From assembly GCA_002269645.1 (NCBI GenBank), contig NIVC01000211.1, positions 186,001-250,000 on the forward strand: a stretch of 64,000 bases of DNA. The letters run 5' to 3'. The stretch comes from Macrostomum lignano (Eukaryota). The translations under genes were made by a program, and so were the position numbers. The notes below the pieces were generated by a model. That model searched no databases and was not told where the DNA came from. It saw only the letters and a list, made by a program, of their open reading frames with translations. The stretch's first letter is position 1. Every line of letters begins with the position of its first letter. Below, in pieces: positions 1-64,000 of this stretch.

Positions 1-828
1 AAATTTAGTCGATATGAAATTTAGGCGTTGTGAAGTATGGTGGTTCTAAGTGTTGATTGCACAAGTAAATACGTTGCACAAATATAGTAAAGAGTTAAAC
101 AGTGTCAGTACACATATGACAGTATCAATAAAACTGAACTGTTTCGCGGAAAAGACTGTCTTTAGATAATCCACGCTGTAAGCAATACAACAAAGTAAAA
201 ATTTAGTACTTTAAATTTTTTTCTAATGTCCATAGTAATGCGCACTTATTATGAATTAAAAAACAATTTTAGTCAGTTCGATTATTTTCTTTTGGTACTT
301 TTCATCTTCTGTTTTTGATTACAATTCTTTTTAGTTCACCGCAATCATCTTATTTTACTAAGACATAAATTCGATTAGTGCGTGCAGGCCATACAAGAAT
401 AGTTTTATTCATGTTTATTTGATAATGACGGAAGTAATATCAGAAAAGTATGTTTTATCCGACTCCATGGCCAAAACTAGGCCTGGAACCGAAGTTTTTT
501 ATCGTACAGATGCCAACGCCGGGCTGAATGATATTCGTAGATTTCAACAAGAGAGATTTCGTCGCATTCATAGATTTCCTCCTAATCGAGGCTCAGCGGA
601 TGCAAAAAGCTTCGGAAAAGAATCGTCGCCGGAGTTTAAAAAGTTTGAAGACAGCGGGCTGCAGCGCTGCGCAGCACCGTATCGCGATTACGAAAGCATC
701 GTTGATCCCATCTCCGGTAGCATCGGCGCTGGAGCTGCTTTTGTACGAGGACTGCCTGGCCGTCCTATTGGAGTTTACGCGCACAATGACGGGCCTCAGT
801 ACAACCGACCGCAGGTAATTAATAAGGA

Positions 829-1208
829 CAGGGGCGGGCGTACACCCCCAGTACATGTAAAAGATATATGGCGGGGCGACATATGCCAATTTAATGCTTT
901 GTCTCCCCCACCCCACCTTGTGACCCGTTATGGAAATCAATAATTTTGCTGCAGGGTGCCAAAATGAGTGCCTGTGGCGCTAAAATGAGTACCTGCGGCT
1001 GCGGCGCCAAAATGAGTGCCTGCGGCGCTAGAATGAGTGCCTCCGGTGCTAAAATGAGTGCCCACAGCGATAAAATGAGTTCGTGCGGCGCCAAATGACT
1101 GCCTGCGGAGCCAAAATAAATGCTGACAACACTGATTAGCCATGTATACATGCATATGTATAATTGCTGGCTTGGTCCCCCAACCATAAAATCCATGGCG
1201 ACGCCCTT
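829..1208. mobile_element. Small non-autonomous hAT-like element (MITE) with internal 21-bp tandem repeats
   Basis: Flanked by an exact 8-bp direct repeat AATAAGGA (821-828, 1209-1216). Imperfect termini CAGGGGCG.../...CGACGCCCTT. Internal CCAAAATGAGTGCCTGTGGCG-type repeats at ~955-1115. Confidence 0.55.
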
Positions 1209-1855
1209 AATAAGGAATAAAGAATAAATAGATGTCAACTTAGCCCGAAAGTAGAAATCGCTAATTTACTGTGGAGATGGTCAAACTAATTTATAACAGT
1301 ATTGGACCGTACTGACTCAGAATTTGAGCAGTTTATAGTTCCGCTAAATAATTAGTTTAGGTAAGTAAGATCTAGGTTTTTTCCCGTTAAAATCCTGCAT
1401 TAATTGGTATTCAGACTAGCGTTAGGTGAACGAGATTCGACACTCGTAGCCGATCGAATCATATGAAGGCCCTCCGCGCCTCCGTATTTCTATCTTCAAC
1501 GCGCGTTTTCCTAACAATCTGACCCAAATCTAAATCCTATCCCCCAGACGATCCACTCCATTCGCAAAGGCATGCCAGGTGCCTACCCGGAAATCGATCG
1601 GGCCAGCGAGACCGAACCGCCCGGCCTACCGGCCCACGAGAAACTGGTCGGTCCCGGCTACACCCGCGCCGTGCAGGGCGGCTGGACAAGCGGCACGGAT
1701 CAAACTCCGGAATCGGCCAAGTTGACTCTGCTCTGCCATCTGCCCAAGGCGCGGCCGGACATGTCCGAGAGGGACCGGCTGGCCTATAAGTACATCTACA
1801 CGTCCACTACTCAGTCGTGAGTGAATTTTAAATCTCTAAAGGGTCGTACTATAGG

Positions 1856-2213
1856 GCTGTCGTAGCGTAAGTTCGATCGTACGTCGGAACTTTTACTGCG
1901 GAGAGAGGAGCTAAGACCGATCTTATTTTACGATGGCTTTATAGAACCGGCCCTAAGTCTTTTTTCTACTGAACCTTGGGCCCGTTCTATAAAGCCATCG
2001 TAAGATAAGATCGTTCTTAGCTCCTAAGGAGTATGGAGTCATACATGTACTATATAAAGCTGTCGTAGCGTAAGTTCGATCGTACGTCGAAACTTTTACA
2101 CTGCGGAGAGAGGAGCTAAGAACGCTCGTATCTTACGATGGCTTTATAGAACGGGACCTATATATCCGCAATGTAAAAGTTCCGACGTACGACCGAACTT
2201 ACGCTACGACAGC
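1856..2213. repeat. Modular direct/inverted repeat (foldback-like) array
   Basis: Module A (GCTGTCGTAGCGTAAGTTCGATCGTACGTCGGAACTTTTAC) and module B (GGAGCTAAGA...TTACGATGGCTTTATAGAAC.GG.CC) occur in the order A> B> <B A> B> <A. Confidence 0.85.
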
Positions 2214-3176
2214 TTTTTATTAGAACCCCTTTTTCTCTGTCGAGCTAAATAAATAAACCATTTTGCAAAAGGGCTTGCAGACACCCGACTTCGCCGACAT
2301 TTTCCCAGAATTCTGCCCATTCCGCTGACTCCTTCCGCTGACTCCTTCCGCTGACGTACCAATAACTGTACGCAGGCGCAGTACTCATACAGATGCTCAC
2401 ACAGGGTGTACAGCGACCAGCTGACTTTCAAATCGTCAGGATGTGATAGACCCGTAAAATTAAATCCATGCCAGCAGGCATATGTAGCCAATTGTTTGAT
2501 TGTAGTGGCCAGCAGTCAGTGACGACGTGTAGTCACAAGCAGAAGAATTACTACATGACGCCTCTTTTTCCAGCAATCAAGCCTTTGTCAAGAGTCTTTG
2601 TCGCTGTTTGCTGGCATCCCCATAAAATATGGTTTCATTGTTTTATACCAAACTATCTAGTAGATTAATATATTTTTATTAGCATGCTTTCTCTATCGAT
2701 ATGAGCCGATTCAAAGTTCGTAATCACCTTCATTATACTTCAGCATACTTTCCACACTAAAACTAAGTAGTTTACAAGTAGTATAACGACTATTTATTTC
2801 AAACACAGTTATTTAAAGAAAACTTTATTTATGATGCAACGCATTCAACGGAAAATCAGCATTTTTGCTTGTTTATTTCCGGCCCTGTGTGATGACGCAC
2901 AAGAACATTTTTGTTCAACACGCTTAGGTCATTTAGACAGAAGTTACTATTTAAATTTCGCATTACCTACCCGATACACACTACTATTAGTGCGTACGAG
3001 GCTGTGCCAGCCGAGGATATGCCAAGAGGCGGCTACAAGCGCTTCCCGCCAACCCACACGTTGGAGGCCCACGCTGACCCGGTGTCGCTGACCAACAATT
3101 CAAAAAAGACGCTGCCACCAGCTCAGACTTGGTGCTCTCAGGTGAGATTTGGGTAGTTTCTCTGAGATTGGGATTT

Positions 3177-3500
3177 GGTATTTTCTCTGTCTATTGGGTA
3201 TCTTCTCTGTCTACTGGGTATTTTTTCTGTCTATGGGGTCTCTTTTCTGTCTATTGGGTATCTTTATTCTCTGTCTATTGGGTATCTTTTCTGTCTATTG
3301 TGTATCTTCTCTGTCTATTGGGTATCTTTTCTGTCTATTGGGTATCTTTTCTGTCTATTGGGTATCTTTTCTGTCTATTGGGTATCTTTTCTGTCTATTG
3401 GGTATCTTCATTCTCTGTCTATTGGGTATCTTTTCTGTCTATTGTGTATCTTCTCTGTCTATTGGGTATCTTATCCGTCTACTGGGTATCTTCTCCGGCT
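3177..3500. repeat. ~20-bp minisatellite (TTTTCTGTCTATTGGGTATC)
   Basis: About 15 tandem degenerate copies. The three overlapping ORFs here are repeat translations. Confidence 0.9.
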
Positions 3501-4074
3501 ATTAGATATCATTTCCGCCTATCCTGTATCTACCTTAACTATCCGGAATCTTTCATTAGCTATCGGGTACCTTTCAAAGAAACCAATTTACTCGTTAATA
3601 CTCTTCTTTACACACAGGAGCGCGGTCTCACTTGGGACTTCAAGCAACTGAGGCCCGACTATTACAATCGGCAGCGGCCATACACCTAGTAAGTACCCAA
3701 AGACACCCCACATATCGTTGCCTTCATTGTAACAGCCAAAAAGATATTAAACAACTATCCAAAATCTTTTTATTTAAAACTGCAGCTGCAGCGTGGCCCG
3801 TCGCACCGACCATCTGCCAACCTACTCGGGCTGCGTTGGCGCCGACAATCCGCAAGAAATTGACAACCCGTACGAGCCGCTCCGGCCCTACACTGTGCTG
3901 CGCAATCCGCAGCCTAAGTTTGGCGTCAGCGGAGCGTAAGCTGGATTTGGTTTTATTGCCTCACTGGCACAGTGGGTCCATTCGCCTCGCCTCTATCCGG
4001 CCTCGATATTTCCGCCACACACCCACCTGATTCTAGACTAACCCTAATCAACCCCCATCGCACCTAGTTAATTG

Positions 4075-4560
4075 TGCCGTCACACACCCACCCCATTTCA
4101 AACCCTTCCGAATCAACCCCTATCGCGCCCAAGTGCCGCCACACATCCACCCCATTTCTAACCCTTCCGAATCAACCCCTATCGCGCCCAAGTGCCGCCA
4201 CACATCCACCCCATTTTTAACCCTTCCGAATCAACCCCTATCGCGCCCAAGTGCCGCCACACATCCACCCCATTTCTAACCCTTCCGAATCAACCCCTAT
4301 CGCGCCCAAGTGCCGCCACACATCCACCCCATTTCTAACCCTTCCGAATCAACCCCTATCGCGCCTATCTTAGTTCCGCCACACATCCACCCCATTTCTA
4401 ACCCTTCCGAATCAACCCCTATCGCGCCTATCTTAGTTCCACCACACACCCACCCCATTTCAAACTTCTCCAAATCAACCCTTTATCGCGCCTAGCTAGG
4501 TGGCGCCACACACTCACCCCATTTTAAACTCCTCCAAATCAGTCCCCCATCGCGCGACGC
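4075..4560. repeat. ~59-bp minisatellite
   Basis: About 8 tandem copies of GTGCCGCCACACATCCACCCCATTTCTAACCCTTCCGAATCAACCCCTATCGCGCCCAA and variants. Confidence 0.9.
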
Positions 4561-6186
4561 TCATTCCTGCATTTTAAATCCTTCATTTCGTATGCTTGTA
4601 GCCGAAACATCCTCAAAGTATTCAGAAAATAAGTTTGAACCAGATCATATTCCTAGCAAATCTTCCTTTCCAATCACTGCTCGCTGCAGTCCAACCGACA
4701 TCCCCGGCTACACGGGACGTCGAGCTGCGGTGCAGTCCAGCGTCGGGCCTCGAACAAGTCAGCAGCAGCAGCAGCAGCAGTCGGTGAGCAGCGTCGCTCA
4801 TCCGGCGATGCCAGCGAGACCCGCGTCGACTTCATCGACGTGCCACGGTCGCTTCGGCAATCTGTCCAGCGTGGTGACCACTGTGGAGCCGAAGAATCCG
4901 TTCGGAGGTGCTGCCACCCGGACAACGTCGCCGCCTCAGCAGCAGCAGCAGTAAAACAGCGTCGGGGTTCAATAAATGTTTATTCGATTTTCGTCAATTC
5001 TAAGAAATCTACATATCAATATTTAGGATTACTTCAGTAAGTTTTCTACCATTTCTAGGTTAAATCCTTTTAAAAACTTAAAAAGCAGCTTCCTAGAAAT
5101 TACATGTAGAATACTGGAAAGTTTTCGGTGTAATACGACCAGACGTAAATAAGTTCCAGGAAAATGCAAGAAATATACTATTTAGAAAAGAATTAATAGA
5201 ACACAGCAAAAGTTCCTGACTATAAATTTATTTACCGGATTTTTAGGTGATCATGTGACAAAGAATTTTTTTCAAAGTCTTTTTAACAGCTGAAAACTAA
5301 TATTCATTGACTTAGCTTTCTCAGATCTCATAAAATAACATCTTATACTTATTAAATTACTCTAAATTTAATTTCCGTACTACGTGTACATGTATTTTAA
5401 TATCACAGACAAACTTTGTGCTTAAGTTACAGGTCACGGCAGGTTCAGGAAGATGGCCTTATATTTTTTTGCTTATACTTTCGTTGATGTATTCTAGCTT
5501 TGGATTTAAGTTAAATATTGCTTGCAAGAGATATGCCTTTAGTTTTTCCTAGACAAGTACCTGTTTTTAATTTAATCTACAAGAGTCCGTTTGCACAACG
5601 GAACAGTTTTAAGTAGCATAGCGCGATTGCGAATTGAAATATAAGCGTTGACATCATTGAAAGACTATCGTTTTTAGCTTGTTTTACTCTGCTATGAAAG
5701 ATATTTAATTGAATTCTTCCAAGAAAGCTTCTCGATCCCAAGATTGTTTGTTTAACTACTGTGATATGAAATACTATCTGTCGTTTTAATCAGGCGATTT
5801 AAACCAATATTTATATCACTATTGTTTATGAAATATATGTTTATTTTTTTGGTAACAACCCGGACATTAAATCGAATTTTATCAATTTAGAAATCAACGA
5901 ATCTGTCAAGTTTTTGCACCGCTCTTTCACTGACAATGATTGAATAAAAATGTCTTATTAATTTGGATAATATCATTCCAACCTAACCTATTTGTATACA
6001 AATGTGCAGACTTTCTGTGTGTTTTTTATTTGCTGATTATTAGGACTTCATGCTAGTTCGAATGTTGATCGATACAAATTATCGTTGTGGAAATTCCTTC
6101 TAGAAACATTTTTGAAAATATCGACAGTCTGAAGGGCAAGGGACATAGTTAACTGGTGGTATTACATTCTGTGTTTAAGGTCAAGA

Positions 6187-6378
6187 CTCTCACCGCATCG
6201 CCTATCGGACTCTCACCGCATCGCCTATCGGACTCTCACCGCATCGTCTATCGGACTCTCACCGCATCGCCTATCGGACTCTCACCGCATCGCCTATCGG
6301 ACTCTCACCGTATCGTCTGGCGGACGCTCACCGTATCGTCTGTCGGACGCTCACCGTATCGTCTGTCGGACTCTTACC
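6187..6378. repeat. ~23-bp minisatellite (CTCTCACCGCATCGCCTATCGGA)
   Basis: About 8 tandem copies. Confidence 0.9.
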
Positions 6379-8065
6379 GATAGACTCTCTCATTTTATTT
6401 GGTGGGGCATATGTGTATGTTAGCCGCAGAAAATATTCATATCTTCTATCATGTGACTGTTAGGCAACCCAAGACACTGAGTCAGCAGGCGGTTATCGCA
6501 TCAAGTGAGAGGAGAGGCAGCTAGAGATGAAGAACCGTCACCGCAGTGCACGTCTCATCTTGCTCGCTATGTGAACCCTTCTGCACCTAATGACGTTTAC
6601 CCACTGGGACCTTCTATCCCTCGGGTCCTTGTTTCCTTTTTCATACGACCGCCACTTGTTAGCTGCATTTATTTGACACCTTATATAAATCGTAATATTT
6701 ATAAACAGTGTGAATGACATCATTACTCTGTCTCCGACGTCACGATCTGTGTCTCTATCAATGTCGGCTAGCGGTATGAATCCCATGCAGAGCCTCTAAC
6801 TCTCCCCCCAGCCATATCGTCGGCAGCTTTACAACCAAAAAGCAAAAATCGAATTATACCCTTCTAGCTTAGAGTCTCAGTTCATAACTACAAGCGTACG
6901 CTCGTACAAATATAAATAATGGAATTCGATTTTGCAAGTGTGGCAATAAATTTTAACGGAGCTCCGAGAAGCGGCAAGTGTGCACGCTCAGGACTGAGGC
7001 CTTATCTCTTTAATAGGCATTGGGATTTTCTGTCCCCTGCCGCCGATGTAGTGGTCAGCAGTGGCAGGGGTTGAGACAATCAAGTACAGGAAAACTTGTC
7101 CGGTTCTAAACTTGTGTGTTTCGACGGGGCGAGGGTAGATTGGCTGGTCTTAGGCGTTTTTTGCTTTAGTTGGTGCAATTAGGGGAGGACATTCTTTAAG
7201 TATTCTTAAGCTTTTTCAACTTGACTCGCAGGTCCTACGCCTGAGTTGCTGCGCGCCGCCGGTCTTGGGTGCGCTCGCTCCTCCTCACCCTCCGGCGGAC
7301 TCCGGCCCGGCCACGTGCTGCGCTCATTAATCTTCTGCTGCTTGCTGGCCTCGCCTGTCAACCGCCTCGCCCAAACTCGCCGTCTCGCCTTATTCTTCTG
7401 TTGGAATCCCATTGTCGATTGACTATTAAGTTACATCATAAATTTGAGTGAGTGCACAGAGAGGGGTCAAGGGGGCGAAGCCCCCTTGCGAGGGTGTGGG
7501 GGCGGAGCCCCCACATAGCAACATTAAGAAGTTATCAAAATGCTGTGCTTATCAAAATAATTGGCTATGTAAGAGGGCCCCCCTCTCTCTGGTATGAATC
7601 TGACCAGAGCTGCAGCAGTCGATTGGATAAGGTCTAGGACTCTAGGTAGACAAATTAACTTAATTTTTAGGGCTGGCTGTGCACGGAAGGGGGTGTCAGA
7701 CAGAGAGGCGCGGCTAAGGGTAGAAAATATTTTACATGTATGGCAGACATTGCGAGGGATTGGGGGGAGATGGGTCTAGGTGGGTCTAGGGAACGATCGA
7801 TAGTTGATGGCTGTGAAATGTACAGTAAGCGAGACGGCCTGAAGAAGTTCAATAACTTCCACGATAGTATACTGCCTAATTTTATCTATCGGTCCTCAGT
7901 TCTTATCTCACAATCAGCTCTCTTATCTCCGAAACGCAATGCCAGTTTTACGAGCGTAAAAGGAGCCCCGCCTCTAACTTACAGTTTAAATATACTGCGC
8001 ATCGTCTTTGAGCTTCTATTTTTCACCTGTCGCTTCAACTGTCTGTTCTTTGTCATCCAAGATAA

Positions 8066-9617
8066 ATGGCTGCCCTCGTGAATCATGATCTTTTGCCGCC
8101 ACTGATTGACATGCAGTTCGCAGAAATAGCTGGTATGTCCCGTGACGAGATGCACATCGCTTTTGTAGTGAGCAATCTGGAGAGAGAAATACAAAGATTG
8201 GAAATCGAGAGTCCCATTTCGGATGCGGTTTATAGCAAAGGCTTGCAAGAACTGATGGACGCGGACCCGGAGAAGCTGTGCAACTTAGACGAGCTAGAAA
8301 GTGTAGCTATACAACTGGAGAAGGACAACCAGTGCAAATCCAGCATTGCGAAGGAGACGGCTGCTATCCAGCGCTTCAATGCTTGGCTGCTGGAGAAGAA
8401 TCTCCAAATGAATTTCAAGACGGCACCTGTGCAGGAGATCGCAAAATTCCTTCGCTATTTCTACGCATCGCTGAAGAAGCCAAATGGAAGCTACTATTCG
8501 CCGAATACGCTGGTGGGTCTACGCGCCGGGCTTTCTCGTCATTTTATGAAGCTTCGAGGGCTGAATATCATTGCTGAGCCTCAATTCCACAATGCTAATT
8601 TGACCTTGAAGCAAGCCTGCAATGCCTTTATTCGTGACGCGGGTCGAATTCAGCACTTTAGTGCTTTAGAAGCTGAAGATCTACGTAGACTCACTGACTA
8701 CTTTACGAGGCGAGATCCTATTCGGCTTCAGGATGAAGTTTACTTTAATACGCTTTACTACTTTGGTAATCGTGGTCGTGAGTGGATCAGAGGCCTAACC
8801 ATGGACTCATTCGAAGAAGTTCGTCTAGCAAATGGTACCGCAGCGTTACTCATGAAGACTGGTGCCAGCAAGAATGTTCGTGGCTCACTCGCCATCAAGG
8901 AGAGCGACGACAACAAAGAGGCTCTAATGGTGGCAATTCCAGGTTCTTCATGCTGTCCTGTCGAGGCATTCCGACTGTATTGCGCCAAGATTCGCGAGGT
9001 TCCCGGATGAAATGGTAAAGACTTTTTTCTGAGACCAAAAGCTGTCATCGGACGGGATGGACTCTGGTACACCAAGCAGCCGGTCGGTGTGAACAGCCTC
9101 GGTCCGATGCTGAAGCGAATTTCGACCAGTGCTGGACTTTCCAAGACTTACACTGCTCATTGTGTCCGTGCGACTGTGGTCACCGAACTGCACGAAGCCG
9201 GCGTTGCTGTCGAGACAATCGCAAAGGTAACAGGGCAGAAGGTAAGTCAAACTAAATAAAATGATATTGTGCATATTTTTTTGTAAATTAAAATCATATT
9301 CAGCATACGAGCGTACATGTACATGCTGCTTCACTATTTCTCTATAAAAATGCTTCCTTCTGCAGGTCAGCACTTCAGTTGAGCGCTACATCCGTCGGGG
9401 GAAAAAGAGAGAGAGCAAAATGGCGCAGATCAGCACCTGCCTGACGGAGTCACTCACCGGTCACATGTCTGGCTCCTCAAGCACTTCATCCGTGCCATCG
9501 GTGGCCGCCGGAGAAGCTGGTGATACGGAGAAGATTCGAATCCAAGCTGATGGTCACAAGACCATGAAAATAGTTGCTCACGGGGACACCAATGTAGTTG
9601 AGGTTCACTTTAACTAG
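8066..9617 (+). pseudogene. Crypton-type tyrosine recombinase (DUF3504-like). Exons 8066-9241 and 9366-9617, with an in-frame TGA at 9008-9010.
   Basis: Motifs LRYFYASLKKPNGSYYSPNTLVGLRAGLSRH, GNRGRE (catalytic R), YTAHCVRAT (H-x-x-R), TGQK and, after a phase-0 GT-AG intron, SVERY (catalytic Y). The frame stays open past the TGA (G*NGKDFFLRP...WYTKQPVG). Confidence 0.8.
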
Positions 9618-10283
9618 TAGGACTGTATCATTGTTTGGACTATATTTTCTTATGAAATCCATTTATTAATTTTCAGTTTCAATGCTGAGAAAACCTGGAA
9701 AATGAAATTTAACTTAGCGCGGACACCCTGTAATGGCGTTTGTTTATTTTCAATTTGGTTTTGCAAAACATTTAAATAAACTAGTTTCTGAAAAGCTTTT
9801 GACGTGTTACTGCTGAACGTCTTGAATAAATCGTACGAATAAAGTTTGTGCAGGAATGCAATCTTGCACGCGTGGTCAATAGACAATGGATGGCGGCTGC
9901 TGTAGTCTTGTCACACTCCAGTTGCCTTCCACTGTGGGCCTCTATTGTCTCATTTATTCGCTCTATCTTTCTCATTGTGCCACTATTATACTTGAGCTGG
10001 CCTCGCCTCACTCTGCGCAATTCTTGCTTGGCTCGTTTTCTGCGTGGCTCTTTCTTATGAGTTTGTAAACACCATACAGCGATATACGGAAAGACGGATA
10101 TACGGATATATTGGCATGTGGATAATACGGATATGCAGATGCATGGACAACTGGATAATACGGATATGCGAATCCTCTCAGCGCAGTGTCAATCGGGTAT
10201 ATATATTCCTAGTCTTGCCGCGGCCCTCATCGCATCGGTTAGAACTCAGTCAACGACTCTAACAAGCTCAACTTGCAGCCAAA

Positions 10284-11677
10284 ATGCAGTCCTGGACTCT
10301 GCTCATCGCCCTTCTGCTGGGTCTCGCCTGCTGCACGGTTTCTGCAGATGCCAACGGACAGTCGGGTTACATGGACGTGAGCAGCTTCGCTCGAGTCGGC
10401 ACCACCACATTCAAAGGATCGAAGTTGGGCGTCTTTGAAGTCGATGGGGTTCGCGTTGCCGAGCCGAGAGTCTCGTTCCAGTCCTCATGCAGTGCTGTAG
10501 AGTTCAGTCGGATGTACATGAAGTACCAGCTGACTCTGTCGATTCGCATCGATCCCAACGCGCTCCGATCGCGCAAGGGCTCGTCGAAGAAAGTCGGCCG
10601 CGTGTCAATCATCGGTCTGAATGTGAAGGCGGACCGAGGCTTGTCCAGCCGACAGTCCGGGCTTTCCGTGATGGCGAAGGTGAAAAAATCGGGCAGGAGG
10701 GCCGACCTCGTCTTCCTGTGCAGCTCGTTCCGCAGGTGCCGGTACCTCAGAGACGAGCTCGTGAGCAACCGGCGAAACTTCGGCCGAACGCTGCAGTTCA
10801 AAGCTCTCGGCAGAGTCGGCAGCATTCCGGTGAGGTTCGGCTTCAGGAGCAGCGCCAACCTGCCGAGGCTGAGCTGCAACCGGCACCGCTGGATCGTGTT
10901 CCAGAGGCGGGTCGACGGCAGCCTCTCGTTCGCTCAGAACTGGGACTCCTATGTTAAGGGATTCGGAAATCCCAGCTCCAACTACTGGATGGGTGAGTTG
11001 AGCAGTAGCGGAGATAAAGTGCAAAATGCATGCCCTCATTCCGGGGCTCTTCTTCGTTCATATCTGTGCTCGTTCAGTACCTAAAATTCCTTTCGTGCTT
11101 CGGTAATTATACAGTCAGTGGAGAACTACAGGTACCTTGTCAAATTACTTCCAGTCACTTTGAATAAATATGCAAACCTTGAAAACATTGCGTAAACACT
11201 TGAAAATCAGAGTTGGTCCACTATTTCCCACCCACAGGCTTGGACCGTCTGTCCGAGATGACGAAAACCAGTTCAGAGCGGCTGACTTCCCGGTGCCGGT
11301 TGAGAATCGAGGCCCAGAGCTTTAGAGGCAGGAAGTACAGAGCCGAGTTCAGAATGTTCCAAGTGCTCGGTCCTGAGCAGCAGTACCGCCTGCGCGTCGG
11401 ACTGCAGGTCGGCCGGTCGGCACTGGGCAACGCGTTTCAGGGGCACAGCGATATGAGGTTCAGCACATTCGACAGAGATCACGACACCTCAAAGCATTCG
11501 TGCTCTCAAATATACGGCTACGGTGGTTGGTGGTTTAACAGGTGCTACGGCGTGAACCTGAACGGAGCCTACACCACCAACAGGGAGATCACTAACGATG
11601 CAACGTACATGAGCTTCTACTTGCGTGGAAAACACGTTCCAATGAGGCGCAGTCTGATGAAATTCAGGTGCTATTGA
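10284..11677 (+). CDS. Secreted fibrinogen-related-domain (FReD) protein, copy 1. Exons 10284-10992 and 11238-11677, 382 aa.
   Basis: Signal peptide MQSWTLLIALLLGLACCTVSA. FReD motifs WIVFQRRVDGS, NWDSYVKGFG, YWMG|LDRL (spliced in frame), MRFSTFDRDHD and GGWWFNRC. Confidence 0.9.
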
Positions 11678-12044
11678 TCTTCCGCTCGTACTGTTCAGCA
11701 GACAGTTCTGACTCATGACTGCTTATTTTTATTCAAGATTTCTTGGTACATGGTGCTTTTCTGAATTCGGGTTATAAAATCAATACAATTACTATCTTTT
11801 AGCTTCCTCACGTGAGAACAGACTCAAAGTTTCTACAAAGTTGCCGCCAAAGAGGAAAACGCAAAATAAATAATATTTATTCTTGTGGATTTTACAATAG
11901 CCACACGGTGTTTTCGTGAAGTTTTAATTTATGATTGTGAGATGCGATCAATGTTAAATATACAGTGAAAAGTTTATCTTTAAAATATCAAAATTCCGAT
12001 CTTTTTCGCTTTTACTTTGCTCTCCAAACAGTGAAATCGGCCTG

Positions 12045-12199
12045 AGTAGTAGAGGATAACACAACTCTGCCGCAGGGAAAGCCACGGAAATTCCGTGGGC
12101 CCGGATCAGAAGGGCGCCTGTGTGTTTGCATAGCTCAACTCTGCCGCAGGCAAAGCCATGGGAATTCCGTAGACTCCTAGTGAGAGTACATAGGCACCT
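12045..12199 (+). repeat. Left terminal inverted repeat of Polinton
   Basis: Reverse complement of 28958-29116, with 3 internal mismatches and a 4-nt terminal difference. Confidence 0.97.
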
Positions 12200-12339
12200 G
12201 TGTCCCATAGGGGTAGGCCCCCTAATGTGAATGCATAGCCGCATGTGTCTACATTGGAGATAAACCAGAAAATTTGTTTTCACAAATAAAAAATTTTTTT
12301 GAAATTCTCGCTCCGTTACATCGTAATAACTAATTAATA

Positions 12340-13083
12340 ATGGTCGATATTGGAGAAGGCTACAAACTTCAAGTACAAGAGTATGAAGGAGTACAGTTTA
12401 TTGCGATTCGGAAATTTTATCGACATGGCAGCACAGCAAGTTTAAAACCTGGCGTTCCCGGATTTAACCTCAACATCCGACAATGGGAGAAGTTGAAAGA
12501 ACTGAAGCAAACTCTCGTGAAGGCGGCCCTAGGCGGGCAACAGAGGATCATCAAACTCGGTTTTGATAAGTTTGTTGAGGTTAAGAACGGCATCATCTGG
12601 CTAAGACGGCTTCCAGAAGATTGTTGCGAAGAATTTTTGAAGCGAAACACTGTGGCTTTGGCACCAGCTCTGTGGCGAAAACTGTGGGAGCAGGCTGCAT
12701 GGATCGACGAGCAGCTGTCTGCCCCGCGCCAAATTTCTGATGTGTATGAGCTGGAGTCGGGATCTTCGAGCGAGAGCAACGGTGATGATGATGACAACAG
12801 CAACAAGGACGACACCGTGCGGCTTGCGAAGACTGAGGATGAGGGCGTCCAATCAAGCACTCTGCGCATCGACGATGAAGTGGTCACATCAACGCCTCTA
12901 CCGGTGACAAGTGCTGCAGCTGGCTTTATCCCAAAGCAGGATTCGGATTTGCTGCAGGACCCAGTCTGGTATCGCTTCCGGGCTGAAGCAGCTGCGGTCG
13001 AGAACGTCAGGAAGCGCAAGCAGCCATATCCGCTGCGCAGGCATAATGCCATGAGACTGCGCCTCAATGAGGATGAGGAGTGA
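12340..13083 (+). CDS. Polinton-encoded protein with two tandem PC4 (p15/Sub1)-like domains and an acidic/basic tail, 247 aa
   Basis: VDIG..YKLQVQEYEGVQFIAIRKFY...LKPGVPGFNLNIRQWEKLKE matches the PC4 core (FQIG..[20 protein letters not shown]...[20 protein letters not shown]). A second, more divergent copy IKLG..KFVEV...IWLRR...VALAPALWRKLWEQAAWIDEQL follows. Confidence 0.8.
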   Translation: MVDIGEGYKLQVQEYEGVQFIAIRKFYRHGSTASLKPGVPGFNLNIRQWEKLKELKQTLVKAALGGQQRIIKLGFDKFVEVKNGIIWLRRLPEDCCEEFLKRNTVALAPALWRKLWEQAAWIDEQLSAPRQISDVYELESGSSSESNGDDDDNSNKDDTVRLAKTEDEGVQSSTLRIDDEVVTSTPLPVTSAAAGFIPKQDSDLLQDPVWYRFRAEAAAVENVRKRKQPYPLRRHNAMRLRLNEDEE

Positions 13084-13252
13084 AGAAGAAGAATAATAAG
13101 AAGTGCTTTGAAGAACTTTGGTGACTGGTGACGGACTTAAATTGGCTCATTTAACAATTTCTATAATTAACATTGCTCATTTATCCAGAAAACTTAATTA
13201 AGTCTCTCCATTTAAGAAAATCCTGCAACTTATTGTTTCTTATCGGCTGAAA

Positions 13253-13260
13253 TATATAAA
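13253..13260 (+). promoter_or_regulatory. Candidate TATA box upstream of the integrase region
   Basis: TATATAAA in the AT-rich interval before the integrase. Motif only. Confidence 0.35.
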
Positions 13261-13343
13261 AGCTTCTTTTCATAAAAAAATTGTTTTCCTTTGTTCTTGT
13301 GCTTAAGAAAAAATTTGACTGTTGACTTTTGTTTCTTGAGAAA

Positions 13344-13480
13344 ATGGAAAAAAAATTACTTTGCTCCTGGCCAACCAGCTAGTTTTTCAATTTGCTCAAA
13401 GCTGCTGCATCAAGTTGGAGAAGAGGGTGGGCATAAAAATTGAAAGAGCATTGAACAGTGGCTCAATGAGCAAACCGCGA
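13344..13480 (+). pseudogene. Degenerate direct duplication of the integrase 5' end
   Basis: ATGGAAAAAAAAATTACTTTGCTCCTGGCCAACCAGCTAGTTTTTC...CAAAGCTGCTGCAT...AAAGAGCATTGAACAGTGGCTCAATGAGCA parallels 13534-13670. Confidence 0.7.
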
Positions 13481-13533
13481 ACAGAACTTTAAAAAATTTG
13501 TTTTGCAGGCTTTCATTCAGCTTGATTTTGATA

Positions 13534-14604
13534 ATGGAAAAGATCTACTACAACCCTGCTCAGCCTGCCAGTTTTTCGGGTGTCTCAAAGCTTCTGCACG
13601 AGCTCAAGAAAACACAGGATAATCGTGAATCTAAAAAGAGCATCGGACAATGGCTGACTGAGCAGCCTGTGTACACACTGCACAAGCAAGCTAGGAGACG
13701 CTATCCTATGGCACCAATCATTGTTAGGGCTATTGATGATCAGTGGGAACTTGACCTGGTTGAGATGATACCATTTGCAAAATACAATAACGGCTACAAG
13801 TATATTCTCACATGTATAGATGTCCTCTCTAAATCTGGTTGGGCCAGGCCTCTAAAAAACAAATCAGCTGCGGAAGTCAAGTTCGCATTCGAGAGTATCC
13901 TGAGGTGCTCAAAGCGCCAGCCACGCACAGTCCGCACGGATCAAGGAAAAGAGTTCATCAATACCAATTTTCGGGAGTTCTGTATAAGCAAGGGAATTTT
14001 GGCATTCCCCACTAATAGTGAGCAAAAAGCAGCCATCATAGAGAGGTGGAATAGAACTTTGAAAAACAAAATGTGGCGATATTTCACCCACAAGAGCACT
14101 TTGCATTGGGTTGATGTGTTGCCAAAGCTGGTCAAGTCGTACAACAACACTTACCACAGAAGCATCAAAATGGCACCGACTAGCGTATGCAAAGAGAATG
14201 AGACTGAGGTCTGGATGAACCTTTACAATGGAAGAGCCATTGAGACTGTGAAGAAGCCAAAGAAGCCCAAATTCAGTGAAAAGCAGTCAGTGAGAATTTC
14301 CAATGCACCCAGGCTATTCTGCAAAGGATACAAGGCCAACTGGAGTGAGGAGGTGTACACTGTAGTATGTAGGGCACCGAAGCACTATCCGTACATGTAC
14401 AAGATTAGGGACATGAAGGGTGAGGCGATCCGGGGTCTCTTTCATGAGCATGAGCTGCAGGCGATGCCGGACTCACAGCGACTGTATGTGATTGAGAAGA
14501 TTCTGAAAACGGAGAAGCGGAAGGGAAAAATTCGCTATCTGGTGAAGTGGTCCGGCTACGACTCGACAGGCTGGGTGGATGAAAAAGACTTAAGAAAGGT
14601 TTAG
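13534..14604 (+). CDS. Polinton retroviral-like (rve) integrase with C-terminal chromodomain
   Basis: DDE triad in WELDLVEM, RTDQGKEF and IIERWNRTLK. Chromodomain YVIEKILKTEKRKGKIRYLVKWSGY. Open frame; first ATG at 13534. Confidence 0.95.
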   Translation: MEKIYYNPAQPASFSGVSKLLHELKKTQDNRESKKSIGQWLTEQPVYTLHKQARRRYPMAPIIVRAIDDQWELDLVEMIPFAKYNNGYKYILTCIDVLSKSGWARPLKNKSAAEVKFAFESILRCSKRQPRTVRTDQGKEFINTNFREFCISKGILAFPTNSEQKAAIIERWNRTLKNKMWRYFTHKSTLHWVDVLPKLVKSYNNTYHRSIKMAPTSVCKENETEVWMNLYNGRAIETVKKPKKPKFSEKQSVRISNAPRLFCKGYKANWSEEVYTVVCRAPKHYPYMYKIRDMKGEAIRGLFHEHELQAMPDSQRLYVIEKILKTEKRKGKIRYLVKWSGYDSTGWVDEKDLRKV

Positions 14605-14641
14605 CTTTTGCGCATCTCTTCTCATGAGGTTTAACATTATA

Positions 14642-15451
14642 ATGCAAACTATTTTGATTAACAGTGAGCATGCTGAAGGTACTCCTAGTGACTTTAATTT
14701 TTACCTGCCTTCACCTATTTACTTGGATCGAAATGTGGACTATGAGGCAGGTCTGGCTGAAATCCATCTGCCTGCTGCATGGTTCAATGTTGACGAGCCT
14801 TACTGCTTCACTGTCTCAGATGGAAGAGAGCATGAGGCCCTGGTTCTTCAACCCGGACGCTTTTCTAGAGTGGAGGAGCTGGTGGAGCGCCTGAATGAGC
14901 TGCTGGCCAACTCTGATTCGCTGTTCTTTGATGCGATGAGTGACAGGGAGTCTGAGATGGAGGCTGATGAGTCCGGCCTGATGGGGCGTAGTGGCAACAG
15001 GGAATTCGGTATGAAGTTCGAAATCCACAACTCACGAACTGTGGTGCACAACAACACTGCGAGAGCAGAGCTGTTTCTTCCATCTAGTAAAATTCTGCAT
15101 TGGCTGGGATTTGGAAACCAGGCTGTGAAAATCCAGCCAGGGAGCCGTGTGTCCGAGCACTGCATTGGCTGCCCGCGCACCAGCTTAATCAATGTGCACT
15201 GCAGTATCGTTGAGTCAACTAATTGCAACTTGGGCTCCCTGTTGAGAACAGTTGGAATGAAAGCCGGCATTGAATGGGGCAACTATCAAACAAAAATATT
15301 TAAGAAAACAATATTCTTCCCGATTCAACGAATCAGTCTTCTTCACAGCATTCGAGTTCAGCTGCGTGACATCTATGGTTGCCCAGTGATTGCCCAGAAA
15401 CTCAGCCCTGTTCTGCTCACAGTTCAGATTCGGGAGAAACGCATTCAATGA
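14642..15451 (+). CDS. Polinton minor capsid protein (penton-like)
   Basis: SDFNFYLPSPIYLD..YEAGLAEIHLPAAWFNV N-terminus, C-terminal INVHCSIVES...LLRTV...SIRVQLRD, and position next to the MCP. Confidence 0.8.
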   Translation: MQTILINSEHAEGTPSDFNFYLPSPIYLDRNVDYEAGLAEIHLPAAWFNVDEPYCFTVSDGREHEALVLQPGRFSRVEELVERLNELLANSDSLFFDAMSDRESEMEADESGLMGRSGNREFGMKFEIHNSRTVVHNNTARAELFLPSSKILHWLGFGNQAVKIQPGSRVSEHCIGCPRTSLINVHCSIVESTNCNLGSLLRTVGMKAGIEWGNYQTKIFKKTIFFPIQRISLLHSIRVQLRDIYGCPVIAQKLSPVLLTVQIREKRIQ

Positions 15452-15837
15452 ACTACCAGCAGCTGATCCAGCAATATTCGGGGGTGAGGACAGGACACGA
15501 AAAGCCTGCACTCTATGGCTGTGGGAGCTTTCCGGGGATCATGACATACCAGCCTCCTCCAGCGGCTACATCATCATTCTCAACGCATAGCAATGTCAGG
15601 CGCAAAAGAAATATTGAAGCAAGTCCGAAACGATTGAAGAAGAAGAAGTACACCCGAAAGGCAACTGGTAGAGATCGCACTAATAAGAGGTGCAATGAAA
15701 GAAATCCGAGCAAGGCTAGTAGGAAAAAGCTTAAGAATAGGAAGACGAAAGCAAAGAAGAATAGAGCAGGTGGAGGAAAGCGAAAGCGAAAAGTCAGCAA
15801 GAAAACTGTGAAACGCGTGCTCGACTCTCTGTCATAG
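15448..15837 (+). CDS. Very Lys/Arg-rich small protein, putative core/DNA-condensing protein, 129 aa
   Basis: ATGA overlap with the penton stop. C-terminal half is dominated by K/R (RRKRN...KKKKYTRK...KRKRKVSKK). Function is inferred. Confidence 0.55.
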   Translation: MNYQQLIQQYSGVRTGHEKPALYGCGSFPGIMTYQPPPAATSSFSTHSNVRRKRNIEASPKRLKKKKYTRKATGRDRTNKRCNERNPSKASRKKLKNRKTKAKKNRAGGGKRKRKVSKKTVKRVLDSLS

Positions 15838-15841
15838 ACAT

Positions 15842-18151
15842 GTGGCTTACGGATTCAATCCCAGACTTGATTTATTTAAGACGCCTGTTCTACAAACCTG
15901 CATTGAAAAAGCTACTTATGTTGATATTCACCCAGTAAATTCCATTACTGCAAACTCCCCCATTGAATTTGACTGCCACCAATCTGCCGATGAATACACT
16001 GATTTGCTTAATTCTTTTCTTTATATTCGCTGCCGCCTTGTGAGACTGTATGGGGGTTTGCTGAGGGAGGATGTTCGAGATGGAGATGGCATCATCACCG
16101 AGCGCAAAGACAGTGATGTGCACCCAGAAAACTTTGTTCTGTCTACAGCCTTCTCAGATGTAATTGTGAGCATTAACCAGCGAGTGGTGTCTGGTGGAGA
16201 CCAGCTCTATCCCTACCATGAGTACTTCAAAGCACTAATGAGCTCATCCGATGCCCAGCAACTAAAACTTTACCCTGCTGGCTTCCTGGAGCCGAACTCG
16301 GCAGCTGAAGAGCACACGGAGAGCCACAGGGAATCCCGATGGATGGAGTTGTAGAGTATTATATCTCCCAGAAAAGTTATTTAAAATTGTTAACGTACTA
16401 CTTAAATAGTAGTAATTTGAGGAGCATGTATAAGGATATGCGCTGAACCATACATATATTCGAATTAACCAATAGAAAGAGAGAAATCTCGAGCATGCTA
16501 ATTTTAGAAATCACCCAATCACGTGCGACCAACAACTGTCAATTCAAACCCCACCTTCAAGTCATCATTTGGTTTGCACTCGGGTTGCACCCGGATGAAC
16601 CAATCAAAGTCTACCAGCTACGGTAACCAATCATGCGCTTTTACAGTAGACTAGTTGCGCAACTTTCTACCCTGTCATGCTTGACAGCCACCGAATCGTG
16701 ACCCTTTGACATTTGCGAAGACAGTGATGTACGACCTCGAGAGAGGTCTGAACGCCTATAAATACAAGTGGTCTGGAACGGACTCAGAGCCAACAATTCC
16801 TCCGGAAGGAGAAGAGCTCCGAAGAGGAAGCCACTACAGGACTTCCTACAGAAGACTCGTCGAGTTCTTGCGGTAAGCCTTACTCATTTGCGCCTGTGTT
16901 TCGAGACGTCTCGTTGGAGTTTAGTTTGAGTCTGTTGAGACTCCTGAGTCTGTCTAGACTCTACTGGTTGCAGTCTCCAGAAGGACTGCCCCTGATAGAT
17001 CTTAGAAGACTATCAGTGGTTTCCGGAGCTATATCTAGAGTGCATAGAGGCACTGCTAGAAGGAGTAGGCTTATATTAAACCGCAGTTTGGCGCAGGGTA
17101 CCCATTGTTGATTTGGAAGCTTCCCATTGGTCCGCACTACAGATACCGGCCGGAAACGACTTCAGTGGACGAAAAGGAACGCGGACCTGGTTACGAACAT
17201 AGACGTCTAACGAAGTTCGAGGGTCAAAGGAAGTCCGAGAACTACAGAACTACAGAAGAGCTCTCCGATACAGGACTCAAGGTAATACATACCTTCATTT
17301 GATTACTGGGTTGCCTAGCTACAGAGCTAGAAGTGAGTGTTCTTTGATTACCAAAAGTCGGGTAATAAGGAACACATCAGAGTATGCGAGACCGCTCTTC
17401 AGCGATGTTTTCCAGTGCCCAGTGTTTCTGCTAAACAATCTGCACTTGCACATCAAACTGGTGCCCAGCGATGGGGCATTTGCTATCAGAAGCCCGAATG
17501 CAAACAACGCGGCATATCGCATGGAAATCTCTCACTGCATTTTGCATCTTCGCCGAGTCAAAGTGGTGCCCCACATCAGCCTGGCCCACGAGCAGGGGCT
17601 GACAAACCAAAATGCACTGTATCCCATCGAGCGAACTGAAATGCAGAACTTCATCCTACCCCAGGGCATTCAATCTAAAAACATTGAAGGATTCACTCAT
17701 GGAAAATTGCCGAAGTTCATCATGCTGGCCTTCGTGAGCCACCGTGCATTCAACGGTCATCATCACGTTCCAGTTCCAGAGCTTCAACCTTAGCTGGTTG
17801 GCTCTAAAGAAAGGTGGGGAAACCGTGTGCCACGGTGCCTTCACACCTGAAAACAATTCCTTTGTAAGAGAATACTTGCACTACCTGAAAAGCTGTCAAT
17901 CTGCAAGCCACACGAACTCGGTTCCGTGGATCCCTTACCAGCTCTTCTCCAACAACAACACGGTTTTTGCTTTCGATCTCACACCCGAGGGAGCGGCTCT
18001 GTGGTACGGACAGGAGGAGGGCAACCTGCGGCTGGAGATTCGCTTCCGACAGGCTCTGGACGAAACGGTGTCCCTGATCGCTCTGTGCCTGTATGACTCG
18101 CTGATTGAGGTCACCAAGCACCGGGAGCTTTTGCTGGACTATTCCTCTTAA
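15842..18151 (+). pseudogene. Polinton major capsid protein (double jelly-roll), split by a solo LTR and frameshifted near 17770
   Basis: LDLFKTPVLQTCIE...HPVNSITANSPIEF...YTDLLNSFLY (15842-16349). PLFSDVF...GKLPKFIMLAFVSHRAFNG (17324-17770). FAFDLTP...GNLRLEIRF...LCLYDSLIEV (to 18151). Confidence 0.9.
16350..17323. mobile_element. Solo LTR (974 bp) inserted in the major capsid gene
   Basis: TGTAG...CTACA inverted termini, near-TSD GAGT/GAGC, several CCAAT boxes and TATAAATA at 16757. No coding capacity; it interrupts the MCP. Confidence 0.7.
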
Positions 18152-18156
18152 CTGGC

Positions 18157-18666
18157 ATGGAAGCAATTCAACTACTCCATCTCGCCAGAAAATTTTTGTC
18201 TTGCCGAAAATTCCTCATCATTACTTTACATTCACGCTATAAAAATGTATTGTCTTTGAGTCTAAAAAGAAAATATCGATCAATTCCCTTTGAAAACAAG
18301 TTTGTGTTTATCCTACTACAGCACAATGGCTCATTTGGTCATTGGGTGGTGTGCTATGCTGGGCAAGGAAATTGCATTGAGCTGTTCAACTCCCTCGGCT
18401 GGGAACCTGAAATTTAATCTGTGGTTTATAATTTGTTTCGAGAGATTAATACAACTGGCTTTTGGCTCCGAAGCAATAAAAACAGATTTCAATGTGCTAA
18501 CTCTAATAAATGCGGAGTGTTTTGCATCTATTTTGCTTATCAAAAGTTGCTGATCAATCGGTCATTTGAGGGTATTTTAAAGAGTTTGCACTCTAATGAA
18601 AAAAATCATTTGAATGATAGAATCTTACAGAGGTTTGAAGCCAACTTAAGAAAAAGATGTCCGTGA
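18157..18666 (+). pseudogene. Adenain-like cysteine protease with in-frame TAA at 18415-18417
   Basis: GHWVVC...ELFNSLG (usually FDS) and, in the same frame after the stop, RFQ...NKCGVFC. Confidence 0.85.
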
Positions 18667-18695
18667 TTTTCTAGAACTATATTTATGCATTAGAC

Positions 18696-19343
18696 ATGGG
18701 AGAAAAGCGAGTTTGCTACGATATCCGCCTCAGGCAGGGAAGCTGCATGATTGTCTGCGGGCCCACCAATGCAGGAAAAACAACCTTTGTCAAACACCTG
18801 ATCCAGTACAGAGACGTCATGTTTGATGTGAAGCCTGGCAGAGTTCTGTGGTACTATGGGATCTCACAGGCAGGCCATGCAGAACTGAGCAGCCTAGGTG
18901 TGCAGCTGCGCCAGGGATTTCCCACCAACATCGAGGCAGCACTTAGGCCCAATGACCTGGTTGTTTTCGATGACTTAATAGAGGAAACTTCAAATTCTGC
19001 TTCAATGCGAAATTTTTTCACAGGAATCGCACATCACTTGCCGTGCTTTTTGGTGATGCTGACTCAGAATATATTTTTCAAGGGAAAAGAGTCGCGAACA
19101 ATGAGCTTGAATGTAATGTATTTAGCTATCTTGAAAAACCCCAGAGACCAGCTGCAGATTGCAGCACTGGGCAGGCAGTGCTTTACAGAGAAGCCCGGCT
19201 TTCTGCTGTCAGTGTTCAAGCACGTGACCGCGCAGAACAGGGGAGCCTACCTGTTCCTAGACTTTCACCCATCAACTCCCGATGAGCTGCGAGTGCGGGC
19301 CAGAATTCTGCCCAACCAGCGACCCCATCTTGTATTTGCTTAA
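18696..19343 (+). CDS. Polinton genome-packaging ATPase (A32/FtsK-like)
   Basis: Walker A GPTNAGKT, Walker B LVVFDDL, and SLNVMYLAILKNPRD. Confidence 0.93.
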   Translation: MGEKRVCYDIRLRQGSCMIVCGPTNAGKTTFVKHLIQYRDVMFDVKPGRVLWYYGISQAGHAELSSLGVQLRQGFPTNIEAALRPNDLVVFDDLIEETSNSASMRNFFTGIAHHLPCFLVMLTQNIFFKGKESRTMSLNVMYLAILKNPRDQLQIAALGRQCFTEKPGFLLSVFKHVTAQNRGAYLFLDFHPSTPDELRVRARILPNQRPHLVFA

Positions 19344-19385
19344 GAAAGTGAAGCTTGTTTTTTATCAGCTATTGTTTTCATCGCT

Positions 19386-19724
19386 ATGGAAGTGCTTGAT
19401 TCACATGCAAGTCTTTTTGCGGTTCTTGCGTCACCTAAATATACCGTGCGCTTCAAGCGGCTGTTGATAAAAAAATGTCCAAAAGAAGTGCGTTATTTTC
19501 TTGTTGAGGCCTGTCATAATCTCTTACAAAACAATTTATCGTTTTCGATCGATGAAAAAGCTGTTCTTGCAAATTCAAAAGAGATAATTCGAAAAATTAC
19601 TCAGCAGAGAAGAAAGAAAGACCTGTTAAAGGCTGGCTTCATCAAAATACTCCCGATTCTGCTTAAGCTGGTAAAGAAGAAGAAGCAAAATGAACAAATT
19701 TTCAGAAATGGTTCTGATTTCTAA
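19386..19724 (+). CDS. Small conserved Polinton protein of unknown function
   Basis: LVEACHNLLQNNL...KKDLLKAGFIKILPILL resembles the small protein commonly found after the ATPase. Recognised from memory of the family. Confidence 0.55.
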   Translation: MEVLDSHASLFAVLASPKYTVRFKRLLIKKCPKEVRYFLVEACHNLLQNNLSFSIDEKAVLANSKEIIRKITQQRRKKDLLKAGFIKILPILLKLVKKKKQNEQIFRNGSDF

Positions 19725-20382
19725 AGCAGAGTATGAGATGTTGGTGCAGAATTTGAAGCCAAATGAGAATAGCACTGACGCTGACTTGAAGCAGGCTCAG
19801 AAGAAATGCGATGATATCTTGTATGCCGATGATTATCCAGAAGATGTGAAAACCGCCATGTATCAAAGTGCAATGCAAAGTTTGCTGGCCAAGCGCAAGT
19901 ACGCTGGAAAAGAAGGATCACGAAATACTGAAGCCAAGTTGATGAAAACAGAGACACCCCAGATGAACACCTGGGAAGAGAAGATCAGCAAGTCGGTGCC
20001 ACAGAAATTCAAAACCAGGGCTCGCAGTCTATGGACGATCCTGTCCACCAATCCAGAGCTGATTCGAGTTTGTGAAAACGGGGAGGTGGAAATCACAGGC
20101 ACTTCAATCCCTTCCTCAAACATACTGGACTTGATTCAGCACGCAGTGAGGGATTCGCCATGTGAGCGTGAACCAGTTGGGTGGAACGAGTTCATCGATT
20201 TGCTGCAGCAGAAAAAGCTTAATGTTCCGCTTTCTGCTGTTGGTAAATCAGTTAAAAAGAAAATGGCAACCAGCAGAGGGGGTGAACTGGAGAAAGAACA
20301 GGAGAGTCTAGTCAAGGGGTACGGGAGCAACACAGCCTGGCTGAAACTGCCCGGAAGAAAAATATATAAGAATGGGAACTGA
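19690..20382 (+). CDS. Conserved Polinton hypothetical protein
   Basis: GEVEITGTSIPSSNILDLIQHAVR...PVGWNEFIDLL...NVPLSAVG pattern typical of a Polinton core hypothetical. Intact ORF. Confidence 0.6.
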   Translation: MNKFSEMVLISKAEYEMLVQNLKPNENSTDADLKQAQKKCDDILYADDYPEDVKTAMYQSAMQSLLAKRKYAGKEGSRNTEAKLMKTETPQMNTWEEKISKSVPQKFKTRARSLWTILSTNPELIRVCENGEVEITGTSIPSSNILDLIQHAVRDSPCEREPVGWNEFIDLLQQKKLNVPLSAVGKSVKKKMATSRGGELEKEQESLVKGYGSNTAWLKLPGRKIYKNGN

Positions 20383-20410
20383 CTCCGAAATTTCGAGGGA
20401 AAGCTGCATC

Positions 20411-20885
20411 ATGAACTACATTGACTTCCAAGGATTCCCGTGCAACAGCAAAAAATTTGTTGTGAAGGAGTTGGCAGTTGTTCAAGTCAGAGTGGGAAGC
20501 TACCGCATTGCTCACCATGTGTACGCACCTCCGTATCCATGGGAGAGAGTCTCACCTGACATGCGAGTTTGCTACAGACAGCTATCAAAGAGTCTGCACC
20601 AGTTTAAGTGGAATGATGGAACCCGTCCGTACATGGAACTGGCGGAAGACATTCTGAGCATTGCCAGTGGTCCGATCTGGACAAATGGGGAAAGGAAGTC
20701 TATTTTCCTGACTGAGCTGCTTGGTAGACAGGTTTATAACCTAGAAGATTTGGGAGCACCCTCGACTGAAGATTCAGATACTGGCTGTGCAGTGAGAAAT
20801 TCGTTGCTGCACTACAGTTGGCTTAAGCCAAAGTTCTGCATCAACTTAAGAAGCGAGCAGTGTCCGTGGCACACGAGCAGTAAAG
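20411..20885 (+). CDS. DEDD/DnaQ-like exonuclease-fold protein; ORF runs on out of frame across the TBP gene to 21256
   Basis: YIDFQGF...FVVKELAVV...PPYPW...HQFKWNDG...LGRQVYNLEDLGAP. The tail beyond ~20885 is an off-frame reading of the TBP gene. Confidence 0.6.
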
Positions 20886-20924
20886 TTGGCAGAAGCAGAT
20901 TTGGTGAAGAAGTTGACGATCGAA

Positions 20925-21515
20925 ATGAGCCCACCAGCTACAGCCCTAAGAGTGACCAATCTGGTTGGCGGAGTAGATCTGAGGCTGGATGGTGGCAGGG
21001 GCGCTCAGCTACCTCTACGGGAACTGGCTCTCAGCATGGCTCATGTGATCTACCGGCCCGTCTGGCCCCGGGTGCTCATCAAGCGGATGCGGAGTCCCAG
21101 AGTGACTCTGCTACTCTACCCTACTGGGCAACTGAGCATCTGCGGTGCCAAGACCCACGCAGACGCCAAAAGGGCTGCCCGTCGCTTCGTGGCTATGCTG
21201 CATCGGAGAGTGCCAGCTCAACTGCTGCCTCCTCAAGCCATTTGTGTTCGGATTAAAACTATTACTGCTCATGGTAAATTTAACTTCTGCAATGCTTTGT
21301 CCCTCGCAAATCTTGCTGCCTCTGGCATACTGTCTTACGCTGAGTATGAGCCCGAGTCGTTCTCTGCTCTAATTTCTACATTACGTTATTGTAAATGCTT
21401 GTTATTTCATACTGGTTCTTTTGTTCTTAGTGGAGCAAAATCTATGAGCATGTTGCGCTTCGACCTTTCTACGTTGCATAGTTTAATCAGCCAGTTTATC
21501 ACCTATCAAAAATAA
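20925..21515 (+). CDS. TATA-binding protein (TBP)-like protein encoded inside the Polinton, 196 aa from the first ATG
   Basis: Both TBP saddle repeats are recognisable: VTNLVG...PRVTLLLYPTGQLSICGAK...AKRAARRF, and YEPESFSALI...CLLFHTGSFVLSGAK. Compare TBP QNIVS...PRTTALIFSSGKMVCTGAK...SRLAARKY...YEPELFPGLI...LLIFVSGKVVLTGAK. Confidence 0.9.
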   Translation: MSPPATALRVTNLVGGVDLRLDGGRGAQLPLRELALSMAHVIYRPVWPRVLIKRMRSPRVTLLLYPTGQLSICGAKTHADAKRAARRFVAMLHRRVPAQLLPPQAICVRIKTITAHGKFNFCNALSLANLAASGILSYAEYEPESFSALISTLRYCKCLLFHTGSFVLSGAKSMSMLRFDLSTLHSLISQFITYQK

Positions 21516-21636
21516 ACAAAAAGTGTGTTCCGTTTGTTCTTGATACGGATAAAGGCGAGTATATGTTTGAAGAAACCAAAGACTAAATATTCAGAATAAA
21601 ATGTGTAGAGGCCGTGTGATAAAAAGCTATACTCAG

Positions 21637-24600
21637 TCACTTATTAAATTCGTGGTCTTCTTCCCGGCGCCGCTTTCGGGAGGCTGTAGCATTCACGTGC
21701 TGTTGCAGCTGCGACGACTCCGGATGAAGAAGTTGGAAATGGCCAAACGGGAGACTGTAGTTCGGTGCCAGCCAAGCGCGCTTGTCCTCCCAAATGCTTA
21801 AGGCACACTTTCGCTGCTCCAGCGTGAATAGCCTGTGTTGGATGCTTGCGATCCTGTGGATGATGACGGACATGCTACTCAGATCATTGAAGACTCTCAA
21901 GTAATCACTATGCGCAATCTCCTTCTTGACGACACATCCTTGAATGCCTTTGGCTTTTTTCTTTTCAGCAGCTGCAGTGCTAGCGAGAAAGGAATACAGC
22001 TTTGGTCTCAAAAGCAACCATTCGAGATAGCGAGCTCCAGCTCCTTCGTCCTTGATGCAACCGAGGCGAGCTTTCAATTCATTTGAGAACAGCGGGTGCT
22101 CAGGTGAATAGTTGGAAGTGTCAAGGAGTTTCTTTGCTTTTAGCAGTGGAAGAACTTCCGACTGCACATCCATATTCTGAATGCAAAGAAAGAGCGAGTC
22201 GGTGTCTCCACCACAGAGCCGAACACGGGCACCCTCTTGCTCAAGCCAAGGCTTCAATTTGTCGTAGAATAACTCGTACATGATTAGCTTCGAATAGTCA
22301 AGAACACACTGGCCAATAAAAATCGGACGATCAAGCTTGACCTTAGTCTTCTGGAATTCAATTATGCTCAGTGAGTCGGTAATTATGATAAAGTTCTTAA
22401 TGGATGGTTTTGAAGCCAGCACCTTTGCTTTTGCAGTGTTGGTGCAAATCCGAATGTCACGTCGCTTACGCACGTTTTCCATTGTTTTTCCGAAGAGCGC
22501 ATTGTTTTTTAGTTTGTAGTAGTCTTTCTCGAAGCTGTTTGTCGCAGCAGCTCTTTTCACGCTGTTCATGTTAACATAGTCAGCAAATATCGGCTCCTGT
22601 TTGTACTCAATCATTCGATTAATTCGTTTGATTTTCATTCCATGCCTCAAGTAGAATGCCAAGATAGCCGAATGAAGCACATAACTCTGCTTGTCATGGC
22701 AGGTGAGCAGAAGTTTTTCTGCCGAACGATAGGCTGCTTTGTCTCCAGTAATCTGCCTCCAAAGCTGTTGCATGTAGGCAGGAAATTCTTTGAATTTTGG
22801 TGCTTCTTTTTCTGGTGCAAAAGGCAAATCTTCAGTGGTGGAATGTATCTCTGCTGGATATAGAAGATCGACATCGAGCAGATAAGCAATTGGATCTGAG
22901 ATTTTGAGCCCTCGGATACGATCCTCGGTCCACAGCTGTAGCTCATCTTCGGAAAGCCAGCGAAATCCATTTGCAGGTAAGTTCATGGTAAGAGCTTGAC
23001 CGTAAAGGTTGTTAGCATCTACTGCTAGAAGCTCGGTAGGAACAGCTTGATCAGCGCCCTCGTCGTGACAGTCATTATCATCATCATCATTGTCATTGCA
23101 GATAGTCTGATTGTCAGCTGCTTCCAAATTTTTTCTAATATCTGGAGAGTTGGCTGACACTCTGTGTATGTTCACAAATGACATGCCACCGCGAATACCG
23201 CGCTCGAATGTTGCATACATTTGCGAATCCGTAATCAGCTCGATTCTGGATTTGAGAGACTTCAGTGCTGAAGCAAAAGATAATCCCGGGGTTGAAACGA
23301 AATGCACCGGATCAAGGCCATCATCACGAAGGCTGAGCTTGCGAAAATTTTCAAAGACATCGGCGAGCTGCCGAATGTCAAGCTCAAGGTAGCATAGCAT
23401 GTACTCTTTCAACGTTTTAACTTGGAATTCGTGCCATGCTTTCTGTGCATGCCTGTAATCCTCATCACTGCAGTGGCTTTTAGTCAGAACGTTGTAGAAT
23501 TGTTCTTTACTTGGCAGCTCGGTATCCTCAAGGACATTTGAATTGGTTAAGTAGTCGTACGGAAAAGTGCATTTTCTGAATAAAACTTCTGGAGACAACA
23601 GTGGAAACTTACTTTTTAGCAGGCTAGTGATGGTGCACTCTTCTTCTGGCAGGTTCTTGATCAGCTGAGCCAAGCTGGCGTTGAGAAATTGGTTAGAATC
23701 AATGAATTGAATGGTAAAGAACAATGGCTTAGTCTTTCCTCCCCTCTCGTACTCATCGATTTTGAAGTCAACTTTAATTGAAACAAACTGCTCAGGATTC
23801 TGTGGAATAACCGAAATCCTCCATCCATCCATGAGATCCAAAGCCGTTGACATAATGAGATGAAGGTCATAGCCTTTTAGATTGTGGAAAACCACAGGAA
23901 GAAAGCGCCTTTTTAGACGAGCCTGCATGTTGCACTGAGCACAGGCTGCACCTCGGAATTCGCCACTGAGGTGATCATGATCCCAGTGCTTTCCGCTTTC
24001 ACTATCAAAGCCGCTTCCGCAGTAGTGACACGATATAGCGTCGCGGAAGCGTTGCTTTGCAGCCTCCGTTCTAATAGCCGTCTGATGACTGAACTCCGTG
24101 TTCCAGCCATAAACCTCTCGAGCTAGCTGTTCAAGGGACTGCAAGAAGTCAGAAACACACTTTTTCGGATTTTCACTCACAAATATGTTAACATAATTGT
24201 CGACTCATATAGGTGATAACCCTGTGAGGCCTGCTCGGTGCACCACCAAGTAACCAGCAGCAACGGCAACATGCTCTGTCAGCTTTACAGTGCTCGAACC
24301 AGCTTCAGTCTGCTGCCCTGTGTGAGGTGCATTCAATGCCTCGAAGTCGGCGTACACAATGAATGGTGGGCTGATTGTCTTTTCCCACGCCGTAAACCGA
24401 AGTACATTGTGATCTTCATCCGGAAGTTCTTCCTGTACAAAAATCCCACCAGGCTCACAGACATCTTCACAGTGCTCATCGAACGCCTTGCTAGTGTGAA
24501 ATGACAGCAGACAACGCTCACACCACTTTCGCTGGTACAGGTGGGCTTTACTGTTCAACAATCTGTTGATGTTCGAGACAGCACACCAATGACCACCAGC

Positions 24601-25470
24601 TGAGTTCTCGTTCGTGGATGGTGGAAGAAACATCAGCAGGACAACTGTTCGTCCTCTCATGGTAGCTGCGCTTGGCTGTCGGAGGACTTCAGCAGCTTCA
24701 TTCTCCCAGGTGAAAACAGTGAAGCAAAGGGTTGGATTTAATTCCTCGACAGCAGACAGATCGTACAAATTGATCGGCAGACTCAGTCCCGTAATGTTAA
24801 TCTCATCTAGCCATTCGGTGTACGAGGATTCTCGTTGAGCTGACTTCTTAATACGGCAGTGATCTTTGTAAAGAAAGGCAAGGCACGCGTAAACAAAGCA
24901 ATTTTCACCGCTGCTAGGAGGAGAAATGACGGCCTTCTTTTGAAAAAGCGCAGTCGGCAAACTAAACCCAGCCGCATGCCCCGAATAGTAGGGAGTTCGA
25001 ACAGCGAGGGCAGAGCAAAGGTCGAAGAAATTTATTTTGTCAATGGCCCATCTACTGCCATTAGCGTTGTACACGTCTACTATCTGCTCTAACTCTGCAA
25101 ATTGCTGCCTCCACCAGTCATCAAATTCCTGCACATCAACCAGCATACAAAGATTTGTACTCATCCATTTGTTTTCAACATTGACTGCTTCTGCTGCCTG
25201 CACCCGAATCATGCGCACGTTTAGCTTAATTTGTGCTCTTAGCGAACAGTTGTCAATGGAGTCAAGACGAACTTCGAGATACTGCAGAACCGCATGTTTG
25301 ACCAGGTCTAGAAACTCGAATGGATCAATGTCAGCTGTTGGGGCGAAGCGATGAATCTGCAGTACATCATCGTGGGCACTGTTCACCAAGGAGATAACAC
25401 ATGAAGACCCTAAAAATAAAATCGAGAGATAAGATAGTGAAAATCGAGAAACATAAACTGAGAGTCTCAT
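21637..25470 (-). pseudogene. Protein-primed family-B DNA polymerase (pPolB) with a single in-frame TGA at 24205-24207
   Basis: ORFs 24205-25470 and 21637-24180 share a frame (SPI*VDNYVNIFVSENPKKCV). Motifs VDANNLYG, KLKNNALFGK and GDTDS. EndoVII-like CHYC...DHDHLSGEFRGAAC..CN. Exonuclease FHNLKGYD. Confidence 0.93.
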
Positions 25471-25579
25471 GATTGCTTATAAATCCAGCTCAATTAGCTA
25501 TTCATAATAATCGATGTCTGTATGCAGAATCGAGGAGGGTTTTTTTGGATGTATACAATCGATATAGGTGTGCAGAGGT

Positions 25580-26025
25580 GTGCGAAGTCGAGGTGGGGTG
25601 TCCAGAGTCGAGGTGGGGTGTCCAGAGTCGAGGTGGGGTGTCCGGAGTCGAGGTGGGGTGTGCAGAATCGAGGAAGGGATGTGCAGAGTCGAGGAAGGGA
25701 TGTGCAGAGTCGAGGAGGGGGTGTGCGGAGTCGAGGAGGGGGTGTGCAGAGTCGAGGAGGGGGTGTGCAGAGTCGAGGAGGGGGTGTGCGGAGTCGAGGA
25801 GGGGGTGTGCGGAGTCGAGGAGGGGGTGTGCGGAGTCGAGGAGGGGGTGTGCAGAGTCGAGGAGGGGGTGTGCAGAGTCGAGGAGGGGGTGTGCAGAGTC
25901 GAGGAGGGGTGTGCAGAGTCGAGGAGGGGGTGTGCAGAGTCGAGGAGGGGTGTGCAGAGTCGAGGAGGGGGTGTGCAGAGTCGAGGAGGGGGTGTGCAGA
26001 GTCGAAGACGGGGGTGTGCAGAGTC
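25580..26025. repeat. 21-bp G-rich minisatellite (GTGCAGAGTCGAGGAGGGGGT) inside the Polinton
   Basis: About 20 tandem copies. The overlapping ORFs are repeat translations. Confidence 0.9.
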
Positions 26026-26990
26026 AGGGTTGGTGTACGGACTCGGGGTGGGCGGGTGTTATTACGTATTAATTAAAACTGAATTAGTTACACATTTCGA
26101 GTTGAAGGTTTAAAATTTTTCCACTTCAAATATTGGTAAGAAAATAATTGATTTTTTACATTAACAGAGTGGCAAAACTCACCTGCCCCTTCACCTTCTC
26201 CTCGCCTAGAACATGTTGTAGGATCCTGCATGTTGCGACTGCCGGCTGCCAGGCAATGCTGATGCAGATTTGTCTGCTTCCAGCTTCGAATTGATCAATT
26301 TTAAGGCCAATGGCAATGCTTAGCTTAAAAAGGAATAATTAAGAAAAATGCAAAGTAGAGATCGAATCTAGTTAAGATGCTCTTATTCTATTCGCGATAT
26401 TGAGACTTAACACGAGCACCAAGCTATAGAAAAGAAGCCCGCTGATAGTAAAAACCTCAAAATCAAAACTAATAGTCGAGTAATGCAAACAGCTTGCCAT
26501 GATGCGATAGCTTTTAGCATCAAATCCACCGATACGAGTTGATTTGCTATTTTACTGTCTAGTTTGCGTTTTTTCTAAAAATAATTCAATGTTTATTATG
26601 AGAAAAAAACAATGCAAAAACAACGTGTATTTGGTATAAACGGCTTTGTAGCAAGAAAATAATTTAGAAGAGGAAACTTTTATTTAGCATTAAATTACAA
26701 ACTTTCTGCATAGAAAGCAGTATAATTCATTATAAGCTACCATGTACATTCTTGCTCTCCTAATAACTAAATATTGGTATCAAAGAGCCTCCAGCTTGAT
26801 AAACTGCTTAGCCCAGCCCAACGAGATAAATCACAGGTGACATGCACTGAAAAGATTAATTTAATTTAAGCAGTTTTTAACTTCTTTTAGAGCTCCTCCC
26901 CTTATCAAAAGTCCACTCATTTTTGTAGAACTTTTTTGTGCGCTAAAAATTCGTTTCCCTTGCCAACAAAATACTCCAGGCTAAAGCAAA

Positions 26991-28418
26991 TTAAGAGTTA
27001 CTCAAGCGAATACGGATCCCCCCTCCAAAGTCAATTGAGTACTCGCCCACAACGCTACTCGGTAGGACGAATTGAAGGCAAACTGACGGTGCAGCCATCG
27101 GTTCAGCGGCTTGGACTCCTGCTGATTGTTGAACCACCGGTGGGGTAGCATGAGGTTCGACTCCTGCTGATTGTTGAAACTCTGGTACCACCGGTGGGGT
27201 AGCATGAGGTTCGACTCCTGCTGATTGTTGAACCACCGGTGGGGTAGCATGAGGTTCGACTCCTGCTGATTGTTGAACCACCGGTGGGGTAGCATGAGGT
27301 TCGACTCCTGCTGATTGTTGAAACTCTGGTACCACCGGTGGGGTAGCATGAGGTTCGACTCCTGCTGATTGTTGAACCACCGGTGGGGTAGCATGAGGTT
27401 CGACTCCTGCTGATTGTTGAACCACCGGTGGGGTAGCATGAGGTTCGACTCCTGCTGATTGTTGAACCACCGGTGGGGTAGCATGAGGTTCGACTCCTGC
27501 TGATTGTGGAAACTCTGGTACCACCGGTGGGGTAGCATGAGGTTCGACTCCTGCTGATTGTTGAAAGTCTGGTACCACCGGTGGGGTAGCATGAGGTTCG
27601 AAATCTCGTAGGAGATCAGACAGGCTGGCATCCGCCATCATTCCAGCCATATTTTTTCCAGCGACTGGAACAGCCCTGTGCGGTGGCTGCTGCTCGACCG
27701 TGGCTTTTTCGTTCGTATCCTCTGACTCCAACTCGTGCTCCTCAAAGAAAGCCGTGTCCAATTCTGGCGGAGCAACAAAATCAGCGGCAGCAGCATCATC
27801 CTCATAGCGATTTACCGGTGTCTGAAGACTGAGAGCACCAGCCGCTGGAACGTCGACGCTGGCAGCTTGATGGTCGATGCCAGCAGGTCCAGGAGCAGCA
27901 GCTGAATAGTCGACGCTGGCAGCTTGATGGTCGATGCCAGCAGGTCCAGGAGCAGCAGCTGGATAGTCGACGCTGGCAGGTCCAGGAAGGCTGGCAACAT
28001 CAGCTGGATGCTGATCTGCAGCAGCAAGTGCAGCGGAAATCAAATCAAAAGTACATGTAGTTGAAATTATTGCAGATTGATTTCGCACACCTTGAATCGT
28101 CTGGCTCAGGGTGCTGACCGGGGCTCGATGACGCTCGATCATGTTGAGTTGCTCCTGGCGGTGGGCGGCCTCCAGTACAGTAAAGCGGGCTCGTTCGATG
28201 CTATCAGGCGAGCTCCAATTAATGATGGTGCGATTTTTATGGGCCCGAACTTGGCGGCGCACATTGAACAGCTCAGTTGTGTGGCACTCGTGGCAAAGCA
28301 ACCAGCGACTTATAATGCAGCTGTCTTTTTTGTTATGGAGCTTTAACCCACCGAGCTCACAGGAATTGCAGCTGATGCGCACCTCGTGCACGTAGGATGG
28401 ACACCGAGATTTATTCAT
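26991..28418 (-). CDS. Polinton accessory ORF, 475 aa, with an N-terminal CxxC...CxxC motif and tandem peptide repeats
   Basis: CNSC...CHECH at the N-terminus, 10 copies of GVEPHATPPVV(PEF)QQSA, and TATATAA on the minus strand ~80 nt upstream (28498-28504). No family recognised. Confidence 0.6.
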   Translation of the reverse strand: MNKSRCPSYVHEVRISCNSCELGGLKLHNKKDSCIISRWLLCHECHTTELFNVRRQVRAHKNRTIINWSSPDSIERARFTVLEAAHRQEQLNMIERHRAPVSTLSQTIQGVRNQSAIISTTCTFDLISAALAAADQHPADVASLPGPASVDYPAAAPGPAGIDHQAASVDYSAAAPGPAGIDHQAASVDVPAAGALSLQTPVNRYEDDAAAADFVAPPELDTAFFEEHELESEDTNEKATVEQQPPHRAVPVAGKNMAGMMADASLSDLLRDFEPHATPPVVPDFQQSAGVEPHATPPVVPEFPQSAGVEPHATPPVVQQSAGVEPHATPPVVQQSAGVEPHATPPVVQQSAGVEPHATPPVVPEFQQSAGVEPHATPPVVQQSAGVEPHATPPVVQQSAGVEPHATPPVVPEFQQSAGVEPHATPPVVQQSAGVQAAEPMAAPSVCLQFVLPSSVVGEYSIDFGGGIRIRLSNS

Positions 28419-28957
28419 TATTTAAAATTTATCTATGAGAAATTTAGTTGAAAATAAAGTTTAAATTTAAACTTCTCATATGCACATATTTAGCCTCTTA
28501 TATACCCACTTCAACCAAATCTGTGTTAATAAAAACATAGCCGCTATGTTTTCAGCTTTGCTATGTTTACAGTCAGCCACCCAATGTCCAATGATTTCAT
28601 CAGCGCATCCAGGTATTGAGCCCTTGTTAAATTCCCGCACGCCCCGCTAAATTCTTTTGAATACGCCGCCAACTTTACCCCACCCAGTCGAGGGTGGCAA
28701 TAAAACTGATAACTGAGCACTCTCTCCTTTCAGCAACAAAGCCGCCGCCGCCGCCGCCAGCTCCCAGACAGCGGGAGAGAGGCTTGGCTACCACTATTTT
28801 TGTTTACAGAAGTTTGTTATTACCGATAAAATTATACAATAAAGTATTAGTATAATACTGAATACAATAAAATACCGCTGATATTTGCCAATCGTTCAAC
28901 ACAATTTCTAGAGATTCCCCTAGCTCGGCTCTGTGCATACTTGCGGATTCCCCCATG

Positions 28958-29116
28958 AGGTGCCTATGTACTCTCATTAGGAGTCTACGGAATTCCCATG
29001 GCTTTGCCTGCGGCAGAGTTGAGCTATGCAAACACATGGGCGCCCTTCTGATCCGGGCCCACGGAATTTCCGTGGCTTTCCCTGCGGCAGAGTTGTGTTA
29101 TCCTCTACTACTTACT
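28958..29116 (-). repeat. Right terminal inverted repeat of Polinton
   Basis: Ends ...CCTCTACTACTTACT and is followed by TSD GGCCTG. Confidence 0.97.
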
Positions 29117-29671
29117 GGCCTGTCCTAACGCAAAGAATATTAAGATTCATTCATTCATACAAATTAAGCAAGGGGCTTTCGAGCACCGGCCTTCTCCGCA
29201 TTTGAGGAACACAAAAACAGTCTGAATGTGTCTGTGAGTTCTGGTAGAAGCCAAGCTTGGAATGGATAAGAGAATATTCGATGGAGAGTATTTTATTGCT
29301 ACTCCTTAGTAGGCAAAAGAGCTTGTAGAGAGTTAAAAAGACAAAGGCTCCGCTTGTTTTAGCAAGTGTAGCTTGTCGATCGCTGATTGCGAACCGGCAT
29401 TCTAAGAGCTGGCAGAAACCTGCACAAGTACAAACATCGATGAGTACATTTGCTGAGGTTTGTCGAGTTTCGGTCTTTTATTGCAAGATTGTTGTTATGT
29501 GCAAGACTCTAGTTGCCTTCAATGAATCTTCGATTCCATTGTGCCTTCCAAGTTTTTTATATCTATCTTAGCCTTAGTTGCCAGCTATCGCTATCTTCTA
29601 CTTGCTCATATGACATTCGAGCCGTGACTTATAAGCAGACCGAAACACGGAAGGCCGAAAGGTTTTTGTGC

Positions 29672-31093
29672 ATGCCAAGAAAGTGCAACGTCGGAAACTG
29701 CTTAACAAACTACACTAAATATAAGGGCCCACCAACGCCAGTGTATTCCTTCCCAAACGACTCCCAGGAGCGCGAGCAATGGCGGCTTGCATTGCCGACC
29801 CCTTTGACGGTACGTGCATCTATAGTTTATTGGTGTTTGCATGATTCTCACGTATACGTTATGATGTAACCACGCTCTGGTCGCGGGATAGGGCAGGGGA
29901 ACTTTTTCAAAAGTGCCTCCTATCGCCGTGCACCGTCTGCACAGAACTGTTGAGACTCGGCCAGGTCTTTGACCAGGCCTGCAGACTCCCGCTCTGCTGC
30001 ACCCCCTGCTGTCTTGGCTCCGTCTCCCCTGCCACCACACTTGCCTTTCCGGAGCTCCCGGTCCCTCTCTGTACCTCCCCCTCTACCCTATCTCCTCTGC
30101 GCTCAGCCCTATTCTTCGTGTACTTTTCCTGTCTCCCCTCTTTTTGCCCTTTTCGCACTATTTTCCTGCGCTGTCCCCTCTTTCTCTGCGTCTACTTACA
30201 GTATTTTGTGCGCTCACCGTCACCCCATCCCTTCTCAAACTCCCAAACGGTGACGCAAGTCATGTGACCACTCCTTCCCTCGATGACTCATCGATGACTC
30301 ATCCCCCTCTCTTGCGCAACCTTTTCTCATGCTATTGTTCTCCTCCCCAAATTTCTCATGCGACACCCACCCCACCTCCGCTTCTATTGTTCTCGTTTTT
30401 GATTCTTTTGTTCTCTTTACCCCCACAAATTATCACATCTTCTCCGATTTTCTCTTTCCATTGTTCTCATTTTCGCACCTAATTATCACCTTTTCTCCAA
30501 TGTTTGCTTTTCTATTGTTCTCGATTCTCCCCAATATCCCCGATTTCCAATTCCTTTGTTCTCGACCCCCGACACCAGCCCCATTGTTCTCAATGTTTGC
30601 TTGCGCAACACTTTTGCGACCTCCCGCTGCGCCAATTATCCCCCACCCCACCTCCGGATTGCGCAATTCTCCCATTTCTCATGTTGCTATGCTGTTCTCA
30701 CGCTTCTCATCATGACTCATTCTGACGTCATTCTGCCGGCAGCCAATCAGAGAGAGGGAGTCATGGAAACGACCTTGGAGCGGCGGCTGGGAAGGCTATA
30801 TAAGGAAGCGGTTTTCGGCATGAGAATCCTCAACCTTCGGGCTCCTCGTCTTTCTTTAGACTTGCTATCAGACGTAGCTCTGACCTATTCGTCTATAGGA
30901 CGAACCTCTGCCGGTCCGCGGTCTGATACCGCCAAGTTACCTTAGCTCCCCAAGTGAGCTCGCCTATCGGCCAGCGGTCTGATACCGCCCAGCATCATCA
31001 GCTTCGCCTGATCTACATCAGCGCCTTGTCGCTTCAGCGCATCGCCGCTTCACTGTCTGCCTGACGGCAGCCTACAGCCGCCCCCGGTCACTC

Positions 31094-31132
<39 letters not shown>

Positions 31133-33500
31133 AGCTGCCGGTAAGTTCCTATTACTGATTTGTGCTCCAATTGCCTTTGCTTATCCGGGGTTTGCCTATT
31201 TTGCCATTGATTGATTAGAAAGCGGAGCCAATTGTGATACCGTAACTTTTTGCTGTATTTTACTCAATAGTGAAGCCGCCTGATTGCCTGATTCTTTGCC
31301 TAAGGGCCTAATTATTAACTATTAACTAACCTCATCATTATTCACTCTTTCACCATCATTTAACTCATGGCTTGCTAAGCCTTTCTCCCGGGGTGGCAAA
31401 GCATAAGAAAGTTGGGTAAGCTGATGGCCTCTCCCCGTGCAAAGCCCGCCTGTGAGTGCGTGCTGCGGGCCGTGTGTGTGTGCAGTAGAGGAAATTAGCG
31501 AGTCTTGGCACAGAATGGCAGCAGGAAGGTTGCAACCCCATGCTGACGCGTCCCTTCGCCCTGAGCAATCTAAACTCTAAACAGTACATGTTAACCTCAC
31601 ACTACTCTTAGTAATTAAAGCCGCAAGTCAGCCTCGCTCACAGCCACAAAGGATCCCCTGCTGAGAAATCCTCCAGATTGAGCCCAGAGTTCCCGATCAT
31701 TCCCCAAGCAGAGTCCCTGTACTCGGCTGCATGTGTCTCCCCTGTTAGCCTAAATCTCCTGGTAACCATCCCAGGCGGGACTCTAGCCTCGAGAGGTCTG
31801 GTAGTAAGATCCAGGTGCGCCAGGTCACATAGAGTGGTGGCAGCCACTCGGTCATACTATGACCGAGTGACCAACTATTGCACCTTGGCTACAGGTGGGG
31901 TCCATGTGGGTCCTTGGCCCTCTGGTCACAAAGCGCCACCAAAGCTATCAATCATGTGGGCGGGACAGTCTGGTGCTGGAGGTCTGTCAGATCATTGCCC
32001 GGTCATAGGCAGCCTACGGTCATTGCCCCCTCTGGTCATGTGTTCGTGTCTCAACGGAGCGGACAGGCGACAAGGGCGGTTACATCAGTTATATATTCTA
32101 CATTGTTTAATATTCAGACCATAACGGATGGTATGGGTATATGTGCAAATCACTGGCCACCAGCTACTCCAATGGTCCGGAAAGGCCGATTTGGGCGCCC
32201 TATGGAACCACCAACTGTTTTTAATGGTGTTTCCAAGTCATGCTTTGTTCAGACACAAGGTGAGTGAGATTTAAAAGGCACAAATAACTGATTCATATTG
32301 ATAAATTCTAACGGTGGTCGCGTTGCAGCTCTCATATGCGATAATCATCCAACAAATAGAAAATGTTTCACTATCTTTAGTCGTGGTGAGTCGAAACCGT
32401 GGATAGGCAGAGATCCTGCACAAACTTCAAGTTTCTTTCTTCTTCATGATGTCGTCCATCTTTTGAAGTGCATCCGAAACAATTGGCAAACAGAAAATAA
32501 TGGTGTAATTTCTCTTTGTCTTCCGGACTCTAGTAAAATTGTCAACGCAAAGTGAACAGATTCAGTGCGCCTATACAATGCGGAAGCCTCCAATACAGTT
32601 AAGCGTACTACTTTACTGCGCGCAGCATGTTTCCCATCTAACATTCAAAAACCAAGGTAAGCTTGGCTTTGCAGGTATTTAATGACAACGTTGCCGCAGC
32701 CCTGAAATGTGATGGGTGCACAGATACAGCTGCGTTCATTGAAACAATCAATAAATTCTGGAAGATTATGAACTGCAAGAATACATCGCTGCACAAAAAA
32801 CTCAATGATCCTGACAGGCGCCCATAGAATGTGTCGATGATTCCAGCATAACGTTTCTCTGTATGTTAGCCGCCTCAATCAAGGAAATGGGCAGTGGAAA
32901 GGGAAGGGCAAGGCATCGAGCACTGACGACGGAAACTAAGACTGCACTGGTGAACACCCTTCGTGCCGTGACTGAACTATGCGAAGAGCTGCTAAAAGAT
33001 CCGAGTGTCGTCTACATTTTATCAGCAGAACTTCAAAGCGACCCTCTGGAGGCGGAATTCGGTGTGTATCGCCAAATGAGTGGCGGAAATTATTTTATCT
33101 GCGTTGAACAAGTGCTGCTGAGCGCTCGTCTTCGCAGAATGAAGCTTTACTCAGCGTTGCAATTGGAAGATTTTGTACACTCCACGGGAAGTTGCTGTAC
33201 CACTCCTTTGTCAGACGATGAGCTGGCTACTTTGGATAATTGCTACGAAAAAAGTGATGCACTTACAATGAGTGAAAGGGCTTCTCTCTACTATATCAGC
33301 GGTATGCATTTTTGCCTTTTTCTTGATATCAAACACCATCTAAAATAAGTACACGGGCGTACGTCTACACACACCGTCCGTTTTTACAGGTTATAGTGCA
33401 TTCAGTGAGTCCATTGAAAGTTCAGCAGTTTCGGGCACTCCCATCAGTGAATTTACTGAAATGGTTTCTCGTGGCAAGCTAAAGCAGACTGGTTGTTCCA
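29672..33500 (+). pseudogene. Internally deleted THAP/P-element-like transposase
   Basis: THAP domain MPRKCNVGNC...VYSFPND...REQWRLALP spliced (29809/32118) to GICANHWPP...RPMEPPTVF. Later fragments ALICDNHPTN...HDVVHLLKCIRNNW and YILSAELQSDPLEAEFGVYRQMSGGN, with stops. Confidence 0.8.
29862..32087. mobile_element. Long (2,226-bp) solo-LTR-like insertion in the THAP intron
   Basis: 10-bp inverted termini TGATGTAACC/GGTTACATCA, exact 4-bp TSD GTTA, internal TATATAA (30797) and (CT)n, and no credible ORF. Confidence 0.75.
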
Positions 33501-33889
33501 CTTCTCTACACTTTGCTATGGGTGCTTCAACAGCCTATGTTTGCCATAGTTTTCATAATGTTTTAATAATGTTGTTTCTTTGGTGCTTCGTTAAGTAACT
33601 ATTTTAATCCAGTTTTGCTTGTACTTGCGTACCAAATATAGTTTAATATTCATCTCATTGTAGTCGCGGTGTTGATGCAATAGTTTACTCTGCAGAATAG
33701 TGTAGTGACAGAATCATCAAGAATAGAATTGACATCCGACTGTTGATGATAGAAGCTGTCAGCGATCGCTATAACATTTTACTAGTCCTAGTCGTTTAGC
33801 TTTTTGCTGAAAACAGACTGTTGCATCATTATTGCATCACGTGTTGTAATAACATTGTATTGTAACATTGTATTGTATCTTCTGTTCAA

Positions 33890-34172
33890 AATATACAAAT
33901 TTTCCTTCGATTTCCTTCGACTTTTCCTTCGACTTTATCGGAAAATTGTGTGTTCCTTCGAATCCGACTTTATCGGAAAATTGTCTCTTCTTTCGAATCC
34001 GACTTTATCGGAAAATTGTCTGTTCCTTCGAAATAAAGAATTTCGGCAAATCAGGAATTTCGGCAAATCGGGAATCGGCGACTCGGGAATTTCGGCGAAC
34101 CAGGAATCGGCGAATCGGGATTCGGCGAGCTGGGAATCGGCAAATCGGGATTCGGCGAATCGGGGGTAAACC
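33890..34172 (-). repeat. Dispersed repeat with short subterminal TTGCCGAAATTCC-type modules; inverted copy at 51060-51270
   Basis: GGTTTACCCCCGA..CGCCGA.TCCCGATT...GCCGAAATTCC is shared between the two loci in opposite orientation. Confidence 0.6.
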
Positions 34173-34739
34173 GCTGCCTGGTCTCTTCCGGTCGGCAGAG
34201 CGGGTGCGGAGTTAAGGAGATTTCTAAAATATTGGCGAAGAATCTCTTTCGAAAGGTGTCGCTAACGTTCGACAACAAAAGCAGACAATTTTCACCGAGA
34301 TGAAAGAAATGTGGAAATCCTGAAATCTCTACCTGAGTCCTCAGGTAGAAATCAGAATGACAATCAAAGTGAGCACATACTTAATCGATTTACACATTGC
34401 GAGCCATAAGAAAGAACTGTCTAAGGTCGACATCATTTCTGAGACCACTTTTCGAAAACTTGTTAAAATACAGTTTGAGCTTGAACTTGAGCTTGAGCTT
34501 AAGCATCGAGTAATCGGACTTTGACACGTCTGAAGTAAATATTTACCCCAGGGGGACCTGGTCGACACAGCCTTTATATTAAAAAAGGAGAGCACATAGC
34601 CGCGGTGTGGGCCTGGTAGCCACTCTGTAGAGCAGGCAACCACGTGCACACTGCAGACGACAGCCCAGCTGGTATGTGCTTTCTCGATTCAGGAGTGGCT
34701 CAGGTTCCGGTCAGCGACCGCTCCTGATCAGCGGCACTG

Positions 34740-34915
34740 CTGCTGTTGTTGTTGTTGTTGTTGTAGTTGTTGTTGTGTGTTGTTGTTGTTGTTGTTGTTG
34801 TTGTTATTGGTGTTGTTGTTGTGTGTTTTTGTTGTTTCTGTTGTTGTTGCTGCTGTTATTGTTGTTATTGTTGTGTGTTGTTGTTATTTTTGTTGTTGTT
34901 GTTGTTGTTGTTTGC
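34740..34915. repeat. (GTT)n/(AAC)n microsatellite at the 3' end of LINE 1
   Basis: Direct reading. Confidence 0.95.
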
Positions 34916-37900
34916 GGAAGGTGGTCTAGGGCTGCCTATGCAGGCAGTCCAAGAACCTAGCCACCAGATCGCCATCGGCCAAGTCCTCCAGTTGGTGTAG
35001 GTCCGTCGCGTGTCGAGCCCTGGCCAGGGCCGGACATTCGAGGAAGTGGTCCTTGTCTTCTAAGAGGTCGCACCGGAGGCATCTGCTATCCTCCCTAGTG
35101 CCTATTCGGTGCTGATAGTACGCCGTAGAAGGATCGTGACCGGCACGCATTTGAGCTATGGAAACTTGAAGCGCGCGAGGGCGAGCAGGCATCGAGGGGG
35201 TCTTGCTGTAGACCCGCTTCAGCCGGTCATTCAGGAGAGGCTTATAGTTGATGAAACGGCGTATACGGCTTCGGGCGGCCTCGATGTCGATCCCTAGAAG
35301 GTCCTGGGGGAGCAGACCGGCGTTCTTAGCCTCGGTGTCGGCTCTCTCGTTACCGGGAGTCCCAGAATGACCTGGGATCCACTGCAGGACCACGTCGGCG
35401 TGGCTCTCCACCTGCGTCAGCTTGCGCTTGAGCGACTCGAGCAGAGGGTTCAGGGAGTGCTGCCGACCCTTGAGCGCCGCAATGGCCGATTGGCTGTCGG
35501 TGAGGATCAGGGCAGAGTCCTGCTTAGTCTCAAGGATGTGGTCCAGGGCGAGGTGCAGAGCTGAGAGTTCAGCTTGGAGACTTGGAGAGAGTTCAGCTAC
35601 ACCAGCGCCCGGTAGCAGCTCCCTCAATCCAAACCACCTGGCCCGAAGTAGGGGCGACTGCCACACAGGCTGCCCTTCCATTCTCCGTTCCTTCGGATGC
35701 AGATCCGTCAGTGAAATAGTGGATCTTGCGGTCGCCCCATGATTTAATGGTGTCTTCCGTCGCTGACCGCCTGGTCTCTGGCGGATCGCTCCTGGAAATC
35801 GGCTGAGTCAGGTGTTCGCAAAGGGTGACCCGATCCTCGATTCTCGTAAGCCAGGGCTTGTTTCTGATCCAGTTCGATTCCCGGCGTGGGCAATGCAGAA
35901 TCTGCTCAGATTCCAGCTTGGCTTGATCCCGGAGACCTTTGTTAGCTTTGAGCCTGCGCCGGCTTTGGTCTTCGCAAAGGCTGCGCCAAGGGTCGTGGGC
36001 TGGCCGCCGGAGGGCCTTCTCGACAGCCAGCAGGGCTCTTCTGTGTCCTTCAACGGAAATGGGATCGGTTCCGAGTTCGAGGTAGACGGCCTCCTCCGGA
36101 GTGGATTTAGGGAGGCCGGCCACGATTCTGAGCGCTGCCCGTTGAGCCCGTTCGAGTTCGTTCAACCGGCTTTTGGATAGCTAAGGTAGCCAGGCCGCAG
36201 CCGCGTGCCATATGACGGATTCGACCATAGCGGTGTACGTACGCATCAGTAGCTTGCGGTCCCAGCCCCAGCTCCTTTGTGCTAGCGCTCTCACGATGTT
36301 GGTGCGCTTGGCCATCTTTTCTTTGACCGTTTTGACTTGTTGAGCAAAGATGAGTCCACGGTCAATCCAAATGCCGAGGTATTTGAGCGACTCCGTGAAG
36401 CGAAGTTGGGTGCCGGCTAGACGGAGATCAGGTGGCCGGTCAAAGTCGGCCCGGTTCCTAGAGAAGAGGCACGCCTGGGTTTTAGCTGGATTAACTGAGA
36501 TGCGGAGGTCTCTGATCCAGGTTTTGATGAAGTCCAGGGCGCTCTGCAGCTTACTGGTGAGGTTCTGAAGGCTACTGTCGGTAGTCCATAGGCAGAGGTC
36601 GTCTGCGAATCCTCCAAGTTGAACTTCAGTTTCAGGGAAGCCAGTCCAATCATTGACGTAAAGGAGGAATAGAACCGGGGAGCACACCGCTCCCTGGGGA
36701 ACTCCACTGGTGATGCGGCGCCACTTCCCGGTGGTGTTGCCGATTTTGGCACGGATTGCTCTACCTTCCAGAAAATTGGCTAGCCAATGCGTCATACGAT
36801 CGGGCATGTCTTCGTCCATCATCCGATTAATTAGCTTGTCGTGCCAAACTGTGTCGAAGGCTTTGGAGCAGTCGAGGGCGATAGCTGCGGTCTTGAGGGG
36901 AGGTTTGCGTTCCCACCCGTCTTGGATCGATTGGACCAGACGGGCGACCTGCTCCTCACAGCTGCGGCCTCTTTGGAAGCCCGCTTGCCAGTGTTTGAGG
37001 ATGTTGAAGGTCTCGATCCAGTGGAAGAGGCGGTCTAGGACTATGCGTTCCATTATCTTGGCGCAGATCGATGTGAGACTGACAGGTCTATAGCTATCGC
37101 AGCTCTGCGGGTCTTTGCCGTCCTTCAGGAGGTGCACCACTATAGCTTGTTTCCAGATGCCAGGGCAGTGGCCAATCCTCCAGCTACGGTTGAAGAGTTT
37201 GAGCCAGGCTTCCGTCCAGCTTTCTGGCAGGTGCTTGAAGAAGGCTGCCTCTATCTTGTTCGGCCCTCCTTTCTTGTTGATGTCCAGGTGGTCGATAGCT
37301 CTCACAAGTTCACTCTTGGTGAAGGGGGCGTCATAGTCGCTGGCATGCGGGTGATAGGCACTCAGACGATTGGAGGTGAGTTTCTTGTAGCGGCGATCAC
37401 CCGGTTGTTGGTCGGGTCTGCAGACCTTGGCAAAGTGTCTGCCAAACGCTTCGGCCTTTTGTTTGTCAGTCTTACATTCTTTGCCCTGAACCAAGAGGGT
37501 CTCGTTGGGGGTCGCCCCGTTATTACCCGTGTTCAAACATTTAATGGTCCTCCAGACAGCCTTAGGGTCGGAGGAGGAGGAGATTTTGTCGAGGTACTCT
37601 CTCCAGAACTGAGCTTTCTTCTCAGCGCACCGACTGGTCAGCTCTTGGGTCTTCATGTTCCAGTCTTCGACCGGGCCTCCCCGTCTACGGAGGTTGTTCC
37701 TCTCATCTCTCAGCAGGGAAAGTTCCTCGTCCCAGAAGGGGCGGTTACGAGGGGAGACTTTCTTCAGCGGGATGGATTCATTGGCCGCTTGCTTCATAGT
37801 CGTACAGAGCCGGGCAATTTGCTGTTTGATAGTGCCAGTGTTCAAGTCAGCAGAGTGCTCTTCAAGGTAGGAGTGATAGCGGTTCCAGTCGGCCTTTTTC

Positions 37901-39203
37901 CAGGCCCAGGAAAACCTGGGTTCTTTGGCCAGGGCCGGGCGGATACCATGAATCGTGATGAGAATCGGCTTATGGTCAGAACCCAGCTCCGGCAGGACAG
38001 TCCAAGAGCACCGCCCAGCTAGGGATCTGCTGGCGAAAGAAATGTCCGGGGCGCTCTCCTGTCCTGACCGGCGGTCGACACAGGTGAGTGCCGTGGTTGA
38101 GGAAGCGGTAGTCGTTATTCTCGACCCAGTCAACTAGGCAGCCGGCTTCAGTAACGTCTTCTGGTCCTTGGCCGGGTTTGCTGCCCCATTTCTGGTGGTG
38201 CAGGTTAAAGTCTCCCACAATGAGCTCCGCATTGTGCGGGGTGAGCCAGGAGACCACACTAGGGTTGATTCTTCTGTCCACCGTGTTGGAGCGCCGCGTT
38301 GGTGGTCGGTAGACATTGGTCAGAACTATAGTCTCGTGGGCGGTGATGTGCAAGGCGATACGATGCCCTACCGTGATGCCACCGCCCCAGTACCGAAGCT
38401 TTCGGAAGGAGATAGATTGGCGCACGAAAACCAGCAGCCCTCCTCCTTTGGACTCGACTCCATTGCGGGAAATTTGCCGGTCTTTTCTGATGGTGGAAAA
38501 ACCCGGAATCCTGGGGTTGGGATGCTGTTTTTTCCAGCTTCGATTCCTGGACGGCGATAAGGTCAATAGAGAGCCGATTGGCTATTTCTTCAAGTTCTCC
38601 CAACTTATTGCGGATACCATCCGCGTTCCATTGGAGGAGCCTAATACCAGGCTCCGACATGTCTTCGCTGGTGGTTTTGAAGTCCTGGCTGGGATCAGGT
38701 GAGCGCTGGTTCGGTTGCCCTTCCTCAGCCGGTCCGTTAAGGTGATGCAAGCAGGTTTCGCAGGTCCAGCGGCCCGTGGCGACGTCCCGTCGGATAGCCT
38801 CTATGGTCTGCTTGGTGCAAGCGTTATGGAACAGCCTCTCGCACACTTTGCACTCCGCAATAATGGCGGAGATGCGGACGGGCTTGTTGCAATCACCGCA
38901 CTTTGGTTTTTCTCTTTGAATGAGCTGCATGAGTCTGGTACGGCGTTGAGTGGTCATGGGTTTGCCATCCACCTCCGGCGCGGCCGGGGGGGTGTGGTTC
39001 TGATTCTGTTGGGTGGAGCATGCCGTATCGTTCCGGTTGTCCTGGGAGCAAACAGTGCATTGCCAGGTCGTCCAGTCGGTGCGATCAGCCCTCCATCGCG
39101 TGAGACCCGATCAGGAGCTCTGCCGGTGAAAATGGCGCAGGCAATTAGAACAGACCGCGGGGTTATTGCGAATCGAAGTGCCGCAGTTCGGGTGACCACA
39201 ATC

Positions 39204-39263
39204 CGGTCCCGGGTTGGGTTCGACATCTCCGGCCATAAGGAGCAGCGCAAGGAGCTGGGGGGC
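39204..39263 (-). other. 2A-like ribosome-skipping peptide (APQLLALLLMAGDVEPNPGP)
   Basis: Exact D(V/I)ExNPGP consensus with a hydrophobic upstream helix. Confidence 0.85.
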
Positions 39264-39356
39264 CGGGCGCCCAACTCCGTAGGTCTTAGGCCTCAGTTCG
39301 TGCGCTCTCGTTCTACGTAGCCAAACTAGACCAGGTGGCGATCTGGTGTCCGAGTT

Positions 39357-39471
39357 TAGGCGCTCTTCGGGCTCCGCCAAAAAGGCGGGGCGACCCCTCC
39401 ACGACGATGACGTGGCGCCTAGCAGGAGCCAACGGTGGTTGTCCGGTGGGCCAGAGGTAAACCGCGGCGGG
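39357..39471 (-). ncRNA. Candidate HDV-like ribozyme at the 5' end of LINE 1 (P1 imperfect)
   Basis: P2 UAGGCGC/GCGCCUA, P3 ACG/CGU, L3 UCAUCGU, P4 CCGCC/GGCGG and J4/2 CGAA. Spacing parallels the LINE 2 ribozyme, but no clean 5' P1 strand was found for GGAGGGG. Confidence 0.5.
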
Positions 39472-39706
39472 TGTTGTTGTTGTTGCTGTTGTTGTTGTTG
39501 GTGTTGGTGTTGTTGTTGTTGTTGTTGTTGTTGGTTTTGGTGTTGTTGTTGTTTTTGTTTTTGTTGGTGTTGTTGTTGTTTTCGTTGTTGTTGGTGTTGT
39601 TGTTGTTGTTTTTGTTGTTTTTGCTGTTGCAGTTACTGTGGTTGTTGTTGTTTTTGTTGTTGCTGTTGCTGTTATTATTGTTATTGTTGCTGTAGTAGTA
39701 GTAGTA

Positions 39707-39737
<31 letters not shown>

Positions 39738-39796
39738 TTGCTGTTGTTGGTGTTGCTGTTATTGTTGTTATTGTTGTGTGTTATTGTTGGTGTTGG

Positions 39797-39834
<38 letters not shown>

Positions 39835-39981
39835 TTGTTGTTGTTGGTGTTGTTGTTGTTTTCGTTGTTGTTGGTGTTGTTGTTGTTGTTGTTGTTGTTG
39901 TTTTTGCCGTTGCAGTTACTGTGGTTGTCGTTGTTTTTGTTGTTGCTGTTGCTGTTATTGTTGTTATTGTTGCTGTAGTAG

Positions 39982-40016
<35 letters not shown>

Positions 40017-40030
40017 GCTGTTGTTGATGC
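39472..40030. repeat. Degenerate (GTT)n/(AAC)n tract with an internal ~200-bp duplication
   Basis: Direct reading. The poly-C/L/V ORFs here are artefacts. Confidence 0.95.
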
Positions 40031-40286
40031 CAGCTCTGCCTTAATCAGCTACAAGCGTCGGCCGTTCGGATCCCAATGACGGGTGCTTCTTCCACCATTC
40101 CCAGTGCCGCAGCGCCTCTTCCGCCTGCTCGCAAACCACACCGATGTGTCTGCAGCACCAGGCCGCCTCCCCAGTGCGCATTCTACTGAATATTTGAATT
40201 GAATGCAGCAAAAACGTAAAAAAACTTCAGTCCGCATATTACGGAAAAGAAAGTCAGTTAATTTCAGTCATTGCAGGATTTCAAAT

Positions 40287-41428
40287 TCAGTCCTTGTAGA
40301 TTTTCACGCCCGCCCGAGCAGCGCGGGAGTGCGGGCGCAGTTCCACGGGGGAGGCGGGTGGATCTCGGGCCGCCTCGCCCGAAGCTCTCGGTGCAGCGGT
40401 CTGCGTTTGGGCGCCGGCGTCGGCCAAGTCGGGGCTGACGACTTTGACCGCCGTGCAGTGCCGCCAGCAGGTCGTGCCGTCCCGGCGTAGCAGCAGTGAG
40501 TTGCCGGCCACCCGCTGGACTGTCCAGGCACCGCTCTCGAATGGCGTCTGCGTCTTGCTGGCACCGACCCGCCGTCGTAGCACCGAGTCGCCGACCTGGA
40601 CGTCGTGCCGCCGTGGTCGCCTTTTTGCGTCCGCGTGCTGCTTCATCGCCGCCTTGGCGCCAGCGTCGGCTTCTCTCAGCCGCTGCTCGTTGATGCGGAC
40701 TCGCTGGGACGGCCGGGCGGCGGGGATGATGTCGTTTGGCCGCCGGCCCATCAGCAGCTCGGCTGGTGCGCGCCCGGTGGCCGTGTGCGGCGTGTTCCTG
40801 TAGGCCAGCAGCCACTCGTCCAGAGCGGCCCTCCGGTCCCGCCGCTCCTCGATGGCTGCTCGCACGACTTTGTTGATGGAGCGGTTCAGTCGCTCTGTCA
40901 TGCCGTTGGCCGCTGGGTAGTAGGGCGTGATGAGGCGGTGCTTGATCCAGTAGCTCACCAGGAACCGGCCGAACTCCTTGGACGAGAAAGGTGGTCCATT
41001 ATCTGTCACGAGCTCCTGTGGGATCCCGAAGCGGGCAAACATCTCTCGCAGGCGGGGAATCAATGCCTCGGCCGTCGTCGTCTGCATGAGCTGCACCTCC
41101 GGAAACCTTGAGTAGCCGTCCACGCACACCAGCAGCATTTTTTTGTTGATGGGTCCCACGAAATCGGCGCCGATCGACAGCCAGGCGCCCGCGGGGATCG
41201 GCGTCGGCTGCAGAGGCGTGGCCCGGACGGCTGGCGTGTGCGACGTGACGGCGCAGCTGCGGCATCGACTGACGAATTCCTCCGCTTGAGTTGCCATCCT
41301 CGGCCACCAGACCTTCGTGAAGAGTCTGGCGATCGTCTTCTGCGCGCACTGGTGCCCTTGATGCGCTAATTCGAGCATCTGCTGACGCAGATCAGCTGGC
41401 ACGACGATTCGATGGTGTCGAAGGAGGA
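40287..41428 (-). mobile_element. Gypsy/Ty3 (Mag-like) integrase 3' fragment
   Basis: AHQGH...WWP zinc-binding region, GADFVGP, VTDNGPPF, NGMTERLN and YRNTPHTATG. The ORF's K/E-rich N-terminus is the adjacent poly(A)-like tail, not protein. Confidence 0.9.
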
Positions 41429-42400
41429 CCTTTTTCTCTTTCTCTCTTTTTTCTTTTTTCTCTTTTTTATTAGCATTGACTTTATTGTATAGCCCCATCT
41501 TGTTTTACCAACCAGAAATTTAGCAAGTCCGGCCCAATTTCCGGTAAAACTGACACGACAACAATCAAATTAGCACCACTCCCCCAGATTAGCACAGCTC
41601 CCCCAGATTAGCACCACTCCCCGAGATTAGCACCACTCCATCAGATTAGCACCACTCCACCAGATTAGCACCACTCCACCAGATTAGCACCACTCCACCA
41701 GATTAGCACCACTCCATCAGATTAGCACCACTCCCCCAGATTAGCACTACTCCCCCAGATTAGCACCACTCCATCAGGTTAGCACCACTCCCCCAGATTA
41801 GCACCACTCCCCCAGATTAGCACCACTCCCCCAGATTAGCACCACTCCCCCAGATTAGCACCACTCCATCAGATTAGCACCACTCCACCAGATTAGCACC
41901 ACTCCACCAGATTAGCACCACTCCACCAGATTAGCACCACTCCATCAGATTAGCACCACTCCACCAGATTAGCACCACTCCATCACTTCAGACAACAATT
42001 AATAGCACAGGTCAAGAAGTTAGTAAAGAGAGTTAAGATTAGGCAATTAACCCCTCGCTAATTTATAATGAATTTTCCCGATGCAGTCACTGCAAAACTG
42101 TCCGCGTTAGCAACTTCTCACGCCTTCCAGACATCGTCGCAATTCCAACCGATTCCCATGGTTTCCCTCACTCTTGCGACGTCTGGAATGTCTCAGTGTT
42201 CAGAATGTAATTAACCCCCCCCCCACATAAAGGCATGCAACCCTTTGAAGTGGAACAGACTTTTAGGGCGGCCTGCACTCGCCCTTTGCACTGCCGTCCT
42301 CGAGCGCTTGTGGCATTTTGTAAGAGTGCAGCTGTCCTAAACTGCTACACTCCACCACGCTCTGATAACAGTGTAGTTTGCTAATTCCCTTACCTAAATT
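41429..42400 (-). mobile_element. Degenerate CR1/L2-like LINE 3' end with a minisatellite 3' UTR and A-rich tail
   Basis: AATAAA plus A-rich tail at 41429-41490, weak RT C-terminal remnants (TLRHSRRRK) at ~42050-42400, and a related fragment at ~63220-63270. Confidence 0.45.
41570..41985. repeat. 19-bp minisatellite (CCACTCC[A/C][C/T]CAGATTAGCA)
   Basis: About 22 tandem copies. Confidence 0.92.
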
Positions 42401-42689
42401 CTAAGTCCTATTCCTAATACGTAGTTCCTACAATAGTCCCTAGATGACAGTCAATTGCCATTCTTATACCACCTTGCTCAGGTGCATGAGCTTTTCGCGG
42501 TCCGCCATTGCGAAAAAATTGCAAAAAAATCGACACGCGCTTGACAGGTCAGCGAGAGTCGCTTCGCATGAAATAATCGCCACCCAAGCCGGGGGCACGT
42601 GACCAAAGCCACTCGTTCAACACCCAACTAAGCTACGCCGGTTGAACCAATAGAGCACTCACAGACAGTCAATTGAAGTATCCCGGGGC

Positions 42690-44438
42690 ACGAATGCTCC
42701 GCCCAACTGCGATTGAAGATGTCGAGCCAGCGAGCTAAGAACTGTTCGGGCATGTTCTTAAGGAACCGTACCTCAATACCGTCGACGCCACCTTTTTTGT
42801 CTGCAACCATCTGGTCCAGTGCGACTTTGAGTTCTTCGCGGATGAACGGGGTGCGGAATTCAGCGCCCTCGTTGTACGTCTTAAGTTTCTTGGCCACCTC
42901 AACTCTTAACGCCCGCTCTTCTTTACCCAGCTGGACTTTGCTGTTTGATGCATACAAATTAATGAAGACCGCCGCTTTTTCCTTATCCGTTCTGGCTTCT
43001 CGACCTTCGTTAACCACGATTTCGTTTGGGACGCAGTCCTCCTTAACCGCGTGCAGGGTCTTGATCAGCCTACATGTGCTTTTGCCGTCATTTCCTTCTT
43101 GCAGTTTGCTTACGTGCTCTCTCCAAAAGGCGGTACGTTTCTCTTTGATGAGGTTGTTTAGGGTTTCGTTTGCACTGTGCCAATGTGCTCTATACTATCC
43201 GTGCTTTCTCTATTTTCCATGGCACGTAAGGCCTGGGCCTCCAAAAGTTGTTCATCCCAGAATGGCAAATGGCATAAATGAGCTCCTGCGCCTCGCGCTG
43301 ATCTTGATGGCTTTGCTCAGCCGTGGCACCCGTGAAGCAGCGTGAAGATTGAAGTCACCCAGGATAAGTTCCCGGCGATCGGGGCTCATCCAGTCCCACA
43401 CGCTGTCTCTGTCTCTATCGTCTTCCCCTTCCACCGTCCTTATCGGGGGCGGTAAACGTTGGTGATCACAAGGCGCTCTTTTTCGCGTGCTTAATATTGT
43501 GCTTAATCAGAGTAATAAAGCCGCCCCCTCTAGCTTTCTCACTGCGGCGGATCTCTCTGCGGTCTTTGCGGACCGTCGTGTACCCTCTAATACGGGGGGT
43601 CTCACTCGCCTCCGTAAGTTTCGACTCCTGAAGGACAGCAACGTCGACGTCTAGACTGTGTAGAAACTCTTCCAGTTCCGCCCTTTTGTTGCTAACGCCG
43701 TCCGCATTCCACTGCAGGATGCGTAGAGTACTCTTGCGATCAGCAGCCCATCCGGCACTCGTTTCGCCCGTGCGGGTGTTTTGATCATCTGTGGCGGAGG
43801 CCTCCTCCGAGGTCAGTCGGATACGGTCCAGGCAGTCCGTGCAGGACCACTGTCCGCGCCTAACTTCGCCTTCGATGGATGCTCTGCTAGCGCCCGAACA
43901 TTTGTTGTGGAACAGCCCGTGGCACTCCTTACAGCGCACGATGACCTTAGTGATTTTCAGCTTATCCTTGCATCCTTTAAAAGAGCAGGAGTCACCGTTT
44001 CGAATGGCTTTTGCGTCTCTTTCCCAGCTGGCGCGCTCCTCAGCATCGTTTTCTTCTTTCCACTGGCAGTCCAGCTGGCAGTTCGAACAACGCCAGTGGA
44101 GTTTCTGTCTGGCTCTCTCCTGCGCTGATCGGGTGAGCCCAGTGCATGCACCATGGAAGTCCTTGTTGCATTCTTGGCATTTGATTGGCCTGTGGCCCGA
44201 CGTAATCACTTTACTGCAACGCCCACAGCGTCCGGGATTCCTTTCGACGTCCATGGCAATCGGTACTATCTCAGTTGCTCTCCATCCTATACGCTCATCT
44301 ATCACGCGATTTGGTATTTCCTCCTCCGCCTCTCCTCTCCAACGAAGGTGTTCCGAGTTCGTCCAGTTGTTCGAGTCTCCGTCCCAAGAGGGGCTGGCGC
44401 CCACTCGCCGCGAAGAGGCTACTGGACAATAGAGTGGG
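42690..44438 (-). mobile_element. Second Ingi-like LINE (5' portion, internally deleted, 3'-truncated)
   Basis: DVERNPG, two PHD-like fingers, LRILQWNADG...VAVLQESKL, ILGDFNLH, and a pre-RT region homologous to LINE 1 (PFIREEL...DKKGGVDGIE). Confidence 0.85.
44361..44438 (-). ncRNA. HDV-like self-cleaving ribozyme fold (78 nt) at the exact 5' end of LINE 2
   Basis: CCCACUC(P1) UAUU GUCCAGU(P2) A GCC(P3) UCUUCGC(L3) GGC(P3') GAGUGGG(P1') CG ...P4... CGAA CA ACUGGAC(P2'). P1, P2 and P3 are fully Watson-Crick. Confidence 0.8.
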
Positions 44439-44545
44439 TGTTGTTGTTGTTGTTGTTGTTGTTGTTGTAGTAGTTGTTGTTGTTGCTGCTGTTATTGTTG
44501 TTGTTGTTGTTGTTGTTGTTGTTCTTAGTGGTGTTGGTGTTGTTC
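44439..44545. repeat. (GTT)n/(AAC)n tract abutting the LINE 2 5' end
   Basis: Direct reading. Confidence 0.95.
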
Positions 44546-44549
44546 TTGT

Positions 44550-47500
44550 TGTACTCTGCCCCCCCCTTTCTCGGCACGTTGATTTTAACTCCTGTGTACA
44601 TTGCATCATAGATGTACACTTACTCTAGAGCAATCGATTACAGAGCTTTGAGCTCAAATATATCATCGCACCCCACGCCCAAGTCGGGGCCGTAAGCTTT
44701 TGGTTCATCTAAACTTCTGTCTCTCGCGTCAGTCACTACACTGGCGTCGCAAGCTAAGCTATGTCTACTGAAAACAGTGGCCAGACACGTAACGTTGTTC
44801 AACTGCAACTGCCTTCACCTGAGCCATTCAACGTCAACCAAGAAGCACACGCACTGTCATCACGGTGGGAAGATTGGTCGTCGCGCTTTCTGTGCTTCAT
44901 CCACGCCTCCGGAGTCAAGGATCCGGCCCAGCAGAGACAAGTCCTGCTCTACACAGGCGGGAGGGAGCTGGCCGAGCTATACAAACAGCTGACTAACAAC
45001 GGAAACACCGTCGAAGAACTCATCAAGGCTTTCAAGGACCACTTCACAGGCCGCAGGTGCGTGGTGTTCTCAAGATACGAGTTCCGAAACTGCACGCAGC
45101 AACCAGGCCAGAGCATCGACGCATGGGTCAGTCAGCTATACAAGGCCGCGGAAAGCTGCGACTTCGACAATTTGCGCGACTCCCTCATCCGCGACCAGAT
45201 TGTCGCCGGATGCAACACCGAGCAACTCAGAAGACGGCTACTGCAGACCGCCAACATCAACTTGCAGGATGCACTTCAGCTGTGCCGAGCCTTCGAAGCC
45301 GCTAGCTACCAGTCAGCGGCCATAGAGTCACGCCGCGACGAGACAGTCAACTCAATGAGGCGCACCAGAGGTGAGCAACAAGACGGACCATCGTACAAGC
45401 CTGGCAGCAAGTCCAAGTGCTACCGATGCGGAGAAACCGGACACCGTAGCTGCGACGCGGCCAAAGGCAAAACATGCAACATCTGTAAAAAGGTGGGCCA
45501 CCTGGCGAAGGCCTGTATGTCTAAGGGCAACTCCAGAGACCGCGTGCACACCATTGGCGGTCAGCATCAACACCCGGAAGAATCCAGCAAGTCACCAAGC
45601 GACGAAGGGGAGGTCTTCTGCCTGATTGCGAATAAGCTGCCGCTGATGAGCATCTCTATCAACGGTAAGCGGGTCGAGGCGCTCATCGATAGTGGCGCCA
45701 GCTGCAATGTCATCGACCAGGCGACTTTTCAAGATCTCAAAACAGCCAAAACGCCACTGCTTCGATCAGTACGGCAGCTGTACCCGTTCGGCTCGAAGAC
45801 ACCACTGGCGACCGCCGGCAGAGCTGAGCTCCTTGTCAAAATCAGCGGTCTCGAGGAAGTAGTGGACTTCACAGTAGTGCAAGACCCGGGCGTCACCATT
45901 CTCGGAAGGGCAACGAGCGAGAAGTTCAGAGTACTACGAGTGGGTCCGGCGCCGGAAACTCGCATCAACAGCATCGGGAGTGCCGACAAGGCAAAGGCAA
46001 TGGAGTCCTCGAGTCCGGAGGCCAACTCAGCTAACCTTCCAGCAAACCTCCAGCTTGATAACATCCTCAAAAAGCACCGGGCGCTCTTCCAAGGAGTTGG
46101 CTGCGTCAAGGACGTCGAAGTGAGCATCCGACTCAAGGACAACGCTATCCCAGTGTGCCACCCGCCTAGCCGAGTGCCAATCCACCTACGAGACGCAGCC
46201 ATCAAAGAGCTCGACGCCCAGCTCAGCGAAGGCATCATCGAGCGAGTATCTGAGCCTTCCGAATGGGTCGCTAGAATGGTAGTGGTACCAAAAAGCACTC
46301 CGAACCAGGTGCGAATCACCCAAGACCTTCGAGACCTCAATCAATACGTAGTGCCGGAGAAGCAGCCGATTCCGACCTATGAAGAGGTCACAGACGAAAT
46401 GGCCGGTTCACACTTCTTCTCGGAGCTAGACATCAATAAAGCCTTTCACCAAATCAAGGTCGATCAGGAGTCACGCAAGTTTCTGACCTTCTCGACACCA
46501 CTGGGCTTAATGAGGCTCACGCGCCTCTGTATGGGTTTCACGTCGGCTTCAGAAATTCTACAGCGTGTGATGTCTACAGTACTCAGCGGCCTGCCAGGAG
46601 TGAGATGGGTGCACGACGACATCATTGTGTATGCCCGGGACATTCAGGAGCACAACAGTCGCCTAGCTAGCTGCCTTCAGCGTCTTCAGGGACACGGCCT
46701 GACTCTCAACCCGTCCAAGTGCAAATTTGCGGTGCCGGAGGTCAACTTCCTGGCCATGCGACTGTCGGCAAAAGGGATCCAGCCAGCTGAAGCCAAGGTG
46801 TCGGCGATCAAAAGCTTCAAAGAGCCAACGAACGCCTCGGAAGTCCGCTCCTTCCTCGGTCTGGTTACGTTTGTCAGTCGCTTCATGCCAGGCCTGGCGG
46901 ACATGACGAAGCCGTTGCGGGACCTGACCAAGAAGAGTGCAAGCTGGCAGTGGGGCGAGCAGCAGGCCAAGGCTTTTCAAGAAGTCCGAGATCGCATCGC
47001 AGTCGACAGCCCACTGGTCTTCTTCGACAAGCACCGGCATACCGAACTCGTTGTCGACGCCAGCCCCATCGGACTCGGCGCCATTCTTTGCCAGATTCAG
47101 TCCGACGGCTCATCCAAGCCGGTTGCATTCGCAAGCAGAGCCCTATCGGCAGTCGAGTCGAGGTACTCACAGACGGAACGGGAGGCTCTCGCAATCAAGT
47201 TCGGCTGCCTGAAATTTCGACACTATCTCAGCGGCGCCGCCAACTTTACTGTCGTCACCGACCACAAGCCGCTGACCATCATGCTCAAGCCCGGCTCGCG
47301 CCCACCTCCACGCATCGAGCGCATGGCGCTCAGCATCCAGGACATGCAGTTCAGCGTCATCTATCGGCCAGGCCCCTTCAACCCGAGCGACATCCTCAGC
47401 CGGCAGCCAGAGCCCGCTCCGACATCGATCAACATCGGCGAGATCCTAGACACAAACTTCATCGGCAGCATCGCGCAAGCGGCGACGCCAAGAGGCCTGT

Positions 47501-48665
47501 CCCTGCAGCAAGTCCGGGAAGCCACGGCCCGTGATGCCATTCTATCGACTGTGCTGTCATCATTGAGAACAGGCAATTGGGATCTGCGGGACGACAGCAT
47601 CCGACGACTGCACGCCGCCAGGCACGAGTTGACCGAGGCTTCTGGTGTTCTGCTGCGAGACCAAAGATTGGTAATCCCAAAAGCCCAGCGGCCCGTTGTC
47701 CTGCAGCTGGCTCATCAAGGACATCAAGGCGAGACCAAAACACTGCGCCGACTCAACTCCAAGGTCTGGTGGCCCGGAATGTCAGCTGAGGCCAAGCAAC
47801 TGGTGGCACAGTGCCTGGAATGTGCGGCCACCAACCATCAAGCGGAAGTTTCGGCAGCCCCACTGCAACCGACTGAGCTGCCAGAGTCTGCCTGGTCCAC
47901 TATCGGCATCGACTTTCTTGGACCTGCCAACGGTCGACATTTCCTGGTGATCATAGAGCACTACTCGCGCTACCCCATCGTCGTGGTGATGAAGTCGATC
48001 ACAGCTGACCGCACCACCAGACAGTTACAGCAGGTCTTCGCGACCCTCGGGATTCCCCAGCAAATCGTGACGGACAACGGTCCGACATTCACATCAGAAG
48101 CCTTCAGGAGTTTCGTCACAAGCCACGGAATCAGCCACCGGCGCATCACACCGTACCATCCCGAGGCCATTGGCATTACCGAGCGAATCAACAGGTCCCT
48201 GAACAAGCTGCTCCGCATCTTCAACGCCCAAGGAACCGACTGAGGACGGCATTGCAGGAGTGGCTCGCCGCGTACCGCAGCACTCCGCACACGGCCACAG
48301 GAGTCGCCCCAGCCGACCTGATGTTCGGGAGACCAGTCCAAGACTGCATTCCAGGAGTCAAGCCGCAGGCTGCAGCAAAGACGGTCAGGAACAGAGACCG
48401 TCAGTACAAAGCCGCCATGAAGCACTACGCCGACGCGACAAGATCAGCCGCAGAGCATCGCATCCAAGCTGGCGATAAAGTCCTCCGCAGAAAAATCCAG
48501 CCATCGAAAACGGACACGCCATTTGAAATTCAGCCTTGGACAGTCACGGAGGTCAAAGGCGATTCTGTCATCCTGGAGAGCACGGGCGGCAGCAACTGCA
48601 TGCGCCACGCCAGCGACGTTAAGCGACTGCCAGAGCGGCCAACAGGAGACGGACCAGACGAGACC
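44550..48665 (+). mobile_element. Gypsy/Ty3 (Mag-like) LTR retrotransposon. Single gag-pol ORF 44761-48243 with a frameshift near its end; no 3' LTR.
   Basis: LTR end ...CACTACA, PBS TGGCGTCGCAAGC (~44741), two Cys knuckles, LIDSGAS, VHDD, VDASP/RNase H, and integrase GIDF/TDNGP/TERIN. GAC TG AGG (W codon lost a base) at 48241. The left LTR boundary is uncertain. Confidence 0.92.
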
Positions 48666-49747
48666 GACTCTGTCGATTCGCATCGATCCCAATACGCTCC
48701 AATCGCGCAAGGGCTCGTCGAAGAAAGTCGGCCGCGTGTCGATCATCGGGCTGAATGTGAAGGCGGACCAAGGCTTGTCCAGCCGACAGTCCGGGCTTTC
48801 CGTGATGGCGAAGGTGAAAAACTCGGGCAGGAGGGCCGACCTCGTCTTTCTGTGCAGCTCGTTCCGCAGGTGCCAGCAACTTAGAAACGAGCTCGTGAGC
48901 AACCCGTCGAACATCGGCCAGGCGCTGCATTTCGAAGCTCTCGGCAGAGTCGGCAGCATTCCGGTGAGGTTCGGCTTCAGGAGCAGCGCCAACCTGCCGA
49001 GGCTGAGCTGCAACCGGCACCGCTGGATCGTGTTCCAGAGGCGGGTCGACGGCAGCCTCTCGTTCGCTCAGAACTGGGACTCCTATGTGAAGGGATTCGG
49101 AAATCCCAGCTCCAACTACTGGATGGGTGAGTTGAGCAGAAGCGGAGATAAAGAGCATCAGTTTCCTGGTGAAAGTAGCATCCAGTCCTTTTTTATAAAA
49201 TTGCAAACTTGCTTTTTACAGTTTCGAAGTAGGAGCTAATTGCAAAAATATTTAACAATAAAGTAGCTCATATTCTATTTTCACCCACAGGCTTGGACCG
49301 GCTGTCCGAGATGACGAAAACTGGTGAAAAGAACGGCTTCGCCCTGACTTCTCGGTGCCGGTTGAGAATCGAGGTCCAGAGCTTCAGAGGCGGGAGGTAC
49401 AACGCCGAGTTCAGAATGTTCCAAGTGCTCGGTCCTGAGCAGCAGTACCGCCTGCGCGTCGGACTGCAGGTCGGCCGGTCAGAACTGGGCAACTGGTTTC
49501 TGTACCACAACAATATGAGGTTCAGCACATTCGACAGAGATCACGACTTACATCGCGACGCGCGCATTCGTGCTCTCGATTGTACGGCTACGGTGGTTGG
49601 TGGTACGGCGGGTGTCACTGGGTGAACCTGAACGGAGCCTACACCACCGACACAAAAATCACTAACGATCCAACGTACATGAGCTTCTACGTGCACGAGA
49701 AACACGTTCCAATGAGGCGCAGTCTGATGAAATTCAGGTGCTATTGA
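48666..49747 (+). pseudogene. FReD copy 2: 5'-truncated and fused to Gypsy, with a frameshift in exon 2. Exon pieces 48666-49126 and 49291-49747.
   Basis: Near-identical to copies 1 and 3 from GACTCTGTCGATT onward. A frameshift after GATCACGAC shifts HSCSRLYGYGGWWYGGC out of frame. Confidence 0.9.
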
Positions 49748-50589
49748 TCTTCCGCTCGTACTGTTCAGAAGACAGTTCTGACTCTTGACTGCTTATTTTT
49801 TATTCAAGATTTCTTGGTACATGGTGCTTTTCTGAATTCGGGTTATAAAATCAATACAATTACTATCTTTTAGCTTCCTCACGTGAGAACAGACTCAAAG
49901 TTTCTACAAAGTTGCCAAAGAGGAAAACGCAAAATAAATAATAATTATTCTTGTGGTTTTTACAATAGCCACACGGTGTTTTAGTGAAGATTTAATTTAT
50001 GATTGTAAGATGCGCTCAATGTTAAATGTAGGGTGAAAAGTTTATCTTTAAAATTTAAAAATTTCGATCTTATTTGTTTTTTATTTTGCTCTCTAAACAG
50101 TGAAATTGGCCTGTCTCTAGGCAAATAATATTAAGATCCATTCATTTAGACGAATTAAACAAAGGGGCTTCAGAGCACCTTCTCCACATTTTAAGAACAA
50201 AACAGAAACAGTCTGAATGTGTCTGTGAGTTCTGGTAGAAGCCAACCTTGGAATGGATAAGAGAATATTCGATGGAGAGTATTTTATTGCTACTCTTCAG
50301 TAGGCAAAAGAGCTTGTAGAGAGTTAAAGAGACAAAGGTTCGATTTGTTTTAGCAAGTGTAGCTTAGCAATCGCTGATTGCTAACAAGCATTCTAAGAGC
50401 TGGCAGAAACCTGCACAGGTACAAACATCGATAAGTACATTTGCTGAGGTTTGTCGAGTTTTGCTCATTTACTGCGAGATTGTTTTTATGTGCAAAACTC
50501 TGGTTGCCTTCAATAAATCTTAGATTCCATTTTGCCTCCAAGTTTTTTAAATCTATCGTTTTTGCATATGATTATTGATTCCCTCAATC

Positions 50590-50950
50590 AGAAATTTGTC
50601 CACAGAGGTGGGTGAATGGCCTGTGCTGAACTCTAAATACGATAATTAAAAATACATCTTCACATATCTTGCAAGGACTTTCGGATATTCTGGGACAGTT
50701 GCATAAATTGATGGCTTTTGATGTTCGGTAAAGAAAATTTTCAACAGTTTCGTGTCCATGGACGCTTGACTTGCTGTGTTCAAGGACTTCACTGGCCAGG
50801 ACACAGCAGCTCGAGCTCGAGTGAAATTCGCTCAGATGCTCAGTGGTTCCGAGGCTGACCCCGTAGCAGTGCATAGCCCTTTCAGACACTTCGAGTCAGC
50901 CGATGACAGTCCCAGATTCATGCAGTTACTCGAATGGATTTTTCGAGCAA
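50590..50950 (-). mobile_element. Possible degraded hAT C-terminal dimerisation remnant
   Basis: DTKLLKIFF...VPEYPKVLARYVKMYF*LSYL resembles the EYP.L...A...L...TYLCE motif. Weak. Confidence 0.3.
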
Positions 50951-51319
50951 GGCATTGATGAAGCTTCAACTGAACCGACTGCACCAAAAAAACAATTGAT
51001 TCAGAATTGCTGCACGTTCGCCAGTTCCGGTGAATGAGAATCCAGAGACATTGCTGCCTGGGTTTACCCCCGAGTCGCCGATTCCCGATTCGCCGATTCC
51101 TGGTTCGCCGAAATTCCCGAGTCGCCGATTCCCGATTTGCCGAAATTCCTGATTTGCCGAAATTCCTTATTTGCCGAAATTCCTCATTTGCCGAATCCCG
51201 ACTTGCCGATTTCCTGGTTTGCCGAAATTCCTCATTAGCCGAAATTCCTGATTTGCCGAAATTCTTAATCGCTGCTCTGGAACTTTTTGAACTTTTTTGA
51301 AGAAATTACCACTATGGAT

Positions 51320-51510
51320 ATGGATAATATGGATAATACGGATATGCAGATACATGGACATCTGGATAATACGGATATGCAGATACATGGACATCTGGAT
51401 AATACGGATATGCAGATGCATGAACATCTGGATAATACGGATATGCAGATACATGGACATCTGGATAATACGGATATGCAGATACATGGACCTCTGGATA
51501 ATACGGATAT
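51320..51510. repeat. 33-bp tandem repeat upstream of FReD copy 3 (fewer copies before copy 1)
   Basis: GCAGATACATGGACATCTGGATAATACGGATAT repeated ~5 times here and ~2 times at 10095-10170. Confidence 0.9.
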
Positions 51511-51626
51511 GCGAATCCTCTCAGCGCAGTGTCAATCGGGTATATATATTCCCAGTCTTGCCGCGGCCCTCATCGCCTCGGTCAGAACTCAGTCAAGCAC
51601 TCTAACAAGCTCAACTTGCACCCAAA

Positions 51627-52949
51627 ATGCAGTCCTGGACTCTGCTCACCGGCCTTCTGCTGGGTCTCGCCTGCTGCACGGTTTCTGCAGATTCCAACGG
51701 ACAGTCGGGTTACATGGACGTGAGCAGCTTCGCTCGAGTCGGCACCACCACATTCAAAGGATCGAAGTTGGGCGTCTTTGAAATCGATGGCGTTCGCGTT
51801 GCCGAGCCGAGAGTCTCGTTCCAGTCCTCATGCAGTGCCGTGGAGTTCAGTCGGATGTACATGAAGTACCAACTGACTCTGTCGATTTGCATCGATCCCA
51901 ATACGCTCCGATCGCGCAAGGGCTCGTCGAAGAAAGTCGACCGCGTGTCAATCATCGGGCTGAATGTGAAGGCGGACCGAGGCTTGTTCAGCCGACAGTC
52001 CGGGCTTTCCGTGATGGCGAAGGTAAAAAACTCGGGCAGGAGTGTCGACCTCGTCTTTCTGTGCAGCTCGTTCCGCAGGTGCCAGCAACTCAGAAACGAG
52101 CTCGTGAGCAACCCGTCGAACATCGGCCGGGCGCTGCAGTTTGAAGCTCTCGGCAGAGTCGGCAGCATTCCGGTGAGGTTCGGCTTCAGGAGCAGCGCCA
52201 ACCTGCCGAGGCTGAGCTGCAACCGGCACCGCTGGATCGTGTTCCAGAGGCGGGTCGACGGCAGCCTCTCGTTCGCTCAGAACTGGGACTCCTATGTGAA
52301 GGGATTCGGAAATCCCAGCTCCAACTACTGGATGGGTGAGTTGAGCAGAAGCGGAGATAAAGAGCTTCAGTTACTGGTGAAAGCAGCATCCAGTCCTTTT
52401 TTTACAAAATTGCAAACTTGCTTTTTACAGTTTCGATGTAGGAGCTAATTGCAAAAATATTTAACAATAAAGTAGCTTATTCTCTATTTTTAACCCACAG
52501 GCTTGGACCGGCTGTCCGAGATGACGAAAACTGGTGAAAAGAACGGCTACGCCCTGACTTCCCGGTGCCGGTTAAGAATCGAGGTCCAGAGCTTCAGAGG
52601 CGGGAGGTACAACGCCGAGTTCAGAATGTTCCAAGTGCTCGGTCCTGAGCAGCAGTACCGCCTGCGCGTCGGACTGCAGGTCGGCCGTTCAGAACTGGGC
52701 AACCGGTTTCTGCCCCACAACAATATGAGGTTCAGCACATTCGACAGAGATCACGTCACCTGGAAGCATTCGTGCTCTCGAAAGTTTGGCTACGGTGGTT
52801 GGTGGTTTAACAGGTGTCACAGTGTGAACCTGAACGGAGCCTACACCACCGACACAAAAATCACGAATAATCCAACGTACATGAGCTTCGTCGTGCACGG
52901 GAAATACGTTCCAATGAGGCGCAGTCTGATGAAATTCAGGTGCTATTGA
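51627..52949 (+). CDS. Secreted FReD protein, copy 3. Exons 51627-52335 and 52501-52949, 385 aa.
   Basis: Same structure as copy 1, with an intact phase-1 GT-AG intron and open frame. Confidence 0.9.
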
Positions 52950-53869
52950 TCTTCCGCTCGTGTTGTTCAGCAGACAGTTCTGACTCTTGACTGCTGTTTT
53001 TTATTCAAGACTTGTTAGTGTGTTGGAAAGTACACTTTTTCTTTTTTTATGGCTTGCTTTTGCGAGATCATTCTCAAAATTTCAATTATTTTGGCAAGAG
53101 AAAAACGCAAAATTATAACATCTTATTCTATTTGATCTATTTGCGTACATTCAAAGACGCTGCAAATATGTACGAATGCTGTTTTTGTGGCAAGTCAATT
53201 AATCAACGATTAATTATTTAATAAAATCAAATTATGATTTCGATAATAAAAGTAGTTTTAAAATCTTAGAAAGCGTCCTTTTGTATCTTCTTTGCCAACT
53301 GTCTGTCAGTGATAGCGAACTTGTATTTGATTGCACGCTCACCCGCATCCTCAATCATGTACGTAATTTTATGGATTTTTGAGCTGCATTGAATCGACTG
53401 AAATCGAATATTTGTATTGCCGTGTAACACGAGCTGCTTTTACAAAAACAAACTTCTCTTTCGTCGCGCGCTCATTACACTTTGAAAATCGGAAAGTTGC
53501 TTTGTTTCTTTTCGCTTTGCTCTCCACTCCAGGAAGCGGCACCGGCCTGTCCCAGCCCAATTTTAAAAAAAATGCGGACTTATTAAATTTGAAAAGTCCA
53601 CAAAAGATTGTCCGATGTATTTTAGGGCACCTTCTCGCACCTGAAACGCAGCAGAGAATATTCGAAAAATCGCATCAGATTCTTTTATTGCTACTCGTCA
53701 GTAGGGAAATACGTTGTAAAGGGTTAGCTGAAGGTCGACTTAACGATCTTTCTATCTGTCGAGTAGGGATCATTGACATGAAGCTTCAACCGAACCGACT
53801 GCACTAAAAGACCAATTGATGCAGAATTGCTGGCACGCCAGTTCCAGTTAATGATCCATCATGTAGAAC

Positions 53870-56800
53870 CCATTCGCTGGTCTACGTCGTTTGGCAAGGC
53901 GGCTTACAGAGTTTGATTTCTAAATTTTTTCTGTTCAGATTTACGCAGGCTGAATTCCAGATGCACTTTGTTTGGGCAACTGATGCACCGTTTCGCCAAA
54001 AAACGAGTTATTCCTCTGGCGAATCCTTAAAATCGTTCTTTGCATTCGAACACTTCTCACTGTTCATCGCGATGTACTCAGCAAAAACTGGCTGTCGTTT
54101 GAATTCAATCATTCGGTGCACCTTGAGCAGCTTTCTGTCTTGCAAACGGTAGTACTGTAAGAATGCAAAACGTAAGAAAAAATATTGTGGCATCTGCACT
54201 ACATGGTAATGCATTGCACCCTCATTTGAACTGGTGCCATTTTGTGGTTTTTTGTGGTTGCTTTGTTGTCTACTCAGTTTTCGGGTGATGCATATTTACA
54301 AATGACATTCCTCCACGAATGCCCTTCTCAGATATTATGTTCATTTTCTATGGCATGCAGTTGAAAAAAGTGTACGGCTTTCGAGGTTGTCAATTGCTGC
54401 AGGCTAAGCTTTCGAAACCCTAAAAAATGTCATGAGCTGGCCGAATTTTTACAGTTCTTGGTAAGCTAGCATGTAGTCGTGCAGCTTTTTTCCAGCAAAA
54501 TGCATTTGCTGAATGTTGAAATGAACAAGTCATGAGCTGAGAGTATGCGAGACAAGACGAATGTGCCAAGTGCACCGACCGCCAACGATACGATTTATTA
54601 CAAGCGAGGTTCAATAGTAGCCACCCCCACCCCAGGGCTAAAACACCAACAATGTACATTAAAATCACGATAGAGCAGAGACGTGCAAAGAGCGTGAGCC
54701 ACGGACCAAGAGTACACGCACAGAGTTAAGAATACAAACAATACACGGAGTAAAAGCGCACCCCAACCCCACGCACCAGGCCCAACACTGCCCCCCGCCA
54801 AAGCAAACAAAGACTGAAACCACAAGAACAAAATCAAAGAGTCAAGTACAGTCACAAAGAGTCACTAGACTTTATAGCAGACAGGCTGGCGAGGCCGAAG
54901 CTCGTACGGCTCTCGCTGGCCACTGTTCATTGGCGCCACCGTTGGTTCCGGATCAGGAAGGTGCTCAACCATGGCGCCAGGAAGCTGCTCCGGCAACTCC
55001 GCCTCAGGTTCAGCCCCCTCAGGCGACCCAGGCGCACTCGGCCGGCCGGTCCACTGATTCGAGTGCGCCAGCCGCAGGCCGCCGTCCGATTGGTCCGCAG
55101 GGGCTACCAGAGCCGTGTTCTGGCCGTGCTGCACCACGAACTTGCCCGGAACCGGCGAAAATCCCGGACGCATCCTCAGCCAGATTGGATCGCCCACCTG
55201 CTCAGTCATGGTTAGCGGGTGGCGAAGGCGACGACCCCACATCAGAACGTCCGGAGATGCCGCTCTATTTCCACTGGGCCGGCTGGTCCTGATCGTCAGC
55301 AGCAGTTTCTGCAGGAAGTGGTCGAACGGCACTATCTTCGTCCACGCCTTGAGTCCATCCTTGATGATCCTCACCAGCCTTTCTGCCTGACCGTTCGAGG
55401 CCGGATGGTACGGTGGAGTGTGCAGCTCCTGGCACCCGATGCTGCGCAGCCACTGGGACACTTTCTCCGACTTGAACTCCGGCGCATTGTCCGACACCAG
55501 CGTCCGAGGCACTCCGTTCCTGGCAAATACCGCTCTCAGAACCCGCAGGACACTGTCCGCAGTTCGGTCTGGCACCTGAATCGCCTCAGGCCACCCGGAG
55601 TAGGAGTCCGACAGCAGCAGTAGCAGGCCGACACCAGAAATCTCACAATGGTCCATGTGAACCCGGGACCATGGCTCACTCTCGGCTGGCCAGGTGTCGA
55701 TTCTTCGCTGCAGGACTGGCCGAGTTTCTGAACACTGCTGGCAGCGCTCCACAAAGCTGCGAACATCGCGATCGAGACCCGGCCACCAGAACTCCTTGGA
55801 GATGTGCGCCTTGGTGTTGTCGGCGCTCTGATGCACCTCGTCGTGCGCCACCTCCAGAATGCGCCTGCGGAGAACAGGTGGGGGCACAATTCTGGTTCCG
55901 TGGATCACCAGACCGTCTTCCACCGACAGCGCCTCCCGGCACGCTTTGTACGGCCTCTCCACCTGCGACACCTGGCCCCACCGGCCTGTTCTGATCCTCT
56001 GCTGCAGCCGCTTCATCAACGCGCACATCCTGGTTCCCTCACGAAGATCCTGCAGAGTCACAAGAGCTCCTTCTGACACGACCTCTTCATGCTCCAACTG
56101 GTGCACAGCGTCACTTGGAGGGTCTTGGGCAGCAAAACTCAAGCGAGACAAGGCATCCGCATCCACCATCAGTCTTCCTGGCACATACTCAACCTCGTAG
56201 TCAAAAGCAGACAGTCGCAGGGCCCAGCGAGTTAGTCTTGCCGACACTGTTTTAGGAAGGTTCTTGCTGGGATTGAAGATGTACTTCAGTGGCTCGTGGT
56301 CAGTCTGGAGCGTGAACCTCTTCCCCAGGAGCATCTTGCGGGCTCGCTCCACCGCCCAGACAATGGCCAGAGCCTCCCGCTCAATTTTGGAGTAGTTGGC
56401 CTCAGACTTGGTCAGCGCCCGAGAGAGGTACATGACTGGGTGCCCTGACTGCACCAGCACAGCGCCCAGAGACTGCTCGCTAGCATCCACCCGCAGACGC
56501 ACCGGCGAGTTGACGTCAAACGGTTTCACACACGGATTCGAGCTCAGGCTCTGCTTCACATTGGTGAACGCTGCCTCGGCAGCCGCACTCCAGTCAAACA
56601 CACGGTCCGCTCGACGAAGTTCCTGCAGAGGCCGACACTTCTCAGCAAAGTTGGGAACCAACCGACCATAGAACTGCGCCAAGCCCAGAAACCGCTCTAG
56701 ATCCTTCTTGCTTTTCGGAGCCTCCACATCCTGAATCTTCTGCACCATTCCCGGATCCGGCTTGATCCCCTCTTCATCGATGATGTGGCCCAGGAACTTT

Positions 56801-59402
56801 AGGCTTCTGGCCTCCAAAATGCACTTCGCTTCGTTGATTTTCACATTAGCCGCCCTCAGCTTGTCCAGCACCTTCTCTCTGATATTCTGCAGCTCCGCCT
56901 TTGACACTGCTCCCATGAGCACATCATCCTGGTACACGATGACACTTGGGTGCTCACCCAGCAGCTTCTCCATCTCGCGCTGGAACACAGATGGAGAAAC
57001 CTTGATGCCGTACGGCAGCCTGTTAAAGCGGTAGCAGCCGAAAGGGGTGTTGATCGTGGTGATGTCTTTTGACTCATTTTCCAGCGGAACCTGATAATAA
57101 GCGTCAGATAAGTCCAGTCGGCAGAACAACTTCTTGTTTGCCATCTTTGAGAAGGCTGTCTCGATGGACGGAGTCAAGTACGTCTGGTCCTGCACCCACT
57201 GATTGACAGCTGTGTAGTCTCCGCAGATCCTCACAGACATCTTGTCGGATTTCACCGTCACCACTATGGGGCTGCCCCACTCTGAGGACGTCACCTTCTC
57301 AACTATGCCCGCCTTCTCCATCAGGTCCAGCTCCTTCTTCACCAATGGACGCAGCGCCAGCGGCAGCACTCTGGCTGGTTGGAAAATCGGCCTGGCTCCC
57401 GCCTTCAACAGGATCTCGCCAACTGCTCCCTTAATGCCCAACAAGCTCTCGTACCTGTTGTTGCTGGGCGGCTTGGCCTCATCTGAGTGGTGAGCTGGCA
57501 GCGAGCTGAGCAGATCCCGGCCGAGCAACCCGAACTTCTGCTCGCATTCGATGACGGGCAGCTCCGCCGCAGCGAAGCGGCCATCAGGGCCGCCAGTCTC
57601 CACCAGGCACTCCAGGATGCCGAGCTGCTTCATCACGTGCCCGTCGTAGGCCAGCATCCGAGACTTGGGCGACTTCAGTGGCGGCCTGCCGAGTTCTTCC
57701 CAGATCTTTCTCGAGATTAGTGAGCACGAGGCGCCGCTGTCCTTTTCCATTTTGACCTGCCTTCTGTTGATTTTCACATCGCAGAATGCAGCAGGGGTGC
57801 CCGCACCACAGTAGAAAACCGGCTCGTCTCTGGTCACGGCTGAGTCAGAGTGCTTGGATTCGTTGGGTGCGACAAAGTGGGTCCTGGCACTCCGGCAGAC
57901 CTTCGCGAAGTGGCCAGTCTTCCCGCACTTGTGACAGGTGACCTTCAGGGCCCGGCAGTCTGTCGGTCTGCGATGTTGCGCCTGGCCGCAGCGCTGGCAG
58001 CTCTGGCCTCCACCGGCTCTGGGCCTCACCATCTCAGCCGCGTTGATGCTGTTGGCACCAGCAGAATCCTCTTCTGGCACCTCCTGGCTAGCGGGCGATG
58101 CCTGATGCACCGCCGAGTCTCCTTCAGCTTGGCCGGAGGCAGTCGTGGCCCGAACGGAAATTTGCTCACCATCTGAAGTTGCTGCACGTACTCGGTGATC
58201 TGGCTCACCGAGAGCTCTGCGGAGACTTCGCGCTCGAGAACCTTGCTCCGGACCTCCTGGTTGCTGAGACCGGCGATGAGGCGCATTTTGATCAGCTGCT
58301 CAGCTGGATCAACATTCTCGCCCTTCAGCTTCTCGAATTCGCATACCACCGCCTGCTCTTGAAGTCGGGCAGCGAAGCCGACAACCGTCTCGCCGTCTCC
58401 TTGGCGCATGGACATGAAAGCCGCTCTCTCGGCAATCAGCAGCCTCTTCTTGGGTTCCAGAAAAATCACGAGGCACTCCTTGATTTCCGCCCACTTCATC
58501 TGCGAGAGCGGTTTGGGCGCGACCAGCTGCTTCACTTTGATGAGCTGAGCCACGCCAAGGCAGCCAAGGAAGGCATCGGTCAACGCCAGATTGCCGGCTG
58601 TGTCTTCAGTGCGATCGGTGTCCTTCAATCCTTTTGATCGCGCCTGGGCGTCAAAGACCTCGATCCATGCCCGCAACTCTTCAATGTTGTTTAGAGGCAG
58701 TGGGTCTCGTAGCTTTATAGACATCTGTAGATCCTGCTTGCGACGCCAAAATGTTGAAATGAACAAGTCATGAGCTGAGAGTATGCGAGACAAGACGAAT
58801 GTGCTAAGTGCACCGACCGCCAACGATACGATCTATTACAAGCGAGGTTCAATAGTAGCCACCCCCACCCCAGGGCTAAAACACCAACAATGTACATTAA
58901 AATCACGATAGAGCAGAGACGTGCAAAGAGCGTGAGCCACGGACCAAGAGTACACGCACAGAGTTAAGAATACAAACAATACACGGAGTAAAAGCGCACC
59001 CCAACCCCACGCACCAGGCCCAACACTGAACAAGACGAACATCGCTGGAGATGGAGATGCGTGAATACCTTTTTTGCATCGCAGCTGCAGGCACATGCTC
59101 CGCCAACTTTGTGGCATTCTGATCCTTCTTTCACTGGGAATTTTTGACACTTCATAATCGGTATAAACGACAACTGGGAGACTCAGCGTCTTCTACTAAG
59201 CCATAAATTGCACTACATTGTCACTTTCATCTTGGCGATCGTGATTGCTTTGTGGATCAAAATTTTCTTGTTGCTCCACTATATCCTGTATCCTCCTAAC
59301 TGCGAAATGGTTTGATGCATTTCTCATAAAATTTACGATTTCCTCGGGCTTTTCTTGCTGTTCAAGAGGCGATTAAGGCAAGAGGCAGCGCACCAATGTC
59401 CA
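53870..59402 (-). pseudogene. Relic of an older Polinton pPolB (pieces 59026-59402 and ~53870-54513) split by a Gypsy element
   Basis: GHWCAASCLNRLLNSK, KTLSLPVVVYTDYE...TKLAEHVPAAA, KKLHDYMLAYQEL and FAFLQYY...KVHRMIEFKRQPVFAEYIAMNSEK match, in order, the intact pPolB (GHWCAVSNINRLLNSK; KTISPPFIVYADFE...KLTEHVAVAA; KTLKEYMLCYLEL; AILAFY...RINRMIEYKQEPIFADYVNMNSVK). Confidence 0.75.
54514..59025 (-). mobile_element. Complete young Gypsy/Ty3 (Mag-like) LTR retrotransposon, 4,512 bp
   Basis: 274-bp LTRs at 54514-54787 and 58752-59025 (TG...CA, 2 mismatches), 5-bp TSD CTGAA, PBS TGGCGTCGCAAGCAGGAT, PPT GGCGGGGGGCAG, and gag plus PR (DSGAS), RT (YQDD), RH and INT. One frameshift inside gag. Confidence 0.96.
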
Positions 59403-59589
59403 GTTTGTTTTGTTTCATCATCATTATCTGATCTAGGCTCATTTAGAAAAAGTGGGACAGTGAAGCTACGATTATTTCCTTACCAAAAACACTGTGAAGC
59501 ATAAGTTCTCGTTTCTTTCTTTAATCCTATCGAGATCCGATAGACGAATCAGCATAGCGGCACGCTTAAACTAATTTCATTCATTTCAT

Positions 59590-61360
59590 CTATCGTATGT
59601 TGAATGCCACTGATCGACGCTTTACTCACCTGGGTCATTGCTGTTCAAGAACGCAACACGGACATTGTGCTATCCGTGACGATTTTGTGCGGCATCAGAT
59701 TCGTAAGCCCGAGTTCAGAGCTGCCTTTGGCAAAGTCGTCACGATTTTTGGCGACCAGGGAAACGAACTCTCTAGCCTCTGCGTCTGAGAGGCAACAGGA
59801 ACCCAACTCTTTGACTTCGCTGAGGGGATTCCACAGCTCTCAATCTTACTGAACAGCATTCAGCTGCAGCTCCACTGGCTGCTGCCCAGAGACCGCCGAA
59901 AACCAGCCGGCTCGCGCACCCCGCCGCATCGACAAACTGCACTCCGATGTGTTCAGCATTCTGACAGACAGCTGAACCTCTTGATCAGGCAGCTGCACCG
60001 AGCTGACCAGGAAATGATTACCTGCTGCCCGACACTCGGGCTCCACCATTCTAGGCAACTGAAATCTCCTCACCCCGCGTCTCTGAAGGCGGACTGGGAC
60101 CCCAGCTTCTCTGGACATCCATCCGGACAGCCTGGCACAGCTCGATGCGGTACACAAGAGGTCTGTCAGCACACAAGCAATTCTGTGTAGAGGCAGTGTC
60201 TAGCAAAATCAATTATCATGCAATTTCTAATGTAAAAAGTCGGTTCCTAAAATGCACTGCTGTGAAATTTCCTCGACTACTAAAAATTCGTTCTTGAATT
60301 TGATCTACCCAATAGAAAACTTTCCATCAATTAGACACAAAGTTTAAATTGGCGCGCTACTCGCTGTACAAATTTAAAATCCGTATACCACGATGCTGAA
60401 TTCGATTCCTAATTTTGTGTAGGTTCTAGGAAACGACCACTTATACTAATGACAATGTGCACCCGCTGTTCAGCAAATAAGCAACCAAGGCACGGACTCG
60501 AACTTCGCGTCAATATAAACCAGTTAATTTCCCTCCTTGCTTCAGCTGGGCGATCTCTGCATTCAAGCTGGCGATCTCTGCCTTCAAGCTGGCGATCTCT
60601 GCCTTCAAGCTGGCAATCTCTGCCTTCAAGCTGGTGATCTCTGCCTTCAAGCTGGCGATCTCTGCCTTCAAGCTGGTGATCTCTGCATTCAAGCTGGTGA
60701 TCTCTGCATTCAAGCTGGCGATCTCTGCATTCAAGCTGGCGATCTCTGCATTCAAGCTGGCGATCTCTGCATTCAAGCTGGCGATCTCTGCCTTCAAGCT
60801 GGTGATCTCTGCCTTCAAGCTGGCGATCTCTGCATTCAAGCTGGCGATCTCTGCCTTCAAGCTGGCGATCTCTGCCTTCAAGCTGGCGATCTCTGCATTC
60901 AAGCCGGCGATCTCTGCAGCTGTGCGAGCTGTCTGACTGTTCAACACGTGGACTGACCTCTTATTCTCCAGCAGCTTCATCGATGCGAAAGTCTGGCGCA
61001 CTCGCTGGATTGCAGCCTGCAGCACTTAAGGGTCCTGCAGCAAGACAATCCTCAAGCACCCTGTCCAGTACTCGAAGCCTTTTAGTCATTCATCTCTCTG
61101 CTCCACTGGCAGAGCCGGATATGCTTTACGCATGAGCTCATTGAGAGCGTCAGCGTCGTCCTCTATCGCTTCTCCATCTAGCTCGGACTCCTGTTTCGGG
61201 TCACGGCTTCACCAGATGTTGTGCACCCATCCACAGGAGCGCTCTCTCCTGCAGCTTAACCTGTTGGGAAGCCGCGACTCCCAGATTTTCATTCACAGCT
61301 CCCTGTTCCAGCTTCCGAGGGAGAAGCAGGGAAAAATCAAGAACTTACACAACTAGCAGA
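59590..61360 (-). mobile_element. Degenerate Gypsy gag-protease-RT(N-term) fragment containing a heptad-repeat expansion
   Basis: QESELDGEAIEDDADALNELMRKAYP (gag), LLNSGCTLSL (protease-like), FLVSSVQLP...VRMLN, and NRDDFAKGSSELGLTNLMPHKIVT (RT start). Many stops. Confidence 0.65.
60535..60915 (-). repeat. 21-bp tandem repeat encoding 18 coiled-coil heptads AEI(A/T)SL(K/N)
   Basis: ORF 60510-61025, direct reading. Confidence 0.9.
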
Positions 61361-61584
61361 TTTAGTTAATCCTCATAGTTTGCAAGCAGCCAACTTCGAG
61401 GTCGACGGTAGGTAATAAAGGGGGTTGTTATGCTTCACTAATCAATTCCATTGTAGTTCAGCTGCATTTATAGGTCAAGTGCAAATGTACGAAGCACTGC
61501 AGGGTGGAGGCAGCACAGTCACTTCGGCAATGTCGAACTAGATAGACAGCTCGTCGACATCCAGCATCTCTGGCGTCGGGTACT

Positions 61585-62160
61585 GCACAGGTACAGTATG
61601 CGGGATGAAGCACAATAACAGCATGCGGGATGAAGCACAGGTACAGCATGCAGAATGAAGCGCAGGTACAGCATGCAGGATGAAGCACAGGTACAGCATG
61701 CAGGATGAAGCACAGGTACAGCATGCGGGATGAAGCACAGGTACAGCATGCGGGATGAAGCACAGGTACAGCATGCAGGATGAAGCACAGGTACAGCATG
61801 CGGGATGAAGCACAATAACAGCATGCGGGATGAAGCACAGGTACAGCATGCAGGATGAAGCACAGGTACAGCATGCGGGATGAAGCACAATAACAGCATG
61901 CGGGATGAAGCACAGGTACAGCATGCAGGATGAAGCACAGGTACAGCATGTGGGATGAAGCACAGGTACAGCATGCAGGATGAAGCACAGGTACAGCATG
62001 CGGGATGCAGCACAGGTACAGCATGCGGGATGAAGCACAGGTACAGCATGCGGGATGAAGCACAGGTACAGCATGCGGGATGAAGCACAGGTACAGTATG
62101 CAGGATGAAGCACAGGTACAGCATGCGGGATGAAGCACAGGTACAGCATGCGGGATGAAG
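61585..62160. repeat. 25-bp minisatellite (GATGAAGCACAGGTACAGCATGC[G/A]G)
   Basis: About 23 copies. The three-frame 25-aa periodic ORFs are artefacts of a 25-nt unit. Confidence 0.92.
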
Positions 62161-62916
62161 CTCTCTACACGGCCTCCATAGAGTGCCAGTCTCCATCCTG
62201 ATTGAACTGCACAGAGAAGCCAAATGATTGAGGTTAATTTTGAGATGAAGTTTGCAAAAAATTATCAAACACTCTTTTATGCTACCAAATAAATGGATTT
62301 TCTCGAAGTGTTGGACCCGGGGAAACACCTGCTTGCATATTTTCGAACTAAGTTTCCTTTGCCTATTAATAACTGATGCACGAAGAAAAGGTCCGCTTGA
62401 AAGTAGTATCCTTGGGGTTTTTTACTTTTAGCTTTAGCCTTCTATAGATTTAATTATTTTCTAACAAGATCAAACAAACTTTTCTACTTCTACTGAGCCT
62501 GGGCAGAGGACTACGAGAATAAAAAAACAAGAAAAAACAGAAGAAATAAAAGTACATTGACCGGAAATTTTAAGACCCACTTTTAGATTCAATCTTTCGT
62601 TCTCTTTCTCAGTTTGGTCTGGCTGTCTAGCCTTCCAGCCGTACTTCAAGAAGTCTGACAGTCATTTCAGTTAAAGCATTTCCGGTAAATTTCCAGTAAA
62701 ACTCGAGAGCTCCTTGGATTGAAGCTGTGTCTATTCTATAGATATTAAATCCTTTCGTTCCCTGCCGAAATTCTGCAGGATTCCTTCGTGCCTCGACTGC
62801 AGGGTTCAAAGAAAAATACATCCAACGATTTTACGTTAAATTAGTAGATTTCTTTGGGGCGACGAGGCCAGATGATACAATATCAGTTATTTCGGCTAGG
62901 TTAAGTCAGCCCTCGG

Positions 62917-63120
62917 CAGTGGCGGATCCAGAGTTTCATTTTGGGGGCGGGGTCCAAGTTTGGGGCGCAAACACGAGTATAAGGGGCGCCAATGTTTAGG
63001 CTGGTGGCGCAAAAAAGCTAGCTTAGGGGCGCAAAAAAGGCATTTGGGGGCGAAAAATCTAGTTTAGGGGGCGCAATATGTTCGGTCACGCTATTTTGGG
63101 GGGCCCTAAATCCGCCCCTG
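62917..63120. mobile_element. hAT-like MITE (204 bp)
   Basis: TIRs CAGTGGCGGATCCAG / CTAAATCCGCCCCTG, 8-bp TSD GCCCTCGG/GCACTCGG, and internal GGGGCGCAAA repeats. Confidence 0.75.
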
Positions 63121-63479
63121 GCACTCGGTTGCTAATTTGGCTATCGGTGTTGGGGTGGGCCGCTGCTTCTCTTTCCATCCAGTCGGTTAAATTTTGAGCT
63201 CGCTAGACCTGACCTCACCGCCACTCCCCCAGATTAGCACCACTCCCCCAGATTAGCATTTTTTAATCAGAGATTAGCAGATCTCTAGAAGATTAATAGG
63301 GAGGGCTGATTAAGCGCGCCAGGAATAAGCGCGCACGGAAAAATGTTGGAATAAGCGCGCTGCGATATATCAAAATACTGTAATAAGCGCGCATCCATAT
63401 TCCTCGGTACAGGAAAGAGCGCGCAACGTTTTTTAAAAGTCCTGGAATAAGCGCGCACAGATTTTCAACAGACCTAAGA

Positions 63480-64000
63480 TTAAAGTCGAATTTTCGCAGG
63501 GCGATCCTCTTCTGGTATCATGCTCGGCGTCGGACGCAACAGACGTAAAGCGGGAGCAATTTCGTCTGCGGGCAGCAGAGGCAGACCCAGTAGGCTCAGC
63601 ATCCACCTCCTGACTGCGGAGTCGCAACCTCGCCCGATCTGCGATTGGAATCCGCTGAACTTGAATTTCCCGACTACAGCTTGACAGAAGTGGAACCGGC
63701 AACCAGATACTTCTGCTGGAGCGAATGCATTTTCGGAGGAACTCATCAATGCGAGTTCAAAATCAATCACAATTGTCTTTACCGCCGGAGAGGGACAAAG
63801 CACTGCAGAAACGTGTTTCAGCGCGCAGTCGTAGAGCATCTTCGTCTTCCTATTCAGCAAAACATACAGCGTCGGCCAAAAGCTGTCGTTTTTGATAAAA
63901 CCAATAGTGACGAGCTGATAAAAAATTCTCGGCACGGTTTTAAAAGTGCCATCAATGCACCACGTGTCTGCTTGCTTGAGGCGTGGCAGTAGGTCAGGAT
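63480..64000 (-). mobile_element. Mutator-like (MULE) transposase fragment, running off the window edge
   Basis: WCIDGTFKTVPRIFYQLVTI...VLLNRKTK..Y...IVIDFELA...GCRFHFCQAV. ATAAGCGCGC repeats at 63308-63460 may be its terminal region. Confidence 0.88.

Follow-up and report, generated by a model that had tools for sequence, protein, structure and literature searches.

The window, by which we mean the whole 64,000-nt stretch of Macrostomum lignano DNA that was analysed, contains a Polinton with an intact gene for a homologue of the TATA-binding protein (TBP), and the distribution and evolution of its copies show that this is a selected, long-resident Polinton gene encoding a viral-type TBP. A non-canonical TATA-like word, CTTAAGAA, recurs upstream of the genes of the element. 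We consider it likely that the protein is an element-encoded promoter-recognition factor steering host RNA polymerase II (Pol II) to the late genes.

A TBP gene resident in Polintons

The element is about 17 kb long, with 155-nt terminal inverted repeats (TIRs) and a 6-bp target duplication, GGCCTG (Table 1). Its TIRs, duplication, length within 15-20 kb and genes for integrase, PolB, ATPase, capsid and protease are those of Polintons/Mavericks, the integrase being labelled by Pfam and the other four from motifs, gene position and similarity to related loci. In the window copy the PolB-like, capsid-like and protease-like genes are broken and the TBP frame is intact; open ORFs homologous to the major-capsid-like gene are found in loci L062 and L105. 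The 1034-nt insert in the capsid gene is probably another repeat, since it is skipped in the contigs of all four runs compared and is itself deeply covered. The packaging ATPase has 150 matches in the genome. The PC4 gene is also present in family B (L062:6194-6631); it is preceded by canonical TATATAAG or TATAAAAG in copies L088, L089 and L096 and by neither in the window copy. The window copy and L099 both have a decayed second copy of the integrase 5' end (13344-13480). Elsewhere in the window, a second 17-kb stretch (34031-51269) has inverted short tandem repeats at its ends and is full of LINE and LTR retroelements; fibrinogen-domain ORFs flank it (10284-11084 and 51627-52448), suggesting a local duplication. 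Inverted repeats of 50-60 nt cluster at 1838-2231.

Table 1. Positions of the element features and of the candidate promoter words, numbered from the first base of the window.
Feature	Position	Strand	Remarks
Left TIR	12045..12199	+	starts AGTAGT; GGCCTG at 12039-12044
PC4-domain protein, second transcription-related gene	12340..13083	+	PF02229, E 4.8e-7
CTTAAGAA	13302..13309	+	42 nt 5' of decayed integrase duplicate (13344), 232 nt 5' of intact integrase
Integrase with chromodomain	13534..14604	+	PF00665, PF00385
CTTAAGAA	14589..14596	+	35 nt 5' of minor-capsid-like ORF
Minor-capsid-like ORF	14624..15451	+	putative, from position and weak likeness to relatives; no Pfam match
TTTAAGAA	15299..15306	+	149 nt 5' of ORF 15448
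Basic core-protein-like ORF (putative)	15448..15837	+	
CTTAAGAA	15730..15737	+	about 110 nt 5' of major capsid start
Major-capsid-like gene	15840..18152	+	presumed from position and recall; broken here by 1034-nt insert (16346-17379) and frameshifts
Cysteine-protease-like gene	18157..18665	+	presumed from GHW motif and position; frameshifted in window copy; end approximate
CTTAAGAA	18645..18652	+	51 nt 5' of packaging ATPase
Packaging-type P-loop ATPase	18696..19343	+	Walker A visible
CTTAAGAA	19339..19346	+	47 nt 5' of ORF 19386; contains ATPase stop codon
Two conserved ORFs	19386-19724, 19690-20382	+	also adjoin ATPase in distant Polintons
TATAAGAA, inside canonical-looking TATATAAG	20365..20372	+	46 nt 5' of likely exonuclease-like start 20411
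Exonuclease-like ORF	20411..21256	+	label from the original prediction; no Pfam match
CTTAAGAA, candidate promoter word	20845..20852	+	80 nt 5' of TBP ATG
Element-encoded TBP homologue	20925..21515	+	196 aa, both repeats, frame intact
Protein-primed PolB-like gene	21637..25470	-	presumed from visible polymerase motifs; interrupted near 24205 here (two ORFs); no Pfam match
475-aa repeat-rich ORF	26991..28418	-	downstream of TATATAAG at about 28504
Right TIR	28958..29116	-	GGCCTG at 29117-29122

The original prediction, made from the sequence alone, had placed a 196-aa TBP-like ORF between the exonuclease-like ORF and PolB, well inside the TIRs, and this position was reproduced. Both halves of the TBP core are matched by PF00352 in two stretches (E 1.1e-24, 86.5 bits against the curated cut-off of 22.9), and the near absence of an N-terminal extension was likewise borne out, the protein being a bare core with no N-terminal tail. 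Sequence comparison gave 35 TBP sequences of the PDB as matches. An AlphaFold (AF2) model built from a 131-row alignment rich in ordinary TBPs reached pLDDT 95 and pTM 0.86, and its Foldseek superposition on solved TBPs in the PDB, proposed earlier as a check, recovered the TBP fold with TMq 0.71-0.82 (best 3oc3_C, TMq 0.82, rmsd 1.8 A). According to this model the ORF encodes a two-lobed alpha/beta TBP saddle. Structural matches in BFVD were virus TBP-like proteins (TMq 0.5-0.7), and the ESM Atlas returned general TBP clusters only. The gene is intronless as had been noted, which is uninformative since the core of host TBP is likewise one open frame; contigs of four runs presumed to be RNA span the TBP bin with no splice joint among them.

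The first 332 nt (111 codons) of the TBP gene are shared with the exonuclease-like frame, which in both family A and family B remains open over 110-130 codons from the TBP start (window 20925-21256; L062:4914-5302). We detected at least 151 matches to the element TBP in the genome (150 of 229 candidates scored), and 94 of the 150 matches listed are near full length and free of stops. The assembly looks redundant, with host TBP on three contigs, so independent TBP insertions are fewer than the matches. Linkage of the copies to Polintons, suggested earlier as a check, was confirmed: 57 of 58 distinct copies lie beside Polinton genes and the exception is a decayed fragment; an exonuclease-like neighbour accompanies 56 of the 58, and PolB, ATPase, integrase or capsid genes are near 54. 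Family A copies are 76-100% identical, while family B, at 36-38% identity, belongs to a separate Polinton with the same exonuclease-TBP order and a PC4 gene.

The dN/dS analysis suggested with the original prediction pointed to purifying selection, with values of 0.05-0.26 between family-A subfamilies over codons 8-116 of the N-terminal half; these are pairwise estimates from 12 family-A copies (21 distinct intact frames, 14 used), and the overlapping exonuclease-like frame over the first 111 codons may also depress N-half dS. Very close pairs gave 0.5 and 1.5 (the latter L061 versus L085) from few changes and are uninformative. Synonymous sites within codons 117-186 frequently reach saturation, even in pairs whose N-half dS is as low as 0.07. 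In the same family-A copies the upstream genes are more than 90% identical and PolB only 51-58%; hence recombination has taken place within the TBP gene, and the last 70 residues of the protein go with the PolB side. The recurrent recombination point lies at about 21270 (TBP codon 117), where N-terminal halves that are almost the same are followed by strongly divergent C-terminal 70 residues and PolB types, and the exonuclease-like frame ends near it. Among the rearranged or deleted copies, which include L096, L066 lacks the capsid module between integrase and ATPase, and L098 has the PC4 gene and a TIR beside the capsid gene.

Saddle residues and the candidate promoter word

Saddle positions were numbered by mapping the list of DNA contacts of yeast TBP (Table 1 of PMC12529657) onto the alignment. 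Retention of the C-terminal pair of intercalating Phe was confirmed (F190 as F146, F207 as F161), as was the saddle Asn pattern, with N69 kept (N12) and N159 replaced by T112. The N-terminal pair is altered as proposed, F99 corresponding to P48 (with W47 adjacent) and F116 to Y65, the latter change being conservative; among 111 other TBPs, F99 is Phe in 109 and F116 in 108. The element TBP thus departs from the canonical cellular set of four intercalating Phe and two saddle Asn. The earlier description of the saddle as asymmetric holds for the four Phe only, as the C-terminal half is changed too (V161T, L189S, P191S, V203K). In full, the saddle changes are F99P, A101V, F116Y, V122S, T124C, N159T, V161T, L189S, P191S, T215S and V203K, and the equivalents of N69, V71, L114, F190, L205, F207 and V213 are unchanged. 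Of the new residues, Lys at the V203 equivalent is found in all 18 A/B rows, and Y65, P66, K111, T112, K157 and H162 are invariant among the A/B proteins (18/18). Judged from these alignments, both saddle lobes appear to be rebuilt toward a more polar surface, with several new residues fixed across families that are 36% alike.

Two TBP glutamates touch TFIIB, according to PMC7221094. This TFIIB-contact pair, E142 and E144 in the EPE motif of the C-terminal stirrup, is Glu in 18/18 A/B rows; the more distant group C TBPs described below have Asp at the first position. A genome-wide search for an element TFIIB with PF00382, a scan that could overlook a highly divergent TFIIB, gave 15 matches on seven contigs, all host-like, with no overlap between these contigs and the listed TBP or ATPase contigs.

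The word CTTAAGAA was found by aligning the upstream regions of element copies. It occurs eight times in the window versus 2.37 expected, a number reached in 0 of 100 shuffles, and its six occurrences within the element are all on the plus (cassette) strand. TAAGAA, shared by CTTAAGAA, TTTAAGAA and TATAAGAA, stands 35-150 nt upstream of eight of the 11 plus-strand genes when the decayed integrase duplicate is taken as the integrase start; in L088 the word lies 42 nt upstream of the integrase gene. TTAAGAA is present in 7/11 upstream windows, a level that no 7-mer reached in 2000 random placements, and the best letter permutation of the word reached 2/11. Among these 11 windows the word was not found upstream of PC4, the protease and ORF 19690. 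It occurs in three reading phases, and 54 of 56 of its bases are kept in a distant subfamily in which the flanks are 61-80% alike, so protein coding is not the cause of the word. Upstream of the TBP gene, CTTAAGAA, or TATAAAAG in family B, is present in 53 of 58 copies, the other five being truncated or decayed.

The element consensus can be written (C/T)(T/A)TAAGAA, on one strand and mostly 42-58 nt 5' of the integrase, capsid and ATPase genes and their neighbours. Like a herpesvirus-type late-promoter TBP, the element TBP is thus accompanied by a private TATA variant upstream of structural genes, with three bases of CTTAAGAA (1, 2 and 6) differing from the TATAAAAG-type consensus. The TATATAA motifs at 13253 and 28498, which the original prediction had named as TBP targets, are canonical TATA boxes and not the recurrent word, and no conservation of the one at 13253 is apparent in other subfamilies, where the region aligns poorly.

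Related TBPs and words in other Polinton lineages

The closest named protein relatives of the element TBP are labelled Macrostomum lignano, and others stand at 45-74%. A profile search of 1.84 billion representatives gave eight matches at E <= 1e-30, seven from the element TBP clade and one a tandem plant TBP, followed by a drop to general TBPs. A quick tree of 125 rows set 12 A/B proteins on one side of a branch with support 99, apart from host TBP and TLF. In a quick tree of 53 rows, cellular eukaryotic TBPs (97) and archaeal TBPs (99) formed separate groups, and all divergent short TBPs fell together at 93, unstarred, with A/B outside the cellular group. An AU test on 28 of the 53 rows rejected placing A/B with either host protein (TBP, p 0.005; TLF, p 0.03); both trees and test are limited by long branches. 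A captured TBP had been proposed, and of that proposal a recent capture from the M. lignano host is rejected by the AU test. The element TBP shows neither the residue pattern of TLF/TRF2/TBPL1 nor grouping with host TLF, whose own pattern (YEPELHP, F116 to Arg) is unlike it. The nematode-labelled divergent TBP P0143 clusters with the short element-type TBPs, and the 189-aa viral protein A0A5P9U4S6 is the second BFVD match; either may be a Maverick TBP.

TBPs were also found in further Polintons. The T group, the neighbour in the tree, was traced to four metagenome loci, and both loci inspected are Polintons, carrying ATPase, TBP, integrase and capsid-like genes as well as the same pair of small ORFs. 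Group C comprises five further Polinton families of the same genome, with ATPase identity of 31-34%, and each has a distant TBP-like frame on the PolB side; five of six frames tested matched PF00352, three above the cut-off. A TBP-less Polinton was sought as a control among these five families and none was found. A single origin of A/B and C has a support of 39. No A/B relatives were found in metagenome or viral contigs, the scans of viral contigs with the T group and with host TBP were blank, and scanning with the u group yielded just two giant-virus loci, at 23-28%. In four of four loci the group-C frames start at splice-acceptor-like sites. One of them continues stop-free into a deoxynucleoside kinase (L112:1372-2790, minus strand, PF01712 E 7e-24) and those of L137 and L138, with L133 listed alongside, into another long C-terminal stretch; these extensions may be fusions or read-through. 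Upstream of the ATPase, group-C Polintons also have two ORFs, one dUTPase-like and one phospholipase A2-like (PF08398) (L119:3688-4718).

Each lineage has its own word: CTTAAGAA occurs in 22/68 A windows, TATAAGC in 18/56 C windows and TTAAAAG in 7/19 T windows, with cross-lineage counts of 0-2, patterns that were picked after the data had been seen and from loci that are kin within one lineage. Strand bias is 46:4 in A and 38:1 in C, and distances from word to next ORF start peak at 42-58 nt, some words lying less than 20 nt from the ATG. Unbiased searches returned TTATAAGC in 13/52 C windows and TAAAAGA in 6/17 T windows; word discovery in family B alone (nine windows) was not significant. 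In a small control of about seven types, host H3 promoters had canonical TATAAA/TATATA in 7/17 regions and no CTTAAGAA-type words at 8 bases. The group-C word TTATAAGCAA is found at 25478-25486 on the minus strand of the window, just 5' of the PolB N-terminal ORF of the family-A element, which could be chance or cross-talk between families.

P191 is reported to favour T at the first TATA base (PMC12529657). Families A and B, whose words tolerate C at this base, have lost its equivalent; C and T have kept it, and their words begin with T or A. The 3' half of TATA is read by the N-lobe Phe pair, which is altered in A, B and C, with G at position 6 of their words, and intact in T, whose word ends AAAAG. 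This match of residues and words was made post hoc on four lineages.

Readings of the TBP and its word

Altered promoter specificity, as proposed originally, is supported at the level of sequence by purifying selection, Polinton linkage and the non-canonical word before structural genes. The element TBP would bind its private word in the minor groove, a word that host TBP would read poorly, and the kept C-stirrup glutamates would recruit host TFIIB and Pol II, so that the structural and integration module would be turned on as a late class. Host TBP would first read the genes behind a canonical TATA box (PC4 in several copies, the 26991 ORF and the exonuclease-like gene), and each Polinton lineage would have its own pair of TBP and word. 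As the family-A TBP gene lies downstream of its own private word, the system would need priming; possible sites are the canonical TATATAAG before the overlapping upstream gene and, in family B, the canonical TATAAAAG at TBP itself.

Loss of F99 and the change at N159 could weaken DNA binding, and together with the kept TFIIB-contact glutamates they would also suit a rather unlikely alternative, in which host TBP or TLF, aided by other element proteins, for instance PC4, reads the words as weak TATA boxes and the element TBP has another job, for example as a decoy for TFIIB, TFIIA or Mot1-type factors that damps host transcription. TATAAGAA and TATAAGC are indeed one or two changes from canonical TATA, and PDB titles show wild-type TBP on single G(-26) and T(-30) variants. 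However, the substituted saddle residues that are invariant in A/B suit a selected DNA surface rather than a decoy, and reading by the host fits poorly with words that vary with TBP lineage inside one host genome and with the three departures of CTTAAGAA from consensus. The dominant-negative or host-shutoff role raised by the original prediction found no positive support. We regard as improbable that the word is a late promoter for the RNA polymerase of a helper virus, with the TBP as a side feature. Baculovirus-type late promoters carry TAAG, the A, B and C words all include TTAAG or ATAAG, and virophages using giant-virus promoters offer an analogy; yet the T-group word TTAAAAG is without TAAG, the distances cluster at 42-58 nt like those of TATA boxes, the words differ between families of one host, and the splice-acceptor-like starts of group C point to nuclear Pol II.

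A neutral retrocopy of recent origin, derived from host TBP or TLF and carried by one element, is very hard to reconcile with the data. The lack of introns and the very close copies without a selection signal, such as L061 and L085, would agree with it, but identity to host TBP is 28%, the AU test speaks against both host proteins, selection is purifying between subfamilies and TBPs occur in three further Polinton lineages. A single recent processed host insertion was itself refuted by copy number, dN/dS and the AU test.

The promoter-recognition factor that we favour shares the two-repeat saddle and the C-stirrup EPE motif with cellular TBP (PF00352) and TLF/TRF2/TBPL1, and differs from cellular TBP in being about 25-28% identical, without an N-terminal tail and on a mobile element. 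The beta/gamma-herpesvirus TBP mimic, KSHV ORF24 with the late-promoter word TATTWAA, is alike in its TBP fold, polar saddle, private TATA variant and lack of an own RNA polymerase; in contrast to the bare 196-aa core with glutamates, ORF24 has 752 aa and all four Phe, lacks the TFIIB glutamates, makes direct contact with Pol II and depends on five partners (PMC12529657). The Pol II-binding N-terminal domain and the extra C-terminal DNA-binding domain of the herpesvirus type are absent from the element protein, and the likeness does not imply a common origin. Nucleocytoviricota likewise encode TBP-like proteins, mostly together with a viral TFIIB and with drifted Glu sites (PMC7221094), whereas families A and B have Glu fixed at both sites and our search returned no element TFIIB.

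Polintons, Mavericks and adintoviruses have AGT-ended TIRs, the 6-bp duplication and the gene set in common with our element (Starrett et al. 2021, PMC8502044). The original prediction had regarded a TBP in Polintons as new, but the Fig. 5 legend of the same paper already names a TBP-like gene in elements with adintovirus-like PolB; in the accessible text this label belongs to a section on non-animal datasets and comes without analysis, residues or promoter word. Such a gene has thus been noted in passing. Only that paper was relevant among the Polinton or Maverick literature searched for TBP/TATA, which left Repbase and most subscription journals outside; the main text of three recent polinton papers held no mention of TATA, TFIID or promoter, and a paper on cryptophyte PLVs had those terms only in its references. 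The word is a strong candidate target of the element TBP. What appears to be new within this searched literature is the sequence-derived Polinton TBP-promoter code, for which we found no earlier description.

More tentatively, and at somewhat less than even confidence, we propose that a wide lineage of animal Polintons uses a one-protein late switch, a bare TBP with rebuilt saddle, kept contact to host TFIIB and a private TATA variant, with TBP and word having diverged jointly into codes specific to each lineage. These codes would be CTTAAGAA, TATAAGCA and TTAAAAG, where position 1 could be C owing to the loss of P191 and position 6 could be G owing to the changed N-lobe. If so, several families in one genome need not activate each other. 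The favoured factor would represent a second solution, independent and far smaller, of the kind that herpesviruses use for late transcription. Its relatives would be natural TBPs of altered specificity that still work with host TFIIB and could help to explain how TATA is read. For the timing of Polinton capsid genes, and for self-sufficiency versus the need of a helper, TBP and word offer concrete entry points, namely a named protein, a target of eight bases and a start site that can be predicted.
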